Source of the DNA: Klebsiella phage KPP2018 | Strand: one strand, 5' to 3' | Sequence record: NC_110934.1 | Length of the DNA stretch: 64,000 nt | In this document: piece after piece, positions 1 through 64,000 of the stretch | How the letters are laid out: the number at the start of each line of letters is the position of its first letter | How positions within the stretch are numbered: position 1 is the stretch's first letter | Translations under genes and position numbers: made by a program | The notes under the pieces: generated by a model | The model's database searches: none | Seen by the model: only the letters and a program-made list of their open reading frames with translations | Told to the model about the DNA's origin: nothing

Positions 1-64
1 TCTTGTTCTGTCATGTTGCTCCCCCAGTTCAATTTATGTAATTATTATACAGAACTTTTGGAAA

Positions 65-352
65 CTAAGCAACTACATTTTTTAAGAATTTGATGCCTTT
101 CTTTCTCTTCTTATATTTCCACGTTAATGGATTCTGTCGATTATGAACACTTGAGATCTTTGTCTCATCAAAGTTCTTCAATATCATGTAATCACAAGAT
201 AGTTGTTCTAATGGAATGTGATCACCGTCAAAAGCGTGTACATAAGGTTGTTGACTAGCACGATAATGATAGACTTTGTTAATTCTACGTTTCAGCGACT
301 TATCCGCGCAGTAAATAAAGAAGTTTTCAGGATGCATCAGCAGCTCCTTCAA
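65..352 (-). CDS. hypothetical protein (95 aa); duplicated at 29529-29816
   Basis: ORF track; directly upstream (in transcription) of it lie tRNA genes, probably co-transcribed. Confidence 0.5.
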   Translation of the reverse strand: MKELLMHPENFFIYCADKSLKRRINKVYHYRASQQPYVHAFDGDHIPLEQLSCDYMILKNFDETKISSVHNRQNPLTWKYKKRKKGIKFLKNVVA

Positions 353-354
353 TT

Positions 355-429
355 TGGTGCACCCTGTTCGTATCGAACGAACCTCTCAAGCTCTTCAGGC
401 AAGCGCTAATCCATCTCAGCTAAAGGTGC
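355..429 (-). tRNA. tRNA, anticodon loop CUGAAGA (GAA, Phe-like); anticodon stem has two U-U mismatches
   Basis: Reverse complement GCACCUU..GUUCG-UUCGAUA-CGAAC-AGGGUGC-A-CCA: 7-bp acceptor, D-arm, T-arm and encoded CCA. Confidence 0.65.
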
Positions 430-435
430 AAATTT

Positions 436-512
436 TGGCAGGGGTAAAGGTATTCGAAACCTTTTCATGGGTTTTGGAGGCCCATTTGCAACCTATGCGT
501 ACCCCAATTATT
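436..512 (-). ncRNA. tRNA-like remnant (T-arm AAGGU-UUCGAAU-ACCUU, U1-U72 mismatch, 9-nt anticodon loop); possibly pseudo-tRNA
   Basis: T-arm and acceptor recognisable but D-arm and anticodon arm non-canonical. Confidence 0.3.
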
Positions 513-515
513 AAT

Positions 516-590
516 TGGCACACCCAACGAGGATCGAACTCGTGTTCCCACTGTGAAAGAGTGGTGTCCTAACCGCTAGACGATAGGTGC
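516..590 (-). tRNA. tRNA-Glu (UUC)
   Basis: Revcomp has acceptor, D-arm GUCUAGCGGUUAGGAC, anticodon stem CCACU/AGUGG with loop CUUUCAC, T-arm GAGUUCGAUCCUCG, CCA. Confidence 0.85.
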
Positions 591-597
591 ATTAAAT

Positions 598-685
598 TGG
601 TGGGGAAAGATGGAGTCGAACCACCCGAGTCGCAATGACAACTGATTTACAGTCAGCTCTGCTACCACTTACAGAATATTTCCCC
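598..685 (-). tRNA. tRNA-Tyr (GUA), type II with long variable arm
   Basis: Revcomp GGGGAAA..; anticodon loop CUGUAAA; long variable arm; T-arm GGUUCGACUCC; acceptor GGGGAAA/UUUCCCC; CCA. Confidence 0.8.
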
Positions 686-815
686 ATATTTAGAAGTATT
701 CAAAAATTCTCATTTAAACACTTTTAAATATGTTTCCAAATTAGATAAATATTATATCAAGTTTTATAGTATTGGGCAAGTCAAATTTTAAAGAACTTGC
801 CCAATGCTGTATTAG

Positions 816-1091
816 TTAGTCGAACTTAGGAGTGACAGTTAAGGAGAACGGAAGTTCAAAAACTTCTTCGCCCTCATCACTAATAGTGATTACACGACCT
901 TTAAGTTCAGACATTGAAATATCAATATCAGCTTTTGCATCTGGAGCCATGCCAGCTTCAATACATTTAGCTTTAATTTCCGGCAGAAGTTCTACATCGT
1001 AGAAATAAAGCCATTCAATCTCACCTTCCCAGCCTTCCCAGGATTTACAGATTGCACTTTCAATACCAGCAGCTATAACACGATTTTGCAT
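816..1091 (-). CDS. hypothetical protein (91 aa)
   Basis: ORF track; preceded by conserved early promoter/leader; duplicated at 30280-30555. Confidence 0.55.
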   Translation of the reverse strand: MQNRVIAAGIESAICKSWEGWEGEIEWLYFYDVELLPEIKAKCIEAGMAPDAKADIDISMSELKGRVITISDEGEEVFELPFSLTVTPKFD

Positions 1092-1160
1092 TCGTTAACT
1101 CCTTCATCAATTTATATAACTATTATATCAGAAATTTAAAGCAAAAGGCAAGTACATTTT
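1092..1160 (-). promoter_or_regulatory. Conserved T5-type early promoter (-35 TTGCCT, 17 bp, -10 TATAAT) plus conserved leader/RBS
   Basis: Minus-strand reading: ..TTGCCTtttgctttaaatttctgaTATAATagttatataaattgatgaaggag; member of >20-copy element family. Confidence 0.7.
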
Positions 1161-1181
1161 TAAAAATTCTGTTTGGAGGAG

Positions 1182-1388
1182 CTAAACTCCAGATTCTTCA
1201 GCCAAGTCTAGACTAATAAGAGATATAGCCATAATTGCTGCTCCGTGCTCTTTTTCTCCAGTCTCTTTAGCTAGAGTTATAATATCAAGAAATTGCTTAT
1301 GAAAATCTGCAACCTCTTGAGTTATACCTGCCTCAGCAATCATGCCTTTAAGCATGAAGCGTTGTGCGGTAATTTCAGGATTAGCCAT
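1182..1388 (-). CDS. hypothetical protein (68 aa)
   Basis: ORF track; start ATG overlaps stop of upstream small ORF (ATGGCTAA coupling). Confidence 0.5.
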   Translation of the reverse strand: MANPEITAQRFMLKGMIAEAGITQEVADFHKQFLDIITLAKETGEKEHGAAIMAISLISLDLAEESGV

Positions 1389-1548
1389 GTTGTTTCTCCA
1401 GTTTCATCTTTAATAGTCTACAAATAAAATCAATGTCTTCATCCGTGCCTAGATCTCTATCTTCAAGGGTTGCCTTGAAGTTTTTAGTCAATTCCATGAG
1501 AATAACTTCTCTAGAACGACGTGTTGGCGGAGGTGGATGTCTATACAT
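1381..1548 (-). CDS. hypothetical small protein (55 aa, MYRHPPPPTRRSREVILMEL...)
   Basis: Unlisted (<60 aa) ORF; stop overlaps start of 1182-1388 gene, typical translational coupling. Confidence 0.4.
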   Translation of the reverse strand: MYRHPPPPTRRSREVILMELTKNFKATLEDRDLGTDEDIDFICRLLKMKLEKQHG

Positions 1549-1563
1549 CTTATTTCCTTAATT

Positions 1564-1640
1564 TGGTAGGGGTGGTGGGATTCGAACCCACAAAACCTGA
1601 ATTTTAAGTCCAGTACCTATGCCAATTCGATTACACCCCC
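1564..1640 (-). tRNA. tRNA, anticodon loop CUUAAAA (UAA, Leu-like) but type-I length with short variable loop
   Basis: Revcomp GGGGGUG..acceptor pairs with CACCCCU; anticodon stem CUGGA/UUCAG; T-arm GUGGG-UUCGAAU-CCCAC; A-CCA. Confidence 0.6.
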
Positions 1641-1647
1641 ATGTAGT

Positions 1648-1836
1648 TTAGTCAATTACTTTTGAGGCTTCAAGGTAGTCGATATAGTGTACGTTTTCTA
1701 CCGTAATCATATAATCCGCCACTTTATCCATAGCTTGGGCTTCAGAGGTAGCTCTGGCTAACCTATATCCTTTTCTATACTCATCCGGGTATTCTCTATC
1801 TTGAATAAACACAACATAAACTATATATAGATCCAT
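1648..1836 (-). CDS. hypothetical protein (62 aa)
   Basis: ORF track. Confidence 0.45.
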   Translation of the reverse strand: MDLYIVYVVFIQDREYPDEYRKGYRLARATSEAQAMDKVADYMITVENVHYIDYLEASKVID

Positions 1837-1855
1837 TTGTGACCTCTATTTAATT

Positions 1856-1933
1856 TGGTGGCTCCCCGAGGATTCGAACCTACGTACCTTCCGGTTATGA
1901 GCCGGGTGCTCATACCATATGAGCTTGAGAACC
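1856..1933 (-). tRNA. tRNA-Met/Ile2 (CAU)
   Basis: Revcomp GGUUCUC..; anticodon stem CCGG with loop CUCAUAA; T-loop UUCGAAU (T-stem has mismatches); acceptor with two G-U pairs; CCA. Confidence 0.65.
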
Positions 1934-1939
1934 AAAATC

Positions 1940-2028
1940 TGGCGGAAGAAGTGGGAATCGAACCCACAAGGCTATATTTCAAACCGACAGATTAGCAATC
2001 TGCTGCAATACCATTATGCTATTCTTCC
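1940..2028 (-). tRNA. tRNA-Ser (GCU), type II
   Basis: Revcomp GGAAGAA..; anticodon stem GCAGA/UCUGU, loop UUGCUAA; long variable arm; T-arm GUGGG-UUCGAUU-CCCAC; G-CCA. Confidence 0.8.
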
Positions 2029-2049
2029 GAATTTATAAGATATATTATA

Positions 2050-2571
2050 TTAGAAATTTAGCTTCATAGCAAGAAAATTTTTCAAGTTTTCGGTAGACAT
2101 CTCATCCACATCTACAGGAGAAACAAATCCATTTAATTGTCTAGCAAACTTTTCACCAGCAGGATCATTGTCCCCAACAGCTACCAATTTAAAAGGTAGT
2201 AATTTCAGTTGCTTTAATAACGCTTTTCCTGGAGAAGAACCCAACATTGCCAGGGCTGGATAACCCGCATTATGTAATGCAACTGCCTTAAATACAGATT
2301 CAGCAATCAATACTACTTTTTCATCCCCATTGAGAGTTTCTAGTCCCCATACACACTGTGTAGTAGAATAAGTAAAGTATTTAGCTTCAAAGGGGCACTT
2401 ACCATGACCTTTTGGAGCAGAAGGATTATAAGTTTGATAGCCCCTCAACATTCCAGAGAAATCATACAACGGGACTGTTAGCCACCCTTCCGGACTTAAC
2501 CAGCAATGATATTTATCTGTATCAAATCCTCTAGATAAGAGGTGCTGTGTTAGCTCATCAACATTCATATT
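2050..2571 (-). CDS. Toprim-domain protein (DnaG-primase-like Toprim: E in IAES, DxD in AVGDNDPAG)
   Basis: ORF track 2050-2619; real start is Met17 (MNVDELTQ..) because the conserved TATAAT+ATAAATTTGAGAGAGG leader ends there. Confidence 0.6.
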   Translation of the reverse strand, partial: NMNVDELTQHLLSRGFDTDKYHCWLSPEGWLTVPLYDFSGMLRGYQTYNPSAPKGHGKCPFEAKYFTYSTTQCVWGLETLNGDEKVVLIAESVFKAVALHNAGYPALAMLGSSPGKALLKQLKLLPFKLVAVGDNDPAGEKFARQLNGFVSPVDVDEMSTENLKNFLAMKLNF

Positions 2572-2663
2572 TGGTTCCTCTCTCAAATTTATAGATATAT
2601 TATACAGAGAATTTAGCATTCAAGCAATCAAATTTTTTAACTTTTTAGAGGAAAATCATAGGG

Positions 2664-2686
2664 CACTTAAGGGTAGCAGATAAGTG
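2664..2686 (+). promoter_or_regulatory. Inverted repeat CACTTAAG-N7-CTTAAGTG-like (CACTTA..TAAGTG), candidate operator upstream of Gly-rich gene promoter
   Basis: cacttaagggtagcagataagtg: 6-bp arms are reverse complements. Confidence 0.3.
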
Positions 2687-2744
2687 GTGAGGACCAAAAT
2701 TTGTGACCCCACTAAAAATCCAGGGGCAATTTTTAAAGACCCCT

Positions 2745-2772
2745 TGACATTTTCGCTGGGGTAGTGTAAAGT
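2745..2772 (+). promoter_or_regulatory. sigma70-like promoter (TTGACA, 16 bp, TAAAGT) for the Gly-rich protein operon; copy 1
   Basis: cccTTGACAttttcgctggggtagtgTAAAGTatatg; not of the conserved phage early-promoter class. Confidence 0.55.
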
Positions 2773-2834
2773 ATATGTTATGGATGAGTGATCAAAGAGA
2801 CACACATTTTCTATATACTAGGAGGTGTCAAAAA

Positions 2835-3611
2835 ATGACAGAAGAAGTAGCTAAGAGTCCTGAGACCGTCGCTAGCGTTGCAGCAGAACTGCACCGTCAC
2901 GAGGAATCAGATAAGAAAAAGTGGGAGAAGGTCAGAGCCTACGAAGAGAAACATCGTGAACACGATGAAGATGATGAAGAAGATGACGATGATGAGTATT
3001 GTCATAAATATGGAAAACGTAAAATGCAAGAACCAGTAAACGTATTCACTAGTGGCTTCCCTGGCCTAATGGGTGGTTACCCAGCAAACGCAGGTGCTTT
3101 CGGTGGTGAAGGTATGGGACTATTCGGAGCTATCCTAATCGGTGCTCTATTAACAGGCGGATTCGGTGGTTTTGGTGGATTTGGTGGACGTGGTGTAGTT
3201 GGTGAAGGTACCGCAGTTGATGCAGTACTTCAGAACCAAGATACCGCTAGTATTCTAGCAGCTATTAACACTACTCGTACAGAAGCTAACCAGGGTACTG
3301 GAGCTGTTTTAAGCGCAGTTAACAATGGTTTTAGCCAGACATCCCAAAACCAGAGCCGTGATACTCAGTCTGTACTAACTACGATCTATGGTACGGGTGC
3401 TAATCTGTCTAATCAAATCTGCCAGGAAACTCGCAACGTTATTCAGGGTCAGTTCGATCTTTCTCGCCAGATTGATCAATCTTTCGCAGCTAACCAGATA
3501 GCTCGTGCACAAGATAAGTTTGATTCTGCACAGATCGCTTTCCAGCAGACTTTACAAACTAATAACCAGTTTGCCGCTGTTCAGGCTCAGATGTGTGCTA
3601 ACCAGTTATGA
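2835..3611 (+). pseudogene. Truncated copy (258 aa + 1 junction aa) of Gly-zipper/QN-rich membrane protein gene; truncated at repeat boundary 3605/3606
   Basis: RBS AGGAGG 9 nt before ATG 2835; identical to first 257 codons of the 331-aa gene at 32299-33291, then reads L-stop across the junction. Confidence 0.75.
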
Positions 3612-3711
3612 TAATGATCAAATCGATCAGCAAACGGCGGGCTTTTTGCTGGACACGCTGAAAGCGGAACACTGCACTAAAAAGCAAGCGGCAAAAATTA
3701 TTTTAATGTAA
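3607..3711 (+). pseudogene. Orphan C-terminal gene fragment (..YDNDQIDQQTAGFLLDTLKAEHCTKKQAAKIILM*) lacking N-terminus and start
   Basis: Open frame begins exactly at the repeat junction, ends at TAA 3709-3711, followed by hairpin GGGGCG-aaagtaa-CGCCCC. Confidence 0.5.
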
Positions 3712-3759
3712 TTAATAAAGGGGCGAAAGTAACGCCCCACTAACTAGGGAGTATTACAA

Positions 3760-3909
3760 ATGATTATTTTTCGAGCTATTCTGGCGGGTATCTTGGGCGC
3801 TATTTTATCTTTGTTTGCAATAGCTTTCGATGTTCACGCGGTTATTATCGGCGCGGGTATCGCTGCATTTTCTTATCTGCTGGGCTGCATGACTAGTAAA
3901 GGAGAATAA
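3760..3909 (+). CDS. small hydrophobic membrane protein (49 aa, MIIFRAILAGILGAILSLFAIAF...)
   Basis: Unlisted ORF; two predicted TM stretches; GC-richer than surrounding phage DNA. Confidence 0.5.
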   Translation: MIIFRAILAGILGAILSLFAIAFDVHAVIIGAGIAAFSYLLGCMTSKGE

Positions 3910-3911
3910 AA

Positions 3912-4124
3912 ATGATCCGCAACGTTTCTCTTGCACGTTCGAAAGGCTTTAAGCTGGTGGATGCTAACACGTTCGAGCGGGAAGATTGTAAAATCGAATA
4001 TGTAGCACGTAACAAAAATGCCTTTCGTGTTACTGAGAAAAAATTTGATAAGCGCGGCAACGTGATCGCTGAAACGGTTAAGCACTTTGCCACCTTTTAC
4101 GCTGCGTTTCGTGGGGTACTATGA
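3912..4124 (+). CDS. hypothetical protein (70 aa)
   Basis: ORF track; RBS GGAG 8 nt upstream; start 3 nt after previous stop. Confidence 0.55.
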   Translation: MIRNVSLARSKGFKLVDANTFEREDCKIEYVARNKNAFRVTEKKFDKRGNVIAETVKHFATFYAAFRGVL

Positions 4125-4261
4125 AAAGCGTTATCGTTATTGCCCTTGCAATGGTTGGCGGTTTTACCGCCACCTTATTCAAAAATGACCCCATTTCATT
4201 GGGGATCTTTATGTTATTATCTGGCTATCTAATTGGGAGGTTGTCAAATGGTTATTTATGA
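4121..4261 (+). CDS. small membrane protein (46 aa, MKSVIVIALAMVGGFTATLF...)
   Basis: Unlisted ORF; ATGA overlap with upstream stop; hydrophobic. Confidence 0.5.
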   Translation: MKSVIVIALAMVGGFTATLFKNDPISLGIFMLLSGYLIGRLSNGYL

Positions 4262-4592
4262 GGGCAATCGTTTTGTTGCTAATTGCCGTCCTGCATTATT
4301 AGCAAACTACTTAAATCAGCTTTCCCCAGCTTATAAGGGTGTTATTAATATTTATGAGGGCAAGGCGCATTATAAAATCAATGCGGTCGTTGCCCGTGAA
4401 CTAGCATTTCAATTTTTGACCTTTGCATCTTGTGATATTCAGGTCATGGGGGAAGCATTAATTGCAGAAAATGAAGATGATTTTATTAATATTTTCCGCA
4501 AGATATGCACCGAGCGGCTGATAATGAAAGGCGCGTATATTCAATCCACGGCTGATAGTATTGAAACAGCGTTTCGAAAGGTGGCGCAATGA
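4248..4592 (+). CDS. hypothetical protein (114 aa)
   Basis: ORF track 4233-4592; likely start ATG 4248 after RBS GGGAGG. Confidence 0.55.
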   Translation: MVIYEGNRFVANCRPALLANYLNQLSPAYKGVINIYEGKAHYKINAVVARELAFQFLTFASCDIQVMGEALIAENEDDFINIFRKICTERLIMKGAYIQSTADSIETAFRKVAQ

Positions 4593-4747
4593 AAAAGTTT
4601 TTAATAGCTGGCATGTTTCCGTTGTTGCCTTATGTAATTTGCTGGGCTTTATACGCTCATGGCGCTAGTGTTCCCGCTGTGGCTTCATTTGGTGTATCGG
4701 CGGGCTTTCTAGCTGGACTATTAGCAAGCGTATACTTACGCAAATAA
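4589..4747 (+). CDS. small membrane protein (52 aa, MKKFLIAGMFPLLPYVICWALYAHG...)
   Basis: Unlisted ORF; ATGA overlap with stop of previous gene. Confidence 0.5.
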   Translation: MKKFLIAGMFPLLPYVICWALYAHGASVPAVASFGVSAGFLAGLLASVYLRK

Positions 4748-4766
4748 TTAATAATGGGGCGTTATT

Positions 4767-4961
4767 ATGAGCAATAAAATTGTTGTAACCAAAATCAGTA
4801 CAATGGTTGATGTTTTTTACGTGCCCGATACGCCGGAAAACCGACAAGCGGTCGAGCGTGGAGAATATGATAAAGTGATTTATGATCACGATGGTTATTA
4901 TCAGCATTTAGTGGATTCCTACGGGGAGGAGGAGAAGATCACGCATCGACTACCAGACTAA
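4767..4961 (+). CDS. hypothetical protein (64 aa)
   Basis: ORF track; last gene before the non-coding repeat block. Confidence 0.5.
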   Translation: MSNKIVVTKISTMVDVFYVPDTPENRQAVERGEYDKVIYDHDGYYQHLVDSYGEEEKITHRLPD

Positions 4962-5000
4962 TAATCACGGGGCGCAACTATCAGGAAGTGCCCCCAATTC

Positions 5001-5025
5001 TCAAATGAGAATGATTCTCATTTGA
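5001..5025. promoter_or_regulatory. 25-bp palindrome TCAAATGAGAATGATTCTCATTTGA (Fur-box-like GATAATGATAATCATTATC relative)
   Basis: Perfect inverted repeat; half-site AATGAGAAT recurs in the downstream iterons. Confidence 0.4.
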
Positions 5026-5217
5026 CCGCGCCCGCGATGGTTAGCCTGCTAATGGTTAGGGTGTTACGTGTCGCCTTGTGTGATCGTTAGCGTGCTAACT
5101 AATTTTCAAGCCTCCTTCAATTTTGCCCTTGTTTTAGTATCCCCAACAAAATTAAACGCGTTAGAATGCGTTTGAGAGCGTTTTAACGCTATATTAGAAT
5201 TATTCACTGCGTAGGAA

Positions 5218-5237
5218 TACTGTATATTTATACAGTA
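5218..5237. promoter_or_regulatory. LexA (SOS) box TACTGTATATTTATACAGTA
   Basis: Perfect CTGT-N8-ACAG palindrome with AT-rich spacer matching E. coli LexA consensus. Confidence 0.55.
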
Positions 5238-5246
5238 GGATAAGCT

Positions 5247-5255
5247 GTGGATAAG
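5247..5255 (-). promoter_or_regulatory. DnaA box (TTATCCACA on minus strand)
   Basis: tgtggataa; second identical box at 5319-5327 and a 1-mismatch box (tgttgataa) at 5258-5266. Confidence 0.5.
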
Positions 5256-5318
5256 TCTGTTGATAACGCTTCAAAACGGCTAGAATTTTGTCAAGTCAAA
5301 TCGTGCTGTTAGTAAGTC

Positions 5319-5327
5319 TGTGGATAA
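5319..5327 (-). promoter_or_regulatory. DnaA box (TTATCCACA on minus strand), within repeated 13-mer AGTCTGTGGATAA
   Basis: Exact 9-mer consensus. Confidence 0.5.
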
Positions 5328-5350
5328 CTTAAATAACAGTGTTTCTCACT

Positions 5351-5530
5351 TCCGTTCTTAAATGAGAATCATTATCATTTGCATTTCACTATCTAACTAA
5401 TAATCATTCCGCTTTTTAAATGAGAATCATTCCGCTTTTTAAATGAGATTGATTCTCATTCCGCTTTTTAAATGCGAATTATTATCATTCTCATTCCGCT
5501 TTTTAAATGAGAATGATTCTTATTATCATT
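5351..5530. repeat. Iteron array A: 4-5 direct repeats of ~23-33 bp core CATTCCGCTTTTTAAATGAGAAT(CATT)
   Basis: cattccgctttttaaatgagaat repeated head-to-tail at 5405, 5428, 5455, 5488 with Fur-box-like AATCATTATCATT tails. Confidence 0.7.
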
Positions 5531-5538
5531 CGTATTTA

Positions 5539-5564
5539 GCGCAGGGCAATTGCCCTGCGCTTTT
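5539..5564. terminator. 22-bp perfect GC-rich palindrome GCGCAGGGCAATTGCCCTGCGC followed by TTTT (intrinsic-terminator-like or protein-binding site)
   Basis: Perfect dyad with 9-bp GC-rich arms and U-tract. Confidence 0.5.
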
Positions 5565-5787
5565 GTGCAAATCCGACATTGCTCCACGGGTGTTACGTGC
5601 GGGCGTGTATGTGCGAATCCGACAATCTTTGGTAGTGTGCAAATCCGACCCGAAAAATTTTTATAGTGTGCAAATCCGACAATGAATTTTCCCAAAAACT
5701 CCAGCAATCTCGAACTGCGTTCGAATCCTGTGGGGTATGTGCAAATTCGACACGGTTTTTCTAGGATTAAGATGTGCAAATCCGACA
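5565..5787. repeat. Iteron array B: six direct copies of GTGCAAATCCGACA (14 bp; variants GTGCGAATCCGACA, GTGCAAATTCGACA)
   Basis: Copies at 5565, 5611, 5637, 5668, 5739, 5774, irregular 26-71 bp spacing. Confidence 0.75.
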
Positions 5788-6098
5788 AGATTTTTGTGAC
5801 TTCGATTGGAGGGTGTGTGATTGTGTGGGTTTGGGGAGAAGATGAGAGAGCGAGAGAAAATAAGGGAAGAAACTGGAGGAGCAGCATGGGTGGCGTGTAA
5901 CGCCTGATTTGCTGCGTTTTTGGGGAAGAGTTGAGAAGATTTGGGTTAATTGGGCTTGGGGCGAGATAAAGTAAAATTTTATTAGCAAAATGGGGCAAAA
6001 TAGCTTGACAAGTGAAAATTCCTGTGGCTCTAAAAACTCAGGCAATCATGGGCCTTCGGCCCGAAATAATGCTGCTATTTTCAGGAGATTATATGTGC

Positions 6099-6165
6099 CT
6101 AAAAACTTAGGCATTTGTGCAAATCCGACCATAAATTTCTAGAAACACAATGTGCAAATCCGACA
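6099..6165. repeat. Palindrome TGCCTAAAAACTTAGGCA plus two further GTGCAAATCCGAC(A/C) iterons (6117, 6152)
   Basis: Same 14-mer as array B, 35 bp apart. Confidence 0.65.
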
Positions 6166-6204
6166 GTAATTTCTGGAAATGTGTTTTCAAAAAATGTCTC
6201 CTAG

Positions 6205-6295
6205 AAATAACCGCCCTCCCTATAACCGCCCTGTATTAAACCGCCTAGTATATGTTCCTAGAAACTTAGGAGAACCGCCCACTAGAAGCGTGATA
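6205..6295. repeat. Four direct repeats of AACCGCC(C) at ~13-22 bp spacing interleaved with CTAGAAA motifs
   Basis: ataaccgccctcc / ataaccgccctgt / taaaccgcctagt / gaaccgcccact. Confidence 0.5.
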
Positions 6296-6622
6296 TCTCG
6301 TGGGTATTTCGTGAGAACTCTGGAGTTTCTAGGAAAGTGTATGTGATCCTAGAGATGGGGAGCGGCAACAGGTGTATCATCTTGAACACAGATATTGCCT
6401 TTAAATATATTCGTATGTTTTAAAAGTAAATGATCCCCCATTTCATGTGAGATTCCTCGTGGGGCGCGTGAGTATTACGGAAGAACTCTAATATTGGCCC
6501 GCGCTAAGACTAGCCGCTATAGCACAGACGCAAATAGAGTTGTAATAATCATCGCCCCTAGAGTTCACAATAAGAGTTATTGTTAATCTATGAGATTATT
6601 ATAACATACATTTTTAATAACG

Positions 6623-7378
6623 TCAAGAAGATTTTGCTAACGTTTTTGGATTCTTCCTGGCTTTGAGATATATCCCTTTAGATGCTAGGTAAATATATGT
6701 TGCTAGGAATGAAGATTCTGATCCCGATTCCTCATAGGTTAACGTACCTCTAGGGTATTTATTTGTTTTAGGAGCATAGTTAAGCACAGCCGCAGTTAAT
6801 GATCCTAATCCTAGAACATCCGCAAGACGTCTAAAGGTATTCTCTTCATCATGAATAGCATAAAGAATGTTATCTTCAATATCCGTTAATGGAATCTTAC
6901 GGATATGAGATACTGCAATCCGTGCTATCATAGCTCCAATTGTTTTATTAATATCCTCGAAAGAAACACTCTCCATATATTTTAGAGGGGGAAGATGGTC
7001 ATATTTACATTTCTTAGGCGGAATAAGAAGTTGTTCAGGGTAAGCCTCTAGTGCCTGACGAACGTTTGCTTCTGGATATGTTGGCAAAGGTTCATCTATA
7101 ATAACATGTAAAAAGTTAGCTCTATGCCCTTTAGCAGTTGGATCTAAAGACTTGAGTACTTTATTCATATCCACATATGAATATGCTAGGTCTGCTTGAG
7201 GAGCATTAATATCAAACTTAATCTTCTTGCCCTCCCATTTAGCAGGGAACATCTCACAAACAAACATTACTGCATGTTTGACGTCTGGCTCTAGCTCTGA
7301 TAGACATTTGTGATCTGCTGTTACTGCTAAAGCGAGTATATTCTTAAATTTATTAGCTTCTTCAATCATATATCCCAT
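6623..7378 (-). CDS. hypothetical early protein (251 aa)
   Basis: ORF track; first of a long minus-strand early gene block. Confidence 0.6.
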   Translation of the reverse strand: MGYMIEEANKFKNILALAVTADHKCLSELEPDVKHAVMFVCEMFPAKWEGKKIKFDINAPQADLAYSYVDMNKVLKSLDPTAKGHRANFLHVIIDEPLPTYPEANVRQALEAYPEQLLIPPKKCKYDHLPPLKYMESVSFEDINKTIGAMIARIAVSHIRKIPLTDIEDNILYAIHDEENTFRRLADVLGLGSLTAAVLNYAPKTNKYPRGTLTYEESGSESSFLATYIYLASKGIYLKARKNPKTLAKSS

Positions 7379-7707
7379 GCCTGCTGACTAGTATCACTAA
7401 CTTGTGTCTTTTTCTCTCTTCGTGGTTTAAAAGTTCCTGTAGTATTACTTTTACTAGGTTCTAATTTATACCACAGCATTCCTAGCTGGTTAACCATATG
7501 AGCAACATTTCTAGGGGTCAATGGAGGTAGGGATTCACAGTTTGATATCTCTATTAATATATTAAATAATTCTGTCTCTTTAGCCTTACTGTTTACTACC
7601 ACCACGTATTCTAATGTCTCTACCTCAGAATCCTCGTCTTTATAGTAAAGGCTAAGAGTAATTAAATTTTCCCCAGCAGGAGTTATTTTTGTTTTACCAA
7701 ATATCAT
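7366..7707 (-). CDS. hypothetical protein (113 aa)
   Basis: ORF track; overlaps neighbours by a few nt. Confidence 0.55.
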   Translation of the reverse strand: MIFGKTKITPAGENLITLSLYYKDEDSEVETLEYVVVVNSKAKETELFNILIEISNCESLPPLTPRNVAHMVNQLGMLWYKLEPSKSNTTGTFKPRREKKTQVSDTSQQAWDI

Positions 7708-8321
7708 TAATTACCTCTCTTATCTTCATTAAGCGCAGCTCCCAACGCCTCCATAATAGCATCTTCTAAACTTCCATGTTTACTAGGATCATTAAAATGA
7801 ATAGCATAAACAGAACTCCTAGAAACTCCAGCATCCGCAGGTGCTACGCTTCGCATATCAGATTCAAAAGCTTCTTGAGTATGCTTTAACTGTACAGAAG
7901 GGCCGTAATCTTCACCAAACTTGTATGACTGCGTACTACTTATCACACCCCCACAAGGAACATTGTGCATATCCGACATTAATCTTTTATCGGAGTTATT
8001 CAGCATTGCGATTGGCCCTGACTGCCACGGATCTCGAATAGTTACTGGAGTACTGGGGCGGTTCACTTCAGCCTTCACAAGTTTGTACCCTGCATCGATT
8101 AATGCGTTAATTAGATTATCAGCTGGGATGCGAGCCTTGCCAAAAATCTTACGAGCATCTTCGAGCTTATCCTCAAGATCTTTACATGCTCTAAGGTCAG
8201 TGTGTGCAAATGTTAGCTTCATAGATTTAAATTGTACAGTAGCAGTTAAATCTTTAAAGCTATAATCCCATGTGTTCAGTTCATGATCCGGTACTACTTG
8301 AATAGGTTGTTGTGCAAACAT
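7707..8321 (-). CDS. hypothetical protein (204 aa)
   Basis: ORF track. Confidence 0.6.
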   Translation of the reverse strand: MFAQQPIQVVPDHELNTWDYSFKDLTATVQFKSMKLTFAHTDLRACKDLEDKLEDARKIFGKARIPADNLINALIDAGYKLVKAEVNRPSTPVTIRDPWQSGPIAMLNNSDKRLMSDMHNVPCGGVISSTQSYKFGEDYGPSVQLKHTQEAFESDMRSVAPADAGVSRSSVYAIHFNDPSKHGSLEDAIMEALGAALNEDKRGN

Positions 8322-8506
8322 TATATATTCTCCAGTTTGTCTAACAGTTTATGAGCTGCGATGTTATATTGAAAGAGTTCATTATTGAGAATTTCATTCT
8401 CACAGGTTAACTCTAGATTCTTAGTATTGAGGCGACTGCAAATCAGTATCAGTCCCAGGATTATTAGGAGTGAGCCTCCTAGTAATACAAGAAGTAATGT
8501 TTCCAT
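8321..8506 (-). CDS. small membrane protein (61 aa)
   Basis: ORF track; single hydrophobic helix. Confidence 0.5.
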   Translation of the reverse strand: METLLLVLLGGSLLIILGLILICSRLNTKNLELTCENEILNNELFQYNIAAHKLLDKLENI

Positions 8507-8739
8507 TATTTAATTCCCATGTAACGTTTGAGATATCCGATGAAGTCTTCCGCTGTATGCTCTACGCTACCTTGAGCTACGAATAGCTTGAGAGCTTCAC
8601 GTTGTAGTTTGAGAGCAGCTAACTCACCCCGTAATTTTATCAGATCTTCTGCTAGTTCTCTAGCTCTACGCATAATAACAAAAGATACAAGTACTACGAT
8701 GAATAACATAACTACTAAAATAATTGCTATGATTTCCAT
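8506..8739 (-). CDS. membrane protein (77 aa) with C-terminal coiled coil
   Basis: ORF track; N-terminal TM helix IIAIILVVMLFIVVLVSFVIM. Confidence 0.5.
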   Translation of the reverse strand: MEIIAIILVVMLFIVVLVSFVIMRRARELAEDLIKLRGELAALKLQREALKLFVAQGSVEHTAEDFIGYLKRYMGIK

Positions 8740-9017
8740 ATTAACATCCAGCTTTTATCACACATTTGGGCATGGTCTATCAGTTCATTCATTGATGTAT
8801 TGTTATCATAAATGCACTCTAGTATATACCTTCTATCAAATTCGTCAACCAAATATTCTACGTTATTTATTACTACTTTATACAGATCTGGGACTAGAGA
8901 GCATGTATTTGGTACGGGGCGACTGCTTAAGTCTATTTCGTTTTTACCCCATTCTGTTTTAAATAGTTTGTTACTAAGTGCTGCTAATGGGTTTGACCAC
9001 ACAATATAGCTACTCAC
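8727..9017 (-). CDS. hypothetical protein (96 aa)
   Basis: ORF track. Confidence 0.5.
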   Translation of the reverse strand: MSSYIVWSNPLAALSNKLFKTEWGKNEIDLSSRPVPNTCSLVPDLYKVVINNVEYLVDEFDRRYILECIYDNNTSMNELIDHAQMCDKSWMLIWKS

Positions 9018-9453
9018 TATTTATCTCCCTTCTTAACTTTGAAAACTTATTATACCAAACTATATGATTATCGTCAATTACAAATTTATGATAACATGCT
9101 GGCACGGTATAAGTTCCATAATCCGTGACACGCTGCACAACCTTGTGTGCACACAGTCGACAACCATGCCCTTCTAAATGAGATCTAGCAGTTTGCCAGT
9201 AATACCCTTCATGATCTGGGCAATAGATCTCGACTTGCTGTTGCATTGTTTTATAATTTACACGCTCATACCCAAAGAAAGCTCCATGAACTGCAACAGC
9301 TTTCTTGATAAATATAAGGTTTAGTGCTTCTTGCTGAAAGTCGGGATGTAGCTGCTTAATCTTAGTTCTATTAATAGATCCATCCGATTTGATAAACCTA
9401 TTTATTGGGAAGTTGTTAGCTTCCTCGATTAGTAATTCATTTACTTTTTCTCT
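9010..9453 (-). CDS. Cys/His-rich putative zinc-binding protein (possible HNH-like nuclease; ..YCPDHEGYYWQTARSHLEGHGCRLCAH..)
   Basis: ORF track 9010-9558; shortened to Met36 to avoid 100-nt overlap with next gene. Confidence 0.4.
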   Translation of the reverse strand, partial: REKVNELLIEEANNFPINRFIKSDGSINRTKIKQLHPDFQQEALNLIFIKKAVAVHGAFFGYERVNYKTMQQQVEIYCPDHEGYYWQTARSHLEGHGCRLCAHKVVQRVTDYGTYTVPACYHKFVIDDNHIVWYNKFSKLRREINSE

Positions 9454-9457
9454 CATA

Positions 9458-9682
9458 TTAGATATTCTCACACCTAAGGTAGAAACATTCGTAAGCATCA
9501 CCAGTAAACTCTTTACCTTGTAGTATACATTTAGCCTGGTCTTCTGGTACTCCGGCATCTAATAATTGTTGTTTACTTGGCTTTTCAGCGAATACCTTTA
9601 CAAAATATTCACCATCCTGATTATACTCATTTATATCTCTAGTAAGGACATATACTTGCATTTGAAATTCCTTGAAACACAA
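9458..9682 (-). CDS. hypothetical protein (74 aa)
   Basis: ORF track. Confidence 0.45.
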   Translation of the reverse strand: MCFKEFQMQVYVLTRDINEYNQDGEYFVKVFAEKPSKQQLLDAGVPEDQAKCILQGKEFTGDAYECFYLRCENI

Positions 9683-9715
9683 AAGGCCAGAACAATTAAG
9701 TCCTGGCCTCTAGAA

Positions 9716-10153
9716 TTAATGAAGTTGTTTACCACTTCTTAACATAGTGGCCGTTTCCATAAGATTTAACGTTGTATCACGCTTTTTGATTTGTTTGTCG
9801 AGTTCATCGGTGCGTTTGCCAATGTAAGCGTTAATAGCCATATTCATAGCTGAGGCGAGATCTTCTTTGGTTATCTCTTCATCATCTAAGGCTAATTTAG
9901 CCAAAGAATCGAACGCAATAGAAAGTCCTATAAGATCTGAGGTTTCACTAGCTAAGATGGGATCAATATTATCTATTGTTACTTCTAACATAGAGTTAAC
10001 AATATCTTCTCCGTCTACTAGACCAGATTCAATATTACTCTCCCATTCCTTCATCTGCTCCAGCAATGGATTTTTCTTTTCTGTCATGGTAGAGATTTCC
10101 TGTGTCAGTTGGTAAGAAGGACGATTGAGCTTTAGGTGGATGTTGTTTAGCAA
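9716..10153 (-). CDS. hypothetical acidic protein (145 aa; true start probably internal Met)
   Basis: ORF track; overlaps next ORF. Confidence 0.5.
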   Translation of the reverse strand: MLNNIHLKLNRPSYQLTQEISTMTEKKNPLLEQMKEWESNIESGLVDGEDIVNSMLEVTIDNIDPILASETSDLIGLSIAFDSLAKLALDDEEITKEDLASAMNMAINAYIGKRTDELDKQIKKRDTTLNLMETATMLRSGKQLH

Positions 10154-10496
10154 TCCAGTTAAGAATCAGCACACGACTAGGAACAATATCAGTGTTGTAC
10201 CAGAAATCGTGAACCCATTGACGAGCATCCTCAAACTTACCAAATTTATATGCTTTCTTAAACAATTTAAACCCAAAACAATCTGGTGTAAAGTCTACTT
10301 CACGATACTGAACTACTTTAGAACCGGTTAGGTCTTGGATTGCTGCATTAATTTCTGTATGAGAGAATTTTGTTTCGTGAAACTTATTAAAGAATCGGTA
10401 GTTGAAGCGTCCGTTCGTTTCGACAAACAACTGGATAAAGAGATCGTTAAATTGATTATCAAACCAGTAATTCTGTAGTTGTTGTAGTGCTGTCAT
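10035..10496 (-). CDS. hypothetical protein (153 aa)
   Basis: ORF track. Confidence 0.55.
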   Translation of the reverse strand: MTALQQLQNYWFDNQFNDLFIQLFVETNGRFNYRFFNKFHETKFSHTEINAAIQDLTGSKVVQYREVDFTPDCFGFKLFKKAYKFGKFEDARQWVHDFWYNTDIVPSRVLILNWIAKQHPPKAQSSFLPTDTGNLYHDRKEKSIAGADEGMGE

Positions 10497-10693
10497 TTAC
10501 GAACTCCGTTAATTGCCACGATGATGCCTTCGTACATAAAAGGAAGTAGTTCAGAAGTGTAGAAGATATTTTCCGTTATTCCTAGATGTCGAAAAAGTAT
10601 ATTAAATAATGCTGTTAGAAATACAATCTGAGGCAGTAATACAAAATACTCAGTTACAATCTTTGGTGCCTGATAAACAAGACGTTTTATCAT
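10493..10693 (-). CDS. small membrane protein (66 aa)
   Basis: ORF track; hydrophobic. Confidence 0.45.
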   Translation of the reverse strand: MIKRLVYQAPKIVTEYFVLLPQIVFLTALFNILFRHLGITENIFYTSELLPFMYEGIIVAINGVRK

Positions 10694-10792
10694 TGTTTTT
10701 AAGTCTCCTTATTACTTTGGCCTGCTCCACAATAATAAAAACTGCAAGCACTAATAGTGCTATTAGCCCCGCAGTAATTGGTACTAAATCAA

Positions 10793-11119
10793 TCATGGGA
10801 GACGCCATACGTAATTAGCTGTCTGTAGGATCTTAGGTGTGTCATTATGATACATTACTACAGACTTTGGTGAATAACTATCAGCTAGTTCTTTACGAAT
10901 CATCTTACATTCTTCACCAGTATCGATATTTTTAACTATCACTTTCATATTAAGAGGTGTTAATACAGAAAGTGGTTTCCAAGAGTCCTCAATTTCAATT
11001 CCTACCTTTTTCTCGATTAACATGAGAACTTCTAGTGTATCATCTGGAATACTAATATTATTATTCACAAACTGTAATATCTCATGTAAGGTATTTAATT
11101 CATTAAAATTAAGCTTCAT
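10793..11119 (-). CDS. hypothetical protein (108 aa)
   Basis: ORF track. Confidence 0.55.
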   Translation of the reverse strand: MKLNFNELNTLHEILQFVNNNISIPDDTLEVLMLIEKKVGIEIEDSWKPLSVLTPLNMKVIVKNIDTGEECKMIRKELADSYSPKSVVMYHNDTPKILQTANYVWRLP

Positions 11120-11354
11120 CTTTAAGAATATCCTCTACCATATCACAAGACTGTTGCAATTCATCAGCAATACGTTTAATATCGGTTTTTGTTACTTTAC
11201 CAACTAACATCACCAGTAACATAGAAAAGATAATAAGTGGAACTGGAATAACAAATAAAGCTACTTTAGCTACATTCTTTGGTGCCCATGTGTGGTATTT
11301 AGTAACCAGTACACCAACCACAATTAGATAAAACGCTAGAATAAACATCATCAT
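11109..11354 (-). CDS. membrane protein (81 aa, two TM helices)
   Basis: ORF track. Confidence 0.5.
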   Translation of the reverse strand: MMMFILAFYLIVVGVLVTKYHTWAPKNVAKVALFVIPVPLIIFSMLLVMLVGKVTKTDIKRIADELQQSCDMVEDILKDEA

Positions 11355-11632
11355 TTTTTAATCTCCGTAATTATCTGTGCGCGCATTACTTTATTAGGTA
11401 ATTTTGTATTCCCAGCTATTGCTTCAATATTGTTTAGTTTTTCTTTTAGAATATCTGAGCGTCTTTGTGCTAGTTCAATATCTTGTTCTTGTTCTATTAA
11501 GCGGCAGTGAAGTCCACTATTAGTAGTAAGCATACTCTCCATATTTTTTCGCATGCTTACAATACCAATAATCCCACCAATCGCTGCTAGTGTCATAAGA
11601 ACTAGTAGTCCAATGAGAATTTCAGTTAACAT
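11351..11632 (-). CDS. membrane protein (93 aa) with coiled coil
   Basis: ORF track; N-terminal TM. Confidence 0.5.
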   Translation of the reverse strand: MLTEILIGLLVLMTLAAIGGIIGIVSMRKNMESMLTTNSGLHCRLIEQEQDIELAQRRSDILKEKLNNIEAIAGNTKLPNKVMRAQIITEIKK

Positions 11633-11792
11633 TAAATACTCCTACATTTTTCGTTATCTGGGACTAATTTACACATTTCTACTTTCAGTTCTTTTGCTGA
11701 GTTTTCTAGTTTAGAAACTTTATTGTGAATAAGTCCCAAAAATATCGCTTGGAAAACTACCATTATTGCTACTAATGCTAGTTTATTCTCCA

Positions 11793-12062
11793 TTATTTCT
11801 TACCTTTCAGTTGCTTAACTTCACGCTCAAAAGATGCTGCACGACGTTCAGCAGTTGCCTGGTGCTCTTTCGCAAAACGAGCTTCCTGTTTTGCGAGGTT
11901 GAATGCCATAGCATTCTTATTCAGAGAATCATACATCTTTTTCATTGCCGGAATAGACATCTTCATGAGCTGACCCTCAAAACCCTGCATGTCGAGGAGA
12001 ATTGCCAGAACGTTAGCCATTTCGTTTTTAGTCATGTTTTCCATTAGAATTTCCTCTCTCAT
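11793..12062 (-). CDS. hypothetical protein (89 aa)
   Basis: ORF track; conserved promoter/leader directly upstream (12063-12120). Confidence 0.55.
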   Translation of the reverse strand: MREEILMENMTKNEMANVLAILLDMQGFEGQLMKMSIPAMKKMYDSLNKNAMAFNLAKQEARFAKEHQATAERRAASFEREVKQLKGKK

Positions 12063-12122
12063 TAATTTATGAACTTATTATACAGAATTTTAAGGCTTAA
12101 AGCAACTGAATTTTTTAATTAC

Positions 12123-12554
12123 TTACCAATCGTTAACAACGCCGGAGAACTCAGAAGCAAAAACTTTTTCAAATTTCTCTGCAATTTCAGGATGATCTTT
12201 GCAGATCAGCTCAATACAGGCTTCTGGAGTCATTCCTTCATCTTCAGGATCACCATAGTATTTATCCCAAAGATCATCAGGAATGATATGCTCCGCCAAA
12301 TCTTGGAAAGAGATTAACTGATAACGTTCTGCCTCCTCAGCGATAAGAATTTCGCACAGATCTTTATCTATATCGCTACGATAATCAGCAATTAATAGGG
12401 CATTGCAAGCATGACATTCCCAGACCATCAAACGTTCAGAGATAGGATTAGACTTATCTTGAACGTAAGACTGGAACAAGGTTCGGAAAGTTGCCTTAAC
12501 TTGTTCAAACTTATCTGCTGCTGCGAAAACTAGAGCTTTATCAACTTTGTTCAT
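12123..12554 (-). CDS. hypothetical acidic protein (143 aa)
   Basis: ORF track; conserved promoter/leader at 12565-12625. Confidence 0.55.
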   Translation of the reverse strand: MNKVDKALVFAAADKFEQVKATFRTLFQSYVQDKSNPISERLMVWECHACNALLIADYRSDIDKDLCEILIAEEAERYQLISFQDLAEHIIPDDLWDKYYGDPEDEGMTPEACIELICKDHPEIAEKFEKVFASEFSGVVNDW

Positions 12555-12721
12555 TTTGATTCCTTCTCATCAATTTATAAAGTAATTATATAGAAACTTA
12601 AGCATTTTAGCAAATAAAACTTTTAATTAAAATGCCTAATCCTATGCCAATAGCAATACAAATGATTATAAGTATTGCTATCGCTTGTATGATTCGTTTA
12701 ATAATAGCCTCAGCTATATAT

Positions 12722-13243
12722 TCAGACATTTAACATCCAGCTAGTTTTATCATGTGAGGTATACTTACCACTCATGATGTCTTCCAGACGTACTGGTGAT
12801 TTTGCATACTCGACACAAACGTTAATATAACGGGGATCCCCCATTAGCTCAAAGTGAGTATGCCCATGTAAGTTCTTCTTACCTCTCAGCTCCCCATGGT
12901 GTATTGGAGCATGGGAAAGCCAGAAGTTTTTATACTTAACTAGTGATTGTACATTATCTACAATCCCTATTAAGTCTTTGAAAGATAATCCTTCTCGTTC
13001 TAAGTCGTGGTTTCCCAAAACTAACGTAGTTCTAACATTGCCAAAGAGTTTTTCGAACTTCTCCAAACCATTTCTAGATACAAATGCGTCTCCTAAAATA
13101 TAGAATACTGTACGCTTATCTTTCACGGATGTAATAGTATCCATAATAAATTCGTCATGCTCTTCCATAGTAGAGAAGATTGGTCTGAATTTAGTAATAT
13201 TTGCATGCCCCAAGTGGAGGTCACTCCAAAAGCGAACTTTCAT
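12722..13243 (-). CDS. calcineurin-like metallophosphoesterase (173 aa)
   Basis: Motifs DLHLGH, GDAFVSRNG, GNHD, GHTH. Confidence 0.75.
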   Translation of the reverse strand: MKVRFWSDLHLGHANITKFRPIFSTMEEHDEFIMDTITSVKDKRTVFYILGDAFVSRNGLEKFEKLFGNVRTTLVLGNHDLEREGLSFKDLIGIVDNVQSLVKYKNFWLSHAPIHHGELRGKKNLHGHTHFELMGDPRYINVCVEYAKSPVRLEDIMSGKYTSHDKTSWMLNV

Positions 13244-14118
13244 TAAAGAACCCTCTGTACACCACAGCTATCTTCCCGGAGTGTAGTAAATGTGGTGATT
13301 TTACCCGTTTCATCGTTAACTTGCGCAACCGTCAACTGCCCGTTGAAAACACCGCCAGTATCAAGATAAACACGGTTTTTATAAAGAAGTGGGTAAGGAA
13401 CCCCAGTATGTCCGTGAAACACGAAATCTACACCTTTAACTTCTGGCACTTCTACCATGTATTTTTCTTTAAATCCTGCATAACGCTGGAAGTACGGGTG
13501 TTCCTCACCATTTTTGGACAAGTAGAAGCCTATTTCTTGGACTACATCTCGATCCCATAAATATGGTTCAATATGGTATCCAGGATGGTCATGTGGGTCT
13601 TCCTTAGCTGCTTCTACTTGTGCAATAAGATTATCCCATACTGGGGTTTCTACTTCATTACCACATTCTTTGTACGTAAAAGGTACGCCACCGTGAACAA
13701 CACCATACTTCTTACCACGATGTCTAACAGTTAAGAATACTGGCATTTTTTCAGCCATATCTTCGGCAATATTTTTAATGGTGTCTGCATCCAGCTCATC
13801 CATGGCCCACATACCACCGTTATACATCCAATTAGCCCAATCTCCTGCAATCATAAATTGGTCATGATTACCACGGACACTGATAAAATGTGGATTATAC
13901 AGGAATTTGGCTAAAACTTGTAGGTTTTGTGTGCCTCGGTCAATTAAGTCACCAACACATACTAAGCAATCTTTTTTGCCATTATACCTTGCTAATTTCA
14001 ACGCATCTTCTAGCAAATCATTGCATCCATGAATATCACCAACGAAAAATAAGTTGGCGTCATCAGGCACTACTAGAGTTTTATGTACATTAAATTCTTT
14101 TTTCATAATTATTCCCAA
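13243..14118 (-). CDS. Ser/Thr protein phosphatase (lambda-PPase-like, 291 aa)
   Basis: Motifs GDIHGC, GDLIDRG, GNHD; T5-like phages encode such phosphatases. Confidence 0.8.
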   Translation of the reverse strand: MGIIMKKEFNVHKTLVVPDDANLFFVGDIHGCNDLLEDALKLARYNGKKDCLVCVGDLIDRGTQNLQVLAKFLYNPHFISVRGNHDQFMIAGDWANWMYNGGMWAMDELDADTIKNIAEDMAEKMPVFLTVRHRGKKYGVVHGGVPFTYKECGNEVETPVWDNLIAQVEAAKEDPHDHPGYHIEPYLWDRDVVQEIGFYLSKNGEEHPYFQRYAGFKEKYMVEVPEVKGVDFVFHGHTGVPYPLLYKNRVYLDTGGVFNGQLTVAQVNDETGKITTFTTLREDSCGVQRVL

Positions 14119-14354
14119 ATAACAGTTAAAATAGTTGTGCCATAATCATTAGATAGTTGGAGAGTATAACCCTCTTTATAGAGGGCTTTTATAGCTTCAT
14201 AACTAATTTCATCACGATTAAACTGTACAAAAGAACCTCCAATCTCCACGGAAGAAACTATTCTCTTTTTAACGTATTTATATGGTTTCTTTCTACTCTT
14301 AAGGAGTGTAGCTCTATTTATTCTAGCTAAACGTTTTGCTTGTTCCGCTAACAT
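14109..14354 (-). CDS. hypothetical protein (81 aa)
   Basis: ORF track. Confidence 0.5.
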   Translation of the reverse strand: MLAEQAKRLARINRATLLKSRKKPYKYVKKRIVSSVEIGGSFVQFNRDEISYEAIKALYKEGYTLQLSNDYGTTILTVIWE

Positions 14355-14358
14355 TTAA

Positions 14359-14736
14359 TTATCTCCAGTGATTAGTATGCTTCTCAGCTTCCTCATCGTT
14401 AGGCTCAAAGACAACATGGCAGTCAACTGCTTCCCAAAAAGCCTCACGGATTAAAGAGTTTTTAGCTGAAATGTCTAATTCTCCCCACTCTTCTAAAGTC
14501 TCTAGGTCTGTATCAACTTCGGTATCACAGCCAACCAACCCCAAAGAAACAACAATAGTAACGCGATCTTCACGTTGTTCGGGATAAACATCAGCATATT
14601 CCCAAGCAGCTTCTTCAACATAATATTGTTGTTCCTTTTCTGGAAGTGACTTATACTTTTCTTCTGTAATACCCATCTCAACGGCGCGAGTACCACATAC
14701 TACATTATTATTAATAATTAGATATGCATAGTTCAT
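14359..14736 (-). CDS. hypothetical acidic protein (125 aa, MNYAYLIINNN...)
   Basis: ORF track 14359-14793; start moved to Met20 after RBS AGGAG; a 26-aa hydrophobic leader ORF (14734-14814) sits between promoter and gene. Confidence 0.55.
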   Translation of the reverse strand: MNYAYLIINNNVVCGTRAVEMGITEEKYKSLPEKEQQYYVEEAAWEYADVYPEQREDRVTIVVSLGLVGCDTEVDTDLETLEEWGELDISAKNSLIREAFWEAVDCHVVFEPNDEEAEKHTNHWR

Positions 14737-14915
14737 CGTAATACTCCTATTTCTTGAAGGGCAAAGAAAGCCATTAATATGACTAAAATCCATACAAAGA
14801 TATGTGACATAATCATATTAATGTCTCTCATCAATTTATATAAGTATTATACCAAAATTTTTAGCAAAAAGCAAGTAAAATAAAAGCCTGATCAGCTAAG
14901 ATCAGGCTTTGTTTA

Positions 14916-15206
14916 TTAGTCCTCTGGATTATCATCCAGGAAATTTTTAATAGCTTCGTGCATAGTTTCTTTACGAAGCTGACGTCCAATCAGAATATGA
15001 TTAGCTTCTATTCGACCATTAGGTAAGCGATCCGCCAGAACTACTACAGGAACTTGGCGCACACCAAATTTCTGCATTAATTCTGTATTATCAGTCTCTT
15101 TATGGATTTCCAAATTATAGTCATTGACTACTTTATCAAATACTGGCTCAAACATTTTGCAAGGGTTGCAAGTAGAACCTTTCAATAGATATACTAATTT
15201 ACTCAT
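14916..15206 (-). CDS. thioredoxin/glutaredoxin-like protein (CxxC: CNPC)
   Basis: 96 aa, CNPC active-site motif near N-terminus, thioredoxin-fold spacing. Confidence 0.6.
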   Translation of the reverse strand: MSKLVYLLKGSTCNPCKMFEPVFDKVVNDYNLEIHKETDNTELMQKFGVRQVPVVVLADRLPNGRIEANHILIGRQLRKETMHEAIKNFLDDNPED

Positions 15207-15630
15207 AGTTATTAATGGCCTCTAAGAAGTTTCTCATAGTTTTTACGGTTGCAGTGCTTAGATCAAGATTTACACCCAAACACTCGGTTAATGCCTCCTG
15301 ATAAGGAGCCTTCAATCTGCCTTCTGGGACTTCTACCTTTTTATACTCTTTATTTTTGACCTTTTTAATCATAGTCTCTAGTACAAGAAGCGGTAATTTA
15401 GCACCTTCAATATCAGTACCCAAAAGTTCAGTTAAAATTTTATTAAGATCAAGACGAGTTAACTTTTTGCCCTTAGACATAGATGCACCTACCTTTGTAT
15501 CAATAGATTTTTCCGCTTTCTTTTCGAGCTTTTTGTACTCAGGAGAGTCATGATCACGGAGTGCAATGTTTAGCTCGTAATGTGGTATACGAAAATGTTC
15601 CGCCATTTGAGTATAGAAACGATCAGACAT
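15199..15630 (-). CDS. hypothetical protein (143 aa)
   Basis: ORF track. Confidence 0.55.
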   Translation of the reverse strand: MSDRFYTQMAEHFRIPHYELNIALRDHDSPEYKKLEKKAEKSIDTKVGASMSKGKKLTRLDLNKILTELLGTDIEGAKLPLLVLETMIKKVKNKEYKKVEVPEGRLKAPYQEALTECLGVNLDLSTATVKTMRNFLEAINNYE

Positions 15631-15705
15631 AATATATACCTCTCTTAACTAATTTATGTATATATTATATAATAACTAGGGCTAAAAGTCAACTACTTTT
15701 TTATC

Positions 15706-16122
15706 TTAATCTACTACATGTATAAATCTTTTCCTAACTAGATACATAGTTATTGGGTAAATTGAGTACATAAGTATCGGGGAGAAAAGGGTGAAATACG
15801 CTGTAACTCCCCCAGCTAACATCAAAGGTATTAATGCTAGAGTAAGGGCCATAAGAATCATACCGAATGAAACAGCCAAAGCTATGGATATAGGATTCTC
15901 TAGTTCCATCCATAACCAACAATATTTCGTATCTCTATGGCAATTGCATTTACAAACGCCGAATGAACCCATAATTATATACTCTAGTCCGTGAATAACC
16001 TTTATTAATAAGCTATTTCGGGTAGTTAATGCAAGGATAGTAAAGACTATCATTAAAACGAATACTACTAGACTTATTTTCCAGATACCTAGCAGCATCA
16101 TAGTGAATAGTTCTGCAAACAT
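15706..16122 (-). CDS. integral membrane protein (138 aa, CKCNCH motif)
   Basis: ORF track; 3-4 hydrophobic helices. Confidence 0.5.
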   Translation of the reverse strand: MFAELFTMMLLGIWKISLVVFVLMIVFTILALTTRNSLLIKVIHGLEYIIMGSFGVCKCNCHRDTKYCWLWMELENPISIALAVSFGMILMALTLALIPLMLAGGVTAYFTLFSPILMYSIYPITMYLVRKRFIHVVD

Positions 16123-16199
16123 GGCTTTCTCCTATCTTCAAAAATTATTAAAGCCCCCTTTGCCTAAAAAGGCGGGAATACTCCCGCCTCAGTTATTAA

Positions 16200-16613
16200 T
16201 TAAACTAGTTCGACATGACCGCCATCATAGGTACCACGTTTTATTTCATCGTGATAATCTCCCGAAGCATTCCAATCAGCACCAAAGCGAAGTTTAATGC
16301 CTAGTTCTTTACCGGCTTGTTCAAAAGCCTTTTTAACTGCCCAAAATGCTTCTAAATCATTCCAATCAATTTTGCCATTAATGTATGGAGCAAAATCAAG
16401 GGCATCCCCAGTAATATGCTTGCTTTTACTAGGATCTTTTAAAAATGAAGTACCATTAGCAATATTCTGGGCACTTTGTGCTACTGTACGAATACCCTGT
16501 ACGATCGTGAAATCATATGGAGATAATTCTAAAGCTCTACGAGCTACTTTTTGTAGCTCTGGCTTAACGGTAGCTAATTGTTTTTCGCTATTTTTACCAA
16601 ATTTAAAACTCAT
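16200..16613 (-). CDS. lys: endolysin, L-alanyl-D-glutamate peptidase (T5 Lys-type, 137 aa)
   Basis: Sequence matches my recollection of T5 endolysin (MSFKFGKNSEKQLATVKPELQKVARRALEL..HITGDALDFAPY..GGHVELV); Zn-peptidase H..D..H motifs. Confidence 0.85.
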   Translation of the reverse strand: MSFKFGKNSEKQLATVKPELQKVARRALELSPYDFTIVQGIRTVAQSAQNIANGTSFLKDPSKSKHITGDALDFAPYINGKIDWNDLEAFWAVKKAFEQAGKELGIKLRFGADWNASGDYHDEIKRGTYDGGHVELV

Positions 16614-17266
16614 ATTGATCTACCTAAAGATCTCTGTTGTGGGGAACAGAGCTTTGTTAAATACTCGTTAAATTTCTCAGAATCGGCTGCATCTACAGGA
16701 TTATCTTTCCAAGCAATACCAATATATCCAGCATAGATATTGTTTAGATTGAAATACGGACAAGTGTATATGTAATTAAAAGTAACGTTCTTAAACGCAG
16801 GTATATTTAACCCCATGTATTTATTTACTTTTACACTTAAATCCGATGCGTAGTTAAAGCCTTCCAAGTGACGTCTATATAGCTCAGACGTTTTATTTAC
16901 CGCTTTATCGGCCAAGTCAGCCCTATCTAATTGCGCATTGCTTTCCCATGCAATAATGTTAGAATAATCATTAATGGCATCGGGTTTATACTTGACGACA
17001 AAAACAGCATCCGCACCCGTTTGGGAGAAAAGCACCATGCTCTTCTCTCTAGCTACATTAGGAAAGTTATCTATCCTTTGAGTTTGAACATCCTGTAGAA
17101 CCGCAGACGTGGAGAAAGTCTTTAAGAATGACATCACCTCGCTAGTATTACTAACAAATAAGAAAATAATGACAGCAACTAAGATAGTTAGCAGACGTTT
17201 AAGAAGCGATGCTGGATCTTTCGCTTCTTGGAGCAGTACCGTTAATAATTGTAAGAACTTTTCCAA
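16610..17266 (-). CDS. holin (T5 Hol-type, 218 aa)
   Basis: 4-nt overlap with lys; N-terminal TM helix; same size and position as T5 holin. Confidence 0.7.
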   Translation of the reverse strand: MEKFLQLLTVLLQEAKDPASLLKRLLTILVAVIIFLFVSNTSEVMSFLKTFSTSAVLQDVQTQRIDNFPNVAREKSMVLFSQTGADAVFVVKYKPDAINDYSNIIAWESNAQLDRADLADKAVNKTSELYRRHLEGFNYASDLSVKVNKYMGLNIPAFKNVTFNYIYTCPYFNLNNIYAGYIGIAWKDNPVDAADSEKFNEYLTKLCSPQQRSLGRSI

Positions 17267-17422
17267 TTGTAACCTCCTCTAACCAGTACCATTATACTAA
17301 TTTTGGAGGAAAATTACAATGTGTTTTTAAAGATCACTTCTGGAGCATAAAATTTTGTCGTTGTCAAGAAGAATTTTAGATAAAAGAAAAGCCAGGGTCG
17401 TTAAACCCTGGCTTAAAACTAC

Positions 17423-18022
17423 TTACTCTTCGTTGTGCTCCTCGAATTGAGGTAACTGGGCTTTATTATATTGCTCAGATCGATATTTTGCCAAGATTTC
17501 AATACGCTTATGGATTTCTTTGCTATCTAGATAGATATTTTTGTTGTCTTTTACCATCTCGTCGATTTCATCTATTGAGAAGAATGGATAGTAGACATCT
17601 AGCATCATATCTTCTACGAACTTGTTGTAAGATTCATAGGCTTTCTTGATTTCTTGACCTTTCTCACAGAATCCGCCAGAGAACGTGTGTCCCATTAACG
17701 TAGCATGTGGATGTACTACCCATCCATGACAGGATAGGAAAATTGTGCAGTAAGCAGAAGCACTAGGACCAATCAGATGTCCTATAACTGTTCCACGGCA
17801 ATTAGCAATTAAGTTAGATAACTGTGCAGCAGTATCAACATAACCACCCGGGCCATTAATCATCAGATTAATTTCGTCGTCCTCATTTGCCTGCATAAGT
17901 ACCATTGATAAATCACGGTATTCATCCGGCGGGCCTAATTCTTCATCAAAGAAAAAGGTATACTCATTAGATTGGCGAATGGAGTGAAACAGGTTAGTCT
18001 TTTCTTCTTTTTTATTAGTCAT
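17423..18022 (-). CDS. ClpP-like serine peptidase (S14 family) homolog
   Basis: INGPGGYV / IGPSASAYCTIFL / LMGHTF segments parallel ClpP INSPGG / MGQAASMG / MIHQP. Confidence 0.55.
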   Translation of the reverse strand: MTNKKEEKTNLFHSIRQSNEYTFFFDEELGPPDEYRDLSMVLMQANEDDEINLMINGPGGYVDTAAQLSNLIANCRGTVIGHLIGPSASAYCTIFLSCHGWVVHPHATLMGHTFSGGFCEKGQEIKKAYESYNKFVEDMMLDVYYPFFSIDEIDEMVKDNKNIYLDSKEIHKRIEILAKYRSEQYNKAQLPQFEEHNEE

Positions 18023-18034
18023 AGCGATCCTTGA

Positions 18035-18787
18035 TTATCCAACTAGTGGTTCTAGCTCTAAGTCACAGAAGTTATAAACTTCTAGTTTAAGGTTATTGAT
18101 ACCATCGAATTTATTAACTAATTCGTGAGTAATATATTTTGCAGGAATACCACTTTCAGATGGATGATCTGATTTAATAGTGAACTTCTGCTCAGCGGGT
18201 ACTACATTTACTATCAAAGAATCCATATCTAAATGGTTTGTTTCTCTGAGTAGCTCTCCTTCATTGGGGAATCTAACATCTGTTATTACGGCGACGTCTG
18301 GGTCGTCTTTAGCGATGGATTGCTCCAGAATTATGAGCCAAATGCGTTCATGCACCAGCTGCCTTCCTAGCTCTGTTCCTACGAGCTGTAACATTTTTCT
18401 CGGAGAAATAAATAAACTATAAAGACCATCTTCTTTACTCCCTGAGATAAGTTGTTGAGGATTAAGATATTTTTCCTCAAAAATAGGCCAAACGTACGAG
18501 AAGTCTTCAAACTTATCGATACCATACTTAAACCACACATCCCTGGCTCGCTCCAATTGAGATTGTGTGACCGTAAACCATTGGTCAATCTCTTTTCCCC
18601 TGCGCTCTCCTAGAAACTCTGGAGTTACACCGAGGATTACGGATGCAAGTTCATAAACGGGCTTAGCAAAACTGTAACGACAGGGTAAACACATTGGATA
18701 CGTGTCATTACACCAATCAATAATTAATTTTGCAACGGTATCTTTTCCCGAACCAGCTTCACCATGTAAACCGACTAATACTGACAT
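18035..18787 (-). CDS. deoxynucleoside monophosphate kinase
   Basis: P-loop GEAGSGKDT at N-terminus; T5 dNMP kinase-like. Confidence 0.7.
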   Translation of the reverse strand: MSVLVGLHGEAGSGKDTVAKLIIDWCNDTYPMCLPCRYSFAKPVYELASVILGVTPEFLGERRGKEIDQWFTVTQSQLERARDVWFKYGIDKFEDFSYVWPIFEEKYLNPQQLISGSKEDGLYSLFISPRKMLQLVGTELGRQLVHERIWLIILEQSIAKDDPDVAVITDVRFPNEGELLRETNHLDMDSLIVNVVPAEQKFTIKSDHPSESGIPAKYITHELVNKFDGINNLKLEVYNFCDLELEPLVG

Positions 18788-19140
18788 TAATCTTTCCTAT
18801 TTGTAATGGGTGGATAGTAAACTAAGCAACGTTTTTCTTGTAAATCTTGACGATAGAAGCAAACCATACCAGTCAGTCGTGAAATGTAAGAGTAAACTGC
18901 TTCCTCACATTTTGCTTTTGCATTCCAATCTTTGTATGGTATAACAACTACTACGCCATCTTCTCCATTTGTAGCTAATTTCTTTTCAAACCTAAAGTTA
19001 AAGCTACAAGGTTGAAGTCCTTTAGGCCAGTCTACATGAGCTTGCTTTAACTCATGAGATGGCTCTGGTTTTATTTCTTCTGCACAGCCTGTGATCGTGA
19101 TTGTGGCTGCGAGCAGTACTCCAAGTTTCCAGTTAAACAC
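18787..19140 (-). CDS. lipoprotein (lipobox ITGC), candidate o-spanin
   Basis: Signal peptide + Cys lipobox; overlaps upstream coiled-coil TM protein gene by 70 nt. Confidence 0.5.
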   Translation of the reverse strand: MFNWKLGVLLAATITITGCAEEIKPEPSHELKQAHVDWPKGLQPCSFNFRFEKKLATNGEDGVVVVIPYKDWNAKAKCEEAVYSYISRLTGMVCFYRQDLQEKRCLVYYPPITNRKD

Positions 19141-19520
19141 GCTAATCTTTCCTCGAACTCTTTATTCTGCTTTTTAGCAATTAATGTTACCAATCCAGGC
19201 TTTGCAGCGATAACATCTTGACGACTAAGAGCTTTATCTAGCTGCTTAATCTTTTTGTCTAGATCTGCTTGCGAAATATTATTCATTGTGAAATACTGAT
19301 TCATTCTAGTCTCACGAAGTTCGCTTTCAGCTTTCACCTTATTAAGGGAAGTCTCTAGAGAGGAAATCTTTTTAGTAGCTACCGCAAGATCTCCCGCTAA
19401 AGTCTCCACTTTATCTACTAAGTGATAAGCACCGAACCCGATGCCTATCGCTAGACCTGCTCCCAGGATATACCACTTACCGTGCCATATTCCTGAAAGA
19501 AGTTTTTGTATCAAATCCAT
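19071..19520 (-). CDS. N-terminal TM + coiled-coil periplasmic protein, candidate i-spanin
   Basis: TM helix YILGAGLAIGIGFGAY then long coiled coil; overlapping lipoprotein gene downstream. Confidence 0.5.
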   Translation of the reverse strand: MDLIQKLLSGIWHGKWYILGAGLAIGIGFGAYHLVDKVETLAGDLAVATKKISSLETSLNKVKAESELRETRMNQYFTMNNISQADLDKKIKQLDKALSRQDVIAAKPGLVTLIAKKQNKEFEERLACLTGNLEYCSQPQSRSQAVQKK

Positions 19521-20175
19521 GCGCTGCTAACCTGTCTTTATCTGATACTTTAATCATATCAGGCTCACCAGTTCCTAGTACACCAAAGATATACTGTTCG
19601 AGAACTTGGTGTAAACGGTATAAGTTACTTTCAATTTCCTGCCACGGAATACCTGACTGATGGAAACGAATGTTAGTCTGAATCACGAAGTTACGAACAT
19701 CATCGTTATCGTTCTTTTTAATACCTTTCACATATGCAATCGGTACACGCAGTTCGGATAAGATACGTTCTGCTTTAGGTTTTGCTTCAGCGAGCAAATC
19801 ACGCATTGTTTCACGAACATCTCCACGACTCTTATCCATTAAGTAAGAGCGAGCATGCAATCCCATCTCTTCCATTTTATCGAACATAGTGTCGAGATTA
19901 AACGTTTTGAAGCTAAATGCTGGATGCCAGCAGTACAGCTCGTGTAACCAGTAAACTTCACCTGCAACAAATAGTGGGTTTACAAAATATTCGAAATCAC
20001 CACGAAAAGATAGCGAGCCATCACGAAATACCTGGCGAGTATGCACAATGTTCTTTTCTGCATCATCGGTTACTTTAACCAGCAACTCTTCAGTTTTACG
20101 CTCCCAAACACGATCTGGGTCGAACAAACTGTTTTGCAAATCATACACATCGGCGAACTTAGAAATAATCCTCAT
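19477..20175 (-). CDS. hypothetical protein (232 aa)
   Basis: ORF track; promoter element 20190-20250 upstream. Confidence 0.6.
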   Translation of the reverse strand: MRIISKFADVYDLQNSLFDPDRVWERKTEELLVKVTDDAEKNIVHTRQVFRDGSLSFRGDFEYFVNPLFVAGEVYWLHELYCWHPAFSFKTFNLDTMFDKMEEMGLHARSYLMDKSRGDVRETMRDLLAEAKPKAERILSELRVPIAYVKGIKKNDNDDVRNFVIQTNIRFHQSGIPWQEIESNLYRLHQVLEQYIFGVLGTGEPDMIKVSDKDRLAAHGFDTKTSFRNMAR

Positions 20176-20329
20176 ATTTAATCCTCTTGCCTCAATCTAT
20201 AAACATATTATACAAAAGTTTGGGCATCTAAGCAACTAAAATTTTATTATAAAAATAGCCCAGTCGCAAAAGTGCAGGCTGGGCTTTGTCATTATTTGCT
20301 TTTGCTAGTAAGTTGATTTAGTATCAATC

Positions 20330-20710
20330 TTATGTAATATTAGTTTCTCTAGCTTTGCGTAGTACCCCTGCATTTCTCCACAATTTGATGTCAGCAACTG
20401 TTTCTTTATATGGAGCAATGGTAGAACCAATTGGGCCAGCAACTAATAGTCCAAAGAACCCTACAATACGCATGTAGAACAAGCATTCTTTGGCTGTCAT
20501 ATTATTTACTGCTTTTTTCTGCTTTTCATCTTTAAACTTCTGTTCTTGATCATCAATATGTAGATACTTAACAAACCATTCAGCAGAATATTCATCCAAA
20601 TGTCTAATAATAGCTATCGCATATCCAGCACCGATTAAAAACCAGGTTGTAACAAGAATTAGTAATATAGTCATATTATCTCCAGTTAGGGCTAGCAGCC
20701 ATCTCACCAC
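20330..20710 (-). CDS. membrane protein (126 aa)
   Basis: ORF track; three hydrophobic helices. Confidence 0.5.
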   Translation of the reverse strand: MVRWLLALTGDNMTILLILVTTWFLIGAGYAIAIIRHLDEYSAEWFVKYLHIDDQEQKFKDEKQKKAVNNMTAKECLFYMRIVGFFGLLVAGPIGSTIAPYKETVADIKLWRNAGVLRKARETNIT

Positions 20711-20784
20711 TTACCGCACTAAGGGGCACGACTCCCTTATCCGTAACAGTTGCAGGTGACGCAACTCGGTCCTACGCGAGTTCT

Positions 20785-21069
20785 TTAGGTATTCTGCATT
20801 TCAGCTTTAAATTTTTTCATATTACGAGTTTTTCTATAAAAGAAAAACACAGATGTTGGGCCTAGAAGAATATCCACAATAAATATCATAGATCTAGCAC
20901 ATCTGAGTAATGTTTTATCATCAAGAGGAGGCAGATCTAACGGTCGAGTTTTATGTATAACGTATAATATTACATCTTTATTCTTAGAAATATACAGATC
21001 ATCAACCAAGCTGTAAATAGCTACTATAGATCCAATGATGAACCAAAGAGCAAATGGAGAGATAATCAT
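20785..21069 (-). CDS. membrane protein (94 aa)
   Basis: ORF track. Confidence 0.45.
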   Translation of the reverse strand: MIISPFALWFIIGSIVAIYSLVDDLYISKNKDVILYVIHKTRPLDLPPLDDKTLLRCARSMIFIVDILLGPTSVFFFYRKTRNMKKFKAEMQNT

Positions 21070-21404
21070 TTCAGATCCTTTTCATTAATTAGAATATTAG
21101 TAAACAGTGGAGTAACTCCTAGACTCATAGTAGGTCCAAACATATTCATGGCTACCCACAATTGCATAGTGATCATCCCATCTTTAATCTCTGGATCTTT
21201 ATATTCTTCGATACGTTTTTTAGCAAAGGCAATTACATCTGGAGTACTACCGTTCTTTACAACATGATCATGCCAAAACTGGGTATTCTCACTACGTAGG
21301 AATGTTAAAACATCCTTAGTTGCTGGAATCTGCACTGTGCTATTGATGTTTAGTCTTTTCACGTTCTTTTCCATGTTACTCTTCTCCTTCAAAGTCGCAA
21401 TCAT
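21066..21404 (-). CDS. hypothetical protein (112 aa)
   Basis: ORF track. Confidence 0.5.
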   Translation of the reverse strand: MIATLKEKSNMEKNVKRLNINSTVQIPATKDVLTFLRSENTQFWHDHVVKNGSTPDVIAFAKKRIEEYKDPEIKDGMITMQLWVAMNMFGPTMSLGVTPLFTNILINEKDLK

Positions 21405-21669
21405 AACGACAAGTAAAAGAACTGGAGCTATTAGTACGTTGGGTGGTTATTTCACCGCGTTTGCTAATAGTAACGGCTGGAGTAGAGAAGTTTTTATTAG
21501 TATAGATTTCTACTTTACCATTACGTTCTTTAACATCACGAACTTTACCATACTCGGTAATAATGCCGTTCTGTTGGACTTTAACACTGCCATTTTTCAT
21601 AGAAACTTTGGTAGATGCCAGAGAACCGAAACTAACTGCGGAGATCATCAGTGCAATAATAAACTTATT
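21376..21669 (-). CDS. secreted protein with signal peptide (likely start Met38 MNKFIIALMISAVSFGSLAS)
   Basis: ORF track 21376-21783; typical Sec signal after internal Met. Confidence 0.45.
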   Translation of the reverse strand, partial: NKFIIALMISAVSFGSLASTKVSMKNGSVKVQQNGIITEYGKVRDVKERNGKVEIYTNKNFSTPAVTISKRGEITTQRTNSSSSFTCRYDCDFEGEE

Positions 21670-21946
21670 CATCTTCATCCTCCCCACTACAATCACGACA
21701 TACATCATAATCGTTGAAAGAACGTTCGTGAGCTTCACACCACCAAGAACAAGAATCGCAGAGAAACATTTCAGTTTTCTCAATTGCTTGGCCTAAAAGA
21801 TCATCAGCTTCCTCAGCAGTAATCTTCAATCCGCACACATCTGCCACACGTTCTTTAATTAAACGACCTGCTTCGTGGTAAGACATACAGGTTCCCGCAA
21901 CATCATGTTCAAGAACATGAACAGCACAGTCTAGACGAGTTTTCAT
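21665..21946 (-). CDS. Cys-rich small protein (93 aa; CDSCSWWCEAH..CRDC)
   Basis: ORF track; two CxxC pairs, acidic tail. Confidence 0.5.
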   Translation of the reverse strand: MKTRLDCAVHVLEHDVAGTCMSYHEAGRLIKERVADVCGLKITAEEADDLLGQAIEKTEMFLCDSCSWWCEAHERSFNDYDVCRDCSGEDEDE

Positions 21947-22022
21947 TTCAAACCTCTCTCATCAATTTATAAACATATTATAGCAAGAAAAGAGAGGTTT
22001 AGCAAATGAATTATTTCAGAAT

Positions 22023-22370
22023 TTAGTCATAGCACCACCATAATCCACGCTTACGCATGTCATGGTCGCGATTATAATCATAATTTTCTGGATCTTTCAT
22101 CACGCGGTGGAGTTCTTGACGGTTCCCTTGGCGAACCATTTTATTAGAATGCCACTTAACATTCTTACTAATAGAATTCCAGTTATAACCATCCTTTTTC
22201 TCATTACGAATGGTTGCTTCCTTCATTTCTTTTTTGATGTCGTCCCAGGATTTGGCATAAATAACACGAATCCAGTAGCCATTTTCTTTGAGGAAAGAAT
22301 ATTCTTGAGAGAATTGTTCTTTAGACTTCCACCACTGATCACCAGATTGTTTACGATAAGTACGGCTCAT
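22023..22370 (-). CDS. hypothetical basic protein (115 aa)
   Basis: ORF track. Confidence 0.55.
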   Translation of the reverse strand: MSRTYRKQSGDQWWKSKEQFSQEYSFLKENGYWIRVIYAKSWDDIKKEMKEATIRNEKKDGYNWNSISKNVKWHSNKMVRQGNRQELHRVMKDPENYDYNRDHDMRKRGLWWCYD

Positions 22371-22491
22371 ATTACCTCCATTAAGTCTTTTAAATTAACC
22401 TAATGTGGATGAATTTTATTATACATATATTATGTACCTTTATACAGAAAAACCCCAGACTACTTATTCAATAGCTGGGGTTTGTTATTAA

Positions 22492-22797
22492 TTACAGATC
22501 GGGGCGTTCATCTTCGAACGCCACGAAGCCATCAAATTCATCATTTGAAATACCACCAGTATAGGTGATGTCCGCAATCATCGCTTCCATTTTCCGGATC
22601 TCCGAGGTTTTCATGCCTGCTTTACTATTCTTATAGTATTTGCGAGGGTTCCCACACATCCAACAAGAACAGATGCAAGGAGTAGTAGTGACAATACCTA
22701 ACCGCTTAGGGCTTTCTTCATGTGGAAAGATTGTCCAATACTTCTTGCGGTTGTTCTTCACACGTTGCCGGTGATGACGTCTTAATGCTCGATCCAC
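22492..22797 (-). CDS. Cys-rich zinc-ribbon-like basic protein (101 aa; CICSCWMCGN)
   Basis: ORF track. Confidence 0.5.
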   Translation of the reverse strand: MDRALRRHHRQRVKNNRKKYWTIFPHEESPKRLGIVTTTPCICSCWMCGNPRKYYKNSKAGMKTSEIRKMEAMIADITYTGGISNDEFDGFVAFEDERPDL

Positions 22798-22878
22798 ACA
22801 TTTCTCCTAAAACTTGGGAGATAAATGGAGTTTGCTCGACTACCTTGCGTAGTTCGGAGAAACCGTATCCAAACCCCA

Positions 22879-23247
22879 TTACATCGCCTGAGTAAATGTA
22901 CGACTAATAACGTCGTTCTGTTGTTCACGAGTCAGTGCATTAAATCGAACAGCGTAGCCAGAGACACGGATGGTCAACTGATGATATTTTTCAGGATGTT
23001 TCTGCGCATCCAAAAGCTGATCACGGCTTAACACATTGACATTTAGGTGCTGACCACCTTCGATTTGAGGGGCGACTTCCACTTTGACTTCACGGAAGGC
23101 TTCGGGATCGAATTGTGGTGTGATACCTTCTAGATCTTCAACTAGAACTTTCTGTTTAAGTTCACCATTGTCGGAGTATAGCTGAATAATCTGATTTTCA
23201 TGAACAAGGTTAATTACGCCAGATTTAAGATTTTGATATGCTTTCAT
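22879..23247 (-). CDS. grcA: autonomous glycyl radical cofactor GrcA (YfiD) homolog
   Basis: C-terminal half aligns to E. coli GrcA incl. glycyl-radical motif [12 protein letters not shown] and [12 protein letters not shown]. Confidence 0.8.
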
Positions 23248-23289
23248 TAGATCTCCCCGATGTTAGAATTTGGCTCAGCTCTTTATTCT

Positions 23290-23484
23290 TTATACTTTTC
23301 CATAGTATACGGAAACTGTCTTACCAGTTTGGTTCATGACGTATGCTACTTCATCTTCTTTTAAAAAGATGGCTTGATCTACTCCAACTATAGCCAATCT
23401 CTTATTTCTAGGATTAAAGCTTACGCTTTTGCCCGTATGGATATGTTCACCATTCTTGGCTGACATTATTTTAATTGTTAACAT
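23290..23484 (-). CDS. hypothetical protein (64 aa)
   Basis: ORF track. Confidence 0.4.
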   Translation of the reverse strand: MLTIKIMSAKNGEHIHTGKSVSFNPRNKRLAIVGVDQAIFLKEDEVAYVMNQTGKTVSVYYGKV

Positions 23485-23521
23485 AGCTGCTCCTAAATTT
23501 AGCTATCTCTAGCTATTTTAA

Positions 23522-23597
23522 TGGTAGTTAGTAGTGGATTTGAACCACTGTAGTCGCTCCGTATGAGGGAGGTGCATAACCACTCTGCCAACTAACT
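23522..23597 (-). tRNA. tRNA-Met/Ile2 (CAU)
   Basis: Acceptor AGUUAGU/ACUAACU, anticodon loop CUCAUAC, T-arm GGUUCAAAUCC, A-CCA. Confidence 0.75.
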
Positions 23598-23693
23598 GTT
23601 ATGTTTTACTAGACTAAGTAAGTATTCTTTATACTCTTTAGACCAATTAGCTTTTTTAAACTTTCCTGGACGCATAGTCTTAATTCCTAAATT

Positions 23694-23770
23694 TGGTACT
23701 CCGGGAGGGATTTAAACCCCCGATCTCTCGGTTATCAGCCGAGTGCTTTAGATCGCTAAGCTACCGAAGC
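23694..23770 (-). tRNA. tRNA-Ile (GAU)
   Basis: Anticodon stem CUCGG/CCGAG loop CUGAUAA; T-arm GGGGGUUUAAAUCCCUCC; A-CCA. Confidence 0.8.
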
Positions 23771-23771
23771 A

Positions 23772-23978
23772 TTAATATTTAATTGCAGAACGTTTACCAT
23801 TTCTAGGCGCATCTGGAAGTCGTGCACGTTCTGCCATTCTTCGCTTAATCTTTGAGATATTTTCTAGTGTTTGTTCTTCAGGCTTAATACCTGAAACACT
23901 ACACCACTGATTACCATCCCATGCGGTAATGATCATAACACCATTACCCATAATCTTTTCTGTGAAAGTAATTCTCAT
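23772..23978 (-). CDS. hypothetical protein (68 aa)
   Basis: ORF track. Confidence 0.45.
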   Translation of the reverse strand: MRITFTEKIMGNGVMIITAWDGNQWCSVSGIKPEEQTLENISKIKRRMAERARLPDAPRNGKRSAIKY

Positions 23979-24271
23979 TATAGCAACTCATCTAAGCAAG
24001 AGGTATATTTAAGTTTACCATCTTTATCTACTTTGATTTCGACTTCCGCTCGTGGTACTTGACGAACTACACCATGAATCATCTTATAGCGAATGCCTTT
24101 AGCTGGTTCACGATCTTTTGGAAATACTTGCTTAACCGTTACTACCTTGAAACCCTCACGCGGTGTTAACACTACTACTTGATCACCTTCTTTGATCTTC
24201 CAAGAGCTAGGAAATTCATAGGTATAGCGTTGACCACCAGTTTGGAACACAACAGAAAGATAACGTTTCAT
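23978..24271 (-). CDS. hypothetical protein (97 aa)
   Basis: ORF track; promoter element 24280-24340. Confidence 0.5.
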   Translation of the reverse strand: MKRYLSVVFQTGGQRYTYEFPSSWKIKEGDQVVVLTPREGFKVVTVKQVFPKDREPAKGIRYKMIHGVVRQVPRAEVEIKVDKDGKLKYTSCLDELL

Positions 24272-24338
24272 TTGGTTTCCCTCTCATTAATTTATATAAA
24301 TATTATAACAATAAATAAGAGAGAAAGCAAATGAATTT

Positions 24339-24533
24339 TTAATAAAGTTTAGTCACTTCATAAACTATACTACGAGATTCTTTATTACGTTGTATTAAAT
24401 TAGCATATGCTTCTTCAGCTTCATTTTTAGTATTAAAGTCTATAACGTGAGAGGTATTAGCTCTGTTTGATTGGCTATACCAGATAACTACTAGGAGTTT
24501 AAACATACTAATCCTTAAATTGGTGCTGGGCAC
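24339..24533 (-). CDS. hypothetical protein (64 aa)
   Basis: ORF track. Confidence 0.4.
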   Translation of the reverse strand: MPSTNLRISMFKLLVVIWYSQSNRANTSHVIDFNTKNEAEEAYANLIQRNKESRSIVYEVTKLY

Positions 24534-24607
24534 AGGATTCGAACCTGCAACGGGATTACTCCTCCTGATTACAAATCAGGTGCATTCAACCATTCTGCCA
24601 ACCCAGC
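24521..24607 (-). tRNA. tRNA-Thr (UGU) with unusually long (14-nt) variable region
   Basis: Acceptor GCUGGGU/GCCCAGC, anticodon stem CCUGA/UCAGG loop UUUGUAA, T-arm GCAGG-UUCGAAU-CCUGU, A-CCA; 87 nt. Confidence 0.7.
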
Positions 24608-24772
24608 AGAACCCGTTATTTCAACGGGATTTCTTTTTCAATAACAGGGGACTTGTCAGTCATGACTGTCATTGCCATTTGTTGTAGAAATTCAAAGGTG
24701 AAGGCTACACGTTCTTCACCAATCTCTACTTCTACACGTTTCTTTTGTTTATCGATCTTGACTTTCAGATTA

Positions 24773-24994
24773 TCAGCCATCTTCGGGTTCTCGTTGCTGC
24801 GCTACTTCTAGCCAGTCTGGTAGAAGAAACTTTGTACGAAATTCTTCGTAAGTTTCTTTGGGATAAAAGCTAAAACCTCCTTTCTCGTCATTCAGGATAA
24901 CAGAGCCGTCAGTTTGTTCGTATGCTCGGTATGTTTCTCCAATAACAATAACTCGTTTATCGGTACTTTTATTACGAAATTCAAAAACGTGCAT
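24773..24994 (-). CDS. hypothetical protein (73 aa)
   Basis: ORF track. Confidence 0.45.
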   Translation of the reverse strand: MHVFEFRNKSTDKRVIVIGETYRAYEQTDGSVILNDEKGGFSFYPKETYEEFRTKFLLPDWLEVAQQREPEDG

Positions 24995-25010
24995 AACGTT
25001 TCCTTAAAGT

Positions 25011-25086
25011 TGGAGCGGCTAGAGGGAATCGAACCCTACTCAGCGAGGCTTGGAAGGCCTGCGACACAACCCGTGTGCTTAACCGC
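25011..25086 (-). tRNA. tRNA-Gly (UCC)
   Basis: Acceptor GCGGUUA/UAGCCGC, anticodon loop CUUCCAA, T-arm GGGUUCGAUUCCC, U-CCA. Confidence 0.8.
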
Positions 25087-25094
25087 TTATTGTT

Positions 25095-25170
25095 TGGCTG
25101 GAGAAGGAGGAATCGAACCTACCATTAACGGAGTCAAAGGCCGTTGTGCTAACCGTTACACTACTCTCCA
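25095..25170 (-). tRNA. tRNA-Gln (UUG)
   Basis: Acceptor UGGAGAG/UUCUCCA, anticodon loop CUUUGAC, T-arm UUCGAUU, G-CCA. Confidence 0.75.
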
Positions 25171-25176
25171 ATTATT

Positions 25177-25252
25177 TGGCTGGAGTGCCTGGGATCGAAC
25201 CAGGAACCTTCGGAGTCAGAGGCCGACGATCTGCCAATTGATCTACACTCCA
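25177..25252 (-). tRNA. tRNA-Gln (CUG)
   Basis: Acceptor UGGAGUG/CACUCCA, anticodon loop CUCUGAC, T-arm CCUGG-UUCGAUC-CCAGG, G-CCA. Confidence 0.75.
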
Positions 25253-25260
25253 ATAACCCT

Positions 25261-25461
25261 TTACTCTACAGGAACCGTGGCGATTGGTTCTGGATCTTCT
25301 AAACGTTTGCCTTCATGATCTACTCGAATAACTCCGCATCCTTCGCAAATCACAACAGCACCGTAGCCTTCTTTAACTTCAGCTTCTGTAATCAAACCAG
25401 AAAGATCACCAGTATCTCTGCCCCACATATCAATGGAGCATTGTTTGCAGAAATCAGCCAT
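25261..25461 (-). CDS. zinc-ribbon protein (66 aa; CKQC..CEGC)
   Basis: ORF track; two CxxC pairs. Confidence 0.45.
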   Translation of the reverse strand: MADFCKQCSIDMWGRDTGDLSGLITEAEVKEGYGAVVICEGCGVIRVDHEGKRLEDPEPIATVPVE

Positions 25462-25486
25462 ATTTTATTTCCTATTTAAGTTAATT

Positions 25487-25563
25487 TGGGGTGGCTAGTG
25501 GAATTCGAATCCACATAGGCCTGATTCACAATCAGGATCATTAACCAATTATGATATAGCCAC
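25487..25563 (-). tRNA. tRNA-His (GUG)
   Basis: Acceptor GUGGCUA/UAGCCAC, anticodon stem CCUGA/UCAGG loop UUGUGAA, T-arm GUGGA-UUCGAAU-UCCAC, C-CCA. Confidence 0.8.
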
Positions 25564-25931
25564 AATTGAAAACTCGCAGGGTTAGCGAAACCTTCCTCAA
25601 TTAGCATGTTCTAGAATACTAATCAAGTTATCTCCTATTGCACGCAGCTCAAGACGAGTACGAATTTTCAATTGTGGCGGCTCTCCGAAACTCTTCTACT
25701 CTAGCCTTAGCAGCTTACTCCCGAACGCATGTCGGGAAAGTCTTACTAAGAGCATCAAATAGCACCGTTACACTTTGAGCCATAGATATATCAAGAAGCA
25801 GAAGGACTTGAACCTTCACGAGATAGACCATTTATCTCAGCCGCTTTATGAGGTATGTTGCAAGGAGTGGATGTTCCTTATAAACCTTTTAGGCAGCCCC
25901 GTCTACCGATTCCGGCATACTTCAAGAATTT

Positions 25932-26105
25932 TTATAAACCAGCAGAAGCCTCATTTAAAGCATCAACAATAGCCTCACGTTGGGTCATTCCATACCCGGT
26001 GGAATCTAGGTGTGGCAAATAAGCCTTCCATCCCTTATCTGTTTCATGAAGACATGCTTTAAATTTTGTACCATCCTTCATTGTTACAGTAACTGTTTTG
26101 CTCAT
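25932..26105 (-). CDS. hypothetical small protein (57 aa, MSKTVTVTMKDGTKFKACLHETDKGW...)
   Basis: Unlisted ORF between tRNA blocks. Confidence 0.35.
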   Translation of the reverse strand: MSKTVTVTMKDGTKFKACLHETDKGWKAYLPHLDSTGYGMTQREAIVDALNEASAGL

Positions 26106-26125
26106 AAGATTTCCTTATAGTTAAT

Positions 26126-26215
26126 TGGCAGAAGATAATGGAGTCGAACCATCACCGTATCGCTACAGCGGGCTGGTTTTCAAGACCAGTTACGTACCAC
26201 TACGTCCTATCTTCT
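26126..26215 (-). tRNA. tRNA-Ser (UGA), type II
   Basis: Acceptor AGAAGAU/AUCUUCU, anticodon loop CUUGAAA, long variable arm, T-arm GAUGG-UUCGACU-CCAUU, G-CCA. Confidence 0.8.
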
Positions 26216-26221
26216 ATTGTT

Positions 26222-26312
26222 TGGCGGAAGAGGAGAGATTTGAACTCTCAAGCCGTTTTACCAGTCAGCCACTTTCCAAGCGGTTTTCGTCGCCAATTCG
26301 ATTTGCTCTTCC
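26222..26312 (-). tRNA. tRNA-Ser (GGA), type II
   Basis: Acceptor GGAAGAG/CUCUUCC, anticodon loop UUGGAAA, long variable arm, T-arm GAGAG-UUCAAAU-CUCUC, G-CCA. Confidence 0.7.
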
Positions 26313-26349
26313 AATAATAAGATGATGCCTCTATCACACCAGGCAGTTA

Positions 26350-26420
26350 CGCCTCGCTGGGATTCGAACCCATTAAAACAGCTCAACCAAGATAGTAGGT
26401 TTAATTTACTCTGACCATCA
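26350..26420 (-). ncRNA. tRNA-like remnant (T-arm GGGUUCGAAUCCCA present, no pairing acceptor stem)
   Basis: T-arm motif but 5' half lacks complementary acceptor strand; probable pseudo-tRNA. Confidence 0.3.
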
Positions 26421-26424
26421 AATT

Positions 26425-26501
26425 TGGTGCGTGACAAGGGATTCGAACCCTCAAAACCCGACTTCTAAGGACGGTATGTATGCCAATTCCATCAATCACG
26501 C
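26425..26501 (-). tRNA. tRNA, anticodon loop CUUAGAA (UAG, Leu-like) but type-I length; paralog of the UAA tRNA at 1564-1640
   Basis: Acceptor GCGUGAU/GUCACGC, T-arm GAGGG-UUCGAAU-CCCUU, A-CCA; anticodon stem with U-U mismatch. Confidence 0.6.
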
Positions 26502-26506
26502 ATGTT

Positions 26507-26585
26507 TGGTGGAGAATAACGGAATCGAACCGTTCTGATGTCCTCGGTGCAAGCGAGGTGTCCACTCCATGCAGACCCATTCCCC
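26507..26585 (-). tRNA. tRNA-Ala (UGC)
   Basis: Acceptor GGGGAAU/AUUCUCC, anticodon stem CCUCG/CGAGG loop CUUGCAC, T-arm AACGG-UUCGAUU-CCGUU, A-CCA. Confidence 0.75.
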
Positions 26586-26844
26586 AAATTCTTTAGTTTA
26601 CTAAGGCTATTAGCTCGGCGTAACTACAGCACCTTCGCTTCAAGCGGAAGGAACCGCGTCATCTCGCAAACCCGATACACTATTCAGTTGCCGCTGAATC
26701 TAGTGGACTAATCTAGAACTTCTCCCGAATCGTAGGGATCGTGCTTTTTGGCAGCCAGTCCTAGGTCGAGCTAATACCTTAGTGAACTATGATGAGGATT
26801 TCTCCTCATCAATTTATATAAATATTATAACAAGAAATTAAGCA

Positions 26845-27213
26845 TCAAGCAAGTACATTTTTAGCGATTTCTTGTAGTTCCTTTACATCACGAACGTAAA
26901 GGTAATCAGAGCTTCCAGAGTGCATACTTTGCATAACCACACCTTCATCTGGTGCATTATCCTTCAGAGTAATTCCTAACCAGAACTCGGCAAAACTAGG
27001 TGTTATCTCACCTTGACTTGCCTTGAATACATCATATTCTGTAAGTTCTTGACCAGTAGATAATCCCAAATATACAGAACTAAGATCAATCTCTTTATGA
27101 GACTCATAAAACTCCGATAGATCCTTTTCCATATCCCAGCCATGCTGTAGCGCGAACTCCATTGTCACATGACCGAAATAACCTTGAATCTTGCTTGATA
27201 ATTGCATTTGCAA
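26845..27213 (-). CDS. hypothetical protein (122 aa)
   Basis: ORF track; promoter element 26810-26870 downstream-of-stop/upstream-of-next. Confidence 0.55.
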   Translation of the reverse strand: MQMQLSSKIQGYFGHVTMEFALQHGWDMEKDLSEFYESHKEIDLSSVYLGLSTGQELTEYDVFKASQGEITPSFAEFWLGITLKDNAPDEGVVMQSMHSGSSDYLYVRDVKELQEIAKNVLA

Positions 27214-27232
27214 TTCCTTATTTTGAGTTAAT

Positions 27233-27306
27233 TGGTACTCGGTGATAGAATCGAACTATCGCAACCGCCGTGTAAAGACGGGGTTCTCCCATTAAACTAA
27301 CCGAGC
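27233..27306 (-). tRNA. tRNA-Val (UAC)
   Basis: Acceptor GCUCGGU/ACCGAGU, anticodon stem CCGUC/GGCGG loop UUUACAC, T-arm GAUAG-UUCGAUU-CUAUC, A-CCA. Confidence 0.75.
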
Positions 27307-27310
27307 AATT

Positions 27311-27389
27311 TGGTAGATCGCCTGGGACTCGAACCCAGAACCTTCCGATTAAAAGTCGGATGCTACTAAACCTATTGAGCTAGCGATCT
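27311..27389 (-). tRNA. tRNA-Lys (UUU)
   Basis: Acceptor AGAUCGC/GCGAUCU, anticodon stem UCCGA/UCGGA loop CUUUUAA, T-arm CUGGG-UUCGAGU-CCCAG, A-CCA. Confidence 0.8.
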
Positions 27390-27578
27390 ATTAGTAACCA
27401 TTGTATACTTCTTTAATAGAGTGAACCTTCAAGTAAGGGTGATTAGTATTAAACTCTGACATTACTTCATCCCAATTTTTACCATAATGGGCAAGTAAGG
27501 ATTTTGATGTATTCTTACCTGAACGTTTGTCGCTTACTACTAATCGAAATACTTTCATTTCGAAATCCCCTATTAAAA

Positions 27579-27656
27579 TGGAAGCGGGTGCAGGAATCGA
27601 ACCTACCTCTTTCTAGCTTATGAGACTAGTGATCTCTACCAGAGATCTAACCCGCA
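27579..27656 (-). tRNA. tRNA-Met/Ile2 (CAU), with U1-U72 mismatch
   Basis: Anticodon stem CUAGU/GCUAG loop CUCAUAA, T-arm GUAGG-UUCGAUU-CCUGC, U-CCA. Confidence 0.6.
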
Positions 27657-27662
27657 ATTGTT

Positions 27663-27738
27663 TGGTCAGTGCGGCAGGACTCGAACCTGCGACCCGAAGC
27701 ATCCAAGGCTCCCACGCTACCAACTGCGCTACGCACTG
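27663..27738 (-). tRNA. tRNA-Pro (UGG)
   Basis: Acceptor CAGUGCG/CGCACUG, anticodon loop CUUGGAU, T-arm GCAGG-UUCGAGU-CCUGC, A-CCA. Confidence 0.75.
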
Positions 27739-28400
27739 TTAATTCTTTTATTGTGGAGGAATATTAATAATTCGTCCGTCTACACAATAAACGGTACTAG
27801 GAATTGTACTATATATATGTAGAAATTCTTTATATTACTCTCCCCGCCACAGAAATTTTTAGCAAATTCATACTCTTTATTAATGGTTGAGTCAAATTTA
27901 AAACAACCAGTAAGTAGGAATACAGATAGTAATAAAATTTTCTTCATTTAGCTTTCCTTCTCTTCACTTTATAAAATATATTATACAGATAATTAAGCAG
28001 AATAGCAAATGAATTTTTAATAAATTTACTTATTGTGTAGGCCACCTGGAGGCTACCAACCCCACGGCTGACAAAGAAGTTTGCGAGACCTCTCTTAAAT
28101 GCCAGAATAGATCCGCCGATCTATCGGAACCTACATAATAAGTAAACTTTATAGTGTCATTCTAGACAGGACTCGAACCTGTTATCACTTGTGCGGACTT
28201 ACGAGAACCATTCTTTCACTCGAATCGAACGAGCTTCTGCCCTCGCCAAGCTGGTTTCCCCGTCAACCACGCTAGAATGTTTAATTGTTTTCAGTGCAAG
28301 AGTCCGAGTCTTGGACACGACCGCTTCGCAAGTACATAGGCAGCTTATCATGAATCAGCACTTCCGAATTGCTAGCTCCGTGTTCTGCACTGAAATTTTA

Positions 28401-28748
28401 TTAGTTTAACCGTAAAGTATTATCTACTTCACCATTAATTGTTCGGCATTCTTCTGGGATTGCCGGGGTGGCCTTGTATTCCCACCATTCAGAACCGTCA
28501 TATTCACCACGTTCTAACCAAGTTCCATCAGTAAACCATACGTTACCATAAAGCAATTGTCCACCGAAACCAGAATCATATTTAAAGTCTAGATTATTTA
28601 GAAAATCTTCAATATCTTTTTCTGTATAACCTACGGGTAATACCCAAACTTCTTTGTCCCCATAATAACCGAATTCTATCTTAATACACTTAACTTCAGA
28701 CTTAGTATTCTTTAGGGCAAGTAACAACTCTTCTTTAGCATTAATCAT
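28401..28748 (-). CDS. hypothetical protein (115 aa)
   Basis: ORF track. Confidence 0.55.
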   Translation of the reverse strand: MINAKEELLLALKNTKSEVKCIKIEFGYYGDKEVWVLPVGYTEKDIEDFLNNLDFKYDSGFGGQLLYGNVWFTDGTWLERGEYDGSEWWEYKATPAIPEECRTINGEVDNTLRLN

Positions 28749-28774
28749 AACATATTTCTCGTGCTAGTTTAATT

Positions 28775-28851
28775 TGGCGCGACCGATGGGATTCGAACCC
28801 ACATTCTCTCCCGTGACAGGGGAGTACCATTACCAAGCCAGCCCCGGTCGC
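28775..28851 (-). tRNA. tRNA-Asp (GUC)
   Basis: Acceptor GCGACCG/CGGUCGC, anticodon stem CUCCC/GGGAG loop CUGUCAC, T-arm GUGGG-UUCGAAU-CCCAU, G-CCA. Confidence 0.8.
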
Positions 28852-28860
28852 ATAATTCAT

Positions 28861-29046
28861 TTACTCAGCTTTGAGTTTTTCAATAGCTGCATTAAGTTCC
28901 TTAAGAAACTCTTTTCGTACATTAAGACGATTAAGACTTACTAGTATATCATGTTTAAGTTCTTCGATATATTTCTTCTCAACTTCAATATTGTTGATAG
29001 TGCTATCACGATGAACTTCTAGCTGCGCAATTACATTCTTGGACAT
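28861..29046 (-). CDS. hypothetical coiled-coil protein (61 aa)
   Basis: ORF track. Confidence 0.4.
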   Translation of the reverse strand: MSKNVIAQLEVHRDSTINNIEVEKKYIEELKHDILVSLNRLNVRKEFLKELNAAIEKLKAE

Positions 29047-29071
29047 GCTTGTTTCCTCAGTTATTAATAAA

Positions 29072-29147
29072 AATGGTATCTGTGGCTGAATTCGATATCA
29101 GCAATGATAGCTGGTTGGCTACCGGTTTACTTAACTCTACACAGAAT
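29072..29147 (-). ncRNA. tRNA-like gene with aberrant T-loop and U1-U72 mismatch (anticodon arm unclear)
   Basis: Acceptor UUCUGUG/CACAGAU + A-CCA and T-arm GCUGA..UCAGC present, anticodon arm non-canonical. Confidence 0.35.
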
Positions 29148-29148
29148 T

Positions 29149-29231
29149 TGGCGGGCCGTGTAGGATTCGAACCTACGTTGTCTTTCGACATGGATTAACA
29201 GTCCACCGCCAAACCGCTTGGCTAACGACCC
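29149..29231 (-). tRNA. tRNA-Asn (GUU) with extended variable region
   Basis: Acceptor GGGUCGU/ACGGCCC, anticodon stem GUGGA/UCCAU loop CUGUUAA, T-arm GUAGG-UUCGAAU-CCUAC, G-CCA; 83 nt. Confidence 0.65.
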
Positions 29232-29383
29232 TAAATTTATATTGCTGACTAGGATTTTCACCTAGACGGAGTTAGCACCGTAGCGTGTAGCGGCATACCC
29301 CTCCAAACCGTGCCTCATCTTTCAATTACGGAGACAGTGTTCCTACGCGTGCCTGAATTGATTTAACAATTCTTTCAGCAAAT

Positions 29384-29459
29384 TGGACGACCGCATGAGA
29401 TTTGAACTCACATAAGAAGGATTTGCAATCCTTCTCCTAAGCCATTCAGCCAACGGTCG
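29384..29459 (-). tRNA. tRNA-Cys (GCA)
   Basis: Acceptor CGACCGU/GCGGUCG, anticodon stem AAGGA/UCCUU loop UUGCAAA, T-arm GUGAG-UUCAAAU-CUCAU, U-CCA; driven by conserved promoter at 29480-29555. Confidence 0.75.
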
Positions 29460-29528
29460 ATTTATCTTGTTCTGTCATGTTGCTCCCCCAGTTCAATTTA
29501 TGTAATTATTATACAGAACTTTTGGAAA

Positions 29529-29816
29529 CTAAGCAACTACATTTTTTAAGAATTTGATGCCTTTCTTTCTCTTCTTATATTTCCACGTTAATGGATTCTG
29601 TCGATTATGAACACTTGAGATCTTTGTCTCATCAAAGTTCTTCAATATCATGTAATCACAAGATAGTTGTTCTAATGGAATGTGATCACCGTCAAAAGCG
29701 TGTACATAAGGTTGTTGACTAGCACGATAATGATAGACTTTGTTAATTCTACGTTTCAGCGACTTATCCGCGCAGTAAATAAAGAAGTTTTCAGGATGCA
29801 TCAGCAGCTCCTTCAA
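29529..29816 (-). CDS. hypothetical protein (95 aa), repeat copy 2 of 65-352
   Basis: Identical to copy 1. Confidence 0.5.
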   Translation of the reverse strand: MKELLMHPENFFIYCADKSLKRRINKVYHYRASQQPYVHAFDGDHIPLEQLSCDYMILKNFDETKISSVHNRQNPLTWKYKKRKKGIKFLKNVVA

Positions 29817-29818
29817 TT

Positions 29819-29893
29819 TGGTGCACCCTGTTCGTATCGAACGAACCTCTCAAGCTCTTCAGGCAAGCGCTAATCCATCTCAGCTAAAGGTGC
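29819..29893 (-). tRNA. tRNA (GAA, Phe-like), copy 2
   Basis: Identical to 355-429. Confidence 0.65.
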
Positions 29894-29979
29894 AAATTTT
29901 GGCAGGGGTAAAGGTATTCGAAACCTTTTCATGGGTTTTGGAGGCCCATTTGCAACCTATGCGTACCCCAATTATTAAT

Positions 29980-30054
29980 TGGCACACCCAACGAGGATCG
30001 AACTCGTGTTCCCACTGTGAAAGAGTGGTGTCCTAACCGCTAGACGATAGGTGC
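29980..30054 (-). tRNA. tRNA-Glu (UUC), copy 2
   Basis: Identical to 516-590. Confidence 0.85.
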
Positions 30055-30061
30055 ATTAAAT

Positions 30062-30149
30062 TGGTGGGGAAAGATGGAGTCGAACCACCCGAGTCGCAAT
30101 GACAACTGATTTACAGTCAGCTCTGCTACCACTTACAGAATATTTCCCC
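30062..30149 (-). tRNA. tRNA-Tyr (GUA), copy 2
   Basis: Identical to 598-685. Confidence 0.8.
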
Positions 30150-30279
30150 ATATTTAGAAGTATTCAAAAATTCTCATTTAAACACTTTTAAATATGTTTC
30201 CAAATTAGATAAATATTATATCAAGTTTTATAGTATTGGGCAAGTCAAATTTTAAAGAACTTGCCCAATGCTGTATTAG

Positions 30280-30555
30280 TTAGTCGAACTTAGGAGTGAC
30301 AGTTAAGGAGAACGGAAGTTCAAAAACTTCTTCGCCCTCATCACTAATAGTGATTACACGACCTTTAAGTTCAGACATTGAAATATCAATATCAGCTTTT
30401 GCATCTGGAGCCATGCCAGCTTCAATACATTTAGCTTTAATTTCCGGCAGAAGTTCTACATCGTAGAAATAAAGCCATTCAATCTCACCTTCCCAGCCTT
30501 CCCAGGATTTACAGATTGCACTTTCAATACCAGCAGCTATAACACGATTTTGCAT
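30280..30555 (-). CDS. hypothetical protein (91 aa), copy 2
   Basis: Identical to 816-1091. Confidence 0.55.
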   Translation of the reverse strand: MQNRVIAAGIESAICKSWEGWEGEIEWLYFYDVELLPEIKAKCIEAGMAPDAKADIDISMSELKGRVITISDEGEEVFELPFSLTVTPKFD

Positions 30556-30645
30556 TCGTTAACTCCTTCATCAATTTATATAACTATTATATCAGAAATT
30601 TAAAGCAAAAGGCAAGTACATTTTTAAAAATTCTGTTTGGAGGAG

Positions 30646-30852
30646 CTAAACTCCAGATTCTTCAGCCAAGTCTAGACTAATAAGAGATATAGCCATAATT
30701 GCTGCTCCGTGCTCTTTTTCTCCAGTCTCTTTAGCTAGAGTTATAATATCAAGAAATTGCTTATGAAAATCTGCAACCTCTTGAGTTATACCTGCCTCAG
30801 CAATCATGCCTTTAAGCATGAAGCGTTGTGCGGTAATTTCAGGATTAGCCAT
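30646..30852 (-). CDS. hypothetical protein (68 aa), copy 2
   Basis: Identical to 1182-1388. Confidence 0.5.
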   Translation of the reverse strand: MANPEITAQRFMLKGMIAEAGITQEVADFHKQFLDIITLAKETGEKEHGAAIMAISLISLDLAEESGV

Positions 30853-31027
30853 GTTGTTTCTCCAGTTTCATCTTTAATAGTCTACAAATAAAATCAATGT
30901 CTTCATCCGTGCCTAGATCTCTATCTTCAAGGGTTGCCTTGAAGTTTTTAGTCAATTCCATGAGAATAACTTCTCTAGAACGACGTGTTGGCGGAGGTGG
31001 ATGTCTATACATCTTATTTCCTTAATT

Positions 31028-31104
31028 TGGTAGGGGTGGTGGGATTCGAACCCACAAAACCTGAATTTTAAGTCCAGTACCTATGCCAATTCGATTACAC
31101 CCCC
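31028..31104 (-). tRNA. tRNA (UAA, Leu-like, type-I length), copy 2
   Basis: Identical to 1564-1640. Confidence 0.6.
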
Positions 31105-31111
31105 ATGTAGT

Positions 31112-31300
31112 TTAGTCAATTACTTTTGAGGCTTCAAGGTAGTCGATATAGTGTACGTTTTCTACCGTAATCATATAATCCGCCACTTTATCCATAGCTT
31201 GGGCTTCAGAGGTAGCTCTGGCTAACCTATATCCTTTTCTATACTCATCCGGGTATTCTCTATCTTGAATAAACACAACATAAACTATATATAGATCCAT
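31112..31300 (-). CDS. hypothetical protein (62 aa), copy 2
   Basis: Identical to 1648-1836. Confidence 0.45.
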   Translation of the reverse strand: MDLYIVYVVFIQDREYPDEYRKGYRLARATSEAQAMDKVADYMITVENVHYIDYLEASKVID

Positions 31301-31319
31301 TTGTGACCTCTATTTAATT

Positions 31320-31397
31320 TGGTGGCTCCCCGAGGATTCGAACCTACGTACCTTCCGGTTATGAGCCGGGTGCTCATACCATATGAGCTTGAGAACC
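31320..31397 (-). tRNA. tRNA-Met/Ile2 (CAU), copy 2
   Basis: Identical to 1856-1933. Confidence 0.65.
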
Positions 31398-31403
31398 AAA
31401 ATC

Positions 31404-31492
31404 TGGCGGAAGAAGTGGGAATCGAACCCACAAGGCTATATTTCAAACCGACAGATTAGCAATCTGCTGCAATACCATTATGCTATTCTTCC
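31404..31492 (-). tRNA. tRNA-Ser (GCU), copy 2
   Basis: Identical to 1940-2028. Confidence 0.8.
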
Positions 31493-31513
31493 GAATTTAT
31501 AAGATATATTATA

Positions 31514-32035
31514 TTAGAAATTTAGCTTCATAGCAAGAAAATTTTTCAAGTTTTCGGTAGACATCTCATCCACATCTACAGGAGAAACAAATCCATTTAA
31601 TTGTCTAGCAAACTTTTCACCAGCAGGATCATTGTCCCCAACAGCTACCAATTTAAAAGGTAGTAATTTCAGTTGCTTTAATAACGCTTTTCCTGGAGAA
31701 GAACCCAACATTGCCAGGGCTGGATAACCCGCATTATGTAATGCAACTGCCTTAAATACAGATTCAGCAATCAATACTACTTTTTCATCCCCATTGAGAG
31801 TTTCTAGTCCCCATACACACTGTGTAGTAGAATAAGTAAAGTATTTAGCTTCAAAGGGGCACTTACCATGACCTTTTGGAGCAGAAGGATTATAAGTTTG
31901 ATAGCCCCTCAACATTCCAGAGAAATCATACAACGGGACTGTTAGCCACCCTTCCGGACTTAACCAGCAATGATATTTATCTGTATCAAATCCTCTAGAT
32001 AAGAGGTGCTGTGTTAGCTCATCAACATTCATATT
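31514..32035 (-). CDS. Toprim-domain protein, copy 2
   Basis: Identical to 2050-2571. Confidence 0.6.
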   Translation of the reverse strand, partial: NMNVDELTQHLLSRGFDTDKYHCWLSPEGWLTVPLYDFSGMLRGYQTYNPSAPKGHGKCPFEAKYFTYSTTQCVWGLETLNGDEKVVLIAESVFKAVALHNAGYPALAMLGSSPGKALLKQLKLLPFKLVAVGDNDPAGEKFARQLNGFVSPVDVDEMSTENLKNFLAMKLNF

Positions 32036-32208
32036 TGGTTCCTCTCTCAAATTTATAGATATATTATACAGAGAATTTAGCATTCAAGCAATCAAATTTT
32101 TTAACTTTTTAGAGGAAAATCATAGGGCACTTAAGGGTAGCAGATAAGTGGTGAGGACCAAAATTTGTGACCCCACTAAAAATCCAGGGGCAATTTTTAA
32201 AGACCCCT

Positions 32209-32236
32209 TGACATTTTCGCTGGGGTAGTGTAAAGT
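32209..32236 (+). promoter_or_regulatory. sigma70-like promoter (TTGACA-16-TAAAGT) of Gly-rich/Q-rich/Cys-rich operon, copy 2
   Basis: Identical to 2745-2772. Confidence 0.55.
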
Positions 32237-32298
32237 ATATGTTATGGATGAGTGATCAAAGAGACACACATTTTCTATATACTAGGAGGTGTCAAAAA

Positions 32299-33291
32299 AT
32301 GACAGAAGAAGTAGCTAAGAGTCCTGAGACCGTCGCTAGCGTTGCAGCAGAACTGCACCGTCACGAGGAATCAGATAAGAAAAAGTGGGAGAAGGTCAGA
32401 GCCTACGAAGAGAAACATCGTGAACACGATGAAGATGATGAAGAAGATGACGATGATGAGTATTGTCATAAATATGGAAAACGTAAAATGCAAGAACCAG
32501 TAAACGTATTCACTAGTGGCTTCCCTGGCCTAATGGGTGGTTACCCAGCAAACGCAGGTGCTTTCGGTGGTGAAGGTATGGGACTATTCGGAGCTATCCT
32601 AATCGGTGCTCTATTAACAGGCGGATTCGGTGGTTTTGGTGGATTTGGTGGACGTGGTGTAGTTGGTGAAGGTACCGCAGTTGATGCAGTACTTCAGAAC
32701 CAAGATACCGCTAGTATTCTAGCAGCTATTAACACTACTCGTACAGAAGCTAACCAGGGTACTGGAGCTGTTTTAAGCGCAGTTAACAATGGTTTTAGCC
32801 AGACATCCCAAAACCAGAGCCGTGATACTCAGTCTGTACTAACTACGATCTATGGTACGGGTGCTAATCTGTCTAATCAAATCTGCCAGGAAACTCGCAA
32901 CGTTATTCAGGGTCAGTTCGATCTTTCTCGCCAGATTGATCAATCTTTCGCAGCTAACCAGATAGCTCGTGCACAAGATAAGTTTGATTCTGCACAGATC
33001 GCTTTCCAGCAGACTTTACAAACTAATAACCAGTTTGCCGCTGTTCAGGCTCAGATGTGTGCTAACCAGAACTCTCTGGAACGTCAGATCGCTGAATGTT
33101 GCTGTGAACTTCAGACTGCGATCGCTGGTGTAACTACTGCGCGTATCCAGGATGAGTTAGACGCATGTCGCCTACGTGAAGCAATCGCTGCGGGTAGCGG
33201 TGCTAACGGTCAGGTAATTAATCAAATCGCTTTAAGTCTTGGTGCTATCACTCAGACTCTGGCTGGTCTGCAGGCTAAACTGCCGGCTTAA
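32299..33291 (+). CDS. Gly-zipper membrane protein with acidic N-terminus and Q/N/S/T-rich coiled C-terminal domain (331 aa)
   Basis: RBS AGGAGG; acidic DEDDEEDDDDE stretch, hydrophobic GLFGAILIGALLTGGFGGFGGFGG segment, then QN-rich low-complexity domain with CCC motif; ~50% GC vs ~38% background. Confidence 0.65.
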   Translation: MTEEVAKSPETVASVAAELHRHEESDKKKWEKVRAYEEKHREHDEDDEEDDDDEYCHKYGKRKMQEPVNVFTSGFPGLMGGYPANAGAFGGEGMGLFGAILIGALLTGGFGGFGGFGGRGVVGEGTAVDAVLQNQDTASILAAINTTRTEANQGTGAVLSAVNNGFSQTSQNQSRDTQSVLTTIYGTGANLSNQICQETRNVIQGQFDLSRQIDQSFAANQIARAQDKFDSAQIAFQQTLQTNNQFAAVQAQMCANQNSLERQIAECCCELQTAIAGVTTARIQDELDACRLREAIAAGSGANGQVINQIALSLGAITQTLAGLQAKLPA

Positions 33292-33312
33292 TATTAATGG
33301 GAGGAGCCCATT

Positions 33313-33729
33313 ATGAGTAAATATGGTTTTGTAAATAACGGACTTAATCAAAGTATGGGCTCCCAGCAGCCCATTCCGGGTCTGGATAACCCCTACTTAC
33401 AACAATTGCAACAGCGTTTAGCAGAAGCGCAACAGATGCAGCAACAACTCCAGCAAAACCCTGGAAGTGTGAGTCCTATGCAAATGATGCAGCAAATGAG
33501 CGGGCAGTCGCAAATGCCCCAACAAATGCAGCAACAGATGCCGCAGCAGCAAGTTCAGCAACAAACCCAACAACCGCAGGTTTCTGCGGAAGGACAGGCA
33601 GTACTAGCCCTTTTCGAAGACTTCGCAAAGACAGAGGATGGGAAGCAGCTTGTATCACTTATGGGTAAGTTTAATAGCTTCTGCCAAAGCCAAGTTGCAA
33701 AAGCTCAAAATGGTGGTAATAACTCCTAA
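33313..33729 (+). CDS. poly-Q / Q-M-P-rich low-complexity protein (138 aa)
   Basis: RBS GGGAGG; QQLQQRLAEAQQMQQQLQQ..MQQQMPQQQVQQQTQQPQ; structured C-terminal ~45 aa. Confidence 0.6.
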   Translation: MSKYGFVNNGLNQSMGSQQPIPGLDNPYLQQLQQRLAEAQQMQQQLQQNPGSVSPMQMMQQMSGQSQMPQQMQQQMPQQQVQQQTQQPQVSAEGQAVLALFEDFAKTEDGKQLVSLMGKFNSFCQSQVAKAQNGGNNS

Positions 33730-33738
33730 GGAGGAATT

Positions 33739-33933
33739 ATGTGTTGCAGAAAATCTGTTTCGTGCTGCCCAATGCCTGTAGCACGTTGTTGCTCTTCAGC
33801 AATGTTTACACAAATACCGGCGTTCAATCCGTTTGCCTTTAAGCCTACTCTTATCCTGCCCCCTAGAGTAGATTTTCAGTCAAGGTTGGCCTCCCGTATG
33901 GGTGGTTGCTGTAATAAGAGTATATGGTTCTAA
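33739..33933 (+). CDS. Cys-rich peptide (64 aa) with four Cys-Cys doublets (MCCRKSVSCCPMPVARCCSS...GGCCNKSIWF)
   Basis: RBS AAGGAGG 5 nt upstream; followed by intrinsic terminator. Confidence 0.55.
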   Translation: MCCRKSVSCCPMPVARCCSSAMFTQIPAFNPFAFKPTLILPPRVDFQSRLASRMGGCCNKSIWF

Positions 33934-33944
33934 AGAACCAAACA

Positions 33945-33985
33945 ATAAAGCCCCTAGTCGAAAGACTTAGGGGCTTTTCTTTTAT
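33945..33985 (+). terminator. Rho-independent terminator (AGCCCCUAGUC-gaaa-GACUUAGGGGCU + UUUUCUUUU)
   Basis: Perfect 11-bp stem, tetraloop, U-tract. Confidence 0.75.
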
Positions 33986-33999
33986 CTTAAATACAGAAA

Positions 34000-34040
34000 A
34001 ACCCTGCGCTCTTCAGGGAACGCAGGGCTTACTTCAGATG
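34000..34040 (-). terminator. Rho-independent terminator for convergent SPFH gene (CCCUGCG stem, U-tract on minus strand)
   Basis: aaaaaccctgcgctcttcagggaacgcagggctt; hairpin with poly-U when read on minus strand. Confidence 0.65.
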
Positions 34041-34053
34041 TTACATGCGGGTA

Positions 34054-35001
34054 TTATTTATTACGCATATCCATGATCATTTGACCATCGTAGCCAGTAC
34101 CTACCACAGTCTGGGGTACACCACCTTGATATTTCTGAGCACGAATCATTTCGACTTCCAGTTGCTTCCAGCGAATCATCTCAGGAGTAATGGTACGTTG
34201 TAATGCGGCGTTAGCTTCAGCTTCTTTCTTAGCTGCGTATAGTTTAGCATCTGCGTCACGTTCATTGGCAATAGCTTGGTTGTTGCGGGCTTCACGATCT
34301 GCTTCTGCTTGTTTAACTTTTTGCTGTGCTTCCTGCTCAACACGAGCTAATTCAGCTTTAGCAGCATTAACCTGTTCTTCACGAACTTTGGTATTCTGTA
34401 CCTGTTCCATGATTACCGGTGGCAAAGTAATATCCTGAAGGAACACCTGCTTAACTGTGTAACCATATGGGCGTGCATACTCTTCAACTTCCTGTTGAAT
34501 TGCAGTTTGCAATTGAGCCTGAATTTTAGCATCAAACAAATCTTGTGCTTTAGGTACAGACTTACCAAACTCACGAATAGTAGACAGTAATTTTTCAGTT
34601 ACATATTTGTCTAACGCTTGATCCTGAGTACCTGCATTAATACGGTTAATTGGTGCCTTAGAACCATCAAACTGCAACATAACAGTCAGGTCAACAGTGG
34701 ATTTAAACTTATCCTGACTAGGAACCTGAAGTTTATCTAATTTTAGAGCAATATCTTTAGTACTAAAAGTATCGAAAGAAGCAAAAGGATTTACAATATG
34801 AAAGCCGGGTAATACTGGGCTAGGGTCAACTTTACCCAGGAAAGTCTGGGTTTTAACAGTACCGTCTTGAACAACAGTATAGGAGTTAAGGGCCAGAACT
34901 AAACCTACCAAACCAACTGCAGCACCAATACCCCAACGTTTGATATTACGCATCAATTTTTGCTCATAAGTCAGTTCTTTAGTGTTTTTAGTAGCAAACA
35001 T
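34054..35001 (-). CDS. SPFH/band-7 (HflC/HflK/prohibitin-like) membrane protein
   Basis: N-terminal TM helix, core GFHIVNPF..(cf. HflC GLHFKIPF), long Ala/Gln/Glu coiled-coil tail. Confidence 0.75.
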   Translation of the reverse strand: MFATKNTKELTYEQKLMRNIKRWGIGAAVGLVGLVLALNSYTVVQDGTVKTQTFLGKVDPSPVLPGFHIVNPFASFDTFSTKDIALKLDKLQVPSQDKFKSTVDLTVMLQFDGSKAPINRINAGTQDQALDKYVTEKLLSTIREFGKSVPKAQDLFDAKIQAQLQTAIQQEVEEYARPYGYTVKQVFLQDITLPPVIMEQVQNTKVREEQVNAAKAELARVEQEAQQKVKQAEADREARNNQAIANERDADAKLYAAKKEAEANAALQRTITPEMIRWKQLEVEMIRAQKYQGGVPQTVVGTGYDGQMIMDMRNK

Positions 35002-35035
35002 ATATTTCCTTTGTTTTAGTTACAGTTAATAAAAT

Positions 35036-35110
35036 TGGCCGAGGTGACAGGATTCGAACCTGCATAAAGGAATTTAGAAGACTCCTGCCTCTCCCTTAGA
35101 CTACACCCCG
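35036..35110 (-). tRNA. tRNA-Arg (UCU)
   Basis: Acceptor CGGGGUG/CACCUCG, anticodon stem GGAGU/AUUCC loop CUUCUAA, T-arm GCAGG-UUCGAAU-CCUGU, G-CCA. Confidence 0.75.
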
Positions 35111-35599
35111 TTTAAGTATTTTTAAGAACTCTCGTAAAAACTCTTAAAAATACAGACGATACCGGGAGAGTCATAAGTCTCACTCATTAAGTATTTCAAG
35201 ACAAAATACGGTAACGTCTATTATTTTCCAGTTTAAGTCAGGGTGACTTAGTGGTTATGTCCTGCGGTATATTGAGGACTCGGTTAGGCTTGGGGTCATG
35301 ACTTCCCGCCTTCTGCTGCTACTCAACAGGAGTTATCGCGAATTACCTGTGCTATTGTGCACCATTAGTGACATCTCTCACGTCAGCATTTCCCACTTTG
35401 TGGATAGCTTGAAAAACTACTCCGATATGGAGGAAGAACTTCACTATCCTAGAATACCTTCTAAAGTTCTTCTTTAGCCTGGACATAGTTAAATCGTAAT
35501 AAAACTATTCAGCAGACTGGTTGGTTAGTCTGGAACCAACTACCGCGTGGTTTAGGCAGTGCGCAACTAACCTCGGAAGCTTTTACGTTAAAAGCATCA

Positions 35600-35690
35600 G
35601 TTATCCAGTTCTTACCGACCGTAGGATTCGAACCTACATCTTCCACCAGTTACGGCTTGATAATACCAATTATACTAGGACGGCAGTGTT
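35600..35690 (-). ncRNA. tRNA-like element (T-arm GUAGG-UUCGAAU-CCUAC) without CCA and with poor anticodon arm; probable pseudo-tRNA
   Basis: Motif-level similarity only. Confidence 0.3.
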
Positions 35691-35944
35691 ACTACATAAG
35701 TGATTTCCACACCCCACTATTTATAAATTAGAGAAGAGTTTAGGGGAGAGGTTTCAGACGCCTCATTTTACACGTTCTAGCCACTAACCGGGATTGCCGC
35801 CCCCTGTGTACTAGTTTTACAACTAACCCACCGACTCTATTCAATGCGCTCCGGTTAGGATTCTGCACTCAGCGTAATCGGCTCGCTGTTCCCTAATTTA
35901 TGAATATATTATACAGAATTTAAAGGCATTTAGCAAATAAATTT

Positions 35945-36388
35945 TTAATTAAATTCGCCAGCAATCTGAGCAGCAGTACCACCATCATAACGCCCAGGAA
36001 ATTCTTCCTTAATCGCTTTCATCAGCATACCTTTTGTAATTCCAGGGTTTAGCTTAACTAATTCTGCAAAGTATTTACGAATCTCAGTATCAGATAACTG
36101 AGGAGGCAGATACTCCTGCAACCACTTATTTAGAATGTATTCATACTGAGCGGACTGCAAGCTATAACTATCAAGATCTTGACCATGAAGTTTAGCTTTC
36201 ATCTGGTTAATGCTTTTTAGTTGCGCTTTGAGATAAGACACAAATTGTTCAGAAGTGATGAAATCTTTATCAATACGCTGAAGATCCCCGATTATGGTCT
36301 GATAGCTTTTAGCGACTTCTTTATCAGAACCATTAAACTTAGAATCCTGCAAAGCTCTACGCAAAACATCTAAAATATTCTCTTCCAT
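35945..36388 (-). CDS. GatB/YqeY-domain protein
   Basis: C-terminal ..ITKGMLMKAIKEEFPGRYDGGTAAQIAGE resembles YqeY family. Confidence 0.5.
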   Translation of the reverse strand: MEENILDVLRRALQDSKFNGSDKEVAKSYQTIIGDLQRIDKDFITSEQFVSYLKAQLKSINQMKAKLHGQDLDSYSLQSAQYEYILNKWLQEYLPPQLSDTEIRKYFAELVKLNPGITKGMLMKAIKEEFPGRYDGGTAAQIAGEFN

Positions 36389-36626
36389 TATTTCATTCCT
36401 AACGCTTGGTTAAAAGATTGTTCTGTCATAACTGCTGAGACTTTGGCGAAATCAAACTTTTTAGGGTTAGTAGTAATTTCAGCCACGTTAGATGTTTTAA
36501 CAGTTTTCGTAGTACGAATACCGCGAGTGTTAACACCAATAATTACAACTGATTTCATATTTCACTTCCTCTCATTAATTTATGAAAGTATTATACAGAA
36601 ATTTAAGTAGTTAAGCAAGTAAATTT

Positions 36627-37094
36627 TTAAGTTTTAGTGACAACAGGTTTATAGAACGTATGTCCCTTAATCTTAGTTGTTTTCTTAAATTTCTTTGTCC
36701 AGTAAGGTTTATCTTTACCACTATGGAAGTATAGTGCTCCATGTGTAGGATCTTGTGGTAAATCAACGTAGTATATCACTCTAGCTAAATTCTTAGCGGT
36801 TTGCCAAGCCTCATCAGTTTTATCAACTTTTGGTCTCTTAGATACCCAAGAGAACTGGTTAGACTGATATACTACTTTACAGTAGGAATCTGGGAATTTA
36901 CCGGAGTTTACACGGTTTTTAGTAACATGTGCAATCGCCGTCATTCCCTTTATGCCCTCACCACGACTCTCGAAATAGATATTTTTAGCAATGCAATCTA
37001 TTTCTTTTGCATCGTGCGATGCCTGACTACTAAAGCTGAAGGTAAGGGCAGCTACTAAAAGCAAAGCTGCCTTCATTCTTTTTACTCCTGCCAA
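36627..37094 (-). CDS. secreted cell-wall hydrolase (SleB/CwlJ-like Hydrolase_2 domain)
   Basis: Signal peptide; IAKNIYFESRGEG..GMTAIAHVTKNRV..QFSW motifs. Confidence 0.7.
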   Translation of the reverse strand: MAGVKRMKAALLLVAALTFSFSSQASHDAKEIDCIAKNIYFESRGEGIKGMTAIAHVTKNRVNSGKFPDSYCKVVYQSNQFSWVSKRPKVDKTDEAWQTAKNLARVIYYVDLPQDPTHGALYFHSGKDKPYWTKKFKKTTKIKGHTFYKPVVTKT

Positions 37095-37399
37095 TCATAT
37101 TCAACACGATTGGGATTTTCTTTATACCCTAAGTCAAGCAAATCATTACGCATATTTTGCTTAGCTACTGGGTTCGAGGTTACTAGTACCACTTTCTTTG
37201 GTCTCTGCCCAAATTCTAAGAGTAAACGAAGAATTTGATAACCTTCCATACCATCTACAGCCAAGTCATTATCCATATAAACGAAATGGCCTGTGGTATC
37301 AGTTTTATTCAGAAACTCTACAGCGGCTTCTGGGGTTCGAATGATAATGTCCATTCCGTGAAGATTACGCACATCATCAATCAAAATATGAAAAGTCAT
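37082..37399 (-). CDS. stand-alone CheY-like receiver (REC) domain protein
   Basis: ILIDDV.. then FVYMDNDLAVDGMEGYQILRLL (phospho-acceptor Asp + DGMEG loop), VLVTSNP (conserved Thr/Ser), 105 aa. Confidence 0.55.
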   Translation of the reverse strand: MTFHILIDDVRNLHGMDIIIRTPEAAVEFLNKTDTTGHFVYMDNDLAVDGMEGYQILRLLLEFGQRPKKVVLVTSNPVAKQNMRNDLLDLGYKENPNRVEYDWQE

Positions 37400-37841
37400 A
37401 ATAGCCTCGTTTCATCAATTTAAAAATATATTATACATATAATTTAGTGGATTAGCAAATACATTTTTAAATTGTGAAACTAGTAAACCGATAAACAGCC
37501 TAGAGGCGCCACAGGCCATATCTTATGAGCCATGTACCTTTGATCTAGGGTTTGAATCATCAACGAATACTTTGCATCTTTTAGCTTTAGAAGTTTAGAA
37601 GTTTGAGTTCTTTAAACTTTTCAGCTTTCATACTTAAATGTTGATCTTTGAAGTTGTGTCGGTAATATCAACGACGCTTTGTTCTTACGTGTCAGCTTAA
37701 AAGGCTGGTGTAATAAACATAATCTCCAATAGATTATACTTTATAGTATGGTCAGCGGTCTTATTTAACCTCGTATTTCAACCGCTGCTGCGAGGTAAGA
37801 TGCTTGGGCTTTCGTCTACCGATTTACTAGCTTTTAAATTA

Positions 37842-38480
37842 TTACTCTACTTCAATGAAGGTAGAGGCGTTAGACTCGGACAGAACAAAGTCAACATTTG
37901 TTGCAAAGTCCTGATATTCCTCGTCATGCTGCTTAATCAGCTTCTCCAGTTCCAGCGGATCAATCAAGAATGGAGTATTCTTGAGTTCCAGCAGGTTGAG
38001 CTGCATTTTAACTTCATCTTCGGAAGTTTTCTTATCGCGGGTAGCCATGCTATCCTGTAAACGCTCATATTTAGCATCAAACTGTGCTTTCTGCGTATTA
38101 AATTTAACCGTAGCGGCATGGAACTGCTTACGCATGTTAGCCAGCAGTTGAGCTTTAAGCTCCATAGAACGCTTAGCTTCAATTGCTTCCGCAACAGTCA
38201 TTTTACGAGAACCAATCTCAACGATTGTTTCTGCATTGCTCTTAATCAGAGCAGATTTGATACTATCACGCTTAGACATCATATCCAGCAGAGATTGGAA
38301 ATCAGTCTTAATACGAGTAGACAGGGCATCTACTTCGATTGCAGCGCCAACTACAACCTGGTTTTTATCCTTACCTTCACCAACAGCGATCAGAAGCTGT
38401 TGTTCAGTAGCTTTACGGATTTTAGCTTCCAGAGATTTGATAGTTGCCAGAGCGCGAGTTTTAGAAATACGAGTAGTCAT
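37842..38480 (-). CDS. hypothetical coiled-coil protein (212 aa)
   Basis: ORF track. Confidence 0.6.
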   Translation of the reverse strand: MTTRISKTRALATIKSLEAKIRKATEQQLLIAVGEGKDKNQVVVGAAIEVDALSTRIKTDFQSLLDMMSKRDSIKSALIKSNAETIVEIGSRKMTVAEAIEAKRSMELKAQLLANMRKQFHAATVKFNTQKAQFDAKYERLQDSMATRDKKTSEDEVKMQLNLLELKNTPFLIDPLELEKLIKQHDEEYQDFATNVDFVLSESNASTFIEVE

Positions 38481-38533
38481 TATTTGCTTCCTTATATGAG
38501 GTTTGAGATTTGAATTTGTTTAAATTTGGTCTA

Positions 38534-38716
38534 TTACAGACCAATTGCCAGCAGAGTGCGCAGAACAGTATCGTTACTGTTATCAATTTTAGGATTAGCA
38601 CGATTTAGCAGATCAAAGATTTTCTGGACACCTGATTGACGTTCAGCCATACGACGGATACCCAGATTACGAGTAGCTTTCTTACCATTTTTACGAACAT
38701 TTTTAGATACTGGCAT
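38534..38716 (-). CDS. small basic protein (60 aa)
   Basis: ORF track. Confidence 0.45.
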   Translation of the reverse strand: MPVSKNVRKNGKKATRNLGIRRMAERQSGVQKIFDLLNRANPKIDNSNDTVLRTLLAIGL

Positions 38717-38786
38717 ATTTGTTTTCCTTTTATTGTTTTCTCAAATTTATGAATATATTATACAGAATTTTGGGGCCGGAAGCAAA

Positions 38787-39488
38787 TCAAATTTTCATTT
38801 TTTCGATCATAGCTGCAACACAATAGCTTTCAACTAAGGCATCAAATGCAGGATCATGCTTAACCGGATAGATCCCATAACGAATAGTGTCCATCTTCTC
38901 CATTTTAGCTATTGCCCAGCTAATACCTTCGGTCTCTAGAGCTTTATAACTGTATCCAGCTTGCATCCAGAGATTACGAAGAGATCGAACATTACCCAAA
39001 TTCCAGAATTTCCACGGAACTACCTCTTCATTGGTTCCAGCATGGAACGTGTTTGCAGAGTAGATAGTCATATCAAACTCTGGGCCATTGCCATAATACA
39101 AAGCGTTTTCGCCTAGAGCCAACTCCATAATATTTTGGGCCATAGAGAAGGCAGCATAGTTTGAGCCTAATTTATTAGTGCAATGATGTTTACCATTTTG
39201 GAAGGCAATCAGTTTTGGATTACGTTCCTTCATAGCTTCCATAATGTGGATAGCAGACGGGCTATTTTTAGCTTGATCCATCCAGAATGCTAGAGTAGAT
39301 GCTGTAACTTTAGCACCAGAATTAAGCTGATCTTGTACATCCAAAGTAACAAATACTAGATCAGGGTCTTTATCAATTCCATGCATAGCCACAAAAGCGA
39401 AAGAAGGCATTGCGATATGAGTAGTACCACAATCTCCTGGAGTTCCTAGAGATTCAATATCTAGCATACCAAATGGTTTTACTTTCAT
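38787..39488 (-). CDS. DnaQ-like DEDDh 3'-5' exonuclease
   Basis: Exo I LDIESLG, Exo II ..GPEFD.., Exo III VKHDPAFDAL (H-x4-D). Confidence 0.6.
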   Translation of the reverse strand: MKVKPFGMLDIESLGTPGDCGTTHIAMPSFAFVAMHGIDKDPDLVFVTLDVQDQLNSGAKVTASTLAFWMDQAKNSPSAIHIMEAMKERNPKLIAFQNGKHHCTNKLGSNYAAFSMAQNIMELALGENALYYGNGPEFDMTIYSANTFHAGTNEEVVPWKFWNLGNVRSLRNLWMQAGYSYKALETEGISWAIAKMEKMDTIRYGIYPVKHDPAFDALVESYCVAAMIEKMKI

Positions 39489-39516
39489 AACTTATCCTTT
39501 ATTGTGTAGAAAACTA

Positions 39517-39753
39517 TTAAAGAGCTGTCTCTTTAATAGACTCCCACTTCTTGGGGTCTTTAAAACCAGGAAGCATATCCTCACTGACATCCCAGTTCTC
39601 TTCCATAGAGAAGTCGGGCCATTCATTCCAGCTACCTTCCAGCTCTTCATAACAGCTGTCCATTACCTCATGACTAGAAAGTCGTGTATAATCTCTAGCG
39701 GACTTATGAGTGCTAGCACGGTTAAAATCATTCTTTACTACAAAATTACGCAT
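39517..39753 (-). CDS. hypothetical acidic protein (78 aa)
   Basis: ORF track; followed by hairpin GGGGCGAAAGCCCC. Confidence 0.45.
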   Translation of the reverse strand: MRNFVVKNDFNRASTHKSARDYTRLSSHEVMDSCYEELEGSWNEWPDFSMEENWDVSEDMLPGFKDPKKWESIKETAL

Positions 39754-39794
39754 AGTTTCTCCAAATAAGAGGGGCTTTCGCCCCCTGATTTAAA

Positions 39795-40010
39795 TCACTT
39801 GCCCAGCAGTTTAAGGATATTTTCCATAATAGTTTGGGCAGATTTTTCACTCTTGTTGGTTTCAGCCAACTTTAAAGCGAGTTCTTCCTGCTGTTTCTGA
39901 ATATCCGCAGCAATTTTTTGATCAGCCTCAATACGAGCTTGAAGCTCATCAGTGATAGTGGTAAAGGAAGCAACGATTTCAGTAACAGAACGTGGTTTCT
40001 TAGAAAACAT
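39795..40010 (-). CDS. hypothetical coiled-coil protein (71 aa)
   Basis: ORF track. Confidence 0.45.
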   Translation of the reverse strand: MFSKKPRSVTEIVASFTTITDELQARIEADQKIAADIQKQQEELALKLAETNKSEKSAQTIMENILKLLGK

Positions 40011-40074
40011 AAAAATATCCTTGATTAGTTAGAGAATTAGTAGATTGTAGGGGCTTTCGCCCCCTATTTATCTA

Positions 40075-40590
40075 TTACTTCGCTTTACGCTTGCGAGCTG
40101 GTTTAGCAGATTTACGAGCGGAATCACCCGTGAACTTAATGCCTACACCGTAACACAGAGCACGAACATTATCTTTACTATACTCTACGCCAAAGATATT
40201 TGGTTTAACAGAACCAAACTGTCCACGAGTATCACGCAATACATCTGCTGTTGGTTTACGCTTCTGGTTAACTGCCTTCTCATAGTCTTTCATAGACATA
40301 CCATTACGAGAGAACAATTCAGCCCCAGCGTTGAAGCTCAGGGAAACTGGGACAGATTTGTGGCCGTAATTTTCTACATACATAACCATTTTGTAGGATT
40401 TACGGGTCGCATTTTTAGCCTTAGGCTTCTGACGAATCGGAGCCGGATTATTCAGTGCTTGAGCAGCCTGAGCATCGGTAGGATGCTTACGCAGATGGCG
40501 TTCCAGACGAGCTTTGCGATTAGCCTCGGTCTGCGGGAAAGTTTTAACTGCCGGAGCTGCTTGAGTTTTTGCGTTTTTCTGCTTAGCCAT
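40075..40590 (-). CDS. highly basic protein with Lys/Arg-rich termini (171 aa; possible DNA-binding)
   Basis: ORF track; N- and C-terminal KAK/RKRKAK tracts. Confidence 0.5.
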   Translation of the reverse strand: MAKQKNAKTQAAPAVKTFPQTEANRKARLERHLRKHPTDAQAAQALNNPAPIRQKPKAKNATRKSYKMVMYVENYGHKSVPVSLSFNAGAELFSRNGMSMKDYEKAVNQKRKPTADVLRDTRGQFGSVKPNIFGVEYSKDNVRALCYGVGIKFTGDSARKSAKPARKRKAK

Positions 40591-40665
40591 TATTTGTTTT
40601 CCTTTTTGTTTATCAATTTATGAAGTATATTATACGAGAATTTGAAGCGTTTAGCAAATGAATTT

Positions 40666-41115
40666 TTAATTTATTAACTGTAAGCTTCTTTTAATTTCAG
40701 ACCTTACCTGCATCAAAAGAACTCCTAAAGTATTATCCCCGATGCCTCGGCAAACACCCCAATATGTATCTCCCCAGGTATTTCCTTCGATCAAAGTTGC
40801 ATTTTTTGTTGCTAACAGTTTGTCTCTCAAATCAGGAATTGCAAACTTTAACCGTAAAAGCTCTAGCATTACATCATCTTTTACCTTATCCCAGTCATGG
40901 CGCAGAGTTAATTTACGTCCTCTACGTTTGGCAACTCCTGCGTTTAGAGAGCGTAGTACATGAGCTACATCATCTTTTTGGTCTGATTTCATAGCCTGAA
41001 AAGCATGTTCTACAGTATCAGCATGCCATATTTCATTTAGATATTCGAAAGTAATTGGTGATAAATAAAAGTTTGATAAGAAACTATAAGTACCTTTAAA
41101 TTCAGTAATCTTCAT
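40666..41115 (-). CDS. NADAR (YbiA/DUF1768) domain protein
   Basis: N-terminal FKGTYSFLSNFY and ..GNTWGDTYWGVC.. match NADAR family signatures. Confidence 0.65.
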   Translation of the reverse strand: MKITEFKGTYSFLSNFYLSPITFEYLNEIWHADTVEHAFQAMKSDQKDDVAHVLRSLNAGVAKRRGRKLTLRHDWDKVKDDVMLELLRLKFAIPDLRDKLLATKNATLIEGNTWGDTYWGVCRGIGDNTLGVLLMQVRSEIKRSLQLIN

Positions 41116-41396
41116 TTTTTACGCCCCGCATCTTTAGCCTCCTCGGCTGTATAGATATACTGATAAGCCCCTTTGGAGTAGGCTGGAGCAGTACACATTT
41201 TCTTACGCTCAATCTCTTCTTGAGCTTTTCTTTCGCGTTCAGCTAATTCTTCGTCCAGATAAACTAAACGTTGTTCTGGAGGAGGTGGAAGTCGTGTCTC
41301 TGGCTCACCAATATTAGCCTTTCTTATTTGACGAGGTGATTGTGCACGTTTTCTCAATGGTTTAAATCCTAATGAATTTGAGTTATAAATCCACAT
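41112..41396 (-). CDS. hypothetical protein (94 aa)
   Basis: ORF track. Confidence 0.5.
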   Translation of the reverse strand: MWIYNSNSLGFKPLRKRAQSPRQIRKANIGEPETRLPPPPEQRLVYLDEELAERERKAQEEIERKKMCTAPAYSKGAYQYIYTAEEAKDAGRKK

Positions 41397-41472
41397 AAAG
41401 CCCTCCTCACTTTCAATACGAATATTATACTAAATTAGAGGGCTTTAAGCAAGAAAATTTTTAATTTATTTA

Positions 41473-41961
41473 TTACATCTCAGCCATTTCAGCTTCAGTA
41501 ATAACAGTATTACACAATGCATCTACAGCTTCATTACCACTAATACCAGAATGTCCTTTAACCTTAATAAAGGTAGGATTAGTATTATGAAAGTTGATAT
41601 ACTGCTGTGTTAATTTAAATGCTTCCTGCCAAAGTTCTAGATTAAGAGGAACTTCACCATCTGCTTTCTTCCAGCCTTTCCTTTGCCAAGAAAACATCCA
41701 ACTTTCCATGCCGTTTTTGCAATAAGCAGAGTCAGTATAGATAGCAATTGGTCTATTATCTTTTTTAACGGACCAACGTAGAGCTTCTACAATAGCTGTG
41801 AGTTCCATCTCATTATTTGTAGTTTTAGGATTATAACCAGATTTAGAACCTAAACGATCGTCGTTATCATCATAGACAATAAAACCCCAAGCACCTGGAC
41901 CTGGGTTAGACTTACAAGCACCATCTGTGTAAATGTGGAAAACCGATATTATACCTCCCAA
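41473..41961 (-). CDS. rnhA: ribonuclease HI
   Basis: HIYTDGACKSNPGPGAWGF..NNEMELTAIVEAL..YTDS..KGHSGISGNEAVD motifs (DEDD catalytic residues). Confidence 0.85.
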   Translation of the reverse strand: MGGIISVFHIYTDGACKSNPGPGAWGFIVYDDNDDRLGSKSGYNPKTTNNEMELTAIVEALRWSVKKDNRPIAIYTDSAYCKNGMESWMFSWQRKGWKKADGEVPLNLELWQEAFKLTQQYINFHNTNPTFIKVKGHSGISGNEAVDALCNTVITEAEMAEM

Positions 41962-42230
41962 CTAATTTTAAGACCCATGTCTACAAAGGCAGCTTCTCGG
42001 TAGTATTGAGAGATATGATACCCCTTATCCGATAAGGTTTTTAGTACCGATTTAGCTGCTCCTGGCATTTCTCTAGGATTATATAGCCACCTAGCGTAAG
42101 GATTATCTCGAATAATTACTTCTGTATTTCCAGACTTAGCAGCTTCTACAATCTTTTCTTCTATAAACTTTAGAAGTGCGGGTACTTCTGTTAATCCTGC
42201 AAGTTCTTGAGCTTCTTTGGCTGAAATCAT
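41949..42230 (-). CDS. hypothetical protein (93 aa)
   Basis: ORF track. Confidence 0.5.
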   Translation of the reverse strand: MISAKEAQELAGLTEVPALLKFIEEKIVEAAKSGNTEVIIRDNPYARWLYNPREMPGAAKSVLKTLSDKGYHISQYYREAAFVDMGLKISWEV

Positions 42231-42323
42231 TATATACCTCCAATTTATAAAATATATTATATTTAAATTTCACTAAATAAGCAAATGAAATTTGAATATA
42301 ATAGCCCCGAAGGGCTATTTAAA

Positions 42324-43177
42324 TTACACAGTGAATGGATATGCAATAGCAGGGTGGTGTTCGTAACCACGAACAGTAAAATCATCCTTACTTACCCAGG
42401 TCAATACATCCTCCAGAGTTTGGATATTTGGATTGATTTCTAGAGTAGGAGGTGCAAAAGGTTCACGATCGAATTGCTTATGCTCCATCAAAACATTATA
42501 CTGATCCTCATAGATATGAAGATTGATAATCTTCTGGCGTGCAATTCCTGGTTTAAGGCCTGTAATCTGTGCCATTAATGCTAGAAGCGTATAGCACTGA
42601 ACCATGTTAAATACTTGGCCTAACAGGAAGTCATTAGATCTCTGGAAAGAGTTCAGGTATAATGTATCTCCCAAAATAGAGAACTGATGGGTGTGCATAC
42701 ATGGACGTAAGCAACCCTTTGAGAACTCTCCCGGATTCCAGAAGGTTAGAATTTCCCCCGATCATCAATGCCCTTCTTCAGATTATGATAAATCTTGGCT
42801 AGTTGGTCAAACATAAGACCATCGGAATTAGTCCACTGACGTCCTTGAACACCATAGACTCGTCCCATATCATCCTCACCTTTACGGTATGGATTGTCTA
42901 GCCAAGCTAAGTTTTCATTTGCATTAGCATTCCATGTGTTAACACCAATAGCGCGGAATTGTGCTGCTGAGTCATACCCACGTAGATACCCAATCATTTC
43001 CATTATTGCTTGTTTTGCAAACGCCTTACGGGTAGTAATAAGGGGAAATTCACCTGCACCTACGTTAAAAGTAAAATCTGCGTCAATAATAGTGAGGCAA
43101 CGAACCCCTGTTCTAGGATTCGTTACCCACTGACCCTCTGATAGAATACGTTTTCCAACTTCGATATACTGATCCAT
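42324..43177 (-). pseudogene. thyA: thymidylate synthase ThyA interrupted by a frameshift (N-terminal part 42746-43177, C-terminal part 42324-42760 in the -1 frame)
   Basis: N-ORF ends ..DDRGKF*; other frame continues ..[31 protein letters not shown] (ThyA AWNP..PCH..QFYV core); shift at a C5/G5 run 42755-42759. Confidence 0.8.
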
Positions 43178-43710
43178 TAATAAGTAACCAATTCCTGTAC
43201 AAATCGCAGGCTGTTATCACTGTTTGCGCCGGTTGCGTAAACTAAACGAGTAGATTCATAGTTGTAATCTAGAATCGTATTATCCAGATGTACATCTGCC
43301 TCTAGTTTTTGATCACTAAAGATTGTGGATACGAAAGCACTTTCAATATGACCATGAATATACATTTCGTACAGTAATGTTGCGCCACCTAAAACCACTG
43401 TCTGTTGATCTTTTAAGAATGTAGGTAATGTATCCCCAATCTTTGAAATTGGGGTATAGATACCATGTTTAATATCATCAGGCAGAGGACGATCTGCACG
43501 AATAAAGAGGTCAGATTCTCCAATCATACGTTGCCGAACAACTTCTGGAAGTGCTAAATAAGTACCAGCACCAATGATGATGTTATCTGGATTCAACATG
43601 TCCAGTTGAGAATAGAAAGCATCTAGTTCTTCTTTGAAGGAACCCCATGGAAGTTTACCACGGAGGCCGAACTCCCCATTCGGCCCAACTGCATACATTG
43701 CTGTAATCAT
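43177..43710 (-). CDS. folA: dihydrofolate reductase
   Basis: [11 protein letters not shown] and [10 protein letters not shown] motifs; adjacent to thyA as in T-phages. Confidence 0.7.
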
Positions 43711-44852
43711 AAGAAATCTCCAAATTCATTACCCAGATCTTTCAGAGTATCAGTAGAGGTCTCAGTTACCTGACCTACACGATATGCTGCACCAATCTGG
43801 ATTTCTTGTGGAGCAGGCTGTAGAGAAGTAGTATCCAACCAGTTCATGATCCATGGAATGGGGTTCTTGGTGATTACCGGCAGATTACTTGGCCATTCTA
43901 CACCGATGTGCATAAATGCATTACGTCCCACAAAGTACAAATACTCTTCTAGAAGTTCTGCGTTCAAACCAATCAGGCTACGACCTTTGAAAATGAAATG
44001 ACCCCATTCAATTTCAGTTTTCAGAGTTTTCAGGAGCTGTGCTGGTGCTTTAGCCACTGCTTCATCCACCAGGTCTTTGTCAAACTGCTGGAACATAATC
44101 TGGATGATTGCTTTGGACATCTGAGTGTGCAGAGCTTCATCTTTAGCGATTAATTGCAGATTTTTAGCAATACCTTGCAGAATATCGTTCTCTGCTAATG
44201 CAAAGGTACATGCAAAGGATGCGTAAAACTGCATTGCTTCCAGACCATAGATCGCAAAGTAAGCGTCTAATAGTTTAGCCTGAGTTTCACGTTTAACTTC
44301 AGGGAACTCAGTTTCTGGGTATGTATTGTCGCCACGATGATCGCGTACTGCAATGAAATACTGACCTAACTGGTACAGTTCATCGAATAGTTCAACAGAA
44401 TCAGCGATGCGTGCGAATGCTTCTTGGTTTTTGGTTACAGAATCAATAAATTCTGCTGGATCAGTTAACACATTACGAATAATATTGCTATAAGCACGAC
44501 TATGCAGATCTTCAAAATAGCTCCACTGCTTGAGCATACCTTCCAATTCTGGACGACTTACAAGCGGCATAATAGCTGCTTCAGGAGCGCGACTGATAAA
44601 GGAATCAGTTTGAGTCTGCCATGCTAAGTTCAGGAGTGTAATTTCCTGAATTTCACGCGGGAGATTAGGCCATTGTTTCTTATCTGCTTCCAGACTGATT
44701 TCAGTTTCAGTCCAAAATTGAGAGCGTTGCAGAAGTGCCAGACGTTCTAGTTCTGGATGTGCTACACGTACATAATCTGCGATACCGAGAGAATCTCCCA
44801 GGAAAAGGTCAGCGTTAGTATGATCCCAATTCAGGTTTAGTAAAGTAGTCAT
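43707..44852 (-). CDS. nrdB: ribonucleotide reductase class Ia beta subunit
   Basis: 381 aa, ferritin-like di-iron/tyrosyl-radical protein; own TTGCTA-18-TATAAT promoter at 44883-44912. Confidence 0.85.
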   Translation of the reverse strand: MTTLLNLNWDHTNADLFLGDSLGIADYVRVAHPELERLALLQRSQFWTETEISLEADKKQWPNLPREIQEITLLNLAWQTQTDSFISRAPEAAIMPLVSRPELEGMLKQWSYFEDLHSRAYSNIIRNVLTDPAEFIDSVTKNQEAFARIADSVELFDELYQLGQYFIAVRDHRGDNTYPETEFPEVKRETQAKLLDAYFAIYGLEAMQFYASFACTFALAENDILQGIAKNLQLIAKDEALHTQMSKAIIQIMFQQFDKDLVDEAVAKAPAQLLKTLKTEIEWGHFIFKGRSLIGLNAELLEEYLYFVGRNAFMHIGVEWPSNLPVITKNPIPWIMNWLDTTSLQPAPQEIQIGAAYRVGQVTETSTDTLKDLGNEFGDFL

Positions 44853-44920
44853 TGATTTTCCTCTTTCTCACTATTTCAGGAATATTATAGCAAATCTGGT
44901 AGCGATTAGCAAGTAAAATT

Positions 44921-44950
44921 TCAAAGAAAAAGGAGACCCGAAGATCTCCT
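44921..44950. terminator. Bidirectional hairpin terminator between nrdA and nrdB (AAGGAGACCCGAAGAUCUCCUU + U-tract)
   Basis: Palindromic GC-containing stem flanked by A-tract/T-tract. Confidence 0.6.
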
Positions 44951-44958
44951 TGTTTTTA

Positions 44959-47394
44959 TTAAATAGTACAACCACCGGATGCACAACCGGCTGCTTCTTC
45001 TCCAGCACCTCCACCATTTGCGGTATTGAAGTTAGCATAATACCAAGTTTTCCACCCATACTTAACAGCAGTCATGAAATCACGAACTACTACTGGGCCA
45101 GGAATGATTTCATTCTCAAACTTGGTGTAGTCATAGTACATATTCGTACTGATAGACTGACTGAAGAATTTCTGCATAGTTGCTACCCACTTGATCCACT
45201 CGATACGATCTACATCATAAGCCAGTTTATAGCTCATTAACGTTTCCCAATCGGTTGCACCTGGAGCAATTGCAATTACTTTATTAACTGCACTACCCTT
45301 GATAGATACAATCTTACGAGGTGGTTCGATAGAGTTAGTAACACCTAACAGAACAGAAGAACTTTCTCCCGGCATCTGAGCAGTCAGAACAGAGTTACGC
45401 ATACCATATTTCAGAATATCTGCACGTAGAGACTCCCAATCCATTTCTAGACCTACGGATACCAGTTCATCAACAGTTTTCTTGTACGTGTCGATTACCA
45501 GAATTCCTTTAGATGGTTTAGTACGATCAAACCACTCACATGCGCCCTGTTCTTTAGCTAGGCGTACAGAGGCTTTATGCAGGAAGTAAGACAGTTTTTC
45601 AGCCTCACGGTGAATCCAGTTACGAGCTTCAATACCTTCATAAGCCAGACCTTCTGCTGCCATTGCACCTGCTGCGTTCATCAGGCCAATACCCACATTA
45701 CGACGTTTCTTAGCCGTATATTCCATAGTTGGGAACGGATAATCCTGAATTTCAATAATTGTATCAACGAATTTCAGGAGGATGTAGCAAGTTTTTTCCC
45801 ACTCGGCCAGAGATTCCATGCGTCCAAGTACAACACCACCTAAGTTACACAGAGATACTTCACCAATATCCTCCGGCTTCATTTGATCAAGTTGTTCTTT
45901 TGTCTTATACAGTTCCGTGATATGATGGAATGGGCGTGTAGGCTGAGTAATTTCAACACAAAGGTTTGTCATACGGATCGGATCAAGGAAGTTACCGTGA
46001 CGATTAGATTCCCCGATGTGATGAGCATACATACGTCCTGTTTCCATTCGGATACGTAGCCAAGTATCTAGGATTTCTTTTGCAGAGACTTTAGGGGCTG
46101 CAGGAACTGTTTTTCCTTCGTGGTCGATCTTTGTAAGAGATGCCACACGTTTCTCCGCTGCCACGTAGATTTCTTCAAATTTAGCCTCGTCATCACTATA
46201 AAACGCTTCATGAACTTCTGGAGCATAGAAGTATGACATTAGCGTAATATCTTCGTTTTTAAGATAACGTTTTAACAAAAGATTGTTAAAGCTCAGAGAA
46301 TAATCCATCTTATCGATTTTATTCTCATCTGTAGCACGTTGTTGCTTAACCTGCATCAATTGAATGATTTCAGGGTCGAAGTATGGATAAGACACTGTAG
46401 CAGAACCACCACGAGTTTGCTGAGTATTGGCCTTTACTGAGCGGTCAATGTGTCGATAATATGGCAGTTTTCCGGAATGCGGGAATGCCCCATTTCGCAC
46501 CGGATCAGCAATTGATCGGCTTTCAAGATGATACCCGATTCCCGCTCTGGCTGCGACCATTTTGAAGACGATGTGCTCGGCGGTGTCGATTGAATCCAGC
46601 GTGTCAGTGGAATCCACGAGGCAGCAACTAGCAAATCCACGGTCACTAGAGCGCAGACCAACCAGTGGCGGCGTAGGAACGTTGATTTTGTGGAGCGACA
46701 TTGCGTTGTAGAGATCGATTGCATCTAAAATTGTCCAGTTAGGTTGAGATAGCATCGCCATTGCCATACCCATGTAGGCAAACTGCGGAGTTTCATAAAT
46801 TTCACCAGTGGCTATGTTACGACGGGAATACTTATCAAAGAACTGCTTCAGCCCACCACTAGTAAAAAGACGGTCACGATCATGGTCGATAACCTGATTC
46901 AGAGCTTCAAATTGCTCATCGGTAATCCATGCACTCATGTCTTCCCATGCACCTACGCTAACCATGTGGTCATGGAAGAAGCGTAGAGAAGGTGGTTCGA
47001 AGGAATCATAAAGGCGTTTACGCATTTGCGCAAGACGTAATTCCTTTGCTGGCACATCATATGCTGGATTATCTTTAATAAGACTTTCAGCAGCTTTAAT
47101 TAATGCATCCATCAGAGTGTCGGAATCTACAACCCCTTTAGGCAGAGTTTTTTGAGCAGTCATAGTAATGGCTGACCAACTTACATCAACTGTTTTGCAA
47201 CCATACTCTGCCCAACCATTGATTTTTTCAGGAGCAAAATCTTCTACAGTACCGTCACGTTTAATTACTTTTTCAATGCGATGGCTCATTTGGCTTTCCT
47301 TTTTATAGTTATCAGGATTTAAGGAATATTCTACTTTATTATCGGTCATTAGGCAAATAAAATTTTCTGATAGAAAAGGCCCGAGTATTTTCAT
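44959..47394 (-). CDS. nrdA: ribonucleotide reductase class Ia alpha subunit
   Basis: 811 aa, N-terminal ATP-cone (KRDGTVEDFAPEKI), catalytic core, C-terminal Cys pair. Confidence 0.9.
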   Translation of the reverse strand: MKILGPFLSENFICLMTDNKVEYSLNPDNYKKESQMSHRIEKVIKRDGTVEDFAPEKINGWAEYGCKTVDVSWSAITMTAQKTLPKGVVDSDTLMDALIKAAESLIKDNPAYDVPAKELRLAQMRKRLYDSFEPPSLRFFHDHMVSVGAWEDMSAWITDEQFEALNQVIDHDRDRLFTSGGLKQFFDKYSRRNIATGEIYETPQFAYMGMAMAMLSQPNWTILDAIDLYNAMSLHKINVPTPPLVGLRSSDRGFASCCLVDSTDTLDSIDTAEHIVFKMVAARAGIGYHLESRSIADPVRNGAFPHSGKLPYYRHIDRSVKANTQQTRGGSATVSYPYFDPEIIQLMQVKQQRATDENKIDKMDYSLSFNNLLLKRYLKNEDITLMSYFYAPEVHEAFYSDDEAKFEEIYVAAEKRVASLTKIDHEGKTVPAAPKVSAKEILDTWLRIRMETGRMYAHHIGESNRHGNFLDPIRMTNLCVEITQPTRPFHHITELYKTKEQLDQMKPEDIGEVSLCNLGGVVLGRMESLAEWEKTCYILLKFVDTIIEIQDYPFPTMEYTAKKRRNVGIGLMNAAGAMAAEGLAYEGIEARNWIHREAEKLSYFLHKASVRLAKEQGACEWFDRTKPSKGILVIDTYKKTVDELVSVGLEMDWESLRADILKYGMRNSVLTAQMPGESSSVLLGVTNSIEPPRKIVSIKGSAVNKVIAIAPGATDWETLMSYKLAYDVDRIEWIKWVATMQKFFSQSISTNMYYDYTKFENEIIPGPVVVRDFMTAVKYGWKTWYYANFNTANGGGAGEEAAGCASGGCTI

Positions 47395-47431
47395 ACCCAG
47401 GCCCTGTATATTACCAGTCTAGCTTTTTAGC

Positions 47432-47722
47432 TTATTCAATTACTTTAGCTCTAGCTACTTCTTTTAATAGAATATCTATGGAGGTGCTCAGCTCGTTATA
47501 ATTGAATGGTTTATTTGGATTTGAGGTTACAATTTTCCACGCTAGGGTTGTCTTAGGACTTTCTTCCCCTTCCTTACGTGTAATCATATTAGCAGCACTC
47601 AGTGAAGTACGATGTATTTTAGTTTTACGGCTCAGATGAACGACGTTTCCCATATTACACCTTCCCCATGTCTTTAAAAATATCATAGAATGCTTTAGAC
47701 TCAACAGAACGAACGTTATCAA
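47432..47722 (-). CDS. hypothetical protein (96 aa)
   Basis: ORF track. Confidence 0.45.
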   Translation of the reverse strand: MITFVLLSLKHSMIFLKTWGRCNMGNVVHLSRKTKIHRTSLSAANMITRKEGEESPKTTLAWKIVTSNPNKPFNYNELSTSIDILLKEVARAKVIE

Positions 47723-48416
47723 TCAATTCGATCATTGAGAATGGGGCATTTTCGTATTTCTCATAGACTTCCATAAGGAGTGCTAGACCTGAGTCACCTT
47801 TAATGTCTTTCTGAGCTATATCTCCGCAGATAATTAAACGGCAGTCTTGTCCTACACGAGTTAGGAGACAAATCATTGCCTCAACGGAAATATTCTGAGC
47901 TTCATCGACAATTACATAGGAGTTGTTGAAAGTTCTGCCACGAGCATGTTCGATAGCCAAAAATTTAATTTTCTGACGTTCGACATATCCTTTATATGCA
48001 TGATCGCCGATGGCCCATTTCATACCATCAGCTATTGGCTCCAACCAAGGTTCTAGCTTTTCCGCTAGATCACCAGGAAGCATACCAAGAGACTTACCTA
48101 GAGGTTCATTAGGACGTACGAGAATCACTTGCTCAATATCTGAGTGAATGTCTACGAGTTCCTGAGCTGCAAGAACGGACGGAATAAAGGTTTTACCAGT
48201 ACCTGGCTCACCAATACCCACAGTCACTGTGTTGTTCTTGATCATATTGATGTATGATTTTTGCTCGCGGTTTTTACCTACTAGGGATTTAGCAACTGGG
48301 TTAGCGTAATCATTAGAAAAATCAGCCTGAATTACGTTATTCTCATACTTGTTGCCACGCTTTCTTGAACCATTGCGGTTCTCTCTTTTTTGACGTGCTT
48401 TTCCCATAAATAACAC
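47655..48416 (-). CDS. phoH: PhoH-like ATPase
   Basis: Walker A GEPGTGKTF, Walker B IVDEAQN. Confidence 0.85.
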   Translation of the reverse strand: MLFMGKARQKRENRNGSRKRGNKYENNVIQADFSNDYANPVAKSLVGKNREQKSYINMIKNNTVTVGIGEPGTGKTFIPSVLAAQELVDIHSDIEQVILVRPNEPLGKSLGMLPGDLAEKLEPWLEPIADGMKWAIGDHAYKGYVERQKIKFLAIEHARGRTFNNSYVIVDEAQNISVEAMICLLTRVGQDCRLIICGDIAQKDIKGDSGLALLMEVYEKYENAPFSMIELIDNVRSVESKAFYDIFKDMGKV

Positions 48417-48701
48417 TCCTATAGTGTACTTCGCTAACAGAGGATCAACAAAAAGATCTTGTTTATCAACTTACAAATATATTATACCAATATATACAGT
48501 AAAAAGCAACTACAATTTTAAATAAGCCTATGATATTGCATTTAAATAAAAAATTTGCTTGCTTTTAACGTGAGATGTGTGATACTAGATAATCATTTTA
48601 TATCGCGTGCACGAGTGCGTGATTATACAATTTTTAATAGAGATTGGCAAATAAAATTTTTTGACTCAGATCATGTTACAGAACTTTATAGTAAAATATT
48701 G

Positions 48702-48730
48702 TTGACATCCGCCCTCGAATGAGTTATAAT
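48702..48730 (+). promoter_or_regulatory. Perfect-consensus sigma70 promoter (TTGACA-17-TATAAT) upstream of nrdD
   Basis: gTTGACAtccgccctcgaatgagtTATAATag; a second weaker TTGACT..TATAGT promoter 40 bp upstream. Confidence 0.7.
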
Positions 48731-48759
48731 AGTAGTCTTAGTTAGAGAAGGAGAGTATA

Positions 48760-50634
48760 ATGAATCGCAATGAAGAACTAAAGTATAAAGAAATGCAGGC
48801 GTTAATTAGAAACTGCAAAGAGATTATCGAAGGGTCAGCAGATGAAGAGCTGCTGTTTAATAATGCTAATAAACCCTCAGAACGTTTCCCTACACAAAGG
48901 GATATGCTTGCAGGTGAATTGAGTAAGTATCTGATTCTAGAAGAAATGCCAATTCAGATTCGAAATGCTCATATGATTGGGGATATTCATTTCCATGATG
49001 CTGATTATGCTGCATTAGGCATGACTAATTGTTGTCTGGTAGCTCTGGAAGATATGTTGAAGAATGGTATGAAGGTTGGTAATGCTGAAATTAGCACTCC
49101 AAACTCTATCACTACTGCGGCGGCTATTACTGCTCAGATTATCACTCAGGTTAGCTCCCATCAGTATGGTGGTACTTCTGTAGATCGCCTTGATGAAGTA
49201 TTAGCCCCTTATGTTCGTAAATCCTATGACAAAAATCATGCGTTTGCAAAACGTTGGACTAAGGATGAAGCCAAAGCATCCGTAATGGCTACGGAGATGA
49301 CTGAAAAAGAAGTCTATGATGCCTGTCAAGGTCTGGAGTATGAAATCAATACGATGTTCAACTCTAATGGTCAGAGTCCATTTATTACCTTTGGTTTTGG
49401 TCTAGGAACTTCTTGGGAAGCACGTCTAGTACAGAAAGCAATACTGAAAGTACGCATGGATGGTTTAGGTATCAATAAACGTACAGCTATCTTCCCGAAA
49501 CTGGTATTTGTACTTCGTGATGGTGTTAATATGAAACCAGGAGATGTTAATTATGACATCAAGAAGTTAGCTATGAAATGTACTGCTGAACGTATGTATC
49601 CAGACTATATCAGCTATGATAAGGTTGTGGAAGTTACTGGGGACTACAAAGTTTCTATGGGCTGCCGTTCATTCTTAGCTGCTACAGAAGATGGTGAAAC
49701 TGCCGGTCGTAATAACTTAGGTGTTGTTTCTGTAAACTTGCCTAGAATTGCTATCGAAGCTGAAGGAAATATTGACCTATTCTTTGATTTGCTTGAGCTA
49801 CGTGTAGATACAGCATTAAAAGCGTTGGAGTGGAGAGTTGATCGCTTAAAATACATTCAAGCTAAAGCTGCGCCCATCCTCTATATGTCAGGAGCCTTTG
49901 GGTTACGCTTGGAGCCTGATGAATACGTATTCGATCATTTCTATAACCGTGCTTCTGTATCTCTAGGGTATATTGGTTGCCATGAAATGCTACAGTTCAT
50001 GTTTGGCAAAGATGTAGACACAATGTCCGAGACCTGCATCAAGTTTGTTCAGCGTGTATTGCAGTACATGCGGGATAGAGTCGATCAGAAGAAGGAAGAA
50101 ACTAAGTTAGGTTATAGCCTGTATGCTACACCATCAGAATCCCTATGTGACCGTTTTTGTCGTCTAGACCGTGAATATTTCCCGGAACATGAAGATATTC
50201 TGTCCAAAGGATACTACACTAACTCTCACCACCTTGATGTAGAACGTAAAGTTGCTCCCAATGTGAAATTTGATTATGAATCTAACTTTACTCCGATTGC
50301 TTCTGGTGGGTGCATTTCCTATGTAGAACTACCGGATATGAAACGATTCCCAGATGCACTGGAATGGGTTATTAATTATGCTGCTAGTAAGGTTCATTAC
50401 TTCGGTATTAATACCCCAGTGGATTCTTGTGGTAAATGTGGATTCTTAGGTGAAACAATAGCATCCGAAGATGGATTTAAGTGCCCTATCTGTGGTAATC
50501 ATGACCCCGAAACTCTTGAAGTAACTCGTCGAGTTTGTGGGTATCTTGGAAATCCGGGTGCTCGTCCATTTAACCCAGGCAAACAGCACGAGGTGATGGG
50601 CAGAGTGAAACATCAGGATATTCGAGCTAAATAA
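48760..50634 (+). CDS. nrdD: anaerobic (class III) ribonucleotide reductase
   Basis: 624 aa; C-terminal Zn-ribbon CGKCG..CPICG and glycyl-radical motif RVCGYLG. Confidence 0.9.
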   Translation: MNRNEELKYKEMQALIRNCKEIIEGSADEELLFNNANKPSERFPTQRDMLAGELSKYLILEEMPIQIRNAHMIGDIHFHDADYAALGMTNCCLVALEDMLKNGMKVGNAEISTPNSITTAAAITAQIITQVSSHQYGGTSVDRLDEVLAPYVRKSYDKNHAFAKRWTKDEAKASVMATEMTEKEVYDACQGLEYEINTMFNSNGQSPFITFGFGLGTSWEARLVQKAILKVRMDGLGINKRTAIFPKLVFVLRDGVNMKPGDVNYDIKKLAMKCTAERMYPDYISYDKVVEVTGDYKVSMGCRSFLAATEDGETAGRNNLGVVSVNLPRIAIEAEGNIDLFFDLLELRVDTALKALEWRVDRLKYIQAKAAPILYMSGAFGLRLEPDEYVFDHFYNRASVSLGYIGCHEMLQFMFGKDVDTMSETCIKFVQRVLQYMRDRVDQKKEETKLGYSLYATPSESLCDRFCRLDREYFPEHEDILSKGYYTNSHHLDVERKVAPNVKFDYESNFTPIASGGCISYVELPDMKRFPDALEWVINYAASKVHYFGINTPVDSCGKCGFLGETIASEDGFKCPICGNHDPETLEVTRRVCGYLGNPGARPFNPGKQHEVMGRVKHQDIRAK

Positions 50635-50640
50635 GCTAAT

Positions 50641-50680
50641 CAGCCGGGTTGCTAGTCGACCTGGCTTTTATTTTATTTGC
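50641..50680 (+). terminator. Intrinsic terminator after nrdD
   Basis: cagccgggttgctagtcgacctggcttttattttatttg: GC stem + U-tract. Confidence 0.55.
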
Positions 50681-50733
50681 TTTCAGCCAAAAATTTATAT
50701 ATAATAGATTTATAAATTTGAGAGGAGAAAGAT
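50677..50733 (+). promoter_or_regulatory. T5-type early promoter (TTGCTT-17-TATAAT) + conserved leader ATAGATTTATAAATTTGAGAGGAGAAAGAT
   Basis: Plus-strand member of the conserved promoter/leader family. Confidence 0.7.
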
Positions 50734-51114
50734 ATGGAATTAAAGCCCTATATAGTTGAATCTACATGTGGTAGTTTCCATCTGGGTGTGGATGATATTG
50801 CTGAGGCTGTCTTTGCTGCTACAGGTGATTACTCGCATATAGAGGGTGTTGCATACCCTACCATTATTGGCGATTGGGTGGGAACAAATCTAGATGTATC
50901 ACCTTATAACCCATATTGCTTGTTTGATGAAGACAGAGATGAAGTAAAATGTAATCTTGAATTTGTGTATAATAGAGTGTTAAAAGTGTACCAACGTAGC
51001 CCCAATGGGTACGAAGATATTACTTGGAGTATTAAACAGTATCTTAAAGATATATACTCTAGTTTTTCTGACGAAGACCTAGAAACAGTTGCAGTGGAGT
51101 TTAATAATGACTAA
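50734..51114 (+). CDS. hypothetical protein (126 aa)
   Basis: ORF track. Confidence 0.55.
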   Translation: MELKPYIVESTCGSFHLGVDDIAEAVFAATGDYSHIEGVAYPTIIGDWVGTNLDVSPYNPYCLFDEDRDEVKCNLEFVYNRVLKVYQRSPNGYEDITWSIKQYLKDIYSSFSDEDLETVAVEFNND

Positions 51115-51313
51115 GAATGTGAAACACCTTAAATATCGCTTAATTTACAACGGACGTATGGAAACAGAAGATCTGGCCCAATTAGCTATTAATTCTAATG
51201 AGGTTACTGTGCGTGCACTGGCAATTGAAAAGTTGCGTGCCTCTTATGAAAATCGTGTTATGGAATTAGAGGAGAAACTTTATGGCATTCTCGAAGCCGA
51301 TGCTACCAGATAA
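51089..51313 (+). CDS. hypothetical protein (74 aa)
   Basis: ORF track. Confidence 0.45.
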   Translation: MQWSLIMTKNVKHLKYRLIYNGRMETEDLAQLAINSNEVTVRALAIEKLRASYENRVMELEEKLYGILEADATR

Positions 51314-51503
51314 GGGTTTAAACGCCGCTTTGGAAAACGCATTAATGCAGCACTGGGAAACTGGCTATAGGGATGGTGTTGAATCTTGCGCTACTATGCT
51401 AGAAGTTATTGCTAATACCTTAATGGAGAAAGGTAATAAAGAATTAGCTGAGCTGTTAGATAGTATTGTGCAAAACTTTAGAGAACAGGTGAAAAATGCG
51501 TAG
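51282..51503 (+). CDS. hypothetical protein (73 aa)
   Basis: ORF track. Confidence 0.45.
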   Translation: MAFSKPMLPDKGLNAALENALMQHWETGYRDGVESCATMLEVIANTLMEKGNKELAELLDSIVQNFREQVKNA

Positions 51504-52311
51504 ATTAATTATTATTAGCGGTGCAGGTTTGAGTGTTGAAAGTGGTGTACGAGCTTTTCGTACTGATACTGCTAGTGGTAAAGCATTGTGGGATGATTAT
51601 GATCTAGAAGAAGTATGTAATATTCATGCCTTTCGTGGTAATTTTTATCATAAAACCCATATGTTTTACAACAAGCGTCGTGAAGAGCTAAAAACTGTTG
51701 AACCCAATCTTGCGCATTTGCGTATTGGTGAATGGTATAAACAATATCCAGGTCAAATAGTAAACTTGACTACCAATGTTGATGACCTTATTGAGCGTGC
51801 TGGCGTTCCACATAGTGACATTCTGCACATTCACGGATATTTAAAAGAGGTTGTTGTAGCTGATAGCTACAATAGTAGCAATAAACGGATTATTGATGTA
51901 GGATACAATTCTATTGATCCAGATGATTATAAATGGGTTAAACCTAATGTAATCTTCTTTGGAGAGCATGCTCCAGCATATGCGGAGATGTACAATGTTT
52001 TTGATGGTATTACCAGTCAAGATATGATCATTGTGGTTGGTTGCTCTAACCAAGTAATTAACTTCTACTGGGAATTATTTCCTGTTCTTAATTTGACTGC
52101 TGCCAAGCTAATGGTTGTTAACTACTATGATAGTGCCCTAGCGGTGGAACCGGGCTATCAAGGTATGACTCGTAGTGAGATGTACCAGCTGGAAGAACGC
52201 GGTATCCCTTACTGGAGTAAAGGTGCGGTAGATGCTTTCAGTGATCCTGATTTTATTGCTCGTGTAGAAGCTCATTTAGGGGGTAGACCTTATGTATCAG
52301 GAAATAAGTAA
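51496..52311 (+). CDS. Sir2-family (sirtuin-like) NAD-dependent protein
   Basis: N-terminal GAGLSVESGVRAFR (cf. sirtuin GAGIS(A/T)ESGI(P/R)(T/D)FR), ..HG.. and VVGCS (small-domain) motifs. Confidence 0.7.
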   Translation: MRRLIIISGAGLSVESGVRAFRTDTASGKALWDDYDLEEVCNIHAFRGNFYHKTHMFYNKRREELKTVEPNLAHLRIGEWYKQYPGQIVNLTTNVDDLIERAGVPHSDILHIHGYLKEVVVADSYNSSNKRIIDVGYNSIDPDDYKWVKPNVIFFGEHAPAYAEMYNVFDGITSQDMIIVVGCSNQVINFYWELFPVLNLTAAKLMVVNYYDSALAVEPGYQGMTRSEMYQLEERGIPYWSKGAVDAFSDPDFIARVEAHLGGRPYVSGNK

Positions 52312-52804
52312 TACTCCAATTATTTTTCTAGACATTGATGGGGTGCTCAATTCGAGCATCTCCCACCATCATGCACCCGATGATGAAAAGATTTTCTTTG
52401 GAAGTGACTGGGTTTTCAAACCGCTTCTCAAAGCTTTTCAGGACTTTATTCGCCCTTCTCCGATAATGATTGTTGGAGTATCATCTTGGTTCTCTGTTAG
52501 AAATGAGATGGAGAACGTTCAGATTATGACCGGATTAGGTCTTATCGATCGCTTTCTTGGTACAACGGATTTTACTGGGGGTGGATTATCTAGGGGTAAT
52601 TCTGTTCTTCGCTTCGTTGAAAAGCATAGGCTCAAACATTGGTGTGTGCTTGATGATGCGGGTGCTATGATGTATCAGTATCCAACGGTTATAGTCAACG
52701 GTAGGACTGGGATAAATCTTCAAGATTTAAAAGCTGTTAGCTATATGCTAGAATTTAGCCCAGATCTTGAAATGTGTAAGTCCTTACAACAATTTAAGGT
52801 GTAA
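52292..52804 (+). CDS. HAD-superfamily phosphatase-like protein
   Basis: Motif I IIFLDIDGVLN; 20-nt overlap with Sir2 gene. Confidence 0.55.
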   Translation: MYQEISNTPIIFLDIDGVLNSSISHHHAPDDEKIFFGSDWVFKPLLKAFQDFIRPSPIMIVGVSSWFSVRNEMENVQIMTGLGLIDRFLGTTDFTGGGLSRGNSVLRFVEKHRLKHWCVLDDAGAMMYQYPTVIVNGRTGINLQDLKAVSYMLEFSPDLEMCKSLQQFKV

Positions 52805-52806
52805 AT

Positions 52807-53235
52807 ATGTTTAATAATGTATTCTCTAAAGAAGCTAACCCAATTTTGGTTAACTTTTGGCGTACTCTCCCAGCTAGCCTGTATAATGAGGCTATTAACT
52901 CTTTGAAAATATGGTGTGAGAATAACGAAATCTCCTTTGCTTTTAAAGATGATATTGATGAGGCTCCCTGTATTGGTTTAATTGTTCAGGTAGAGGATGG
53001 TCTTGAAGAGATTGTGGGCTGGAAAGAGTTAGACGAAATGGGCTTAGTTTTTGCGTTAAACTATAAGCTGTTTATGCCTGCTAAGCATCGCCTCGTTGTT
53101 AACTATAAAACTAGTGAATCTCCTGGTTTTCAGGTTAATGAACGTTATGGTTGGTCTTACTCACCGGAAGAAGTAAATGAGGGGATTCAGAAACTTCGAC
53201 GTTTCGGGTATATGATCCCAGGTTTAACTGCCTAA
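52807..53235 (+). CDS. hypothetical protein (142 aa), paralog A
   Basis: Shares DEAPCIGLIV..W.ELDEMGLVFALNYKLF.P..GYMIPGL with the next ORF. Confidence 0.55.
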   Translation: MFNNVFSKEANPILVNFWRTLPASLYNEAINSLKIWCENNEISFAFKDDIDEAPCIGLIVQVEDGLEEIVGWKELDEMGLVFALNYKLFMPAKHRLVVNYKTSESPGFQVNERYGWSYSPEEVNEGIQKLRRFGYMIPGLTA

Positions 53236-53244
53236 GGGGGTATA

Positions 53245-53637
53245 ATGGAACAAGTATATTGGCGTCAGATTGACCCTAGTTTGGTGAAACGTGCGGAGAA
53301 GCTGCTACAACGTTGGTTGGGGGTAGGACAAGCCTCCTTCACTTTTCCTGAGCAGCAAATAGATGACCCCTGTATTGGTGTTTTTCTATCCGGCTACGCG
53401 GGGGAATGGGAATTGGATTGGAATGAATTGTCTGCTATGGGCTTGATTGTTGCCCTAAACTTCTCTTTGTTCCACCCACGTGGTTTGGCCATATGTCGTG
53501 TGCCGGATGATGGTTGTTCGCCCCATCTTTTACAGGTGGAAGATGATATTTGGGAGTACACTCCAGGTATTCTCAAAGAAGCTAAAGAACAATTAAATCG
53601 TGTTGGGATTTATGTTCCAGGCCTAAATGATGAATGA
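53245..53637 (+). CDS. hypothetical protein (130 aa), paralog B
   Basis: DDPCIGVFL..WNELSAMGLIVALNFSLFHP..GIYVPGL; tandem duplicate of 52807-53235. Confidence 0.55.
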   Translation: MEQVYWRQIDPSLVKRAEKLLQRWLGVGQASFTFPEQQIDDPCIGVFLSGYAGEWELDWNELSAMGLIVALNFSLFHPRGLAICRVPDDGCSPHLLQVEDDIWEYTPGILKEAKEQLNRVGIYVPGLNDE

Positions 53638-53734
53638 CTTTTATTAGCTGAACTCTGATTACCGAGTCATTTTGGCTCGGTTTTATCCGTACTCAAGACC
53701 AATGCTAGCACCATCCGGAAAATTTTACTTGCAG

Positions 53735-53790
53735 GATGCCCAAAATCTTGATATAATATTTATATTGAATTGAGAGACATTAGTAAAAAT
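53735..53790 (+). promoter_or_regulatory. T5-type early promoter (..TTGCAG..TATAAT) + leader TATTTATATTGAATTGAGAGAC starting a ~470-nt untranslated leader
   Basis: ttacTTGCAGgatgcccaaaatcttgaTATAATatttatattgaattgagagac. Confidence 0.55.
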
Positions 53791-54255
53791 TGATTTTGCT
53801 AATTTTTCTTGTTTACAATCCGCGATACGGAACAGTTAGGCTGCCCCATTAAGGGTTGTTTTAACTATTACTAGTGTTTATATTGCATTAGTTAATCTTC
53901 AATTAAGTGATCTGTGTACCCTGAATTCGGAAAGGTAAATCCAAACCGTGCATATTTAGCTCGTTATATAGGCAGAGTTTTATATGGGGGTGCGAACGAA
54001 AAGAGCAGCGAATGGCGGCACGTACAGTAGTCACCTACCAATAGGATAGTGAGGACAAATAGAATCGGCTTAGCGGCCAATGACCTAGGTTCTATTCTGT
54101 ATATGAGCGAAGAGAGCACAGCACTGAGATATGATAACTTATTCATATTGCTTGATGATAATTGATGTTTACGTAAATAGTAGTAATAGTTGTTCTATTC
54201 TTTCTGAATAGTCCTAAAGAAAAGATTTTCGATTAACCAACACAGGAGTATTGTT

Positions 54256-57045
54256 GTGTTTTCTATTCTTCAAGGTCACGCCGGATTTTCTCGTGATTTA
54301 GCAACAGGTATTTGGCGAGAAATCAAAGCGGAAGATTATACCTTTGCCAAGCGATTCTCGAAAGAGCATCCAGAAGGTAAACCAGCCTCTATGCCCTTCA
54401 AATTTGATGTAATAGAAGAGCATGACCCGCAAAGCCTTGCCGAAATGTTACCACTTATGAGACGTTTAACGTCTGACCCTCATATCGTTGCGGTACGAGG
54501 TCGATGTCTTGCACCTAAAAATAATGTGCGACGTAAGAAAGGTAACTTTAATGTGTCTAACCCTAGCAATATTATTGCTATGGACGTGGATGGTATCCTA
54601 GATACCGGTGGGTACGACAAGTTTAATCTTGTAGGCATGGCCCGCCACATTATTAAGATGTTGAATAGTATTAGTGAGGACATGTTTCCTCTTGATGCAG
54701 GGTTTATTGCTCATGCATCGTCTTCGGCTGGCCTAAAACCAGGTATCCGAATGCACTTAATGCTAGAATCTAACGTCAAGGTAACTCAAGGTCAGTTAAA
54801 GTTCTTATTTACGTCTATCAATGATAGTAGTAAGCAAAAATTCGGTTTTGATATTGCCGACTTAGCTTATTATTCATCTGTCCAGCTTCACTATTTTGCC
54901 GACCCTTTATTTAGCGATGGTATTGTAGATCCGTTTAAAGCGGAGAGTAAGCCACGTCTGGTGTATGTTAAAGGTTCGAAGGTAAATTTGCCCAATAATC
55001 TGGTTGACTATGAAACAACTAGAGGAGAGTTTAAAGAGGAATTCTATTCCTTACTTGACCAAATTAAAGGCAAAAAGATCGCGTCTGATAAAGTAGAAGA
55101 AACCATCAGCGAATTGGAAGAAGCTGAGGATGGGGTGTACTTGCGTATTATCCCTAAACTCTATCATAGAGCTTTGGAGGATGGTGTTGATTTTGCATGG
55201 CTAGAAAAAGAAATTCGTCCAGCCTTATCAGAATATATTGCAACTAAAGATAATAGTCGCAATATTCAAGATTACTTTAATAATGGTCGTAAACAGGCTC
55301 TGAAAGCATTTGTTAATAATTCTAAACGTGAGATTCCATTAAATCTGAAAGGTGTTCCACTCAAGAAATTAGAAGTGGATTCTCCACCAGAAGTTCCATA
55401 CCTGAAGATCAACATTGTGCCCCCAAAAGGCCATATAACATTTGTTAAGGCAAGTCTTGGTACTGGTAAAACTACGGCAGTAACTAAATGGCTGGACGCA
55501 GGTGTTCTTCCTGGCAACTTTTTAGCAGTTACAAATACTAGAGCGCTGGTATCTTCAAATGCCAAGAAATTTAGTGCAGGACAATACGATAAGTCTGTAG
55601 ATATGCTCAACTTTAAACGTGGAGCTATTGATCGTATGTCCACAACTATTCACTCTTTGCATAAGTTCAAAAGTTTTATTGGTCAAATAGACACCATTTT
55701 TATTGATGAATGTGATGCTGTAATGAATGACCTATTATTCGCTCCCGTTGTTAAACAACGTCGCGAATGTATTCAAGTTCTACGTGACATCCTCATGACA
55801 GCTAAAACTGTAATTCTATCAGATGGTGATATTAGTGCTGAGACGATTGAAGCTTACGGTTCTCTAATTGATTTTGATAAGCCAGTTGCATTTTATAATC
55901 ATCACCGTAAGATGCTGTCAAAAGCTCATGCTTATGAGTTCCCTGATGAATCTAGTATTTGGGTTGCACTTCAGACTTCTCTAGAGATGGGTGAGAAATC
56001 TATCTTAGTATCCGACTGTGGGCCGGATGAACTGAATGAGAAGGGCATGGCACTGCGTCGTAATACGGGTGCGTTAGTTAAGGAAATCCACTCAAATTCT
56101 ACATCCGACGTAGATATTAGACGTATTCTGGATTACACAACTAATGAGCTAATTGATCAACAAATTGATTGCTTATTATGTAGTCCATCCGTAACTAGCG
56201 GTGTTGACTTCAACTATTTTGATAACGTATTCGTTATTACTAGAACCTCAAACCAAGCGCCAAACATGCGTTTTCAAGCAATCAGGCGCGACCGTGGCGC
56301 TCAGAACATTTATTATTTTATTGATAAATCTACGAGTGGATTCTCCGCAGGTTCTGAGCAATATAACATTGATGAAGGTTGGCTGGAGTTAGCACAGCAA
56401 TTATACGCACGTCGCAGGGAGCTGGAATCTAGAAACTATACTAGTACTCTACGCTATTACTTGCTTGATCAGGGTGCAACTATTGATATTTTCAGTGAAA
56501 GCTGGGGAACTATCGAAGGTGCTGGGAAGGAATATACGGAAGAGCGAATCAAAGCTATTTTATATTCAACTCCTGATTATTGTGCCCCACGTCATGCTGA
56601 TGCGTATGAAGCTAAACTACTTCTTGTTCGTTATTATCATCTTGAGTCTATTAAAGATGTAACAGTTGAGCATGTTGAACAGTATATCAAGGATAAACCG
56701 AATGATCGAGCGGCATTCTTCCATAAAATGCACGAGATGTTCTGGGAAGATATTAAGAAGTGTTCAAATGTCACTATCAAACCATTCATAGAAGCTCTGA
56801 AAGGTAAGAAGAAAGATTTCTTCCTTAAAACAGGTCAGAGTGCTAACCCAAAATATGCAAGAATGTATCTTGGTATGATGGGTATTGGCAAGGATATGAA
56901 CACGGAGAATATTGTAGACTGGTACAGGACTTATTGTAAAATCGAGTGTATGCCAATCCCATATAAGTTTATGACTGATGAGGAGAAACATATGCATGAT
57001 GAAGCAATGGCGGAGCTAGGTGCTAGAAATGACAGTGAAGAATAA
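54256..57045 (+). CDS. large early ATPase (929 aa) with Walker A SLGTGKTT and DECD box; candidate replication-origin-binding/helicase-like protein; GTG (or TTG 54253) start
   Basis: RBS AGGAG upstream of non-ATG start; P-loop at aa ~405, FIDECD Walker B. Confidence 0.6.
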   Translation: MFSILQGHAGFSRDLATGIWREIKAEDYTFAKRFSKEHPEGKPASMPFKFDVIEEHDPQSLAEMLPLMRRLTSDPHIVAVRGRCLAPKNNVRRKKGNFNVSNPSNIIAMDVDGILDTGGYDKFNLVGMARHIIKMLNSISEDMFPLDAGFIAHASSSAGLKPGIRMHLMLESNVKVTQGQLKFLFTSINDSSKQKFGFDIADLAYYSSVQLHYFADPLFSDGIVDPFKAESKPRLVYVKGSKVNLPNNLVDYETTRGEFKEEFYSLLDQIKGKKIASDKVEETISELEEAEDGVYLRIIPKLYHRALEDGVDFAWLEKEIRPALSEYIATKDNSRNIQDYFNNGRKQALKAFVNNSKREIPLNLKGVPLKKLEVDSPPEVPYLKINIVPPKGHITFVKASLGTGKTTAVTKWLDAGVLPGNFLAVTNTRALVSSNAKKFSAGQYDKSVDMLNFKRGAIDRMSTTIHSLHKFKSFIGQIDTIFIDECDAVMNDLLFAPVVKQRRECIQVLRDILMTAKTVILSDGDISAETIEAYGSLIDFDKPVAFYNHHRKMLSKAHAYEFPDESSIWVALQTSLEMGEKSILVSDCGPDELNEKGMALRRNTGALVKEIHSNSTSDVDIRRILDYTTNELIDQQIDCLLCSPSVTSGVDFNYFDNVFVITRTSNQAPNMRFQAIRRDRGAQNIYYFIDKSTSGFSAGSEQYNIDEGWLELAQQLYARRRELESRNYTSTLRYYLLDQGATIDIFSESWGTIEGAGKEYTEERIKAILYSTPDYCAPRHADAYEAKLLLVRYYHLESIKDVTVEHVEQYIKDKPNDRAAFFHKMHEMFWEDIKKCSNVTIKPFIEALKGKKKDFFLKTGQSANPKYARMYLGMMGIGKDMNTENIVDWYRTYCKIECMPIPYKFMTDEEKHMHDEAMAELGARNDSEE

Positions 57046-57262
57046 AAAATGGGAAACAAGGAAGTTTCCAGTAAAAGAACGTAAAGTTCCTGTTTACGAC
57101 ACTTCGGAAAAGCTATGTAGGGTGGTACCGCATAGATTAGCTGGCATCCCTAACATATCCGAGTGGTTACTTAAACAACGGAAAACTAACGTGTCTCTTC
57201 GCATCGGCTTTGAGTTAGATAAAGTCTATGCTGAACTTGCTTCTTTGCTCAAGGAATCGTAA
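57020..57262 (+). CDS. hypothetical protein (80 aa)
   Basis: ORF track; overlaps end of upstream gene. Confidence 0.45.
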   Translation: MLEMTVKNKKWETRKFPVKERKVPVYDTSEKLCRVVPHRLAGIPNISEWLLKQRKTNVSLRIGFELDKVYAELASLLKES

Positions 57263-57332
57263 AAATTTATTTGCATATTGCAAAAAATTTCTGTATAATA
57301 GATTCATAAATTTGAGAGAGAGGAGTTTAAAT

Positions 57333-58037
57333 ATGGCTGGTTCTCGTAGAAAGAAACATATCCATGAAATCCCAGATGAAGTCTTTAAAAAGGTTATAGA
57401 GCATCTGGAGAACGGTGGTACTAAGAAAGCAGCATGTGAAATGCTCGGCGTATCCTCCAATCCAACTATGGAAAGGATGATTGAAGAGTGGCAAGATCGC
57501 CAAATTCAAGTTGCCGAAATGAAGAAAAAGAAACGTGGCACACTCATTGAAGGCATTGAGTTAGCTAACGTTATTGAGCAGTATTTATCCGGTGATTCTT
57601 TCGAAGAAATTGCCGATCGTAATTACCGCTCTGTAGCAATGGTTAAATCCGTTCTGGAACGATATGGTGCTCTACTTCGTTTGAACGATATTGTAGATCC
57701 ATTAAATCCTCCAATTATTCCTGATGATGCTGTAGCAGAAGAGTTTGCAGTTGGTGAGCTTGTTTGGGTTCCTGGATACCAGTGTATCGGTGAAATCAAA
57801 AAAGCAATGGATAATCCCGTTGGTTGTTACCGTGTATGGCTTTTATCAGAGGGCAAACAACAGAACGTTCATTATATGAATTACGAGCTGGCCTCTGTTA
57901 AACATCTGGAAAAGTTAGGGGTTGACGTAAAATCTCTAGGGTACAAGTGGACTCGTGAAGAAATTATTACGTTGATTAACGAAGCTGTTAAGGCTGCCCT
58001 GAAACTTGATAAAGAAAAAGGAAAACGCCGTGAGTAA
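57333..58037 (+). CDS. putative HTH DNA-binding early protein (234 aa)
   Basis: ORF track 57228-58037; true start ATG 57333 after conserved leader ..ATAAATTTGAGAGAGAGGAGTTTAAAT. Confidence 0.55.
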   Translation: MAGSRRKKHIHEIPDEVFKKVIEHLENGGTKKAACEMLGVSSNPTMERMIEEWQDRQIQVAEMKKKKRGTLIEGIELANVIEQYLSGDSFEEIADRNYRSVAMVKSVLERYGALLRLNDIVDPLNPPIIPDDAVAEEFAVGELVWVPGYQCIGEIKKAMDNPVGCYRVWLLSEGKQQNVHYMNYELASVKHLEKLGVDVKSLGYKWTREEIITLINEAVKAALKLDKEKGKRRE

Positions 58038-58260
58038 GCTAACAGATTTGCTTAAAGATGGAGATGTAAAATATCTCCAACGGGATAGCTGGGAAAATAA
58101 TAAATACTTTACAGTGGTTTTAGAATTTAACGTAGAGCAGGGTACAGTGACCGAACATGTGTGGGAGAACGGTATGGAATCCCCACTTATCCGTCAAGTA
58201 AACCTTACCCTAGACGAGGCTCTGGCTGACGATTGGGAGATTGTTGAACCAGATGTGTAG
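58006..58260 (+). CDS. hypothetical protein (84 aa)
   Basis: ORF track. Confidence 0.5.
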   Translation: MIKKKENAVSKLTDLLKDGDVKYLQRDSWENNKYFTVVLEFNVEQGTVTEHVWENGMESPLIRQVNLTLDEALADDWEIVEPDV

Positions 58261-58366
58261 CAATTACCGAAAAATTTCAGTTGCTTAATCCTATAATTCT
58301 TGATATAATATTCTCATAGTTTGAAAGAACTATTCTGTTTAATTCTTAATTAAGGAAATATAAAAT

Positions 58367-58777
58367 ATGACTACTCCAACTCAGTGGACTGATGAACTGT
58401 TCGAAAAAATGTCTTCCGAATACGTTGCTCGTATGGAGCAATTCCCAGAGGATGAACGTCCGGGTGTTAGCATGGAAATTGTTAGCGAAATTGCCCAGGA
58501 AAATGGTGTAACTCCGAACGGTTTTCGTATGAAGCTGACTAAAGCAGGTTTGTATATTAAGAAAGCTGCTGGCTCTGCTTCTAAATCTAGCGCATCTACT
58601 GGAGAAAAAGCTTCTGGTGGTTCTCGTACTTCCAAAGCCCAAGCTCATGCCGATCTTCGTTCAGCATTCTCTGATGCTGGCCTAGCACCCGATTTTCTGG
58701 ATGATGCAATTATCGACAAACTGACCGGTAAAGCGGCCGCTCATCTGGCAGAAGCAATCCGAGCTATCACTAAGTAA
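58367..58777 (+). CDS. hypothetical protein (136 aa) with Ser/Ala-rich linker
   Basis: ORF track; RBS AAGGAA. Confidence 0.55.
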   Translation: MTTPTQWTDELFEKMSSEYVARMEQFPEDERPGVSMEIVSEIAQENGVTPNGFRMKLTKAGLYIKKAAGSASKSSASTGEKASGGSRTSKAQAHADLRSAFSDAGLAPDFLDDAIIDKLTGKAAAHLAEAIRAITK

Positions 58778-58813
58778 TTTTTAGATAAATCCACCAACAA
58801 AAGGAATACAGTT

Positions 58814-59110
58814 ATGACCAAAGCTGAAATTATCGCACAATGTGAAAAATTTGGTGAGTTTTATCTTCATTACGAGAAACTTCGTCAGAAAGGAACTACG
58901 TACCTTCAGGGTACGATGGAATTTGATCCAGCCCAAGATAAATATCTGGCTGAGCGTATTAAACGTGAACGTATTCGTAAAGCGAAAGATGATGAGATCC
59001 TTGTCTTCTCTCGTACTAATGATAGCTTCCGTTTTATTCCTGTCGAGAAAGTCCGTCGTGTGACTAGCCTCCAATCAGAGTTAGATCGTGCTTCTCCAGT
59101 AGGCCGATAA
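58814..59110 (+). CDS. hypothetical basic protein (98 aa)
   Basis: ORF track; RBS AAGGAA. Confidence 0.55.
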   Translation: MTKAEIIAQCEKFGEFYLHYEKLRQKGTTYLQGTMEFDPAQDKYLAERIKRERIRKAKDDEILVFSRTNDSFRFIPVEKVRRVTSLQSELDRASPVGR

Positions 59111-59160
59111 GAAACCAATTAGCCCCTATATGGGGCTTTTTGTGTATTTGGGATATGTAA

Positions 59161-59469
59161 ATGAGCGAACAGGTAAATCAAAACTATGAAGGACACGTTG
59201 ATGACCAGTCCATCATACTTTGGGAGAAGGAGGGAGAACAAGTAAGATTAACAGTATCTGAATTTCGTGGGAATCTATACATGGGTATTCGTTACTGGCT
59301 TCTTGATATTAATGATGAATGGTTTCCAACGAAATCTGGCTTCTCTTTTCCTTACACCCTAGAAACAACATCACAGCTTTTCTATGCGTTTACACAGATT
59401 CTTAGCGAATCTGAGGTTTTACATGAAGTACAGAAACGAGCTGAAGAACTCAAAGCCAAGAATGCCTAG
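59161..59469 (+). CDS. hypothetical protein (102 aa)
   Basis: ORF track. Confidence 0.55.
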   Translation: MSEQVNQNYEGHVDDQSIILWEKEGEQVRLTVSEFRGNLYMGIRYWLLDINDEWFPTKSGFSFPYTLETTSQLFYAFTQILSESEVLHEVQKRAEELKAKNA

Positions 59470-59554
59470 TTCTTGGCTTTTTCTTTATAAATGTATTTGC
59501 TTTCAACTCAGTTTTGTTATATAATATTTATATAAATTGATGAGAGGATCAATT

Positions 59555-59743
59555 ATGAACATAACACTTCCAAAAATTCAAGCAAAGTTAAACCTATTAT
59601 CGAATGCTAGAAATAACTATCTAGATAACTTTGGCGGAATCAACGATAAAGCGTACAAAGATGCGTGGTTGAAAGAAGCGCAAGAGTTAGCCGATCTCAC
59701 TACTCAGTATAATAAAGAACTACAGGTAGAAATGAATGACTAA
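59555..59743 (+). CDS. hypothetical coiled-coil protein (62 aa)
   Basis: ORF track 59537-; true start ATG 59555 after conserved leader ..ATAAATTGATGAGAGGATCAATT. Confidence 0.5.
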   Translation: MNITLPKIQAKLNLLSNARNNYLDNFGGINDKAYKDAWLKEAQELADLTTQYNKELQVEMND

Positions 59744-60707
59744 TGTAAAAGACTTTATTAAACGTTGTCAAGAAGCGTATTACCAGGGAATGTCTTTAAT
59801 CTCTGACGAAGAATATGATCGTCTGATTAAAAGATTCCCGTTAGAAGAAGAGATCGGGCCTAAGGGTGATATCCCACATCTGTATCGTATGTATTCTTTA
59901 CAGAAAGTTTATTATAATCGTGGGGATAAACCTCCGTTTAACCCATTAGGTCAGGTAGAAACTGATAAGTTAGATGGTTGTGCGATTTCTCTGTTATATA
60001 TTAATGGCGAATTTGTTCAAGCACTAACTCGTGGTAATGGCATTCTAGGGAATGATGTCACAAGCAACGTAAGATTGCTGAATATCCCTAAAAAGATTTC
60101 CCAAAAAGTACCTACTCAAATCACTGGCGAAGTTCTAATTACAAAAGAAGTAGAAAATAAACGTAACTTTGCCTCTGGTGCTATTAACCTCAAAGATAGC
60201 GATGATTTCGTACAACGTATCGGGGAAGGTGGTTTAATCTTTGTTGCATACGGTATCCAGTGTTCTGCTGAATCTGTAGGTATTACAGAATCGTATTTAA
60301 AAGATATGCTTTGGCTAGAGAATGAGAACTTCTTAACAGTTGTTAATGTGCGTTCCTTCTTTAAATGGATTCCGACGGATGGTAAAGTTGTTCGTATTAA
60401 TGACAACAACAAATTCTTCCGAGAAGGCTGGACTAATAAATTCCCTCGTGGAGCATTCGCTATTAAAGAGGATGAAGAAGGCGAGATTACAACTCTTACT
60501 AAAGTTGAGTGGCAGGTAGGGGCTTCTGGTAAAGTAACTCCAGTTGGTTATTTCGAACCGGTAATTATTGATGATGCTACAATTGTTAAAGCGACTCTTA
60601 ATAACGTTGATTATATTAACTCTCTCGATCTAGAGATCGGTTGCCAGATTCGAGTAATTCGTGCTGGTGGTGTAATTCCGTGCATAGTAGAGCGAGTATA
60701 CGATTAA
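59736..60707 (+). CDS. ligA: NAD-dependent DNA ligase, N-terminal part (adenylation + OB-fold domains)
   Basis: KxDG adenylation motif in TDKLDGCAI, TRGNG motif; ends after OB domain. Confidence 0.85.
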   Translation: MTNVKDFIKRCQEAYYQGMSLISDEEYDRLIKRFPLEEEIGPKGDIPHLYRMYSLQKVYYNRGDKPPFNPLGQVETDKLDGCAISLLYINGEFVQALTRGNGILGNDVTSNVRLLNIPKKISQKVPTQITGEVLITKEVENKRNFASGAINLKDSDDFVQRIGEGGLIFVAYGIQCSAESVGITESYLKDMLWLENENFLTVVNVRSFFKWIPTDGKVVRINDNNKFFREGWTNKFPRGAFAIKEDEEGEITTLTKVEWQVGASGKVTPVGYFEPVIIDDATIVKATLNNVDYINSLDLEIGCQIRVIRAGGVIPCIVERVYD

Positions 60708-60909
60708 TACATAACCCTTTGCTACCCATCTACCATATCGGAATTATAAAGTGGTTATTGACATTTTCGCCGCTTAGGTATATACTATTATCATTCAGTT
60801 GAGGGATAGAAAGTTATGGCGAGGGTAAGCAAAGTTAGTTAAAATTGTAGTTGCTAAATGCTTAAATACTTGCTATAATATTTATATAAATTGATAAGGA
60901 AGAAATTTG

Positions 60910-61689
60910 ATGAAAATCGAAATTCCAACACAATGTCCCTCTTGTGGTTCTAAGCTAGATCTTGTCAACGGACAATTATTCTGTAGGAATAAGTCCAACT
61001 GTCCAGCGCAATCAAGTAAGTTAATTGAGAACTTCTGCACAAAAATGAAGTTAAAGGGCTTTGGCCCAAAAACTATTGAGAAGCTGGAGCTGACGAAGAT
61101 TTCAGAACTATTTTACCTAACCGAAGAAGCTTTGGTTAGAGCCGTGGGTAGCAAGGTTGCCGCTAAGTTAATTAGCGAATTAAATACTAAAGTTCGCGGA
61201 GACATTGACTTTGGTTCAGTTCTCGGTTCTTTAGGAATCCCTCTAATTGGAGAGGTTGCAGCAAAGAAATTATCCCAAAATTGCACTAGCTTCCACGATG
61301 TGAAGGCTGACGGCAAGGCTGGAGAAAATTATAAAGCCTGGCTAAATTCCCCACAAGGCAAGGATGTTATCGAACTACCGTGGAAATTCTCAAATGGTAT
61401 TAAGGGTGCTAAAACTGACATCATCATTACAGATGAATTAGTTGCCCAGCCAAACGGAATCGCGGTATGTATTACCGGATCTTTGCAAGATTTTGCAAAT
61501 AGAACGGATGCAACAAACTATTTAGAAAGTCTAGGGTATACGGTTAAGAAATCCGTTACTAGAGACGTCAAATACCTAATCTGTGAGGATGAATCAAAAC
61601 GTTCTTCCTCATCTTATAAGAAAGCCGAAACGAATGGGATAGAAATCCTGTCGATTAAAGAACTATTGGAGAAAAATAATAATGTCTAA
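60910..61689 (+). CDS. ligA: NAD-dependent DNA ligase, C-terminal part (C4 Zn-finger, HhH, BRCT)
   Basis: CPSCGS..CRNKSNCPAQ zinc finger at N-terminus, GFGPKT HhH, C-terminal BRCT-like; own promoter/leader in 60710-60909. Confidence 0.85.
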   Translation: MKIEIPTQCPSCGSKLDLVNGQLFCRNKSNCPAQSSKLIENFCTKMKLKGFGPKTIEKLELTKISELFYLTEEALVRAVGSKVAAKLISELNTKVRGDIDFGSVLGSLGIPLIGEVAAKKLSQNCTSFHDVKADGKAGENYKAWLNSPQGKDVIELPWKFSNGIKGAKTDIIITDELVAQPNGIAVCITGSLQDFANRTDATNYLESLGYTVKKSVTRDVKYLICEDESKRSSSSYKKAETNGIEILSIKELLEKNNNV

Positions 61690-62449
61690 ACTGAACTGGA
61701 ACGTAGAAGGTGTAACCGAGTCTCTGAAAGCAAAAGCCACTGCTCTGGGTGTTGCTGTAATCTCTCAAGAACAAGTAGCTGCTATCGCTGCTGAACTGGC
61801 TGCTGAAACTGGCAAAGATGTTACTGCTCGCTCTGTTGGCTCTAAACTGCGTAAAGAAGGTTTTGAAGTACAAAAAGCTAACGAAGTGCAGAAATCTCCG
61901 TGGACTCCTGAGCAGGAAGCTGAACTGGTTGATTTCCTGAACGCTCATGCTGGTCAGTATACCTATGCTGAAATCGCTGCTGCTGTAGCTGGTGGTCAGT
62001 TTGGTGCTAAGCAGGTACAGGGTAAGATTCTGAGTCTGGAAATGACCGCTTCTGTTAAGCCAACCGAAAAAGCTGCTGCTGTTCGTTCCTTTACTCCGGA
62101 TGAAGAAACTGATTTTGTTAATCAGGTTGTTGCTGGTGCTACTATTGAAGCTATCGCTGCTCACTTCGGTCGCAATATTAAGCAGATCCGTGGTAAAGCT
62201 CTGAGTCTGCTTCGTGAAGGTCGTATTGCTGCTATGCCGGTACAGGAAACTTCAAGTGCTAAAACTCGTGAAGATCTGTTAGAAGGCCTGGATCTGGTTA
62301 ACATGACTGTTGCTGAGATCGCTGAGAAAACTGGTAAGTCTGAGCGTGGTGTTAAATCTATGCTGTCTCGTCGTGGTCTGGTTGCTAAGGACTATGATGG
62401 TGCCGCTAAGCGTGCTAAACTGGATGCAAAAGCTGCGGCTGCTGAATAA
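61682..62449 (+). CDS. Ala-rich early protein with internal ~100-aa duplication (255 aa)
   Basis: Two similar segments (..EIAAAVAGGQFGAKQVQGKILSLE.. / ..IEAIAAHFGRNIKQIRGKALSLL..). Confidence 0.55.
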   Translation: MSKLNWNVEGVTESLKAKATALGVAVISQEQVAAIAAELAAETGKDVTARSVGSKLRKEGFEVQKANEVQKSPWTPEQEAELVDFLNAHAGQYTYAEIAAAVAGGQFGAKQVQGKILSLEMTASVKPTEKAAAVRSFTPDEETDFVNQVVAGATIEAIAAHFGRNIKQIRGKALSLLREGRIAAMPVQETSSAKTREDLLEGLDLVNMTVAEIAEKTGKSERGVKSMLSRRGLVAKDYDGAAKRAKLDAKAAAAE

Positions 62450-62531
62450 TCTGGTAAATTAAACCTAAGGGGAGGGGGCTATGCTCCTTCCCCTTTTTGC
62501 ATTTAGAAGGCACGAAAGCGTGCAAAGGAGA

Positions 62532-64000
62532 ATGACCTTGTTTAACGTGCAAGCTGTAGTGTTGAAGATGCTTCTAGCTTCTGAACAGAAGCAAATAGCA
62601 TTGGAAACATTCTCAAAACTGCATAAAGATCATTTTAATGACGCTTTCTCCTCAATTTACCAAGCCGTCCAGAATTATTATAAAAAATATAACACAATGC
62701 CGTCCATTGACGCACTTATGCTTGAAGCTAATAGGAACGCCCGCCTTTCTCAAGCTCTAGTCGTCTTAGCTAACACTCAAATTCCAGAAGTGAGCATGGA
62801 ACAGGCACTTGAAGTCCTAGAAGCCGAATATACACAGGATTTATTCCTGAAGCTTCTAGAAACAGACGTGCTTCAAGATTTAACAATGCTGGATCAGGGA
62901 GAAATTCTCAACCGAGTTGCCTCCCTTCACTTAAAATTAGAAGAGAAAGTAACGAATACTGGAAAAGTATTCAACGCAGATAACATGCGTATTTTCCAGA
63001 GAGAAGAAGATACCAAACTGAACTTAATAGCTCTTGGTATTTGTAATGAGTTCGACGCTCAAATTGGTTTAGCTCGCACAGAAACGTTACTGCTTGGTGG
63101 TTGGCGTGGTACTGGTAAATCCATTATCTGTTCAAACATACAGGTTCAGCAATATTTGAATGGAGATATTGCTCCATACTTCTCAATTGAGATGAAAGAA
63201 CATGAAGTATTTAGACGTAATCTAGCCATGTTAGCTGGTGTATCAGCACTAGCAATGCGTAATAATACTCTAGAAGGTGCAGCTCTATTGAGATTAGCCA
63301 GAACTAGAGCTAGAATGTTTAATGGTGGTGAAGAGCTTTTTGATAACTTCGTTAAACAATACACAATGGCTAAGATGAGTGATTTCTACGATATGGAAAG
63401 TAAGCTAATAGAGGGGTATGAGCTACATACTCCTATGATTATTGTTTATGACCCTGAGCTGTCTATTACAACAGTTGACGTAGAACTAAATAAATTAGTT
63501 GCTAGATATGGAGATAAAGTTACAGTAGCCTTACTGGACTATATTAACCAAACCCGACTTCCAGACTCTAAAACCATTGATATGTATGACTGGAAAGAAC
63601 AGATGGTTGTTAGCTCGTCTTTCAAATCTATCTGCCAGAAACATAACGTGGCTGGTGTAGCTCCTTACCAGATCGATCAAGATGGTAGAACACGTATGTC
63701 AAAGGGGATTCTTGATTCCGCTGACATGGCTGCTAATCTTAACGCTGCAAAAGCTGATAATGGTCAAGGTGCTATTATGTTTGACTTCGTTAAGACTCGT
63801 TCTTCTGATAGCGTGAAGTTTATGCCTAAAATGAACTGGGAAACTCTGCGAATGGATAACACTACCAACCTAGCAATGGAAGATATATCTCAAATGGAAG
63901 CTGAGTTCGTTATCCCTATTGAGAAGGATAAGCCAGCTCAACCTAAACGTGCTAAGAAAGACAAAGCTGAAAATTCAACAGGTGAACAGGCCAGCGATAT
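62532..64000 (+). CDS. DnaB-like replicative helicase, partial (runs off window end)
   Basis: Open frame from ATG 62532 to 64000 with no stop; Walker A-like LLLGGWRGTGKS; absent from ORF track only because it is unterminated. Confidence 0.65.
   Translation, partial: MTLFNVQAVVLKMLLASEQKQIALETFSKLHKDHFNDAFSSIYQAVQNYYKKYNTMPSIDALMLEANRNARLSQALVVLANTQIPEVSMEQALEVLEAEYTQDLFLKLLETDVLQDLTMLDQGEILNRVASLHLKLEEKVTNTGKVFNADNMRIFQREEDTKLNLIALGICNEFDAQIGLARTETLLLGGWRGTGKSIICSNIQVQQYLNGDIAPYFSIEMKEHEVFRRNLAMLAGVSALAMRNNTLEGAALLRLARTRARMFNGGEELFDNFVKQYTMAKMSDFYDMESKLIEGYELHTPMIIVYDPELSITTVDVELNKLVARYGDKVTVALLDYINQTRLPDSKTIDMYDWKEQMVVSSSFKSICQKHNVAGVAPYQIDQDGRTRMSKGILDSADMAANLNAAKADNGQGAIMFDFVKTRSSDSVKFMPKMNWETLRMDNTTNLAMEDISQMEAEFVIPIEKDKPAQPKRAKKDKAENSTGEQASD

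What the first reader, a model, noticed from the sequence alone, without database searches (positions are those of the whole stretch)
5351..6165. Two distinct iteron families flanking a perfect 22-bp palindrome
Array A is CATTCCGCTTTTTAAATGAGAAT, in 4-5 head-to-tail copies, each ending in a Fur-box-like AATGAGAATCATT. Array B is GTGCAAATCCGACA, 8 copies with 2 single-nt variants. The two arrays are separated by GCGCAGGGCAATTGCCCTGCGC-TTTT.

Iteron pairs of this type normally titrate a Rep/initiator protein or a partition/handcuffing protein. No obvious Rep gene is adjacent, so either a distant phage protein or a host protein recognises them. Short ORF-finder hits across the arrays (5443-6045) are repeat artefacts.
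Basis: seen in the sequence. Interest (0 to 1): 0.65.

Follow-up and report, generated by a model that had tools for sequence, protein, structure and literature searches.

The report
T5 phage injection-stop repeat region
These repeats are the long-known non-coding repeat cluster at the inner end of the terminal repeat of a T5-like phage, where DNA injection pauses and the repeat ends; it is not a replication origin, and the proteins that read the repeats have still not been identified.

Summary
There are four full copies, plus one or two degenerate ones, of CATTCCGCTTTTTAAATGAGAAT. A perfect 22-bp palindrome followed by TTTT comes next. Then come eight same-strand copies of GTGCAAATCCGACA. All are far above chance.

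It is not new. The window is a T5-like phage (Demerecviridae), and the locus aligns element by element with "Repeat Region 3" of phage T5. The T5 GenBank record already annotates direct repeat C (Array A), palindrome J with major nick 1 at 7.9 %, and direct repeat D (Array B). The literature treats this region as the injection-stop signal, with no mechanism known.

The Rep/partition iteron reading is not supported.

What I add:
- Array A holds the five best Fur-box matches in the 64 kb window. It sits beside a near-consensus LexA box and DnaA boxes, and all three are conserved even in a Vibrio T5-like phage.
- The conserved part of the palindrome is the T5 nick consensus.
- The 14-mer forms two clusters that bracket the exact right end of the terminal repeat (window 6030|6031). 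In the Vibrio phage it has diverged, which suggests a phage-encoded reader.

These additions are inferences, not tests.

Verdict: already known, low to moderate interest.

The parts
5001..5025 (.). Outlying perfect 25-bp palindrome TCAAATGAGAATGATTCTCATTTGA. It has the same Fur-box-like core as Array A.
   Evidence: (I20). Fur PWM score 16.1. Relatives have an equivalent high-scoring site about 350 bp left of the array.
5218..5237 (.). LexA-box-like palindrome TACTGTATATTTATACAGTA, equivalent to T5 'palindrome D'.
   Evidence: Matches the SOS-box consensus at 19 of 20 positions and is the only such hit in 64 kb, against 0.01 expected. Maps to T5 9330-9349. Present in all relatives examined, including Sugarland, My1 and Vibrio PG07.
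5246..5327 (-). DnaA boxes within T5 IRD'-spacer-IRC'. Exact TTATCCACA at 5246-5254 and 5319-5327; TTATCAACA at 5258-5266, 3 bp from the first.
   Evidence: Described for T5-like phages by Davison 2020. Conserved in the alignment and in PG07.
5347..5531 (+). Array A, equivalent to T5 direct repeat C copies 1-4 (DRE1/2) with palindromes E-I. Units of 23, 29 or 35 nt, each carrying a Fur-box-like dyad. The T5 first-step-transfer shear point (about 9618) maps to about 5512.
   Evidence: repeats. (T5 annotation and mapping). (Fur PWM scores 18.4, 15.9, 14.5, 20.9). (unit number varies between close relatives). (shear point).
5538..5564 (+). As RNA it forms a 10-bp GC-rich hairpin followed by UUUU.
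   Evidence: I22. Fold energy -24.4 kcal/mol, z = -5.4. Maps to T5 9650-9666. The stem core and right arm are invariant in 12 genomes. The left arm is imperfect in most, and the loop is 4 nt in some genomes and 11 nt in others.
5554..5561 (-). Match to the T5 major-nick consensus 5'-R/GCGCRGG (AGCGCAGG), homologous to T5 'major single-stranded nick 1, 7.9 %'.
   Evidence: T5 annotation, mapping and consensus from PMC3517423. Minus-strand AGCGCAGG occurs only at 5554, 18599 and 34003, a spacing that fits the T5 nicks at 7.9, 18.5 and 32.6 %. The PhageTerm 'repeat end' of phage Sugarland falls exactly at this position.
5565..5787 (+). Array B cluster 1: six copies of T-GTGC-R-AATCCGAC-A/C, equivalent to T5 direct repeat D copies 1-6. 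Lies inside the terminal repeat.
   Evidence: The logo from 102 Markadamsvirinae copies has sharp edges. The same six-copy cluster occurs in all Markadamsvirinae examined, and in My1.
6030..6031 (.). Predicted right end of the terminal repeat, and therefore the physical right end of virion DNA: ..AAAATTCCTGTGGCTC|TAAAAACTCAGG. It lies inside a roughly 130-bp highly conserved block.
   Evidence: The annotated repeat end of T5, BF23, MM-1 and SIA3lw is at the identical homologous nucleotide, and Stitch is 4 nt away. Five IMG/VR genome contigs end at ..CTGTGGCTC or ..CTGTGGCCC. The window holds only one copy, so this is by homology.
6117..6165 (+). Array B cluster 2: two copies, equivalent to T5 direct repeat D copies 7-8. 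Lies 87 bp beyond the repeat end, in unique DNA.
6209..6279 (+).
   Evidence: Four of the five + strand occurrences in the window lie here. Conserved in relatives and present in Sugarland (D11).
7965..7978 (+). Isolated ninth 14-mer, GTGCATATCCGACA, inside ORF 7707-8321 (minus strand).
   Evidence: MM-1 has a 2-mismatch copy at the homologous position. May be chance plus conservation of the coding sequence.

Best explanation
The locus is this phage's copy of T5 'Repeat Region 3'. That is the roughly 1.6-kb non-coding region at the right end of the long terminal repeat of T5-like phages (Demerecviridae).

Identities:
- Array A is T5 direct repeat C (DRE).
- The palindrome is T5 palindrome J.
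- Array B is T5 direct repeat D.

The region acts in cis on the DNA molecule, not as a replicon. It marks two things: the point where first-step transfer of the leftmost ~8 % of the genome pauses, and the point where the terminal repeat ends.

My reading of the parts, all inferred:
1. Array A, with the LexA-like box and DnaA boxes just to its left, is a pad of sites with the consensus of conserved host regulators (Fur, LexA, DnaA). It lies at the last DNA to enter in the first step. Probability that Fur really binds: about 0.3.
2. The conserved part of the palindrome is the recognition sequence of the phage nicking system (major nick 1). Its GC hairpin plus U-run may also stop rightward transcription at the end of the entered DNA.
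3. Array B is a set of directional sites for a phage-encoded DNA-binding protein. Its two clusters bracket the site-specific cut that makes the right genome end. Probability of a role in end formation or packaging: about 0.3. Probability of a role in the pause or restart of transfer: about 0.3.
For: Shown:
- Megablast finds 454 T5-like records. The best is Salmonella phage Th1, 94.7 % over 1.8 kb, at 8.5-10.2 kb of its genome.
- The alignment with T5 is 84 % identical. Every annotated T5 feature maps in order onto the window: palD, IRD', DRB, IRC', DRC1-4, palE-J, nick 1, DRD1-8, DRA2/3 and the repeat end.
- The literature places the injection stop signal in this region. [quoted passage not shown]
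- The 14-mer array is found in 8-10 same-strand copies in all Enterobacterales T5-like phages examined. This includes Sugarland (Klebsiella) and My1 (Pectobacterium), whose spacers barely align.
- The 14-mer logo has sharp edges.
- The repeat end lies between the two clusters at one conserved nucleotide in T5, BF23, MM-1 and SIA3lw (Stitch 4 nt away), and five IMG/VR genome contigs end there.
- The five best Fur-PWM hits in 64 kb all lie in 5001-5533. They score within the range of the known iron boxes used to build the matrix, even when the look-alike site and the idealised consensus are left out.
- AATGAGAATCATTAT is identical to part of a listed iron box.
- The Fur-like, LexA-like and DnaA boxes keep their sequence in Vibrio phage PG07. 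There the 14-mer is replaced by TGTGAGTGCGGATTCTA in a two-cluster layout; its last 12 nt match the 14-mer at 9 of 12 positions (my count).
- The nick consensus sits on the minus strand at the right arm, and similar sites recur at T5-like intervals.

Inferred: everything about which protein binds which element, and what binding does.
Against: - No binding or functional experiment exists for any of these repeats. Davison 2020 explicitly assigns them no role.
- The window holds one copy of the repeat, so the repeat end is placed by homology only.
- The inverted partner IRC-spacer-IRD, which most T5-like phages carry, is absent from the window. The sequence left of 3606 is an anomalous duplication, so the context in this genome may be rearranged or misassembled.
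- Fur boxes here do not overlap an obvious iron-regulated promoter.
- The half-site is TGAGAAT rather than the consensus TGATAAT.
- A conserved phage protein could equally read Array A. The putative DNA-recognition segment of A2 is well conserved between T5 and PG07.
- The terminator scan did not call the palindrome.
- The GC hairpin is absent in Sugarland, My1 and PG07.
- No 14-mer occurs at the left boundary of the repeat.
- The annotated repeat ends of pork27, saus176N and Kenya-K16/K36 lie elsewhere.
Confidence: 0.8

Rival explanations
1. The two arrays are iterons of a replication origin, or a partition or handcuffing site, that titrate a Rep/initiator or Par protein.
For: Direct repeats in one orientation lie next to DnaA boxes and AT-rich DNA, which resembles iteron origins. 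Davison also notes a likeness to oriC. A primase-like ORF lies 2.7 kb to the left.
Against: - The homologous T5 region is the end of the first-step-transfer DNA, and T5 origins map near the genome centre.
- Replication genes are not expressed while only this DNA is in the cell.
- No initiator or Par gene is adjacent in any relative.
- Array B spacing runs from 26 to 343 bp and is split by the repeat end.
- The primase-like ORF is adjacent only through a duplication that none of the 275 matching phage records shares.
Confidence: 0.04
2. Array A is a true operator array for the host iron regulator Fur. Together with LexA and DnaA it coats the last-entered part of the first-step DNA. It then acts as a roadblock or anchor, or links the pause to host state. 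This is compatible with the best explanation.
For: - The five best Fur PWM hits of the window lie here, scoring 14.5-20.9 against 13.4-25.7 for known boxes. No Markov simulation out of 1000 reached this.
- There is a 15-nt identity to a listed iron box.
- The sequence is conserved across phages of Escherichia, Salmonella, Klebsiella, Pectobacterium and Vibrio, whereas A2 is only 39 % identical between T5 and PG07.
- A consensus LexA box and DnaA boxes lie adjacent.
Against: - No binding data exist.
- The sites are not at a promoter.
- Each half-site carries G where, to my knowledge, Fur-family boxes have T.
- Six sites cannot titrate cellular Fur.
- Binding inside the cell does not by itself explain why DNA still outside stops moving.
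- No paper in the searchable library makes this link.
Confidence: 0.3
3. Array B is the recognition site of the packaging machinery (small terminase or an accessory protein). Its two clusters flank the site-specific cut that creates the right genome end, in the manner of pac or cosB sites. On this view it is not part of the injection stop.
For: - The conserved repeat end lies in the gap between the clusters: 243-244 bp after copy 6 and 87-88 bp before copy 7 in T5, BF23, MM-1 and SIA3lw. My1 is likewise split 6 and 3, and genome contigs end at this site.
- Long direct terminal repeats need a fixed recognised position.
- The motif is directional.
- In PG07 the motif is diverged but the two-cluster layout is kept, as expected for a co-evolving phage protein.
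- Arrays of this 13-mer are absent from 185,579 species genomes, apart from one T5-like contig and five unrelated tandem repeats.
Against: - There is no 14-mer at the left boundary of the repeat.
- No terminase-binding data exist for any T5-like phage.
- Cluster 1 starts only about 50 bp from the first-step shear point, which fits a transfer role equally well.
- The small terminase is about 49 % identical between PG07 and T5-like phages, which does not discriminate.
Confidence: 0.3
4. The palindrome is mainly an intrinsic transcription terminator that ends rightward transcription at the edge of the first-step DNA. On this view the palindromy as such, or a dyad-binding protein, is not the point.
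For: - A 10-bp GC stem at -24.4 kcal/mol is followed by UUUU on the + strand only.
- Loop length differs between genera while the stem is kept, which argues against a fixed-spacing dyad operator.
- The rightward pre-early ORFs end at 4961.
- A promoter-like site at 5172-5200 lies upstream.
Against: - The consensus scan did not call it, and the T-run is only 4 long.
- T5 annotates its terminators further left.
- The hairpin is missing in Sugarland, My1 and PG07, whereas CTGCGC next to the first 14-mer is kept in Sugarland. The nick site therefore looks like the older function.
- Rfam gives only sub-threshold terminator-like hits.
Confidence: 0.35
5. Davison's model. Membrane-bound DnaA holds the DnaA boxes and so stops transfer. 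A1/A2 then cut at one of the palindromes in both repeats, freeing the DNA and making cohesive ends for circle formation.
For: - DnaA boxes are present and conserved.
- In this phage the perfect palindrome carries the nick consensus on both strands, 22 bp apart. If both were cut, this would give a 22-nt cohesive break.
Against: - The model is untested, and its author says it gives the repeats no role.
- The + strand consensus exists only in the minority of relatives with a perfect left arm.
- The consensus also occurs un-nicked on the other strand of T5.
Confidence: 0.1

Closest known systems
Phage T5 'Repeat Region 3', the injection stop signal (iss) region. Sources: GenBank AY587007.1 features direct repeat C, palindrome J and direct repeat D; Heusterspreute 1987 and Wang 2005 as cited by Davison 2020.
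   Same: The elements correspond one to one, in the same order and orientation: palD, DnaA-box inverted repeats, DRC x4 with palE-I, palJ with nick 1, DRD 1-8 and the repeat end. The flanking genes are also the same.
   Different: - Palindrome J is perfect here (22/24 bp) but imperfect in T5.
- T5 has a ninth DRD copy that is absent here.
- Array A unit sequences and numbers differ slightly.
- The inverted partner in Repeat Region 2 is missing from the window.
- The DNA left of 3606 is an anomalous duplication.
Iteron-type origins and partition sites of plasmids and phages (for example P1, lambda ori, pSC101); from general knowledge.
   Same: Clustered short direct repeats in one orientation, next to DnaA boxes.
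   Different: There is no adjacent initiator or Par gene, spacing is irregular, the array is split by a genome end, and the T5 origins lie elsewhere.
Fur operators with several overlapping boxes, such as the aerobactin-type iron box GATAATGAGAATCATTATT listed in PMC10665472.
   Same: The sequence: a 15-nt identity, PWM scores in the range of known boxes, and several adjacent sites.
   Different: The sites are not placed over a promoter of an iron-regulated gene, they lie on a virulent phage, and binding is untested.
Packaging recognition sites in which repeats flank the cut (P1 pac, SPP1 pac, lambda cosB; the short-repeat arrays next to the T7 terminal repeat); from general knowledge, not tested here.
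   Same: Two clusters of a short directional motif bracket a site-specific genome end.
   Different: No terminase binding is known. The repeat is about 10 kb long, and the motif occurs at only one of its two boundaries.
T5 major nick sites, consensus 5'-R/GCGCRGG (PMC3517423, citing the AY543070 annotation).
   Same: The right arm of the palindrome matches on the nicked (minus) strand at the position of the 7.9 % nick.
   Different: Here the left arm also matches, on the + strand. It is not known whether that site is cut.

Membership tests
T5-type Repeat Region 3 / injection-stop region | Lies in the long non-coding gap between the rightward pre-early genes and the first leftward early genes, at the right end of the left terminal repeat. 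| tested here: met
   The non-coding interval is 4962-6622. The flanks are homologous to T5 7670-8565 and to the genes right of the MM-1 repeat. In Th1 the match lies at 8.5-10.2 kb.
T5-type Repeat Region 3 / injection-stop region | The same ordered set of repeats: palD, IRD'-spacer-IRC' with paired DnaA boxes, DRC x4, palJ, and DRD in two clusters. | tested here: met
   Coordinate mapping of every T5 feature. Multiple alignments with 8-11 relatives.
T5-type Repeat Region 3 / injection-stop region | The terminal-repeat boundary falls inside the region. | tested here: inconclusive
   The boundary sequence is identical to that of T5, BF23, MM-1 and SIA3lw, and to the ends of genome contigs. However, the window holds only one copy, so duplication in this genome cannot be seen.
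T5-type Repeat Region 3 / injection-stop region | Inverted partner IRC-spacer-IRD about 3 kb to the left (most T5-like phages; absent in Davison's 'Type 4'). | tested here: not met
   No inverted repeat partner of 5220-5350 occurs in window 1-6700. The expected position is replaced by duplicated early-region DNA.
T5-type Repeat Region 3 / injection-stop region | DNA transfer pauses here in vivo. | not testable with these tools
   Demonstrated only for T5 and BF23, according to the literature.
Iteron replication origin or partition site | An adjacent gene for the protein that binds the repeats (Rep or ParB). | tested here: not met
   The neighbouring ORFs match PHROG families of unknown function. 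Relatives annotate only hypothetical proteins. The primase-like ORF is a duplication artefact of context.
Iteron replication origin or partition site | Regular, helically phased spacing of the repeats. | tested here: not met
   Array B spacing is 46, 26, 31, 71, 35, 343, 35. Array A spacing is 23, 29, 35.
Iteron replication origin or partition site | Origin or incompatibility activity. | not testable with these tools
   The literature places T5 origins near the genome centre.
Fur box | Sequence match within the range of validated boxes. | tested here: met
   PWM built from 11 listed iron boxes. Five hits score 14.5-20.9, against 13.4-25.7 for the training sites. The result survives leaving two sites out.
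Fur box | Overlaps the promoter of an iron-regulated gene. | tested here: not met
   There is no gene downstream on either strand within the non-coding region. Only weak promoter-like matches overlap the array.
Fur box | Bound by Fur. | not testable with these tools
   No data found.
Intrinsic terminator | GC-rich stem-loop followed by a U-run, downstream of a transcription unit on the same strand. | tested here: inconclusive
   The hairpin is strong (-24.4 kcal/mol) and UUUU follows. The consensus scan did not report it, and it is not conserved outside Markadamsvirinae.
T5 major nick site | 5'-R/GCGCRGG on the nicked (minus) strand, at the mapped position. | tested here: met
   AGCGCAGG at 5554-5561 on the minus strand. 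It is homologous to the T5 annotated nick 1. Recurrences at 18599 and 34003 fit the T5 nick map.
T5 major nick site | Physical nick in virion DNA. | not testable with these tools
   Indirect hint only: the PhageTerm end called for Sugarland coincides with this site.

The most novel reading that the evidence does not exclude
The end of the first-step-transfer DNA of T5-like phages is a deliberate landing pad for three abundant, conserved host regulators: one consensus LexA box, paired DnaA boxes and an array of five to seven Fur boxes. These keep their host-consensus sequences from Escherichia to Vibrio phages.

The neighbouring 14-mer array is read by a co-evolving phage protein and brackets the genome-end cut.

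If true, host Fur, LexA and DnaA occupancy helps set or time the pause in DNA injection, or protects or anchors the entered DNA. The 14-mers would then be the long-sought recognition site either for making 10-kb terminal repeats or for the A1/A2-dependent restart.
Probability: 0.25. Interest if true: 0.6.

Novelty: already known. Interest (0 to 1): 0.3.

Why it matters
The two-step DNA injection of T5 has been known since the 1960s, and its stop signal is still unexplained.

The finding itself only rediscovers the annotated repeat cluster, but the comparison gives three concrete handles:
- Array A, the LexA-like box and the DnaA boxes have the sequence of host-regulator sites and stay constant across host genera.
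- The nick consensus is the conserved part of the palindrome.
- The 14-mer clusters bracket the exact genome end and change in a Vibrio relative.

Each of these turns into a simple binding or mutant-host experiment. Such experiments could finally assign functions to the repeats.

For genome annotation, the result also warns against three errors: calling ORFs in this region, calling it an origin, and trusting terminus calls that actually land on the nick.

Tried and rejected
- **Rfam scan of 4800-6800.** Only sub-threshold hits on the hairpin, so no known RNA family.
- **Terminator and promoter consensus scan.** The palindrome was not called, and the promoter-like sites are weak apart from one on the minus strand at 6626-6598.
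- **Search for the inverted partner of IRD'-IRC' in the window.** None found.
- **Coding reading of the long minus-strand ORF 5468-5998.** Rejected, because the open frame is broken or shifted in most relatives.
- **Host-chromosome arrays of the 14-mer.** One scan of 185,579 species genomes gave a single T5-like contig and five unrelated tandem repeats, in Nostoc, Myxococcota, Bacteroidales and Alphaproteobacteria. These are coding or 22-nt repeats that share the 13-mer by chance.
- **The 14-mer at the left repeat boundary or elsewhere in the T5 repeat.** None.
- **Using divergence of A2 (39 %) or the small terminase (~49 %) between T5-like phages and Vibrio PG07 to pick the 14-mer reader.** Uninformative.
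- **Reading the 14-mer as a CRP, DnaA or Fis site.** By-eye comparison only; the fit is poor, so I did not pursue it.
- **Motif versus spacer conservation within Markadamsvirinae.** The contrast is only modest (0.935 against 0.884 majority fraction), because the whole region is conserved. The stronger argument comes from Sugarland and My1.
- **Davison 2015 review.** Could not be fetched.
Full report
**1. What is there**

The interval 4962-6622 has no conserved ORF and carries 30-37 stop codons in each of the six frames.

Array A. The 23-mer CATTCCGCTTTTTAAATGAGAAT occurs at 5405, 5428, 5457 and 5492, with 0-1 mismatch. A degenerate copy starts at 5347. Spacing is 23, 29 and 35 nt, so only the first two copies abut. 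The extra 6 or 12 nt are further ATTCTC/ATTATC half-sites. The functional-looking core is a dyad, AATGAGAAT-S-ATTCTCATT. It has 7 hits at up to 3 mismatches, all within 5004-5524, against 0.06 expected by chance.

The palindrome. GCGCAGGGCAATTGCCCTGCGC at 5539-5560 is perfect. It is 24 bp with the flanking A/T pair, and TTTT follows.

Array B. GTGCAAATCCGACA occurs eight times on the + strand, against 0.31 expected at up to 2 mismatches. Four copies are exact and four carry one change. They form a cluster of six (5565-5787) and a cluster of two (6117-6165), 343 nt apart start to start. A ninth, 1-mismatch copy lies at 7965-7978 inside an ORF.

**2. What genome this is**

Megablast of 4900-6700 hits 454 phage records, all T5-like (Demerecviridae). 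The best is Salmonella phage Th1, at 94.7 % over the whole query, located at 8467-10224 of its genome. In phage MM-1 the match lies at the right end of the annotated left terminal repeat.

**3. It is already annotated in T5**

The T5 record AY587007.1 annotates the following in this order:
- palindrome D
- inverted repeats D' and C', with direct repeat B
- direct repeat C copies 1-4, overlapping palindromes E-I
- palindrome J, with 'major single-stranded nick 1, 7.9 %' on its right arm
- direct repeat D copies 1-6
- direct repeat A copies 2-3
- the end of the left terminal repeat at 10139
- direct repeat D copies 7-9

A pairwise alignment is 84 % identical. Every feature maps onto the window:
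- DRC1-4 map to 5356-5531, which is Array A.
- palJ maps to 5544-5558.
- Nick 1 maps to 5553-5560.
- DRD1-6 correspond to the six cluster-1 copies at 5565-5787. T5 DRD5 sits about 10 nt further right than window copy 5, so the pairwise mapping misregisters it.
- The repeat end maps to 6030.
- DRD7-8 map to 6116-6165.

Davison's 2020 comparison of 25 T5-like phages calls this 'Repeat Region 3' and describes it as follows:
- It lies within a 1662-bp non-coding stretch.
- It contains the presumed injection stop signal.
- The calculated shear point of the first-step DNA is at about T5 9618, which is window ~5512, inside Array A.
- DnaA boxes are present.
[quoted passage not shown] The finding is thus a rediscovery of a known, functionally unexplained structure.

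**4. Why the iteron/Rep reading fails**

- T5 origins map near the genome centre, and replication genes are not in the first-step DNA.
- No initiator or partition gene is adjacent here or in relatives.
- Array B is irregularly spaced and is cut in two by the genome end.
- The one replication-like ORF nearby is a 189-aa primase-like ORF at 2050-2619. It belongs to window 1-3605, which is a 100 % identical second copy of 29465-33069.
- The 29-33 kb copy is the one in normal context. The junction at 3605/3606 occurs in none of the 275 matching phage records and truncates an ORF.

**5. Array A and its left neighbours look like host-regulator sites**

I built a weight matrix from the 11 Gram-negative iron boxes listed in PMC10665472.
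- The five best hits in the 64-kb window all fall in 5001-5533, with scores 20.9, 18.4, 16.1, 15.9 and 14.5. The training sites score 13.4-25.7.
- None of 1000 composition-matched simulations reaches this.
- The result holds when the look-alike training site and the idealised consensus are left out.
- AATGAGAATCATTAT (5361-5375) is identical to part of the listed box GATAATGAGAATCATTATT.

Just to the left are two more kinds of site. TACTGTATATTTATACAGTA (5218-5237) matches the SOS-box consensus at 19 of 20 positions and is the only such hit in the window. Two exact DnaA boxes, with a one-mismatch partner 3 bp from the first, lie beside it.

All three site types are present in T5, BF23, Stitch, Gostya9, Th1, Sugarland (Klebsiella), My1 (Pectobacterium) and Vibrio phage PG07. 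In Sugarland, and in stretches of My1 and PG07, the Fur-like dyads recur every 35 bp.

The number of Array A units changes between close relatives. Th1 and BF23 lack a unit, and Gostya9 has several extra.

I found no paper linking Fur or LexA boxes to this region. That these proteins bind here is an inference. A conserved phage protein remains possible, and the putative recognition segment of A2 is conserved between T5 and PG07.

**6. The palindrome**

The T5 nick consensus is 5'-R/GCGCRGG on the nicked strand.
- On the window's minus strand, AGCGCAGG occurs only at 5554-5561, 18599-18606 and 34003-34010. The spacing of 13.0 and 28.4 kb fits the T5 major nicks at 7.9, 18.5 and 32.6 %.
- In 12 genomes, TTGCCCTGCGCTT-T/A-TGTGC is invariant. 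This stretch comprises the right arm, the T-run and the start of the first 14-mer.
- The left arm is imperfect in most relatives, and the loop is 4 nt in some genera and 11 nt in others.
- The PhageTerm 'repeat end' of phage Sugarland falls exactly at ..CCTGCGC|TT. I take this to be a terminus call that landed on the nick.
- As RNA, the element is a -24.4 kcal/mol hairpin followed by UUUU on the + strand only. It may therefore also terminate rightward transcription at the edge of the entered DNA.
- Against that, the scan did not call it, and the hairpin is missing in Sugarland, My1 and PG07.
- Because the palindrome is perfect here, the nick consensus is also present on the + strand at 5538-5545. 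Whether that site is cut is unknown.
- In vitro, T5 ejection pauses have been reported to coincide with nick positions.

**7. Array B**

- The logo from 102 Markadamsvirinae copies has sharp edges: T-GTGC-R-AATCCGAC-A/C.
- Sugarland and My1 each keep 9 copies on the same strand, although their spacers hardly align with the window.
- PG07 has instead TGTGAGTGCGGATTCTA, arranged as three tandem copies, a gap and two more. By my count its last 12 nt match the 14-mer at 9 of 12 positions in the same orientation.
- The host-like boxes stay constant while this motif drifts. For that reason I favour a phage-encoded reader. This is an inference.
- The annotated repeat end of T5, BF23, MM-1 and SIA3lw is at the same nucleotide..CTGTGG(C/A)TC|TAAAAACTCAGG, and Stitch is 4 nt away. 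It lies 243-244 bp after copy 6 and 87-88 bp before copy 7. Five IMG/VR genome contigs end there. The window has the identical sequence at 6030|6031.
- My1 is also split, with 6 copies to the left and 3 to the right.
- The ends annotated for pork27 and saus176N also fall between the clusters, but elsewhere in the gap. The Kenya-K16 and K36 ends fall outside the array.
- No 14-mer lies at the left repeat boundary or anywhere else in the T5 repeat.
- Long direct terminal repeats require a fixed recognised position. A role in end formation or packaging is therefore as well supported by position as a role in the transfer pause or restart.
- Arrays of this 13-mer are otherwise absent from 185,579 species genomes. 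The exceptions are one T5-like contig and five unrelated tandem repeats. In IMG/VR they occur in contigs of 96-123 kb, the size range of T5-like genomes.

**8. Verdict**

- Identity and general role: this is the cis-acting region at the first-step-transfer end and terminal-repeat boundary of a T5-like phage. High confidence.
- Which proteins read Array A and Array B, and how the pause works: unknown. My preferred assignments each carry roughly 0.3 probability.
- Novelty: already known.
- Interest: low to moderate. It is carried by the testable host-factor and genome-end readings rather than by the repeats themselves.

Noticed in passing
window 1-3605 and 29465-33069: A 3605-bp segment is present twice at 100 % identity. 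The 29-33 kb copy is colinear with relatives. The first copy is joined at 3605/3606 to terminal-repeat DNA, a junction seen in none of 275 related records, and it truncates a 350-aa ORF to 278 aa. This is either an assembly chimera or a rare rearrangement of the terminal repeat.
   Followed up: partly
window 5218-5237: A near-consensus LexA (SOS) box, TACTGTATATTTATACAGTA, equivalent to T5 palindrome D. It is conserved in all T5-like phages examined, including a Vibrio phage. The 2020 review of this region does not mention it as a LexA site.
   Followed up: partly
window 6209-6279: A third repeat family, AACCGCC(C), occurs four times, three of them at 15-nt spacing. It holds 4 of the 5 + strand occurrences in 64 kb and is conserved in relatives and in Sugarland. 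If the entry point is at about 5512 and the tail is about 250 nm long (roughly 735 bp of DNA; tail length), this stretch would sit near the head-tail connector during the pause. That is a geometric guess only.
   Followed up: no
window 5960-6090: The most conserved block of the region surrounds the repeat end. It contains TTGACA 24 nt before the end. A GGGCCTTCGGCCC hairpin with a UUCG loop starts 20 nt after it, at 6051-6063. Both halves of the end sequence recur in swapped order at 5691-5735: AAAAACTCCAGCAATC, a gap, then ATCCTGTGG (D16, 53, 73).
   Followed up: no
window 18599-18606 and 34003-34010 (minus strand): Two further exact matches to the T5 nick consensus AGCGCAGG lie on the same strand. 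Their distances fit the T5 major nicks at 18.5 and 32.6 %.
   Followed up: no
L006 (Klebsiella phage Sugarland) 1770: The 'repeat region predicted by PhageTerm' ends exactly at ..CCTGCGC|TTATGTGCG. This is the nick-consensus position directly before the first 14-mer, not the conserved genome end of other T5-like phages. It is probably a terminus call that landed on the nick.
   Followed up: partly
L008 (Vibrio phage PG07) 3341-3802: In the position of Array B there are five copies of TGTGAGTGCGGATTCTA, arranged as 3 + 2 with a 367-nt gap. The last 12 nt match the enterobacterial 14-mer at 9 of 12 positions (my count). The Fur-like, LexA-like and DnaA boxes upstream are unchanged.
   Followed up: partly
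window 7965-7978: An isolated 1-mismatch copy of the 14-mer (GTGCATATCCGACA) lies inside the minus-strand ORF 7707-8321. MM-1 has a 2-mismatch copy at the same place.
   Followed up: no
window 6626-6598 (minus strand): The best sigma-70-like promoter match of the region (TTGACG, 17 nt, TATAAT with an upstream TG; 11 of 12). It points leftward into the non-coding repeats, not into a gene.
   Followed up: no
window 2050-2619 and 31514-32083 (minus strand): A 189-aa ORF matches only the central part of phage DNA-primase profiles (phrog_849, positions 141-337 of 435). Relatives annotate it as 'DNA primase'.
   Followed up: no
L018-L021, L023 (MAG and cyanobacterial contigs): Tandem repeats in Nostocales (51-nt units), a Myxococcota MAG (33-nt units), a Bacteroidales MAG and an Alphaproteobacteria MAG (22-nt units) happen to contain the same 13-mer, GTGCRAATCCGAC. 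They have no similarity to the phage region and are judged to be chance matches.
   Followed up: yes

What the first reader, a model, noticed from the sequence alone, without database searches (positions are those of the whole stretch)
22879..23247. Phage-encoded GrcA-like glycyl-radical spare part, together with NrdD but no recognisable NrdG activase
The 122-aa protein ends with the GrcA/YfiD signature ..[17 protein letters not shown].. In E. coli, GrcA replaces the oxygen-cleaved glycyl-radical domain of pyruvate formate-lyase.
- The same genome carries class III RNR NrdD (48760-50634, glycyl motif RVCGYLG).
- No radical-SAM activase with a CxxxCxxC motif is visible in the window.
- This suggests reliance on host NrdG or PflA for activation, and possibly GrcA-mediated repair of NrdD or host PFL during infection under fluctuating oxygen.
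Basis: partly seen in the sequence, partly recalled or inferred. Interest (0 to 1): 0.6.

Follow-up and report, generated by a model that had tools for sequence, protein, structure and literature searches.

The report
T5-like phage GrcA spare-part gene
This is the T5-family copy of a small phage protein already known from phage T4, which most likely replaces the oxygen-broken radical tip of the host enzyme pyruvate formate-lyase; that T5-like phages carry an anaerobic ribonucleotide reductase without its activating enzyme is real but was already reported.

Summary
It encodes 122 aa with a Pfam Gly_radical domain (1.1e-17) and a C-terminal 62 aa that is 48/62 identical to E. coli PflB. NrdD is at 48760-50634.

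No radical-SAM activase was found in the window. None was found in the complete genome of a relative (Salmonella phage L6jm) that is 99.1% identical over the 2.5 kb around the gene. Tests used: motif scan, tblastn, a NrdG profile, and Pfam on ORFs of 100 aa or more.

The window is a T5-like phage; the exact protein is in Klebsiella phage KPP2018. The gene is the ortholog of T5.056. It occurs in about 440 T5-like records and is a full-length homolog of T4 Y06I, which was shown in vitro in 2001 to rescue oxygen-cleaved PFL after activation by host PFL-AE. NrdD without NrdG in T5-like phages was reported in 2013. The finding is therefore already known.

Repair of NrdD is not supported: the protein has no similarity to NrdD's radical domain and no cysteines.

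Extras:
- This allele carries a unique P89H change at an otherwise invariant proline.
- In other phage lineages the gene sits inside nrd operons, and the NrdD here is formate-type, which suggests that PFL rescue secures formate for NrdD.

The parts
22879..23247 (-). GrcA-like autonomous glycyl-radical protein, 122 aa (ortholog of T5.056, homolog of T4 Y06I/vs.6). The radical glycine is G97 in the motif IRVSGYAV. This allele carries a singleton P89H (CAT instead of CCT).
23253..23258 (-). Shine-Dalgarno GGGGAG, 6 nt upstream of the ATG.
   Evidence: Read directly from the sequence.
22718..22879 (-). 53-aa ORF whose ATG overlaps the grcA stop (TAATG). It is phrog_31464, of unknown function, and may be translationally coupled to grcA.
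22492..22797 (-). 101-aa ORF (T5.055 ortholog, phrog_4499) with the Cys cluster CICSCWMC. It is not a radical-SAM enzyme by any profile. It overlaps the 53-aa ORF.
23522..23770 (-). tRNA-Met and tRNA-Ile just upstream on the same strand. The grcA-like gene lies at the distal end of the T5-type tRNA cluster; 21 tRNA genes were found between 22000 and 33000, all on the minus strand.
48760..50634 (+). Class III ribonucleotide reductase NrdD, 624 aa, without an ATP-cone. It keeps the equivalents of E. coli C175, M382, C384 and G681 and the four Zn cysteines, which marks it as formate-type. No nrdG follows it.
50734..51114 (+). 126-aa ORF directly downstream of nrdD (T5.100 ortholog, phrog_11748). 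It was checked as a possible NrdG remnant and rejected.

Best explanation
The gene encodes a phage version of the GrcA/YfiD 'spare part' for host pyruvate formate-lyase. Proposed mechanism: (1) During infection under microaerobic or fluctuating oxygen, the glycyl radical of host PflB (G734) reacts with O2 and the chain is cleaved there. (2) The C-terminal domain of the phage protein (residues about 61-122) copies PflB residues 698-759 and takes the place of the lost radical domain. (3) Host PFL-activating enzyme PflA, a radical-SAM enzyme, installs the radical on G97. The phage encodes no activase of its own, so both this protein and the phage NrdD must use host activases (PflA and NrdG respectively). 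(4) Restored PFL keeps making acetyl-CoA, and hence ATP through acetate, and formate. Because the phage NrdD has the formate-type active site, formate is probably also the reductant for anaerobic dNTP synthesis. That would explain why this gene travels with nrd genes in several phage lineages. Shown here: domain identity, conservation, absence of activases, genomic contexts. Shown by others for the T4 homolog: activation by PFL-AE and rescue of cleaved PFL in vitro. Inferred: the same activity for the T5-type protein, and the formate link.
For: 1. Pfam Gly_radical 1.1e-17.
2. The best solved-structure matches are YfiD 6OWR (2.5e-29) and PFL 1H16/2PFL (1e-25), residues 61-122 against 698-759.
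3. The C-terminal 62 aa are 48/62 identical to PflB and 47/62 to E. coli GrcA.
4. [10 protein letters not shown] is invariant in phage and bacterial members.
5. The protein is a full-length match to phrog_1209 (3e-46, positions 1-122 of 121).
6. It is 52% identical over its full length to T4 vs.6/Y06I. Y06I was validated in vitro with PFL-AE and cleaved PFL (PMC8683613; PMC13450708).
7. The AF2 model has a helix-hairpin-helix with G97 at the hairpin tip. The best Foldseek hits are YfiD and PFL.
8. The gene is conserved in 444 T5-like records at the DNA level and in 1582 phage records at the protein level.
9. It has a strong SD and lies in the early tRNA transcription unit.
10. No activase was found.
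11. The NrdD keeps the C175/M382/C384/G681 equivalents. Formate is the reductant of most characterised class III RNRs (PMC4493059).
12. The gene sits in nrd operons in other phages: nrdD-grcA-x-nrdG in K64-1-like jumbo phages, nrdD-nrdG-grcA in Aeromonas phages, nrdA-nrdB-grcA in Vibrio phage D479.
Against: 1. The T5-type protein itself has never been assayed.
2. Its N-terminal half is the most divergent in the family. It scores 116.9 bits on the NCBIfam GrcA equivalog model against a cutoff of 170, aligning only residues 50-122. In YfiD the N-terminal half matters for binding cleaved PFL and for activation (PMC8683613).
3. This allele has P89H at a proline that is invariant in 120/120 homolog representatives and 79/79 IMG/VR loci, so this copy could be impaired.
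4. In T5-like phages the gene is about 25 kb from nrdD on the other strand. The operon argument therefore comes from other lineages.
5. The formate link is inference only. No paper proposing it was found.
Confidence: 0.75

Rival explanations
1. The protein is a spare part, or radical donor, for the phage's own NrdD rather than for PFL.
For: The gene is embedded between or next to nrdD and nrdG in K64-1-like jumbo phages and in Aeromonas phages. Reviews note that spare parts for glycyl-radical enzymes other than PFL have not been excluded.
Against: There is no detectable similarity to the phage NrdD (best E=1.1; the radical-loop stretch matches 6 of 15 at E=1.3). The protein has zero cysteines, whereas NrdD's C-terminal domain needs a Cys4 Zn site. 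The C-terminal domain is under strong constraint to stay PFL-like (48/62 identical, with all 35 family-invariant positions in that half) in every phage lineage, including those where it sits in the nrdDG operon.
Confidence: 0.04
2. The gene is a decaying or neutral passenger. It was acquired from a host grcA or pflB and has no role in infection, and in this genome it is inactivated by P89H.
For: The singleton P89H lies at an invariant site. The gene is a small accessory ORF in a region rich in hypothetical ORFs and homing endonucleases.
Against: The gene is intact in hundreds of T5-like genomes at 89-99% protein identity, with an invariant C-terminal domain, and also in T4-like and jumbo phages. 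That is purifying selection, not decay. The N-terminus is phage-specific but conserved within clades. P89H is a single base change in one genome and says nothing about the family.
Confidence: 0.1
3. The protein acts as a decoy or modulator: it titrates host PflA or binds intact PFL to redirect host fermentation, rather than repairing damage.
For: It carries the exact PflA recognition loop RVSGYAV. Its N-terminal half differs from that of bacterial GrcA and is predicted at moderate confidence to be a folded beta domain, whereas YfiD's N-terminus is disordered.
Against: The T4 homolog restores activity rather than inhibiting it. Full conservation of the residues that pack into the PFL barrel argues for productive insertion.
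Confidence: 0.08

Closest known systems
Bacteriophage T4 Y06I (gene vs.6)
   Same: Similar size (120 vs 122 aa). It aligns over its full length at about 52% identity, falls in the same PHROG (phrog_1209), shares the MKAYQ N-terminus and has an identical [10 protein letters not shown] loop. It was shown in vitro to be activated by PFL-AE and to rescue O2-cleaved PFL.
   Different: T4 also encodes its own NrdG; the T5-like phage does not (against 19, 41, 65). T4's C-terminal roughly 60 aa are identical to E. coli GrcA, whereas the T5-type tail (..RTFTQAM) resembles PflB (..RTFTQSM) as much as it resembles GrcA. The T5-type N-terminal half has an extra [10 protein letters not shown] segment.
E. 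coli GrcA/YfiD (NCBIfam TIGR04365; PDB 6OWR)
   Same: Same two-part architecture and an identical radical loop. The C-terminal domain is 47/62 identical. Weak N-terminal homology is visible: Q5 and R52 are nearly invariant.
   Different: The window protein fails the equivalog cutoff (116.9 against 170 bits) because the N-terminal half does not match. The N-terminus is predicted to be a beta-sheet at pLDDT around 75, whereas it is disordered in YfiD.
C-terminal glycyl-radical domain of PflB (PDB 1H16/2PFL, residues 698-759)
   Same: 48/62 identical. The model superposes at 2.7 A over 50 columns.
   Different: It is a free-standing 122-aa protein, not the end of a 760-aa enzyme. It has no catalytic Cys418/419 barrel.
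T5 gene T5.056 and the nrdD-without-nrdG arrangement of T5, SPC35 and EPS7
   Same: Direct ortholog (about 94% identical) in the same position next to the tRNA cluster. The nrdB-nrdA-phoH / nrdD layout is the same and there is no nrdG.
   Different: This genome has the P89H allele, and its assembly contains a duplication.

Membership tests
Glycyl-radical domain (Pfam PF01228 Gly_radical) | A profile match above the gathering score that includes the RVxGY radical loop. | tested here: met
   64.9 bits against a cutoff of 22.2, residues 62-103. The motif IRVSGYAV has G97.
GrcA/YfiD autonomous glycyl radical cofactor (NCBIfam TIGR04365 equivalog) | A whole-protein score at or above the curated cutoff of 170 bits, which requires a full-length match including the N-terminal half. 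| tested here: not met
   116.9 bits, aligned only at residues 50-122. Calibration: E. coli GrcA scores 234. The experimentally validated T4 Y06I scores 153.3 and also fails, and other phage members score 105-137. The cutoff therefore separates bacterial orthologs from phage homologs; it does not separate function.
GrcA/YfiD-type spare part (functional definition) | A free-standing protein of about 14 kDa whose C-terminal half copies the PFL radical domain (PFL 698-759). | tested here: met
   122 aa; 48/62 identical to PflB. The best PDB sequence and fold hits are YfiD and PFL.
GrcA/YfiD-type spare part (functional definition) | The radical is installed by PFL-AE, and activity is restored to O2-cleaved PFL. 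| not testable with these tools
   Only the T4 homolog and E. coli YfiD have been assayed.
Phage Y06I/vs.6 family (phrog_1209) | A full-length profile match. | tested here: met
   3.1e-46, residues 1-122 on profile positions 1-121 of 121.
Class III RNR system NrdD + NrdG | NrdD with the catalytic Cys, the radical Gly and the Zn-ribbon. | tested here: met
   Equivalents of C175, C384, G681 and the four Cys are conserved, and M382 is also present. PRK09263 scores 844 bits.
Class III RNR system NrdD + NrdG | A cognate radical-SAM activase NrdG encoded by the same genome. | tested here: not met
   None in the window, in the complete L6jm genome, or in T5 positions 24-62 kb. Tests used: motif scan, tblastn with four activases, NrdG HMM, Pfam, and the deposited annotations. 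NrdG is nevertheless common in other phages (2273 records).

The most novel reading that the evidence does not exclude
Phage GrcA-like proteins may be an accessory of phage anaerobic ribonucleotide reduction. By keeping host PFL alive after oxygen exposure they would secure formate, the reductant of formate-type NrdD. This would explain why the gene has been placed independently inside nrdD/nrdG or nrdAB operons in jumbo Klebsiella/Salmonella phages, Aeromonas phages and a Vibrio phage, and why it occurs together with NrdD in T4- and T5-like phages. The extreme version, direct servicing of NrdD, is much less likely (about 0.04).
Probability: 0.3. Interest if true: 0.45.

Novelty: already known. 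Interest (0 to 1): 0.22.

Why it matters
If the T5-type protein works like T4 Y06I, it is one more example of a lytic phage protecting a host fermentation enzyme so that energy, and possibly formate for dNTP synthesis, keep flowing during infection in the oxygen-fluctuating gut. That is useful background for phage therapy with T5-like phages, but it is not a new principle. The only parts that go beyond the literature I could find are:
- the repeated placement of the gene in nrd operons, and the formate link this suggests;
- the observation that the NrdG-less T5-type NrdD has a more host-like radical site than phage NrdDs that bring their own activase.

Tried and rejected
1. NrdG remnant downstream of nrdD. 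E. coli and Ah1 NrdG and the NrdG HMM gave weak hits (E=0.56, 5.7 and 0.09) to the ORF after nrdD in L6jm. The match is a 25-residue stretch (KDKWLWIDY against KDIWLWTGY). The L6jm ORF is unrelated to the ORF at that position in the window and in T5 (T5.100, phrog_11748), which gives no hit. Rejected as chance.

2. The 101-aa ORF next to grcA with CICSCWMC as a mini-activase. It has no Pfam or NCBIfam hit, belongs to phrog_4499 of unknown function, and is too short. Rejected.

3. Independent capture of the pflB 3' end. Rejected because the N-terminal half is homologous to T4 and jumbo-phage proteins and, weakly, to bacterial GrcA (Q5, R52).

4. Aeromonas phage PhAER-4 (115 kb, carries nrdG) as a possible T5-like phage with nrdG. 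Its context does not look T5-like and its taxonomy is unassigned. Not pursued.

5. Literature searches for a T5-like PFL or GrcA discussion, or for a published formate-NrdD-phage link, found nothing.

6. Sigma-70 promoter and terminator scans around the gene were at background level.

7. I could not intersect the record lists of the GrcA and NrdG searches. 'No T5-like phage has nrdG' therefore rests on L6jm (whole genome), T5 (24-62 kb plus annotation) and Dwivedi et al. 2013.

Full report
**Observation**

The ORF at 22879-23247 is real but lies on the minus strand. The + strand frame is full of stop codons. The minus strand gives a 122-aa protein, MKAYQNLKS...[33 protein letters not shown].

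It has a GGGGAG Shine-Dalgarno 6 nt before the ATG. Its TAA stop overlaps the ATG of the next small ORF in the sequence TAATG.

Pfam assigns a Gly_radical domain (1.1e-17, 64.9 bits, cutoff 22.2). The ORF at 48760-50634 (+) is a class III ribonucleotide reductase NrdD (2.7e-172).

**Where the window comes from**

The 2.5 kb around the gene is 99.1% identical to Salmonella phage L6jm (Tequintavirus, Demerecviridae). It matches 444 phage records at the DNA level, mostly Salmonella and Escherichia phages, and all those listed are about 97-118 kb.

The exact protein sequence is in the public collection only as Klebsiella phage KPP2018, on a 137,988-bp contig.

In phage T5 itself the ortholog is T5.056, annotated 'putative acetyltransferase-related protein, match to IPR001150'. 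It lies in the early region at the end of the tRNA cluster. The window has the same layout, with tRNA-Met and tRNA-Ile just upstream and 21 minus-strand tRNA genes between 22 and 33 kb.

**Is an activase really missing?**

- A six-frame motif scan found CxxxCxxC only in two spurious short ORFs and in the 101-aa ORF 22492-22797. That ORF has no Pfam or NCBIfam match and belongs to phrog_4499 of unknown function.
- Pfam on the non-overlapping window ORFs of 100 aa or more returned no Radical_SAM, Fer4_12 or Fer4_14. ORFs already identified as NrdA, NrdB, NrdD, thymidylate synthase, DHFR, ligase, helicase and origin-binding protein were not submitted.
- tblastn with E. coli NrdG, E. coli PflA, Aeromonas phage Ah1 NrdG and T4 NrdG against the window and the whole L6jm genome gave nothing better than E=0.56.
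- A 5-sequence NrdG profile run without filters against all six-frame ORFs of the window, L6jm and T5 24-62 kb gave a best E of 0.09. That hit is a 25-residue stretch in an L6jm ORF that has no counterpart in the window.
- Neither the L6jm annotation nor the T5 annotation lists an nrdG. T5 nrdD is annotated as monocistronic, with its own promoter and terminator.
- NrdG is otherwise common in phages (2273 records).
- Dwivedi et al. 2013 already state that many phages carry nrdD with nrdAB but no nrdG. [quoted passage not shown]

The 'no activase' observation is therefore correct and already published.

**What the protein is**

The C-terminal half is a copy of the PFL radical domain.
- By sequence, the best solved structures are YfiD (6OWR, 2.5e-29) and PFL (1H16/2PFL, about 1e-25, query 61-122 against PFL 698-759).
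- Over those 62 residues it is 48/62 identical to PflB and 47/62 to E. coli GrcA.
- In an alignment with T4, Aeromonas, Vibrio and jumbo-phage homologs and bacterial GrcAs, 35 positions are invariant. All of them lie in the C-terminal half, and they include [12 protein letters not shown].

The N-terminal half is weakly but detectably homologous across phage and bacterial members (Q5 and R52 are nearly invariant; MKAYQ is shared with T4). The gene therefore descends from a grcA-type gene and not from an independent capture of the pflB 3' end.

The protein matches phrog_1209 over its full length (3e-46). On the NCBIfam GrcA equivalog model it scores 116.9 bits against a cutoff of 170 and aligns only at residues 50-122. 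As a calibration, E. coli GrcA scores 234. T4 Y06I, the phage protein shown experimentally to work, scores 153 and also fails. The failed cutoff reflects the phage-type N-terminus, not function.

An AlphaFold model (mean pLDDT 70.7) has two parts:
- A C-terminal helix, a beta-hairpin with G97 at its tip, and a second helix. Foldseek matches this part to YfiD and PFL.
- An N-terminal region (1-54) predicted at moderate confidence to be a small beta-sheet with no structural match.

**Known biology**

Wagner et al. 2001 showed that E. coli YfiD and T4 Y06I are radicalised by PFL-AE and reconstitute oxygen-cleaved PFL. [quoted passage not shown]

The most likely mechanism for the T5-type protein is therefore the same. 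Host PflA puts the radical on G97, and the domain replaces the cleaved C-terminus of host PflB, or possibly TdcE.

**Could it serve NrdD instead?**

Direct comparison with the phage NrdD finds nothing significant (best E=1.1). The protein has no cysteine, while NrdD's radical domain includes a Cys4 zinc site that is conserved here. Its sequence is held close to PFL in all lineages. I rate this reading at about 0.04.

**A link to ribonucleotide reduction nevertheless exists at the genome level**

- In Aeromonas phage Ah1 the order is nrdD-nrdG-vs.6-nrdC-nrdH.
- In K64-1-like jumbo phages it is nrdD-grcA-DUF4326-nrdG.
- In Vibrio phage D479 it is nrdA-nrdB-grcA.

Of the 80 IMG/VR loci examined:
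- 5 have nrdD and nrdG within 1.3 kb of the gene;
- 9 have nrdA and nrdB upstream within 10 kb, 2 of which are among those 5;
- 4 have nrdB within 10 kb downstream;
- 10 are full-length pflB rather than a free-standing gene;
- the 29 T5-like loci have no nrd gene within 10 kb.

The window NrdD keeps the equivalents of E. coli C175, M382, C384 and G681. From my own knowledge of the Wei/Stubbe/Drennan work, this is the formate-type signature. Formate is the reductant of most characterised class III RNRs (PMC4493059), and PFL is the cell's formate source. My inference is that rescuing PFL also secures the reductant for phage NrdD. I found no paper stating this, and it remains untested.

**Host dependence of NrdD**

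The 31 residues around the radical glycine are 25/31 identical to E. coli NrdD in the window. The figure is 18/31 for T4, 22/31 for Ah1 and 21/31 for the K64-1-like phage, all of which carry their own NrdG. This fits use of host NrdG, but the sample is small.

**Caveat on this allele**

The window protein differs from L6jm by one change, P89H (CCT to CAT). The proline corresponds to PFL P726 and GrcA P94. It is present in 120/120 homolog representatives and 79/79 IMG/VR loci. No record among 50,697 phage records is 100% identical (best 99.2%). It may be a sequencing error, a laboratory mutation or a tolerated variant. Its effect is unknown.

**Verdict**

The finding is already known: an ortholog of an annotated T5 gene, a homolog of the characterised T4 Y06I, and a published nrdD-without-nrdG pattern. 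Interest is low. The nrd-operon association and the formate hypothesis are the only modestly new angles.

Noticed in passing
window 1-3605 and 29465-33069: The two stretches are 100% identical direct copies (3,605 bp) spaced 29,464 bp apart. The first copy runs to the window edge, so the repeat may be much longer. The source contig (Klebsiella phage KPP2018) is 137,988 bp, against 97-122 kb for the T5-like records seen here, and the same GrcA protein has two accessions in it (WBF69885.1, WBF69952.1). This suggests a tandem duplication of about 29.5 kb, or an assembly artefact.
   Followed up: partly
window 22981-22983 (codon 89 of the grcA-like gene): A singleton P89H (CAT against CCT in L6jm) lies at a proline that is invariant in 120/120 homolog representatives and 79/79 IMG/VR loci. 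It is equivalent to PFL P726.
   Followed up: yes
window 22492-22797 (-) and 22718-22879 (-): Two overlapping small ORFs lie just downstream of grcA, and each matches its own PHROG (phrog_4499, 101 aa, Cys cluster CICSCWMC; phrog_31464, 53 aa, start overlapping the grcA stop). T5 annotates the longer one (T5.055). L6jm annotates the 53-aa ORF and a shortened 55-aa version of the longer ORF. Which of them is translated is unclear.
   Followed up: partly
window 51496-53637 (+): Downstream of nrdD there is a Sir2-family protein, a HAD_SAK_2 domain protein ('Swiss Army Knife' RNA repair HAD) and two paralogous DUF7415 proteins. This is an NAD/RNA-repair-like cluster of unknown role, also present in T5 (T5.102-T5.107).
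   Followed up: no
window 48760-50634 (+): The phage NrdD starts at profile position 87 of the E. coli-type model, so it lacks the N-terminal ATP-cone. Its radical-site 31-mer is more host-like (25/31) than in phage NrdDs that come with their own NrdG (18-22/31).
   Followed up: partly
window 37085-37411 (-), 40669-41118 (-), 14919-15221 (-): Other accessory domains seen in the Pfam sweep: cREC_REC (cyclic-phosphate processing receiver), NADAR, and a small thioredoxin-like protein.
   Followed up: no
L012 6001-7163; L008 1367-4384; L014 2656-6372: In three other phage lineages the GrcA-like gene sits inside ribonucleotide reductase operons: nrdD-grcA-DUF4326-nrdG, nrdD-nrdG-grcA-nrdC-nrdH, and nrdA-nrdB-grcA.
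   Followed up: yes

What the first reader, a model, noticed from the sequence alone, without database searches (positions are those of the whole stretch)
32209..33985. GC-rich three-gene operon under a host-like sigma70 promoter: Gly-zipper/QN-rich membrane protein, poly-Q protein and a CC-doublet peptide
The operon is unlike the surrounding early genes.
- It has a TTGACA-16-TAAAGT promoter with an upstream inverted repeat, not the conserved phage promoter cassette.
- The three consecutive plus-strand genes have strong RBSs and ~50% GC.
- It ends in a textbook intrinsic terminator.

Products:
- A 331-aa protein: an acidic DE-tract, a GLFGAILIGALLTGGFGGFGGFGG glycine-zipper TM segment, and a ~200-aa Gln/Asn/Ser/Thr-rich coiled domain with a CCC motif.
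- A 138-aa protein that is about 35% Gln (QQLQQRLAEAQQMQQQLQQ..MQQQMPQQQVQQQTQQPQ), prion-like in composition.
- A 64-aa peptide with four Cys-Cys doublets (CC..CC..CC..CC).

I cannot assign any of these to a known family from sequence. The composition suggests a membrane-associated assembly or condensate, or a metal/redox-active peptide. The 5' third of this operon is what is duplicated in the 3.6-kb repeat.
Basis: seen in the sequence. Interest (0 to 1): 0.8.

Follow-up and report, generated by a model that had tools for sequence, protein, structure and literature searches.

The report
Mobile three-gene envelope cassette of T5-like phages
This is the long-annotated but never characterised T5.077-T5.079 operon: a dispensable three-gene unit that also occurs in unrelated phages and encodes a membrane protein with an almost invariant Cys-Cys-Cys motif, a helical partner and a small basic "Met-Cys-Cys" peptide, none of known function.

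Summary
The window is a T5-like phage. The locus is the counterpart of T5.077/078/079, annotated in T5 and BF23 as promoter P12, three hypothetical ORFs and terminator ter1.

New here:
- **Dispensable and polymorphic.** It lies inside the T5 st0 deletion. It is cleanly absent from phages SH9 and Bas33, and about a third of matching T5-like records match only the terminator.
- **Mobile.** The same trio plus terminator occurs in an N4-like phage and in Pseudomonas phages RSP and KPP23.
- **Gene 1 has a large family.** It has 727 cluster representatives, including crAss-like gut phages. CCC is present in 135 of 142 full-length members. No Pfam, NCBIfam or PADLOC match, and no annotated PHROG.
- **Gene 3 is real.** pN/pS is 0.14-0.57 and it starts Met-Cys-Cys in all 8 distinct cassettes.
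- **The poly-Q tract of gene 2 is a variable linker**, not the conserved part.

Resemblance to influenza HA2 and coronavirus S2 HR1 is no stronger than a reversed-sequence control.

Best guess: an accessory module acting at the cell envelope, with an N-in/C-out anchored helical ectodomain and two cytoplasmic partners. It is not a virion part and not T5's canonical spanin. Function remains unproven.

The parts
32208..32236 (+). sigma70-type promoter (TTGACA, 17-nt spacer, TAAAGT), counterpart of T5/BF23 promoter P12
   Evidence: Promoter scan. T5 and BF23 annotate P12 at the equivalent place. TTGACA and TA(A/G)AGT are conserved in T5-like loci L092 and L093. It is not a member of the early-promoter repeat families.
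32284..32289 (+). AGGAGG ribosome-binding site of gene 1, 9 nt before the ATG
   Evidence: Sequence. BF23 annotates an RBS at the equivalent place.
32299..33291 (+). Gene 1 (330 aa), homologue of T5.077 / BF23 'ORF 326aa'. Layout: acidic cytoplasmic N-domain, Gly-rich hydrophobic segment, about 200-aa helical Gln/Asn/Ser/Thr-rich domain carrying CCC
   Evidence: PHROG 8119, unknown function. 727 family representatives. The AF2 model is helical but low confidence.
32404..32460 (+). Asp/Glu(/His)-rich tract of gene 1 (residues 36-54)
   Evidence: Replaced by His-rich tracts in some homologues.
32581..32652 (+). Gly-rich hydrophobic segment GLFGAILIGALLTGGFGGFGGFGG (residues 95-118), the presumed membrane anchor
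   Evidence: Kyte-Doolittle 19-residue maximum 1.72. The segment is conserved across the family.
33097..33105 (+). Cys267-Cys268-Cys269 codons (TGT TGC TGT), the family's signature
   Evidence: Invariant in the 69-sequence alignment. Present in 135 of 142 full-length family representatives, and followed by Glu or Asp in 97 of those 135.
33300..33304 (+). GGAGG ribosome-binding site of gene 2
   Evidence: BF23 annotation.
33313..33729 (+). Gene 2 (138 aa), homologue of T5.078. Layout: conserved N-terminal helix, variable Gln/Pro-rich linker, invariant C-terminal helical hairpin with one invariant Cys
   Evidence: PHROG 7894, unknown function.
33580..33711 (+). Conserved C-terminal module of gene 2 (residues 90-133, VSAEGQAVLALFEDFAKTEDGKQLVSLMGKFNSFCQSQVAKAQ)
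   Evidence: Nearly invariant in alignment A6. AF2 pLDDT 78-88, helix-turn-helix hairpin.
33728..33734 (+). AAGGAGG ribosome-binding site of gene 3
   Evidence: BF23 annotation.
33739..33933 (+). Gene 3 (64 aa), homologue of T5.079: basic (+7) Pro/Phe-rich peptide that starts Met-Cys-Cys and has four CC doublets
   Evidence: The ORF is kept in all 8 distinct cassettes and always starts MCC. pN/pS 0.14-0.57. Only 1 of 995 window ORFs starts MCC, and 0 of 60 gut-phage loci have such an ORF.
33947..33985 (+). Intrinsic terminator (stem AAAGCCCCUAGUC / GACUUAGGGGCUUU plus U-tract), counterpart of T5/BF23 ter1
   Evidence: It is retained in T5-like phages that lack the cassette.
33999..34030 (-). 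Second hairpin, terminating the convergent SPFH gene. It holds the GCGC (34006-34009) that matches the annotated T5/BF23 single-strand nick site
   Evidence: The nick is annotated in T5 at 39746-39747 and in BF23; the coordinate offset from T5 is 5738.
2744..3611 (+). Second, truncated copy of the promoter and the first 257 codons of gene 1, inside the exact 3.6-kb duplication (window 1-3605)
   Evidence: The junction at 3605/3606 occurs in none of 272 phage records. The sequence after it maps about 7-7.5 kb into relatives, in the terminal-repeat region.

Best explanation
The locus is the accessory operon T5.077-T5.079 of T5-like phages, running from promoter P12 to terminator ter1. It is a self-contained, horizontally mobile 'moron' that is not needed for growth, virion structure or lysis in the laboratory.

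**Proposed assembly**
- Protein 1 inserts in the inner membrane through its Gly-rich hydrophobic segment.
- Its acidic N-domain stays in the cytoplasm. Its helical Gln/Asn/Ser/Thr-rich domain of about 200 aa lies in the periplasm.
- There the conserved cysteines, above all Cys-Cys-Cys, cross-link or lock an oligomer. The highly conserved C-terminal tip contacts a host envelope component common to enterobacteria and Pseudomonas.
- Protein 2 (two conserved helical modules joined by a disposable Gln-rich linker) and protein 3 (a basic Met-Cys-Cys peptide) stay in the cytoplasm. They dock on the acidic N-terminal extension, which only the cassette-type versions of protein 1 have.

**Proposed role**
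The module changes the envelope of the infected cell to the phage's advantage in nature. Most likely it excludes superinfecting phages or stabilises the envelope and so affects lysis timing.

**Shown:** identity, real coding status of all three genes, dispensability, presence/absence polymorphism, mobility, family size, conserved motifs.

**Inferred:** topology, oligomer and disulfides, the partner interactions, and the biological role.
For: **Identity**
- 232 T5-like records match at up to 98.7%.
- The T5 and BF23 annotations show the same layout.

**Dispensable and polymorphic**
- The T5 st0 deletion spans T5p066 to T5p079. Local BLAST finds no cassette in the fetched 24-40 kb stretch of the st0 record, which spans the deletion junction.
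- SH9 and Bas33 keep both flanking genes but lack the cassette.
- Of 337 records that match the distal third of the operon, 216 cover at least 80% of it; the listed rows below that match only the terminator.

**Mobile unit**
- The same three genes plus a terminator occur in distant T5-like contigs, beside an N4-type virion RNA polymerase gene, and in P. aeruginosa phages RSP and KPP23.
- GC is 45-47% against 39% for the window.

**Membrane anchor and orientation**
- Kyte-Doolittle maximum 1.72.
- In the family there are more Lys+Arg before the segment than after it: 2.45 against 0.88.
- Five conserved Cys lie after the segment, whereas the N-domain Cys are not conserved.

**Partners**
- Gene 2 and the MCC peptide are found only with versions of protein 1 that carry the N-terminal extension.
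- 0 of 60 gut-phage loci have an MCC ORF.
- Charges are complementary: protein 3 is +7, and the N-domain has 24 Asp+Glu.

**Not the canonical spanin**
Against: - There are no expression, localisation or phenotype data for these genes anywhere. No paper mentions T5.077-079.
- The one T5-like RNA-seq dataset I found is from Bas33, which lacks the cassette.
- Topology rests only on hydropathy and a weak positive-inside bias.
- The hydrophobic core is short in some family members (LLIGALLF flanked by Gly, with an Arg) and could be a peripheral or fusion-peptide-like segment instead.
- Heptad periodicity is not significant, and the AF2 model has mean pLDDT 49.
- If protein 3 is cytoplasmic, its CC doublets cannot form disulfides and need another explanation, such as metal binding.
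- In gut phages the family sits at the head of the late/structural block, which would equally suit a virion or assembly role for those members.
Confidence: 0.4

Rival explanations
1. Accessory lysis or membrane-fusion module. Protein 1 acts like an inner-membrane spanin or a class I fusogen (hydrophobic Gly-rich peptide plus long helices plus a Cys lock). The small cationic Pro-rich protein 3 attacks or bridges to the outer membrane after holin triggering, like Rz1 or the phiKT 'disruptin' peptide.
For: - Family profiles hit influenza HA2/HEF2 starting at the fusion peptide, and coronavirus HR1 (E 6e-4 to 0.03).
- In 51 gut-phage loci the family gene lies just downstream of holin-like, endolysin-like and u-spanin-like genes.
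- Protein 3 is small, basic, Pro-rich and Cys-bearing.
- crAss-like genomes label the gene 'spike protein/glycoprotein' or 'viral fiber'.
Against: - A reversed-sequence control profile reaches the same E-value range against an S2 HR1 mimic (8e-4). The similarity is therefore compositional, not demonstrable homology.
- There is no signal peptide or lipobox ORF anywhere in the cassette.
- T5-like phages already carry a canonical two-component spanin (PMC4342426, PMC11664485).
- T5 st0 and the cassette-less relatives exist as viable phages.
- There is no second membrane anchor.
Confidence: 0.15
2. Cytoplasmic or membrane-proximal metal- or redox-binding complex, or a condensate. The Cys clusters (CCC, CC doublets, the invariant Cys of protein 2) and the Asp/Glu/His tract bind metal or an Fe-S cluster. 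The FG/GLFG-like and Gln-rich parts drive self-association.
For: - Cys motifs are the most conserved features: CCC in 135 of 142, MCC in 8 of 8 distinct cassettes, and an invariant Cys124 in protein 2.
- His-rich versions of the N-domain exist, for example HYHHHHHEHY.
- Proteins 2 and 3 have no export signal.
- In myovirus locus L003 a weak ferritin-like hit lies two genes downstream of the family gene (E 6e-4, below the curated cutoff).
Against: - The Gln tract is not conserved in length.
- There are no CxxC or CxC patterns typical of metallothioneins or zinc ribbons.
- Most family members lack the acidic/His domain and both partner genes.
- No matching family in Pfam or NCBIfam.
Confidence: 0.1
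3. Virion-associated fibre, needle or ejection protein whose hydrophobic peptide enters the host membrane at infection.
For: - In gut phages and a myovirus the family gene lies between tail-fibre or lysis genes and head-tail genes.
- It is labelled 'outer capsid protein/viral fiber' in crAss-like records.
- The composition resembles Gln/Asn/Ser/Thr-rich phage fibre stalks.
Against: - For T5, the st0 strain lacks the cassette yet is routinely used for virion structural work (my own knowledge).
- The cassette is absent from about a third of matching T5-like records.
- In T5-like and N4-like phages it sits among early or middle genes in the opposite orientation, with its own promoter.
Confidence: 0.07

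Closest known systems
Two-component spanin (lambda Rz / Rz1)
   Same: Protein 1 resembles an i-spanin: an N-terminal membrane segment followed by a long helical periplasmic domain with conserved cysteines. Protein 3 is small, Pro-rich and Cys-bearing, like mature Rz1. Relatives in gut phages lie next to lysis genes.
   Different: - Protein 3 has no signal peptide or lipobox.
- The cassette lies outside the T5 lysis cassette.
- T5-like phages already have Rz/Rz1-type spanins.
- The cassette is dispensable and polymorphic.
- Protein 1 has a 90-aa cytoplasmic domain, and there is a third, cytoplasmic partner.
Class I viral fusion proteins (influenza HA2/HEF2, coronavirus S2 HR1)
   Same: A Gly-rich hydrophobic peptide (GLFGAI... 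is identical to the start of HA2), followed by Gln/Asn/Ser/Thr/Ala/Ile-rich helices and a Cys cluster. Profile hits at E 6e-4 to 0.03.
   Different: - A reversed-sequence control scores as well, so homology is not shown.
- There is no C-terminal transmembrane anchor.
- There is no evidence of an HR2 or six-helix bundle.
- The hydrophobic peptide is internal in the T5 type.
- These are tailed, non-enveloped phages.
Superinfection-exclusion and envelope 'moron' genes of virulent phages (T4 Imm/Sp, T5 Llp)
   Same: Non-essential genes with patchy distribution, acting on the envelope, carried by virulent phages as independent units.
   Different: No sequence or architectural similarity. Those are single small proteins or lipoproteins, whereas this is a three-gene unit with a 330-aa anchor protein. 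No exclusion phenotype has been tested.
Interchain cystine knots of trimeric fibres (collagen III Cys-Cys, matrilin/COMP coiled coils)
   Same: Adjacent cysteines inside or next to a helical oligomerisation domain. This is a known way to lock oligomers covalently in an oxidising compartment.
   Different: Eukaryotic extracellular proteins. A triple Cys followed by Glu or Asp is not their motif. The oligomeric state here is unknown.

Membership tests
Two-component spanin (Rz/Rz1) | i-spanin: N-terminal transmembrane domain followed by a periplasmic helical domain with intermolecular-disulfide cysteines | tested here: inconclusive
   A hydrophobic segment (Kyte-Doolittle 1.72), predicted helices and conserved Cys are present. 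However, the segment is internal, after a 94-aa N-domain, and topology was not shown.
Two-component spanin (Rz/Rz1) | o-spanin: small outer-membrane lipoprotein with a signal peptide and a lipobox Cys | tested here: not met
   No ORF on the + strand of 32200-33990 has a lipobox after a basic N-terminus. Protein 3 starts directly with Met-Cys-Cys.
Two-component spanin (Rz/Rz1) | Part of the phage's lysis cassette and needed for outer-membrane disruption | tested here: not met
   T5-like phages have holin, endolysin and inner and outer spanins elsewhere (PMC4342426, PMC11664485). The cassette is deleted in T5 st0 and absent from SH9 and Bas33.
Class I viral fusion protein | Statistically supported sequence or structure relationship to HA2, S2 or gp41-type proteins | tested here: inconclusive
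   Forward profiles hit HA2/HEF2 at E 6e-4 to 0.03 and S2 HR1 at 0.005. A reversed control profile hits an S2 HR1 mimic at 8e-4. The AF2 model is too poor for a fold search.
Class I viral fusion protein | C-terminal transmembrane anchor plus a second heptad repeat that forms a trimer of hairpins | tested here: not met
   There is only one hydrophobic segment. Heptad periodicity of the C-terminal domain is no better than shuffles (z = 1.0).
Pfam glycine-zipper membrane families (Gly-zipper_Omp, Gly-zipper_YMGG, Rick_17kDa_Anti, GlsB/YeaQ/YmgE) | Match to the family HMM | tested here: not met
   No such Pfam hit for protein 1 at E up to 1, nor for 69 family members at E up to 0.01.
Prion-like / Gln-rich condensate-forming proteins | A Gln/Asn-rich tract that is itself the conserved, functional element | tested here: not met
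   Gln content is 27.5%. The tract varies from about 45 to about 10 residues among homologues, while the flanking modules are invariant.
Metallothionein-like or zinc-ribbon Cys peptides | CxC / CxxC spacing, Cys content of 20-30%, or a match to a known metal-binding family | tested here: not met
   Protein 3 has 8 Cys in 64 residues (12.5%), all as CC doublets. Distant homologues have only two doublets. There is no family match. Metal binding itself cannot be tested with these tools.
Known anti-phage defence proteins (PADLOC) | Match to a PADLOC model | tested here: not met
   No hits at E up to 0.1 for any of the three proteins or for the neighbouring SPFH protein.
PHROG 8119 / 16490 / 9288 (uncharacterised phage protein family with the CCC motif) | HMM match, Gly-rich hydrophobic segment and Cys-Cys-Cys motif | tested here: met
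   PHROG 8119 at E 2e-204. 61 of 69 relatives match PHROG 16490. CCC is invariant in A2 and present in 135 of 142 representatives.

The most novel reading that the evidence does not exclude
The CCC proteins are a previously unrecognised, very widespread class of phage membrane-remodelling proteins, found from T5-, N4- and KPP23-like phages to crAss-like gut phages. They would share the working principle of class I viral fusogens: a Gly-rich membrane-inserting peptide, long helices and a cysteine lock. In the T5-type cassette they would be controlled from the cytoplasm by a helical adaptor and a Met-Cys-Cys peptide, possibly through a shared metal or thiol switch. That would be a new kind of envelope-acting phage system.
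Probability: 0.15. Interest if true: 0.85.

Novelty: categorically new. Interest (0 to 1): 0.55.

Why it matters
- **A model phage with an unexplained operon.** T5 has carried these three conserved, clearly expressed-looking genes for 20 years of annotation without any function, and none of them resembles a characterised protein.
- **It is not a T5 oddity.** The cassette moves between unrelated virulent phages of enterobacteria and Pseudomonas. Its anchor protein belongs to a family of more than 700 sequence clusters that reaches into crAss-like phages, among the most abundant viruses of the human gut.
- **One phenotype would go a long way.** A phenotype for the cassette would annotate hundreds of phage genomes at once.
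- **A ready-made experiment exists.** Natural presence/absence pairs such as T5 against T5 st0, or cassette-bearing against cassette-less BASEL phages, can be compared directly.
- **Caveat.** Most phage genes are of unknown function, so 'unknown' alone is not remarkable. The almost invariant triple-Cys motif and the Met-Cys-Cys peptide are the unusual parts.

Tried and rejected
- **Family libraries.** Pfam, PHROGs, NCBIfam and PADLOC scans of all three proteins gave only unannotated PHROGs. Scans of 69 relatives gave the same.
- **Solved structures by sequence.** A single-sequence PDB search gave nothing. Profile searches gave HA2/S2-like hits that I discount after the reversed-profile control.
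- **Structure prediction.** AF2 of protein 1 has mean pLDDT 49 and is unusable for fold search. AF2 of protein 2 gives a confident C-terminal hairpin only. Foldseek found nothing in the PDB, and in viral models only one match at E 2e-6 (41% identical, unnamed entry W8VT10, which I take to be the KPP23 orthologue).
- **Literature.** There are no papers on T5.077-079 and none linking phage proteins of this kind to class I fusogens.
- **Expression data.** The Bas33 dataset (PMC13250531) is useless here because Bas33 lacks the cassette. Klimuk et al. 2020 tested the divergent promoter P15A but not P12.
- **Spanin hypothesis.** Rejected as the main reading. There is no lipobox ORF and canonical spanins are present elsewhere in T5-like phages.
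- **'Gene 3 is a spurious ORF'.** Rejected by pN/pS and by conservation in 8 distinct cassettes.
- **'Coiled coil'.** Not supported by a simple heptad test.
- **Searches that added little.** The search for related loci with the full 69-sequence alignment failed for lack of a conserved stretch. A scan with the T5-type alignment returned only T5-like isolates plus weak distant hits.
Full report
**1. The observation.**
- A sigma70-type promoter: TTGACA at 32208, a 17-nt spacer, TAAAGT ending at 32236.
- Three + strand ORFs with strong ribosome-binding sites: 32299-33291 (330 aa), 33313-33729 (138 aa) and 33739-33933 (64 aa).
- A hairpin plus U-tract at 33947-33985, folding at -20.7 kcal/mol, z = -5.6.
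- The promoter is not one of the 65-67-nt early-promoter units that recur 15-18 times in the window.
- Corrections: GC is 45-47% against 39% for the window. Protein 2 is 27.5% Gln. The upstream inverted repeat is weak.

**2. What it is.** The window is a T5-like phage (Tequintavirus/Epseptimavirus). 232 phage records match the region, at up to 98.7% identity.
- In T5 (NC_005859) the same unit is annotated as promoter P12, T5.077, T5.078, T5.079 (all hypothetical) and an 'efficient bidirectional rho-independent terminator'. One of the T5 single-strand nicks follows directly.
- The BF23 record annotates P12, ORF 326aa, ORF 138aa, ORF 64aa, their ribosome-binding sites and ter1.
- The sequence feature itself is therefore long known. 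No paper in the library mentions these genes.

**3. Dispensable and polymorphic.**
- The T5 st0 record marks a recombination site that removes T5p066 to T5p079. Local BLAST finds neither the cassette nor its two flanking genes in the fetched 24-40 kb stretch that spans the deletion junction. Wild-type T5 has the cassette at 90% identity.
- Epseptimavirus SH9 and Tequintavirus Bas33 (HildyBeyeler) keep both flanking genes (NadR- or primase-like, and the SPFH gene). They have only the terminator, or 44 nt, between them.
- Of 337 records that match the distal part of the operon, 216 cover at least 80% of it. Among the listed rows, those below that match only the last ~90 nt, the terminator.

**4. 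A mobile three-gene unit.** Distant homologues of protein 1 (35-63% identity) are each followed by a homologue of protein 2, a small ORF starting Met-Cys-Cys, and a terminator. (The short contig L096 ends inside gene 2.) This holds in the following places:
- divergent T5-like contigs (L092, L093);
- a contig carrying an N4-type virion RNA polymerase (L094);
- a 62-kb phage identical in this gene to P. aeruginosa phages RSP and KPP23 (L095).

In T5-like and N4-like genomes the unit points against the surrounding genes. Together with the raised GC, this marks an independently transcribed, horizontally exchanged accessory cassette.

**5. Protein 1.**

Layout:
- Residues 1-94 are acidic (24 Asp+Glu); in some homologues this domain is His-rich.
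- Residues 95-118 form the only hydrophobic segment (Kyte-Doolittle 1.72).
- Residues 126-330 are 38% Gln/Asn/Ser/Thr and predicted helical, but at low confidence.

Family:
- A profile search of 1.84 billion representatives finds 727 relatives at E up to 1e-3, and 188 at up to 1e-10. The best 150 listed are 111-370 aa.
- CCC is invariant in a 69-sequence alignment. It is present in 135 of 142 full-length representatives, usually followed by Glu or Asp.
- Two layouts exist. CCC lies at about 75% of the length in the T5 type, and at about 50% in the gut type, which adds a Pro/aromatic C-terminal tail.
- The family corresponds to PHROGs 8119, 16490 and 9288, all unannotated.
- It has no Pfam, NCBIfam or PADLOC match.

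Gut-phage context:
- In 51 gut and rumen phage loci the gene heads a conserved block: a 113-aa protein, a 171-aa protein, an acidic Arg/Tyr-rich peptide, DUF7841, and a small HExxH protein that occupies the position annotated 'PolyVal metallopeptidase' in Bacteroides phage C3_41T2LP.
- That block lies just after holin-like, endolysin-like and u-spanin-like genes and a small DNA-binding protein.
- crAss-like records call the gene 'outer capsid protein/viral fiber' or 'spike protein/glycoprotein'.

**6. The fusion-protein resemblance and its control.**
- Family profiles hit influenza HA2 and HEF2 from the fusion peptide onward, and coronavirus S2 HR1, at E 6e-4 to 0.03. GLFGAI is also the start of HA2.
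- A profile built from the same 16 sequences reversed hits an S2 HR1 mimic at E 8e-4, and also hits apolipophorin III.
- The similarity therefore reflects composition and general layout. Homology is not shown.
- A heptad test is also not significant.

**7. Protein 2.** It is confined to the cassette.
- Conserved parts: an N-terminal helix (NPYLQQLQQRLxEAQ), and a nearly invariant 42-aa C-terminal hairpin with one invariant Cys (pLDDT 78-88).
- The Gln/Pro tract between them shrinks from about 45 to about 10 residues in distant homologues.
- No fold relatives were found.

**8. Protein 3.** Gene callers rarely call it; there is one cluster in 5.8 billion. It is nevertheless real.
- The frame is open in all 8 distinct cassettes, and pN/pS is 0.14-0.57. 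The two other reading frames of the same stretch carry 2 and 4 stop codons.
- All versions start Met-Cys-Cys, have 2-4 CC doublets and carry almost no acidic residues (none, or a single Asp). The window's version has net charge +7.
- Only 1 of 995 ORFs in the window starts MCC. None of 60 gut-type loci has such an ORF downstream.
- There is no signal peptide or lipobox.

**9. How it most likely works.**
- Dispensability, polymorphism and mobility point to an accessory function.
- The single hydrophobic segment, the weak positive-inside bias, and conserved cysteines only on its C-terminal side point to an N-in/C-out membrane protein acting in the periplasm.
- Genes 2 and 3 occur only with the acidic N-terminal extension. 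This suggests a cytoplasmic sub-complex. Protein 3 is strongly basic, which would suit binding to that extension.
- Because unrelated phages of enterobacteria and Pseudomonas carry it, the target is probably a host envelope component.
- I favour an envelope-modifying accessory role, either superinfection exclusion or envelope and lysis-timing control, at about 0.4.
- Rivals are a spanin- or fusogen-like lysis accessory (0.15), a metal, redox or condensate complex (0.1) and a virion protein (0.07, unlikely for T5).
- None of this is tested experimentally.

**10. Novelty.**
- The ORFs are long annotated; their function is not known.
- What appears to be new: the cassette's mobility and polymorphism, the size and signature of the protein 1 family, the reality and signature of the MCC peptide, and the demotion of the poly-Q tract to a linker.
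- It matches no characterised system. In that sense it lies outside the known kinds, but a new mechanism is not demonstrated.

Noticed in passing
window 1-3605 and 29465-33069; junction at 3605/3606: An exact 3605-bp direct duplication ends abruptly inside gene 1, leaving a truncated ORF at 2775-3611. The junction is in none of 272 matching phage records. The sequence after it maps about 7-7.5 kb into relatives, in the terminal-repeat region. This looks like an assembly chimera or a very recent rearrangement.
   Followed up: partly
window 34054-35001 (-): The convergent neighbour, annotated 'lipoprotein' in T5 (T5.080), is an SPFH/Band 7 domain protein with one N-terminal membrane segment (Pfam E 2.5e-17). 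It is kept in phages that lack the cassette.
   Followed up: partly
window 33999-34030, GCGC at 34006-34009: The second terminator hairpin contains the GCGC that corresponds to the annotated T5/BF23 single-strand interruption just downstream of ter1 (T5 39746-39747).
   Followed up: no
window, 18 sites, for example 32042-32106, 35887-35951, 36569-36633: A 65-67-nt conserved early-promoter unit recurs 15-18 times. Klimuk et al. 2020 (PMC7472727) report that T5 early promoters have ATATT after the -10 element. P12 has ATATG there, a 4 of 5 match, so its temporal class is open.
   Followed up: partly
window 33727-33741: In this phage gene 3 is in the same frame as gene 2, three codons after its stop (TAA GGA GGA ATT ATG). 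Read-through would fuse them. The frame relation is not kept in L092 or L093.
   Followed up: partly
L090 8215-8781 (crAss-like phage cr4_1, NC_055893): An annotated CDS two genes downstream of the CCC gene has 7 in-frame stops under table 11. This fits stop-codon reassignment in this crAss-like phage.
   Followed up: no
L010-L089 (gut and rumen phage loci), genes +1 to +5 after the CCC gene: A tightly conserved block of unknown function follows the family gene: a 113-aa beta-rich protein, a 171-aa protein, an acidic Arg/Tyr-rich 70-88-aa peptide, DUF7841 and a small HExxH protein. Bacteroides phage C3_41T2LP annotates the gene in that last position as a PolyVal metallopeptidase.
   Followed up: partly
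L003 5263-5649 and 7179-7748: In an unrelated myovirus the CCC gene has a Gln-rich 128-aa protein two genes upstream and a weakly ferritin-like 189-aa protein two genes downstream (E 6e-4, below the cutoff). A collagen-repeat tail-fibre gene lies upstream.
   Followed up: no
window 31514-32083 (-): The divergent neighbour is the small Toprim/primase-like protein (T5.076 counterpart), transcribed from the early promoter P15a equivalent at 32042-32106.
   Followed up: no
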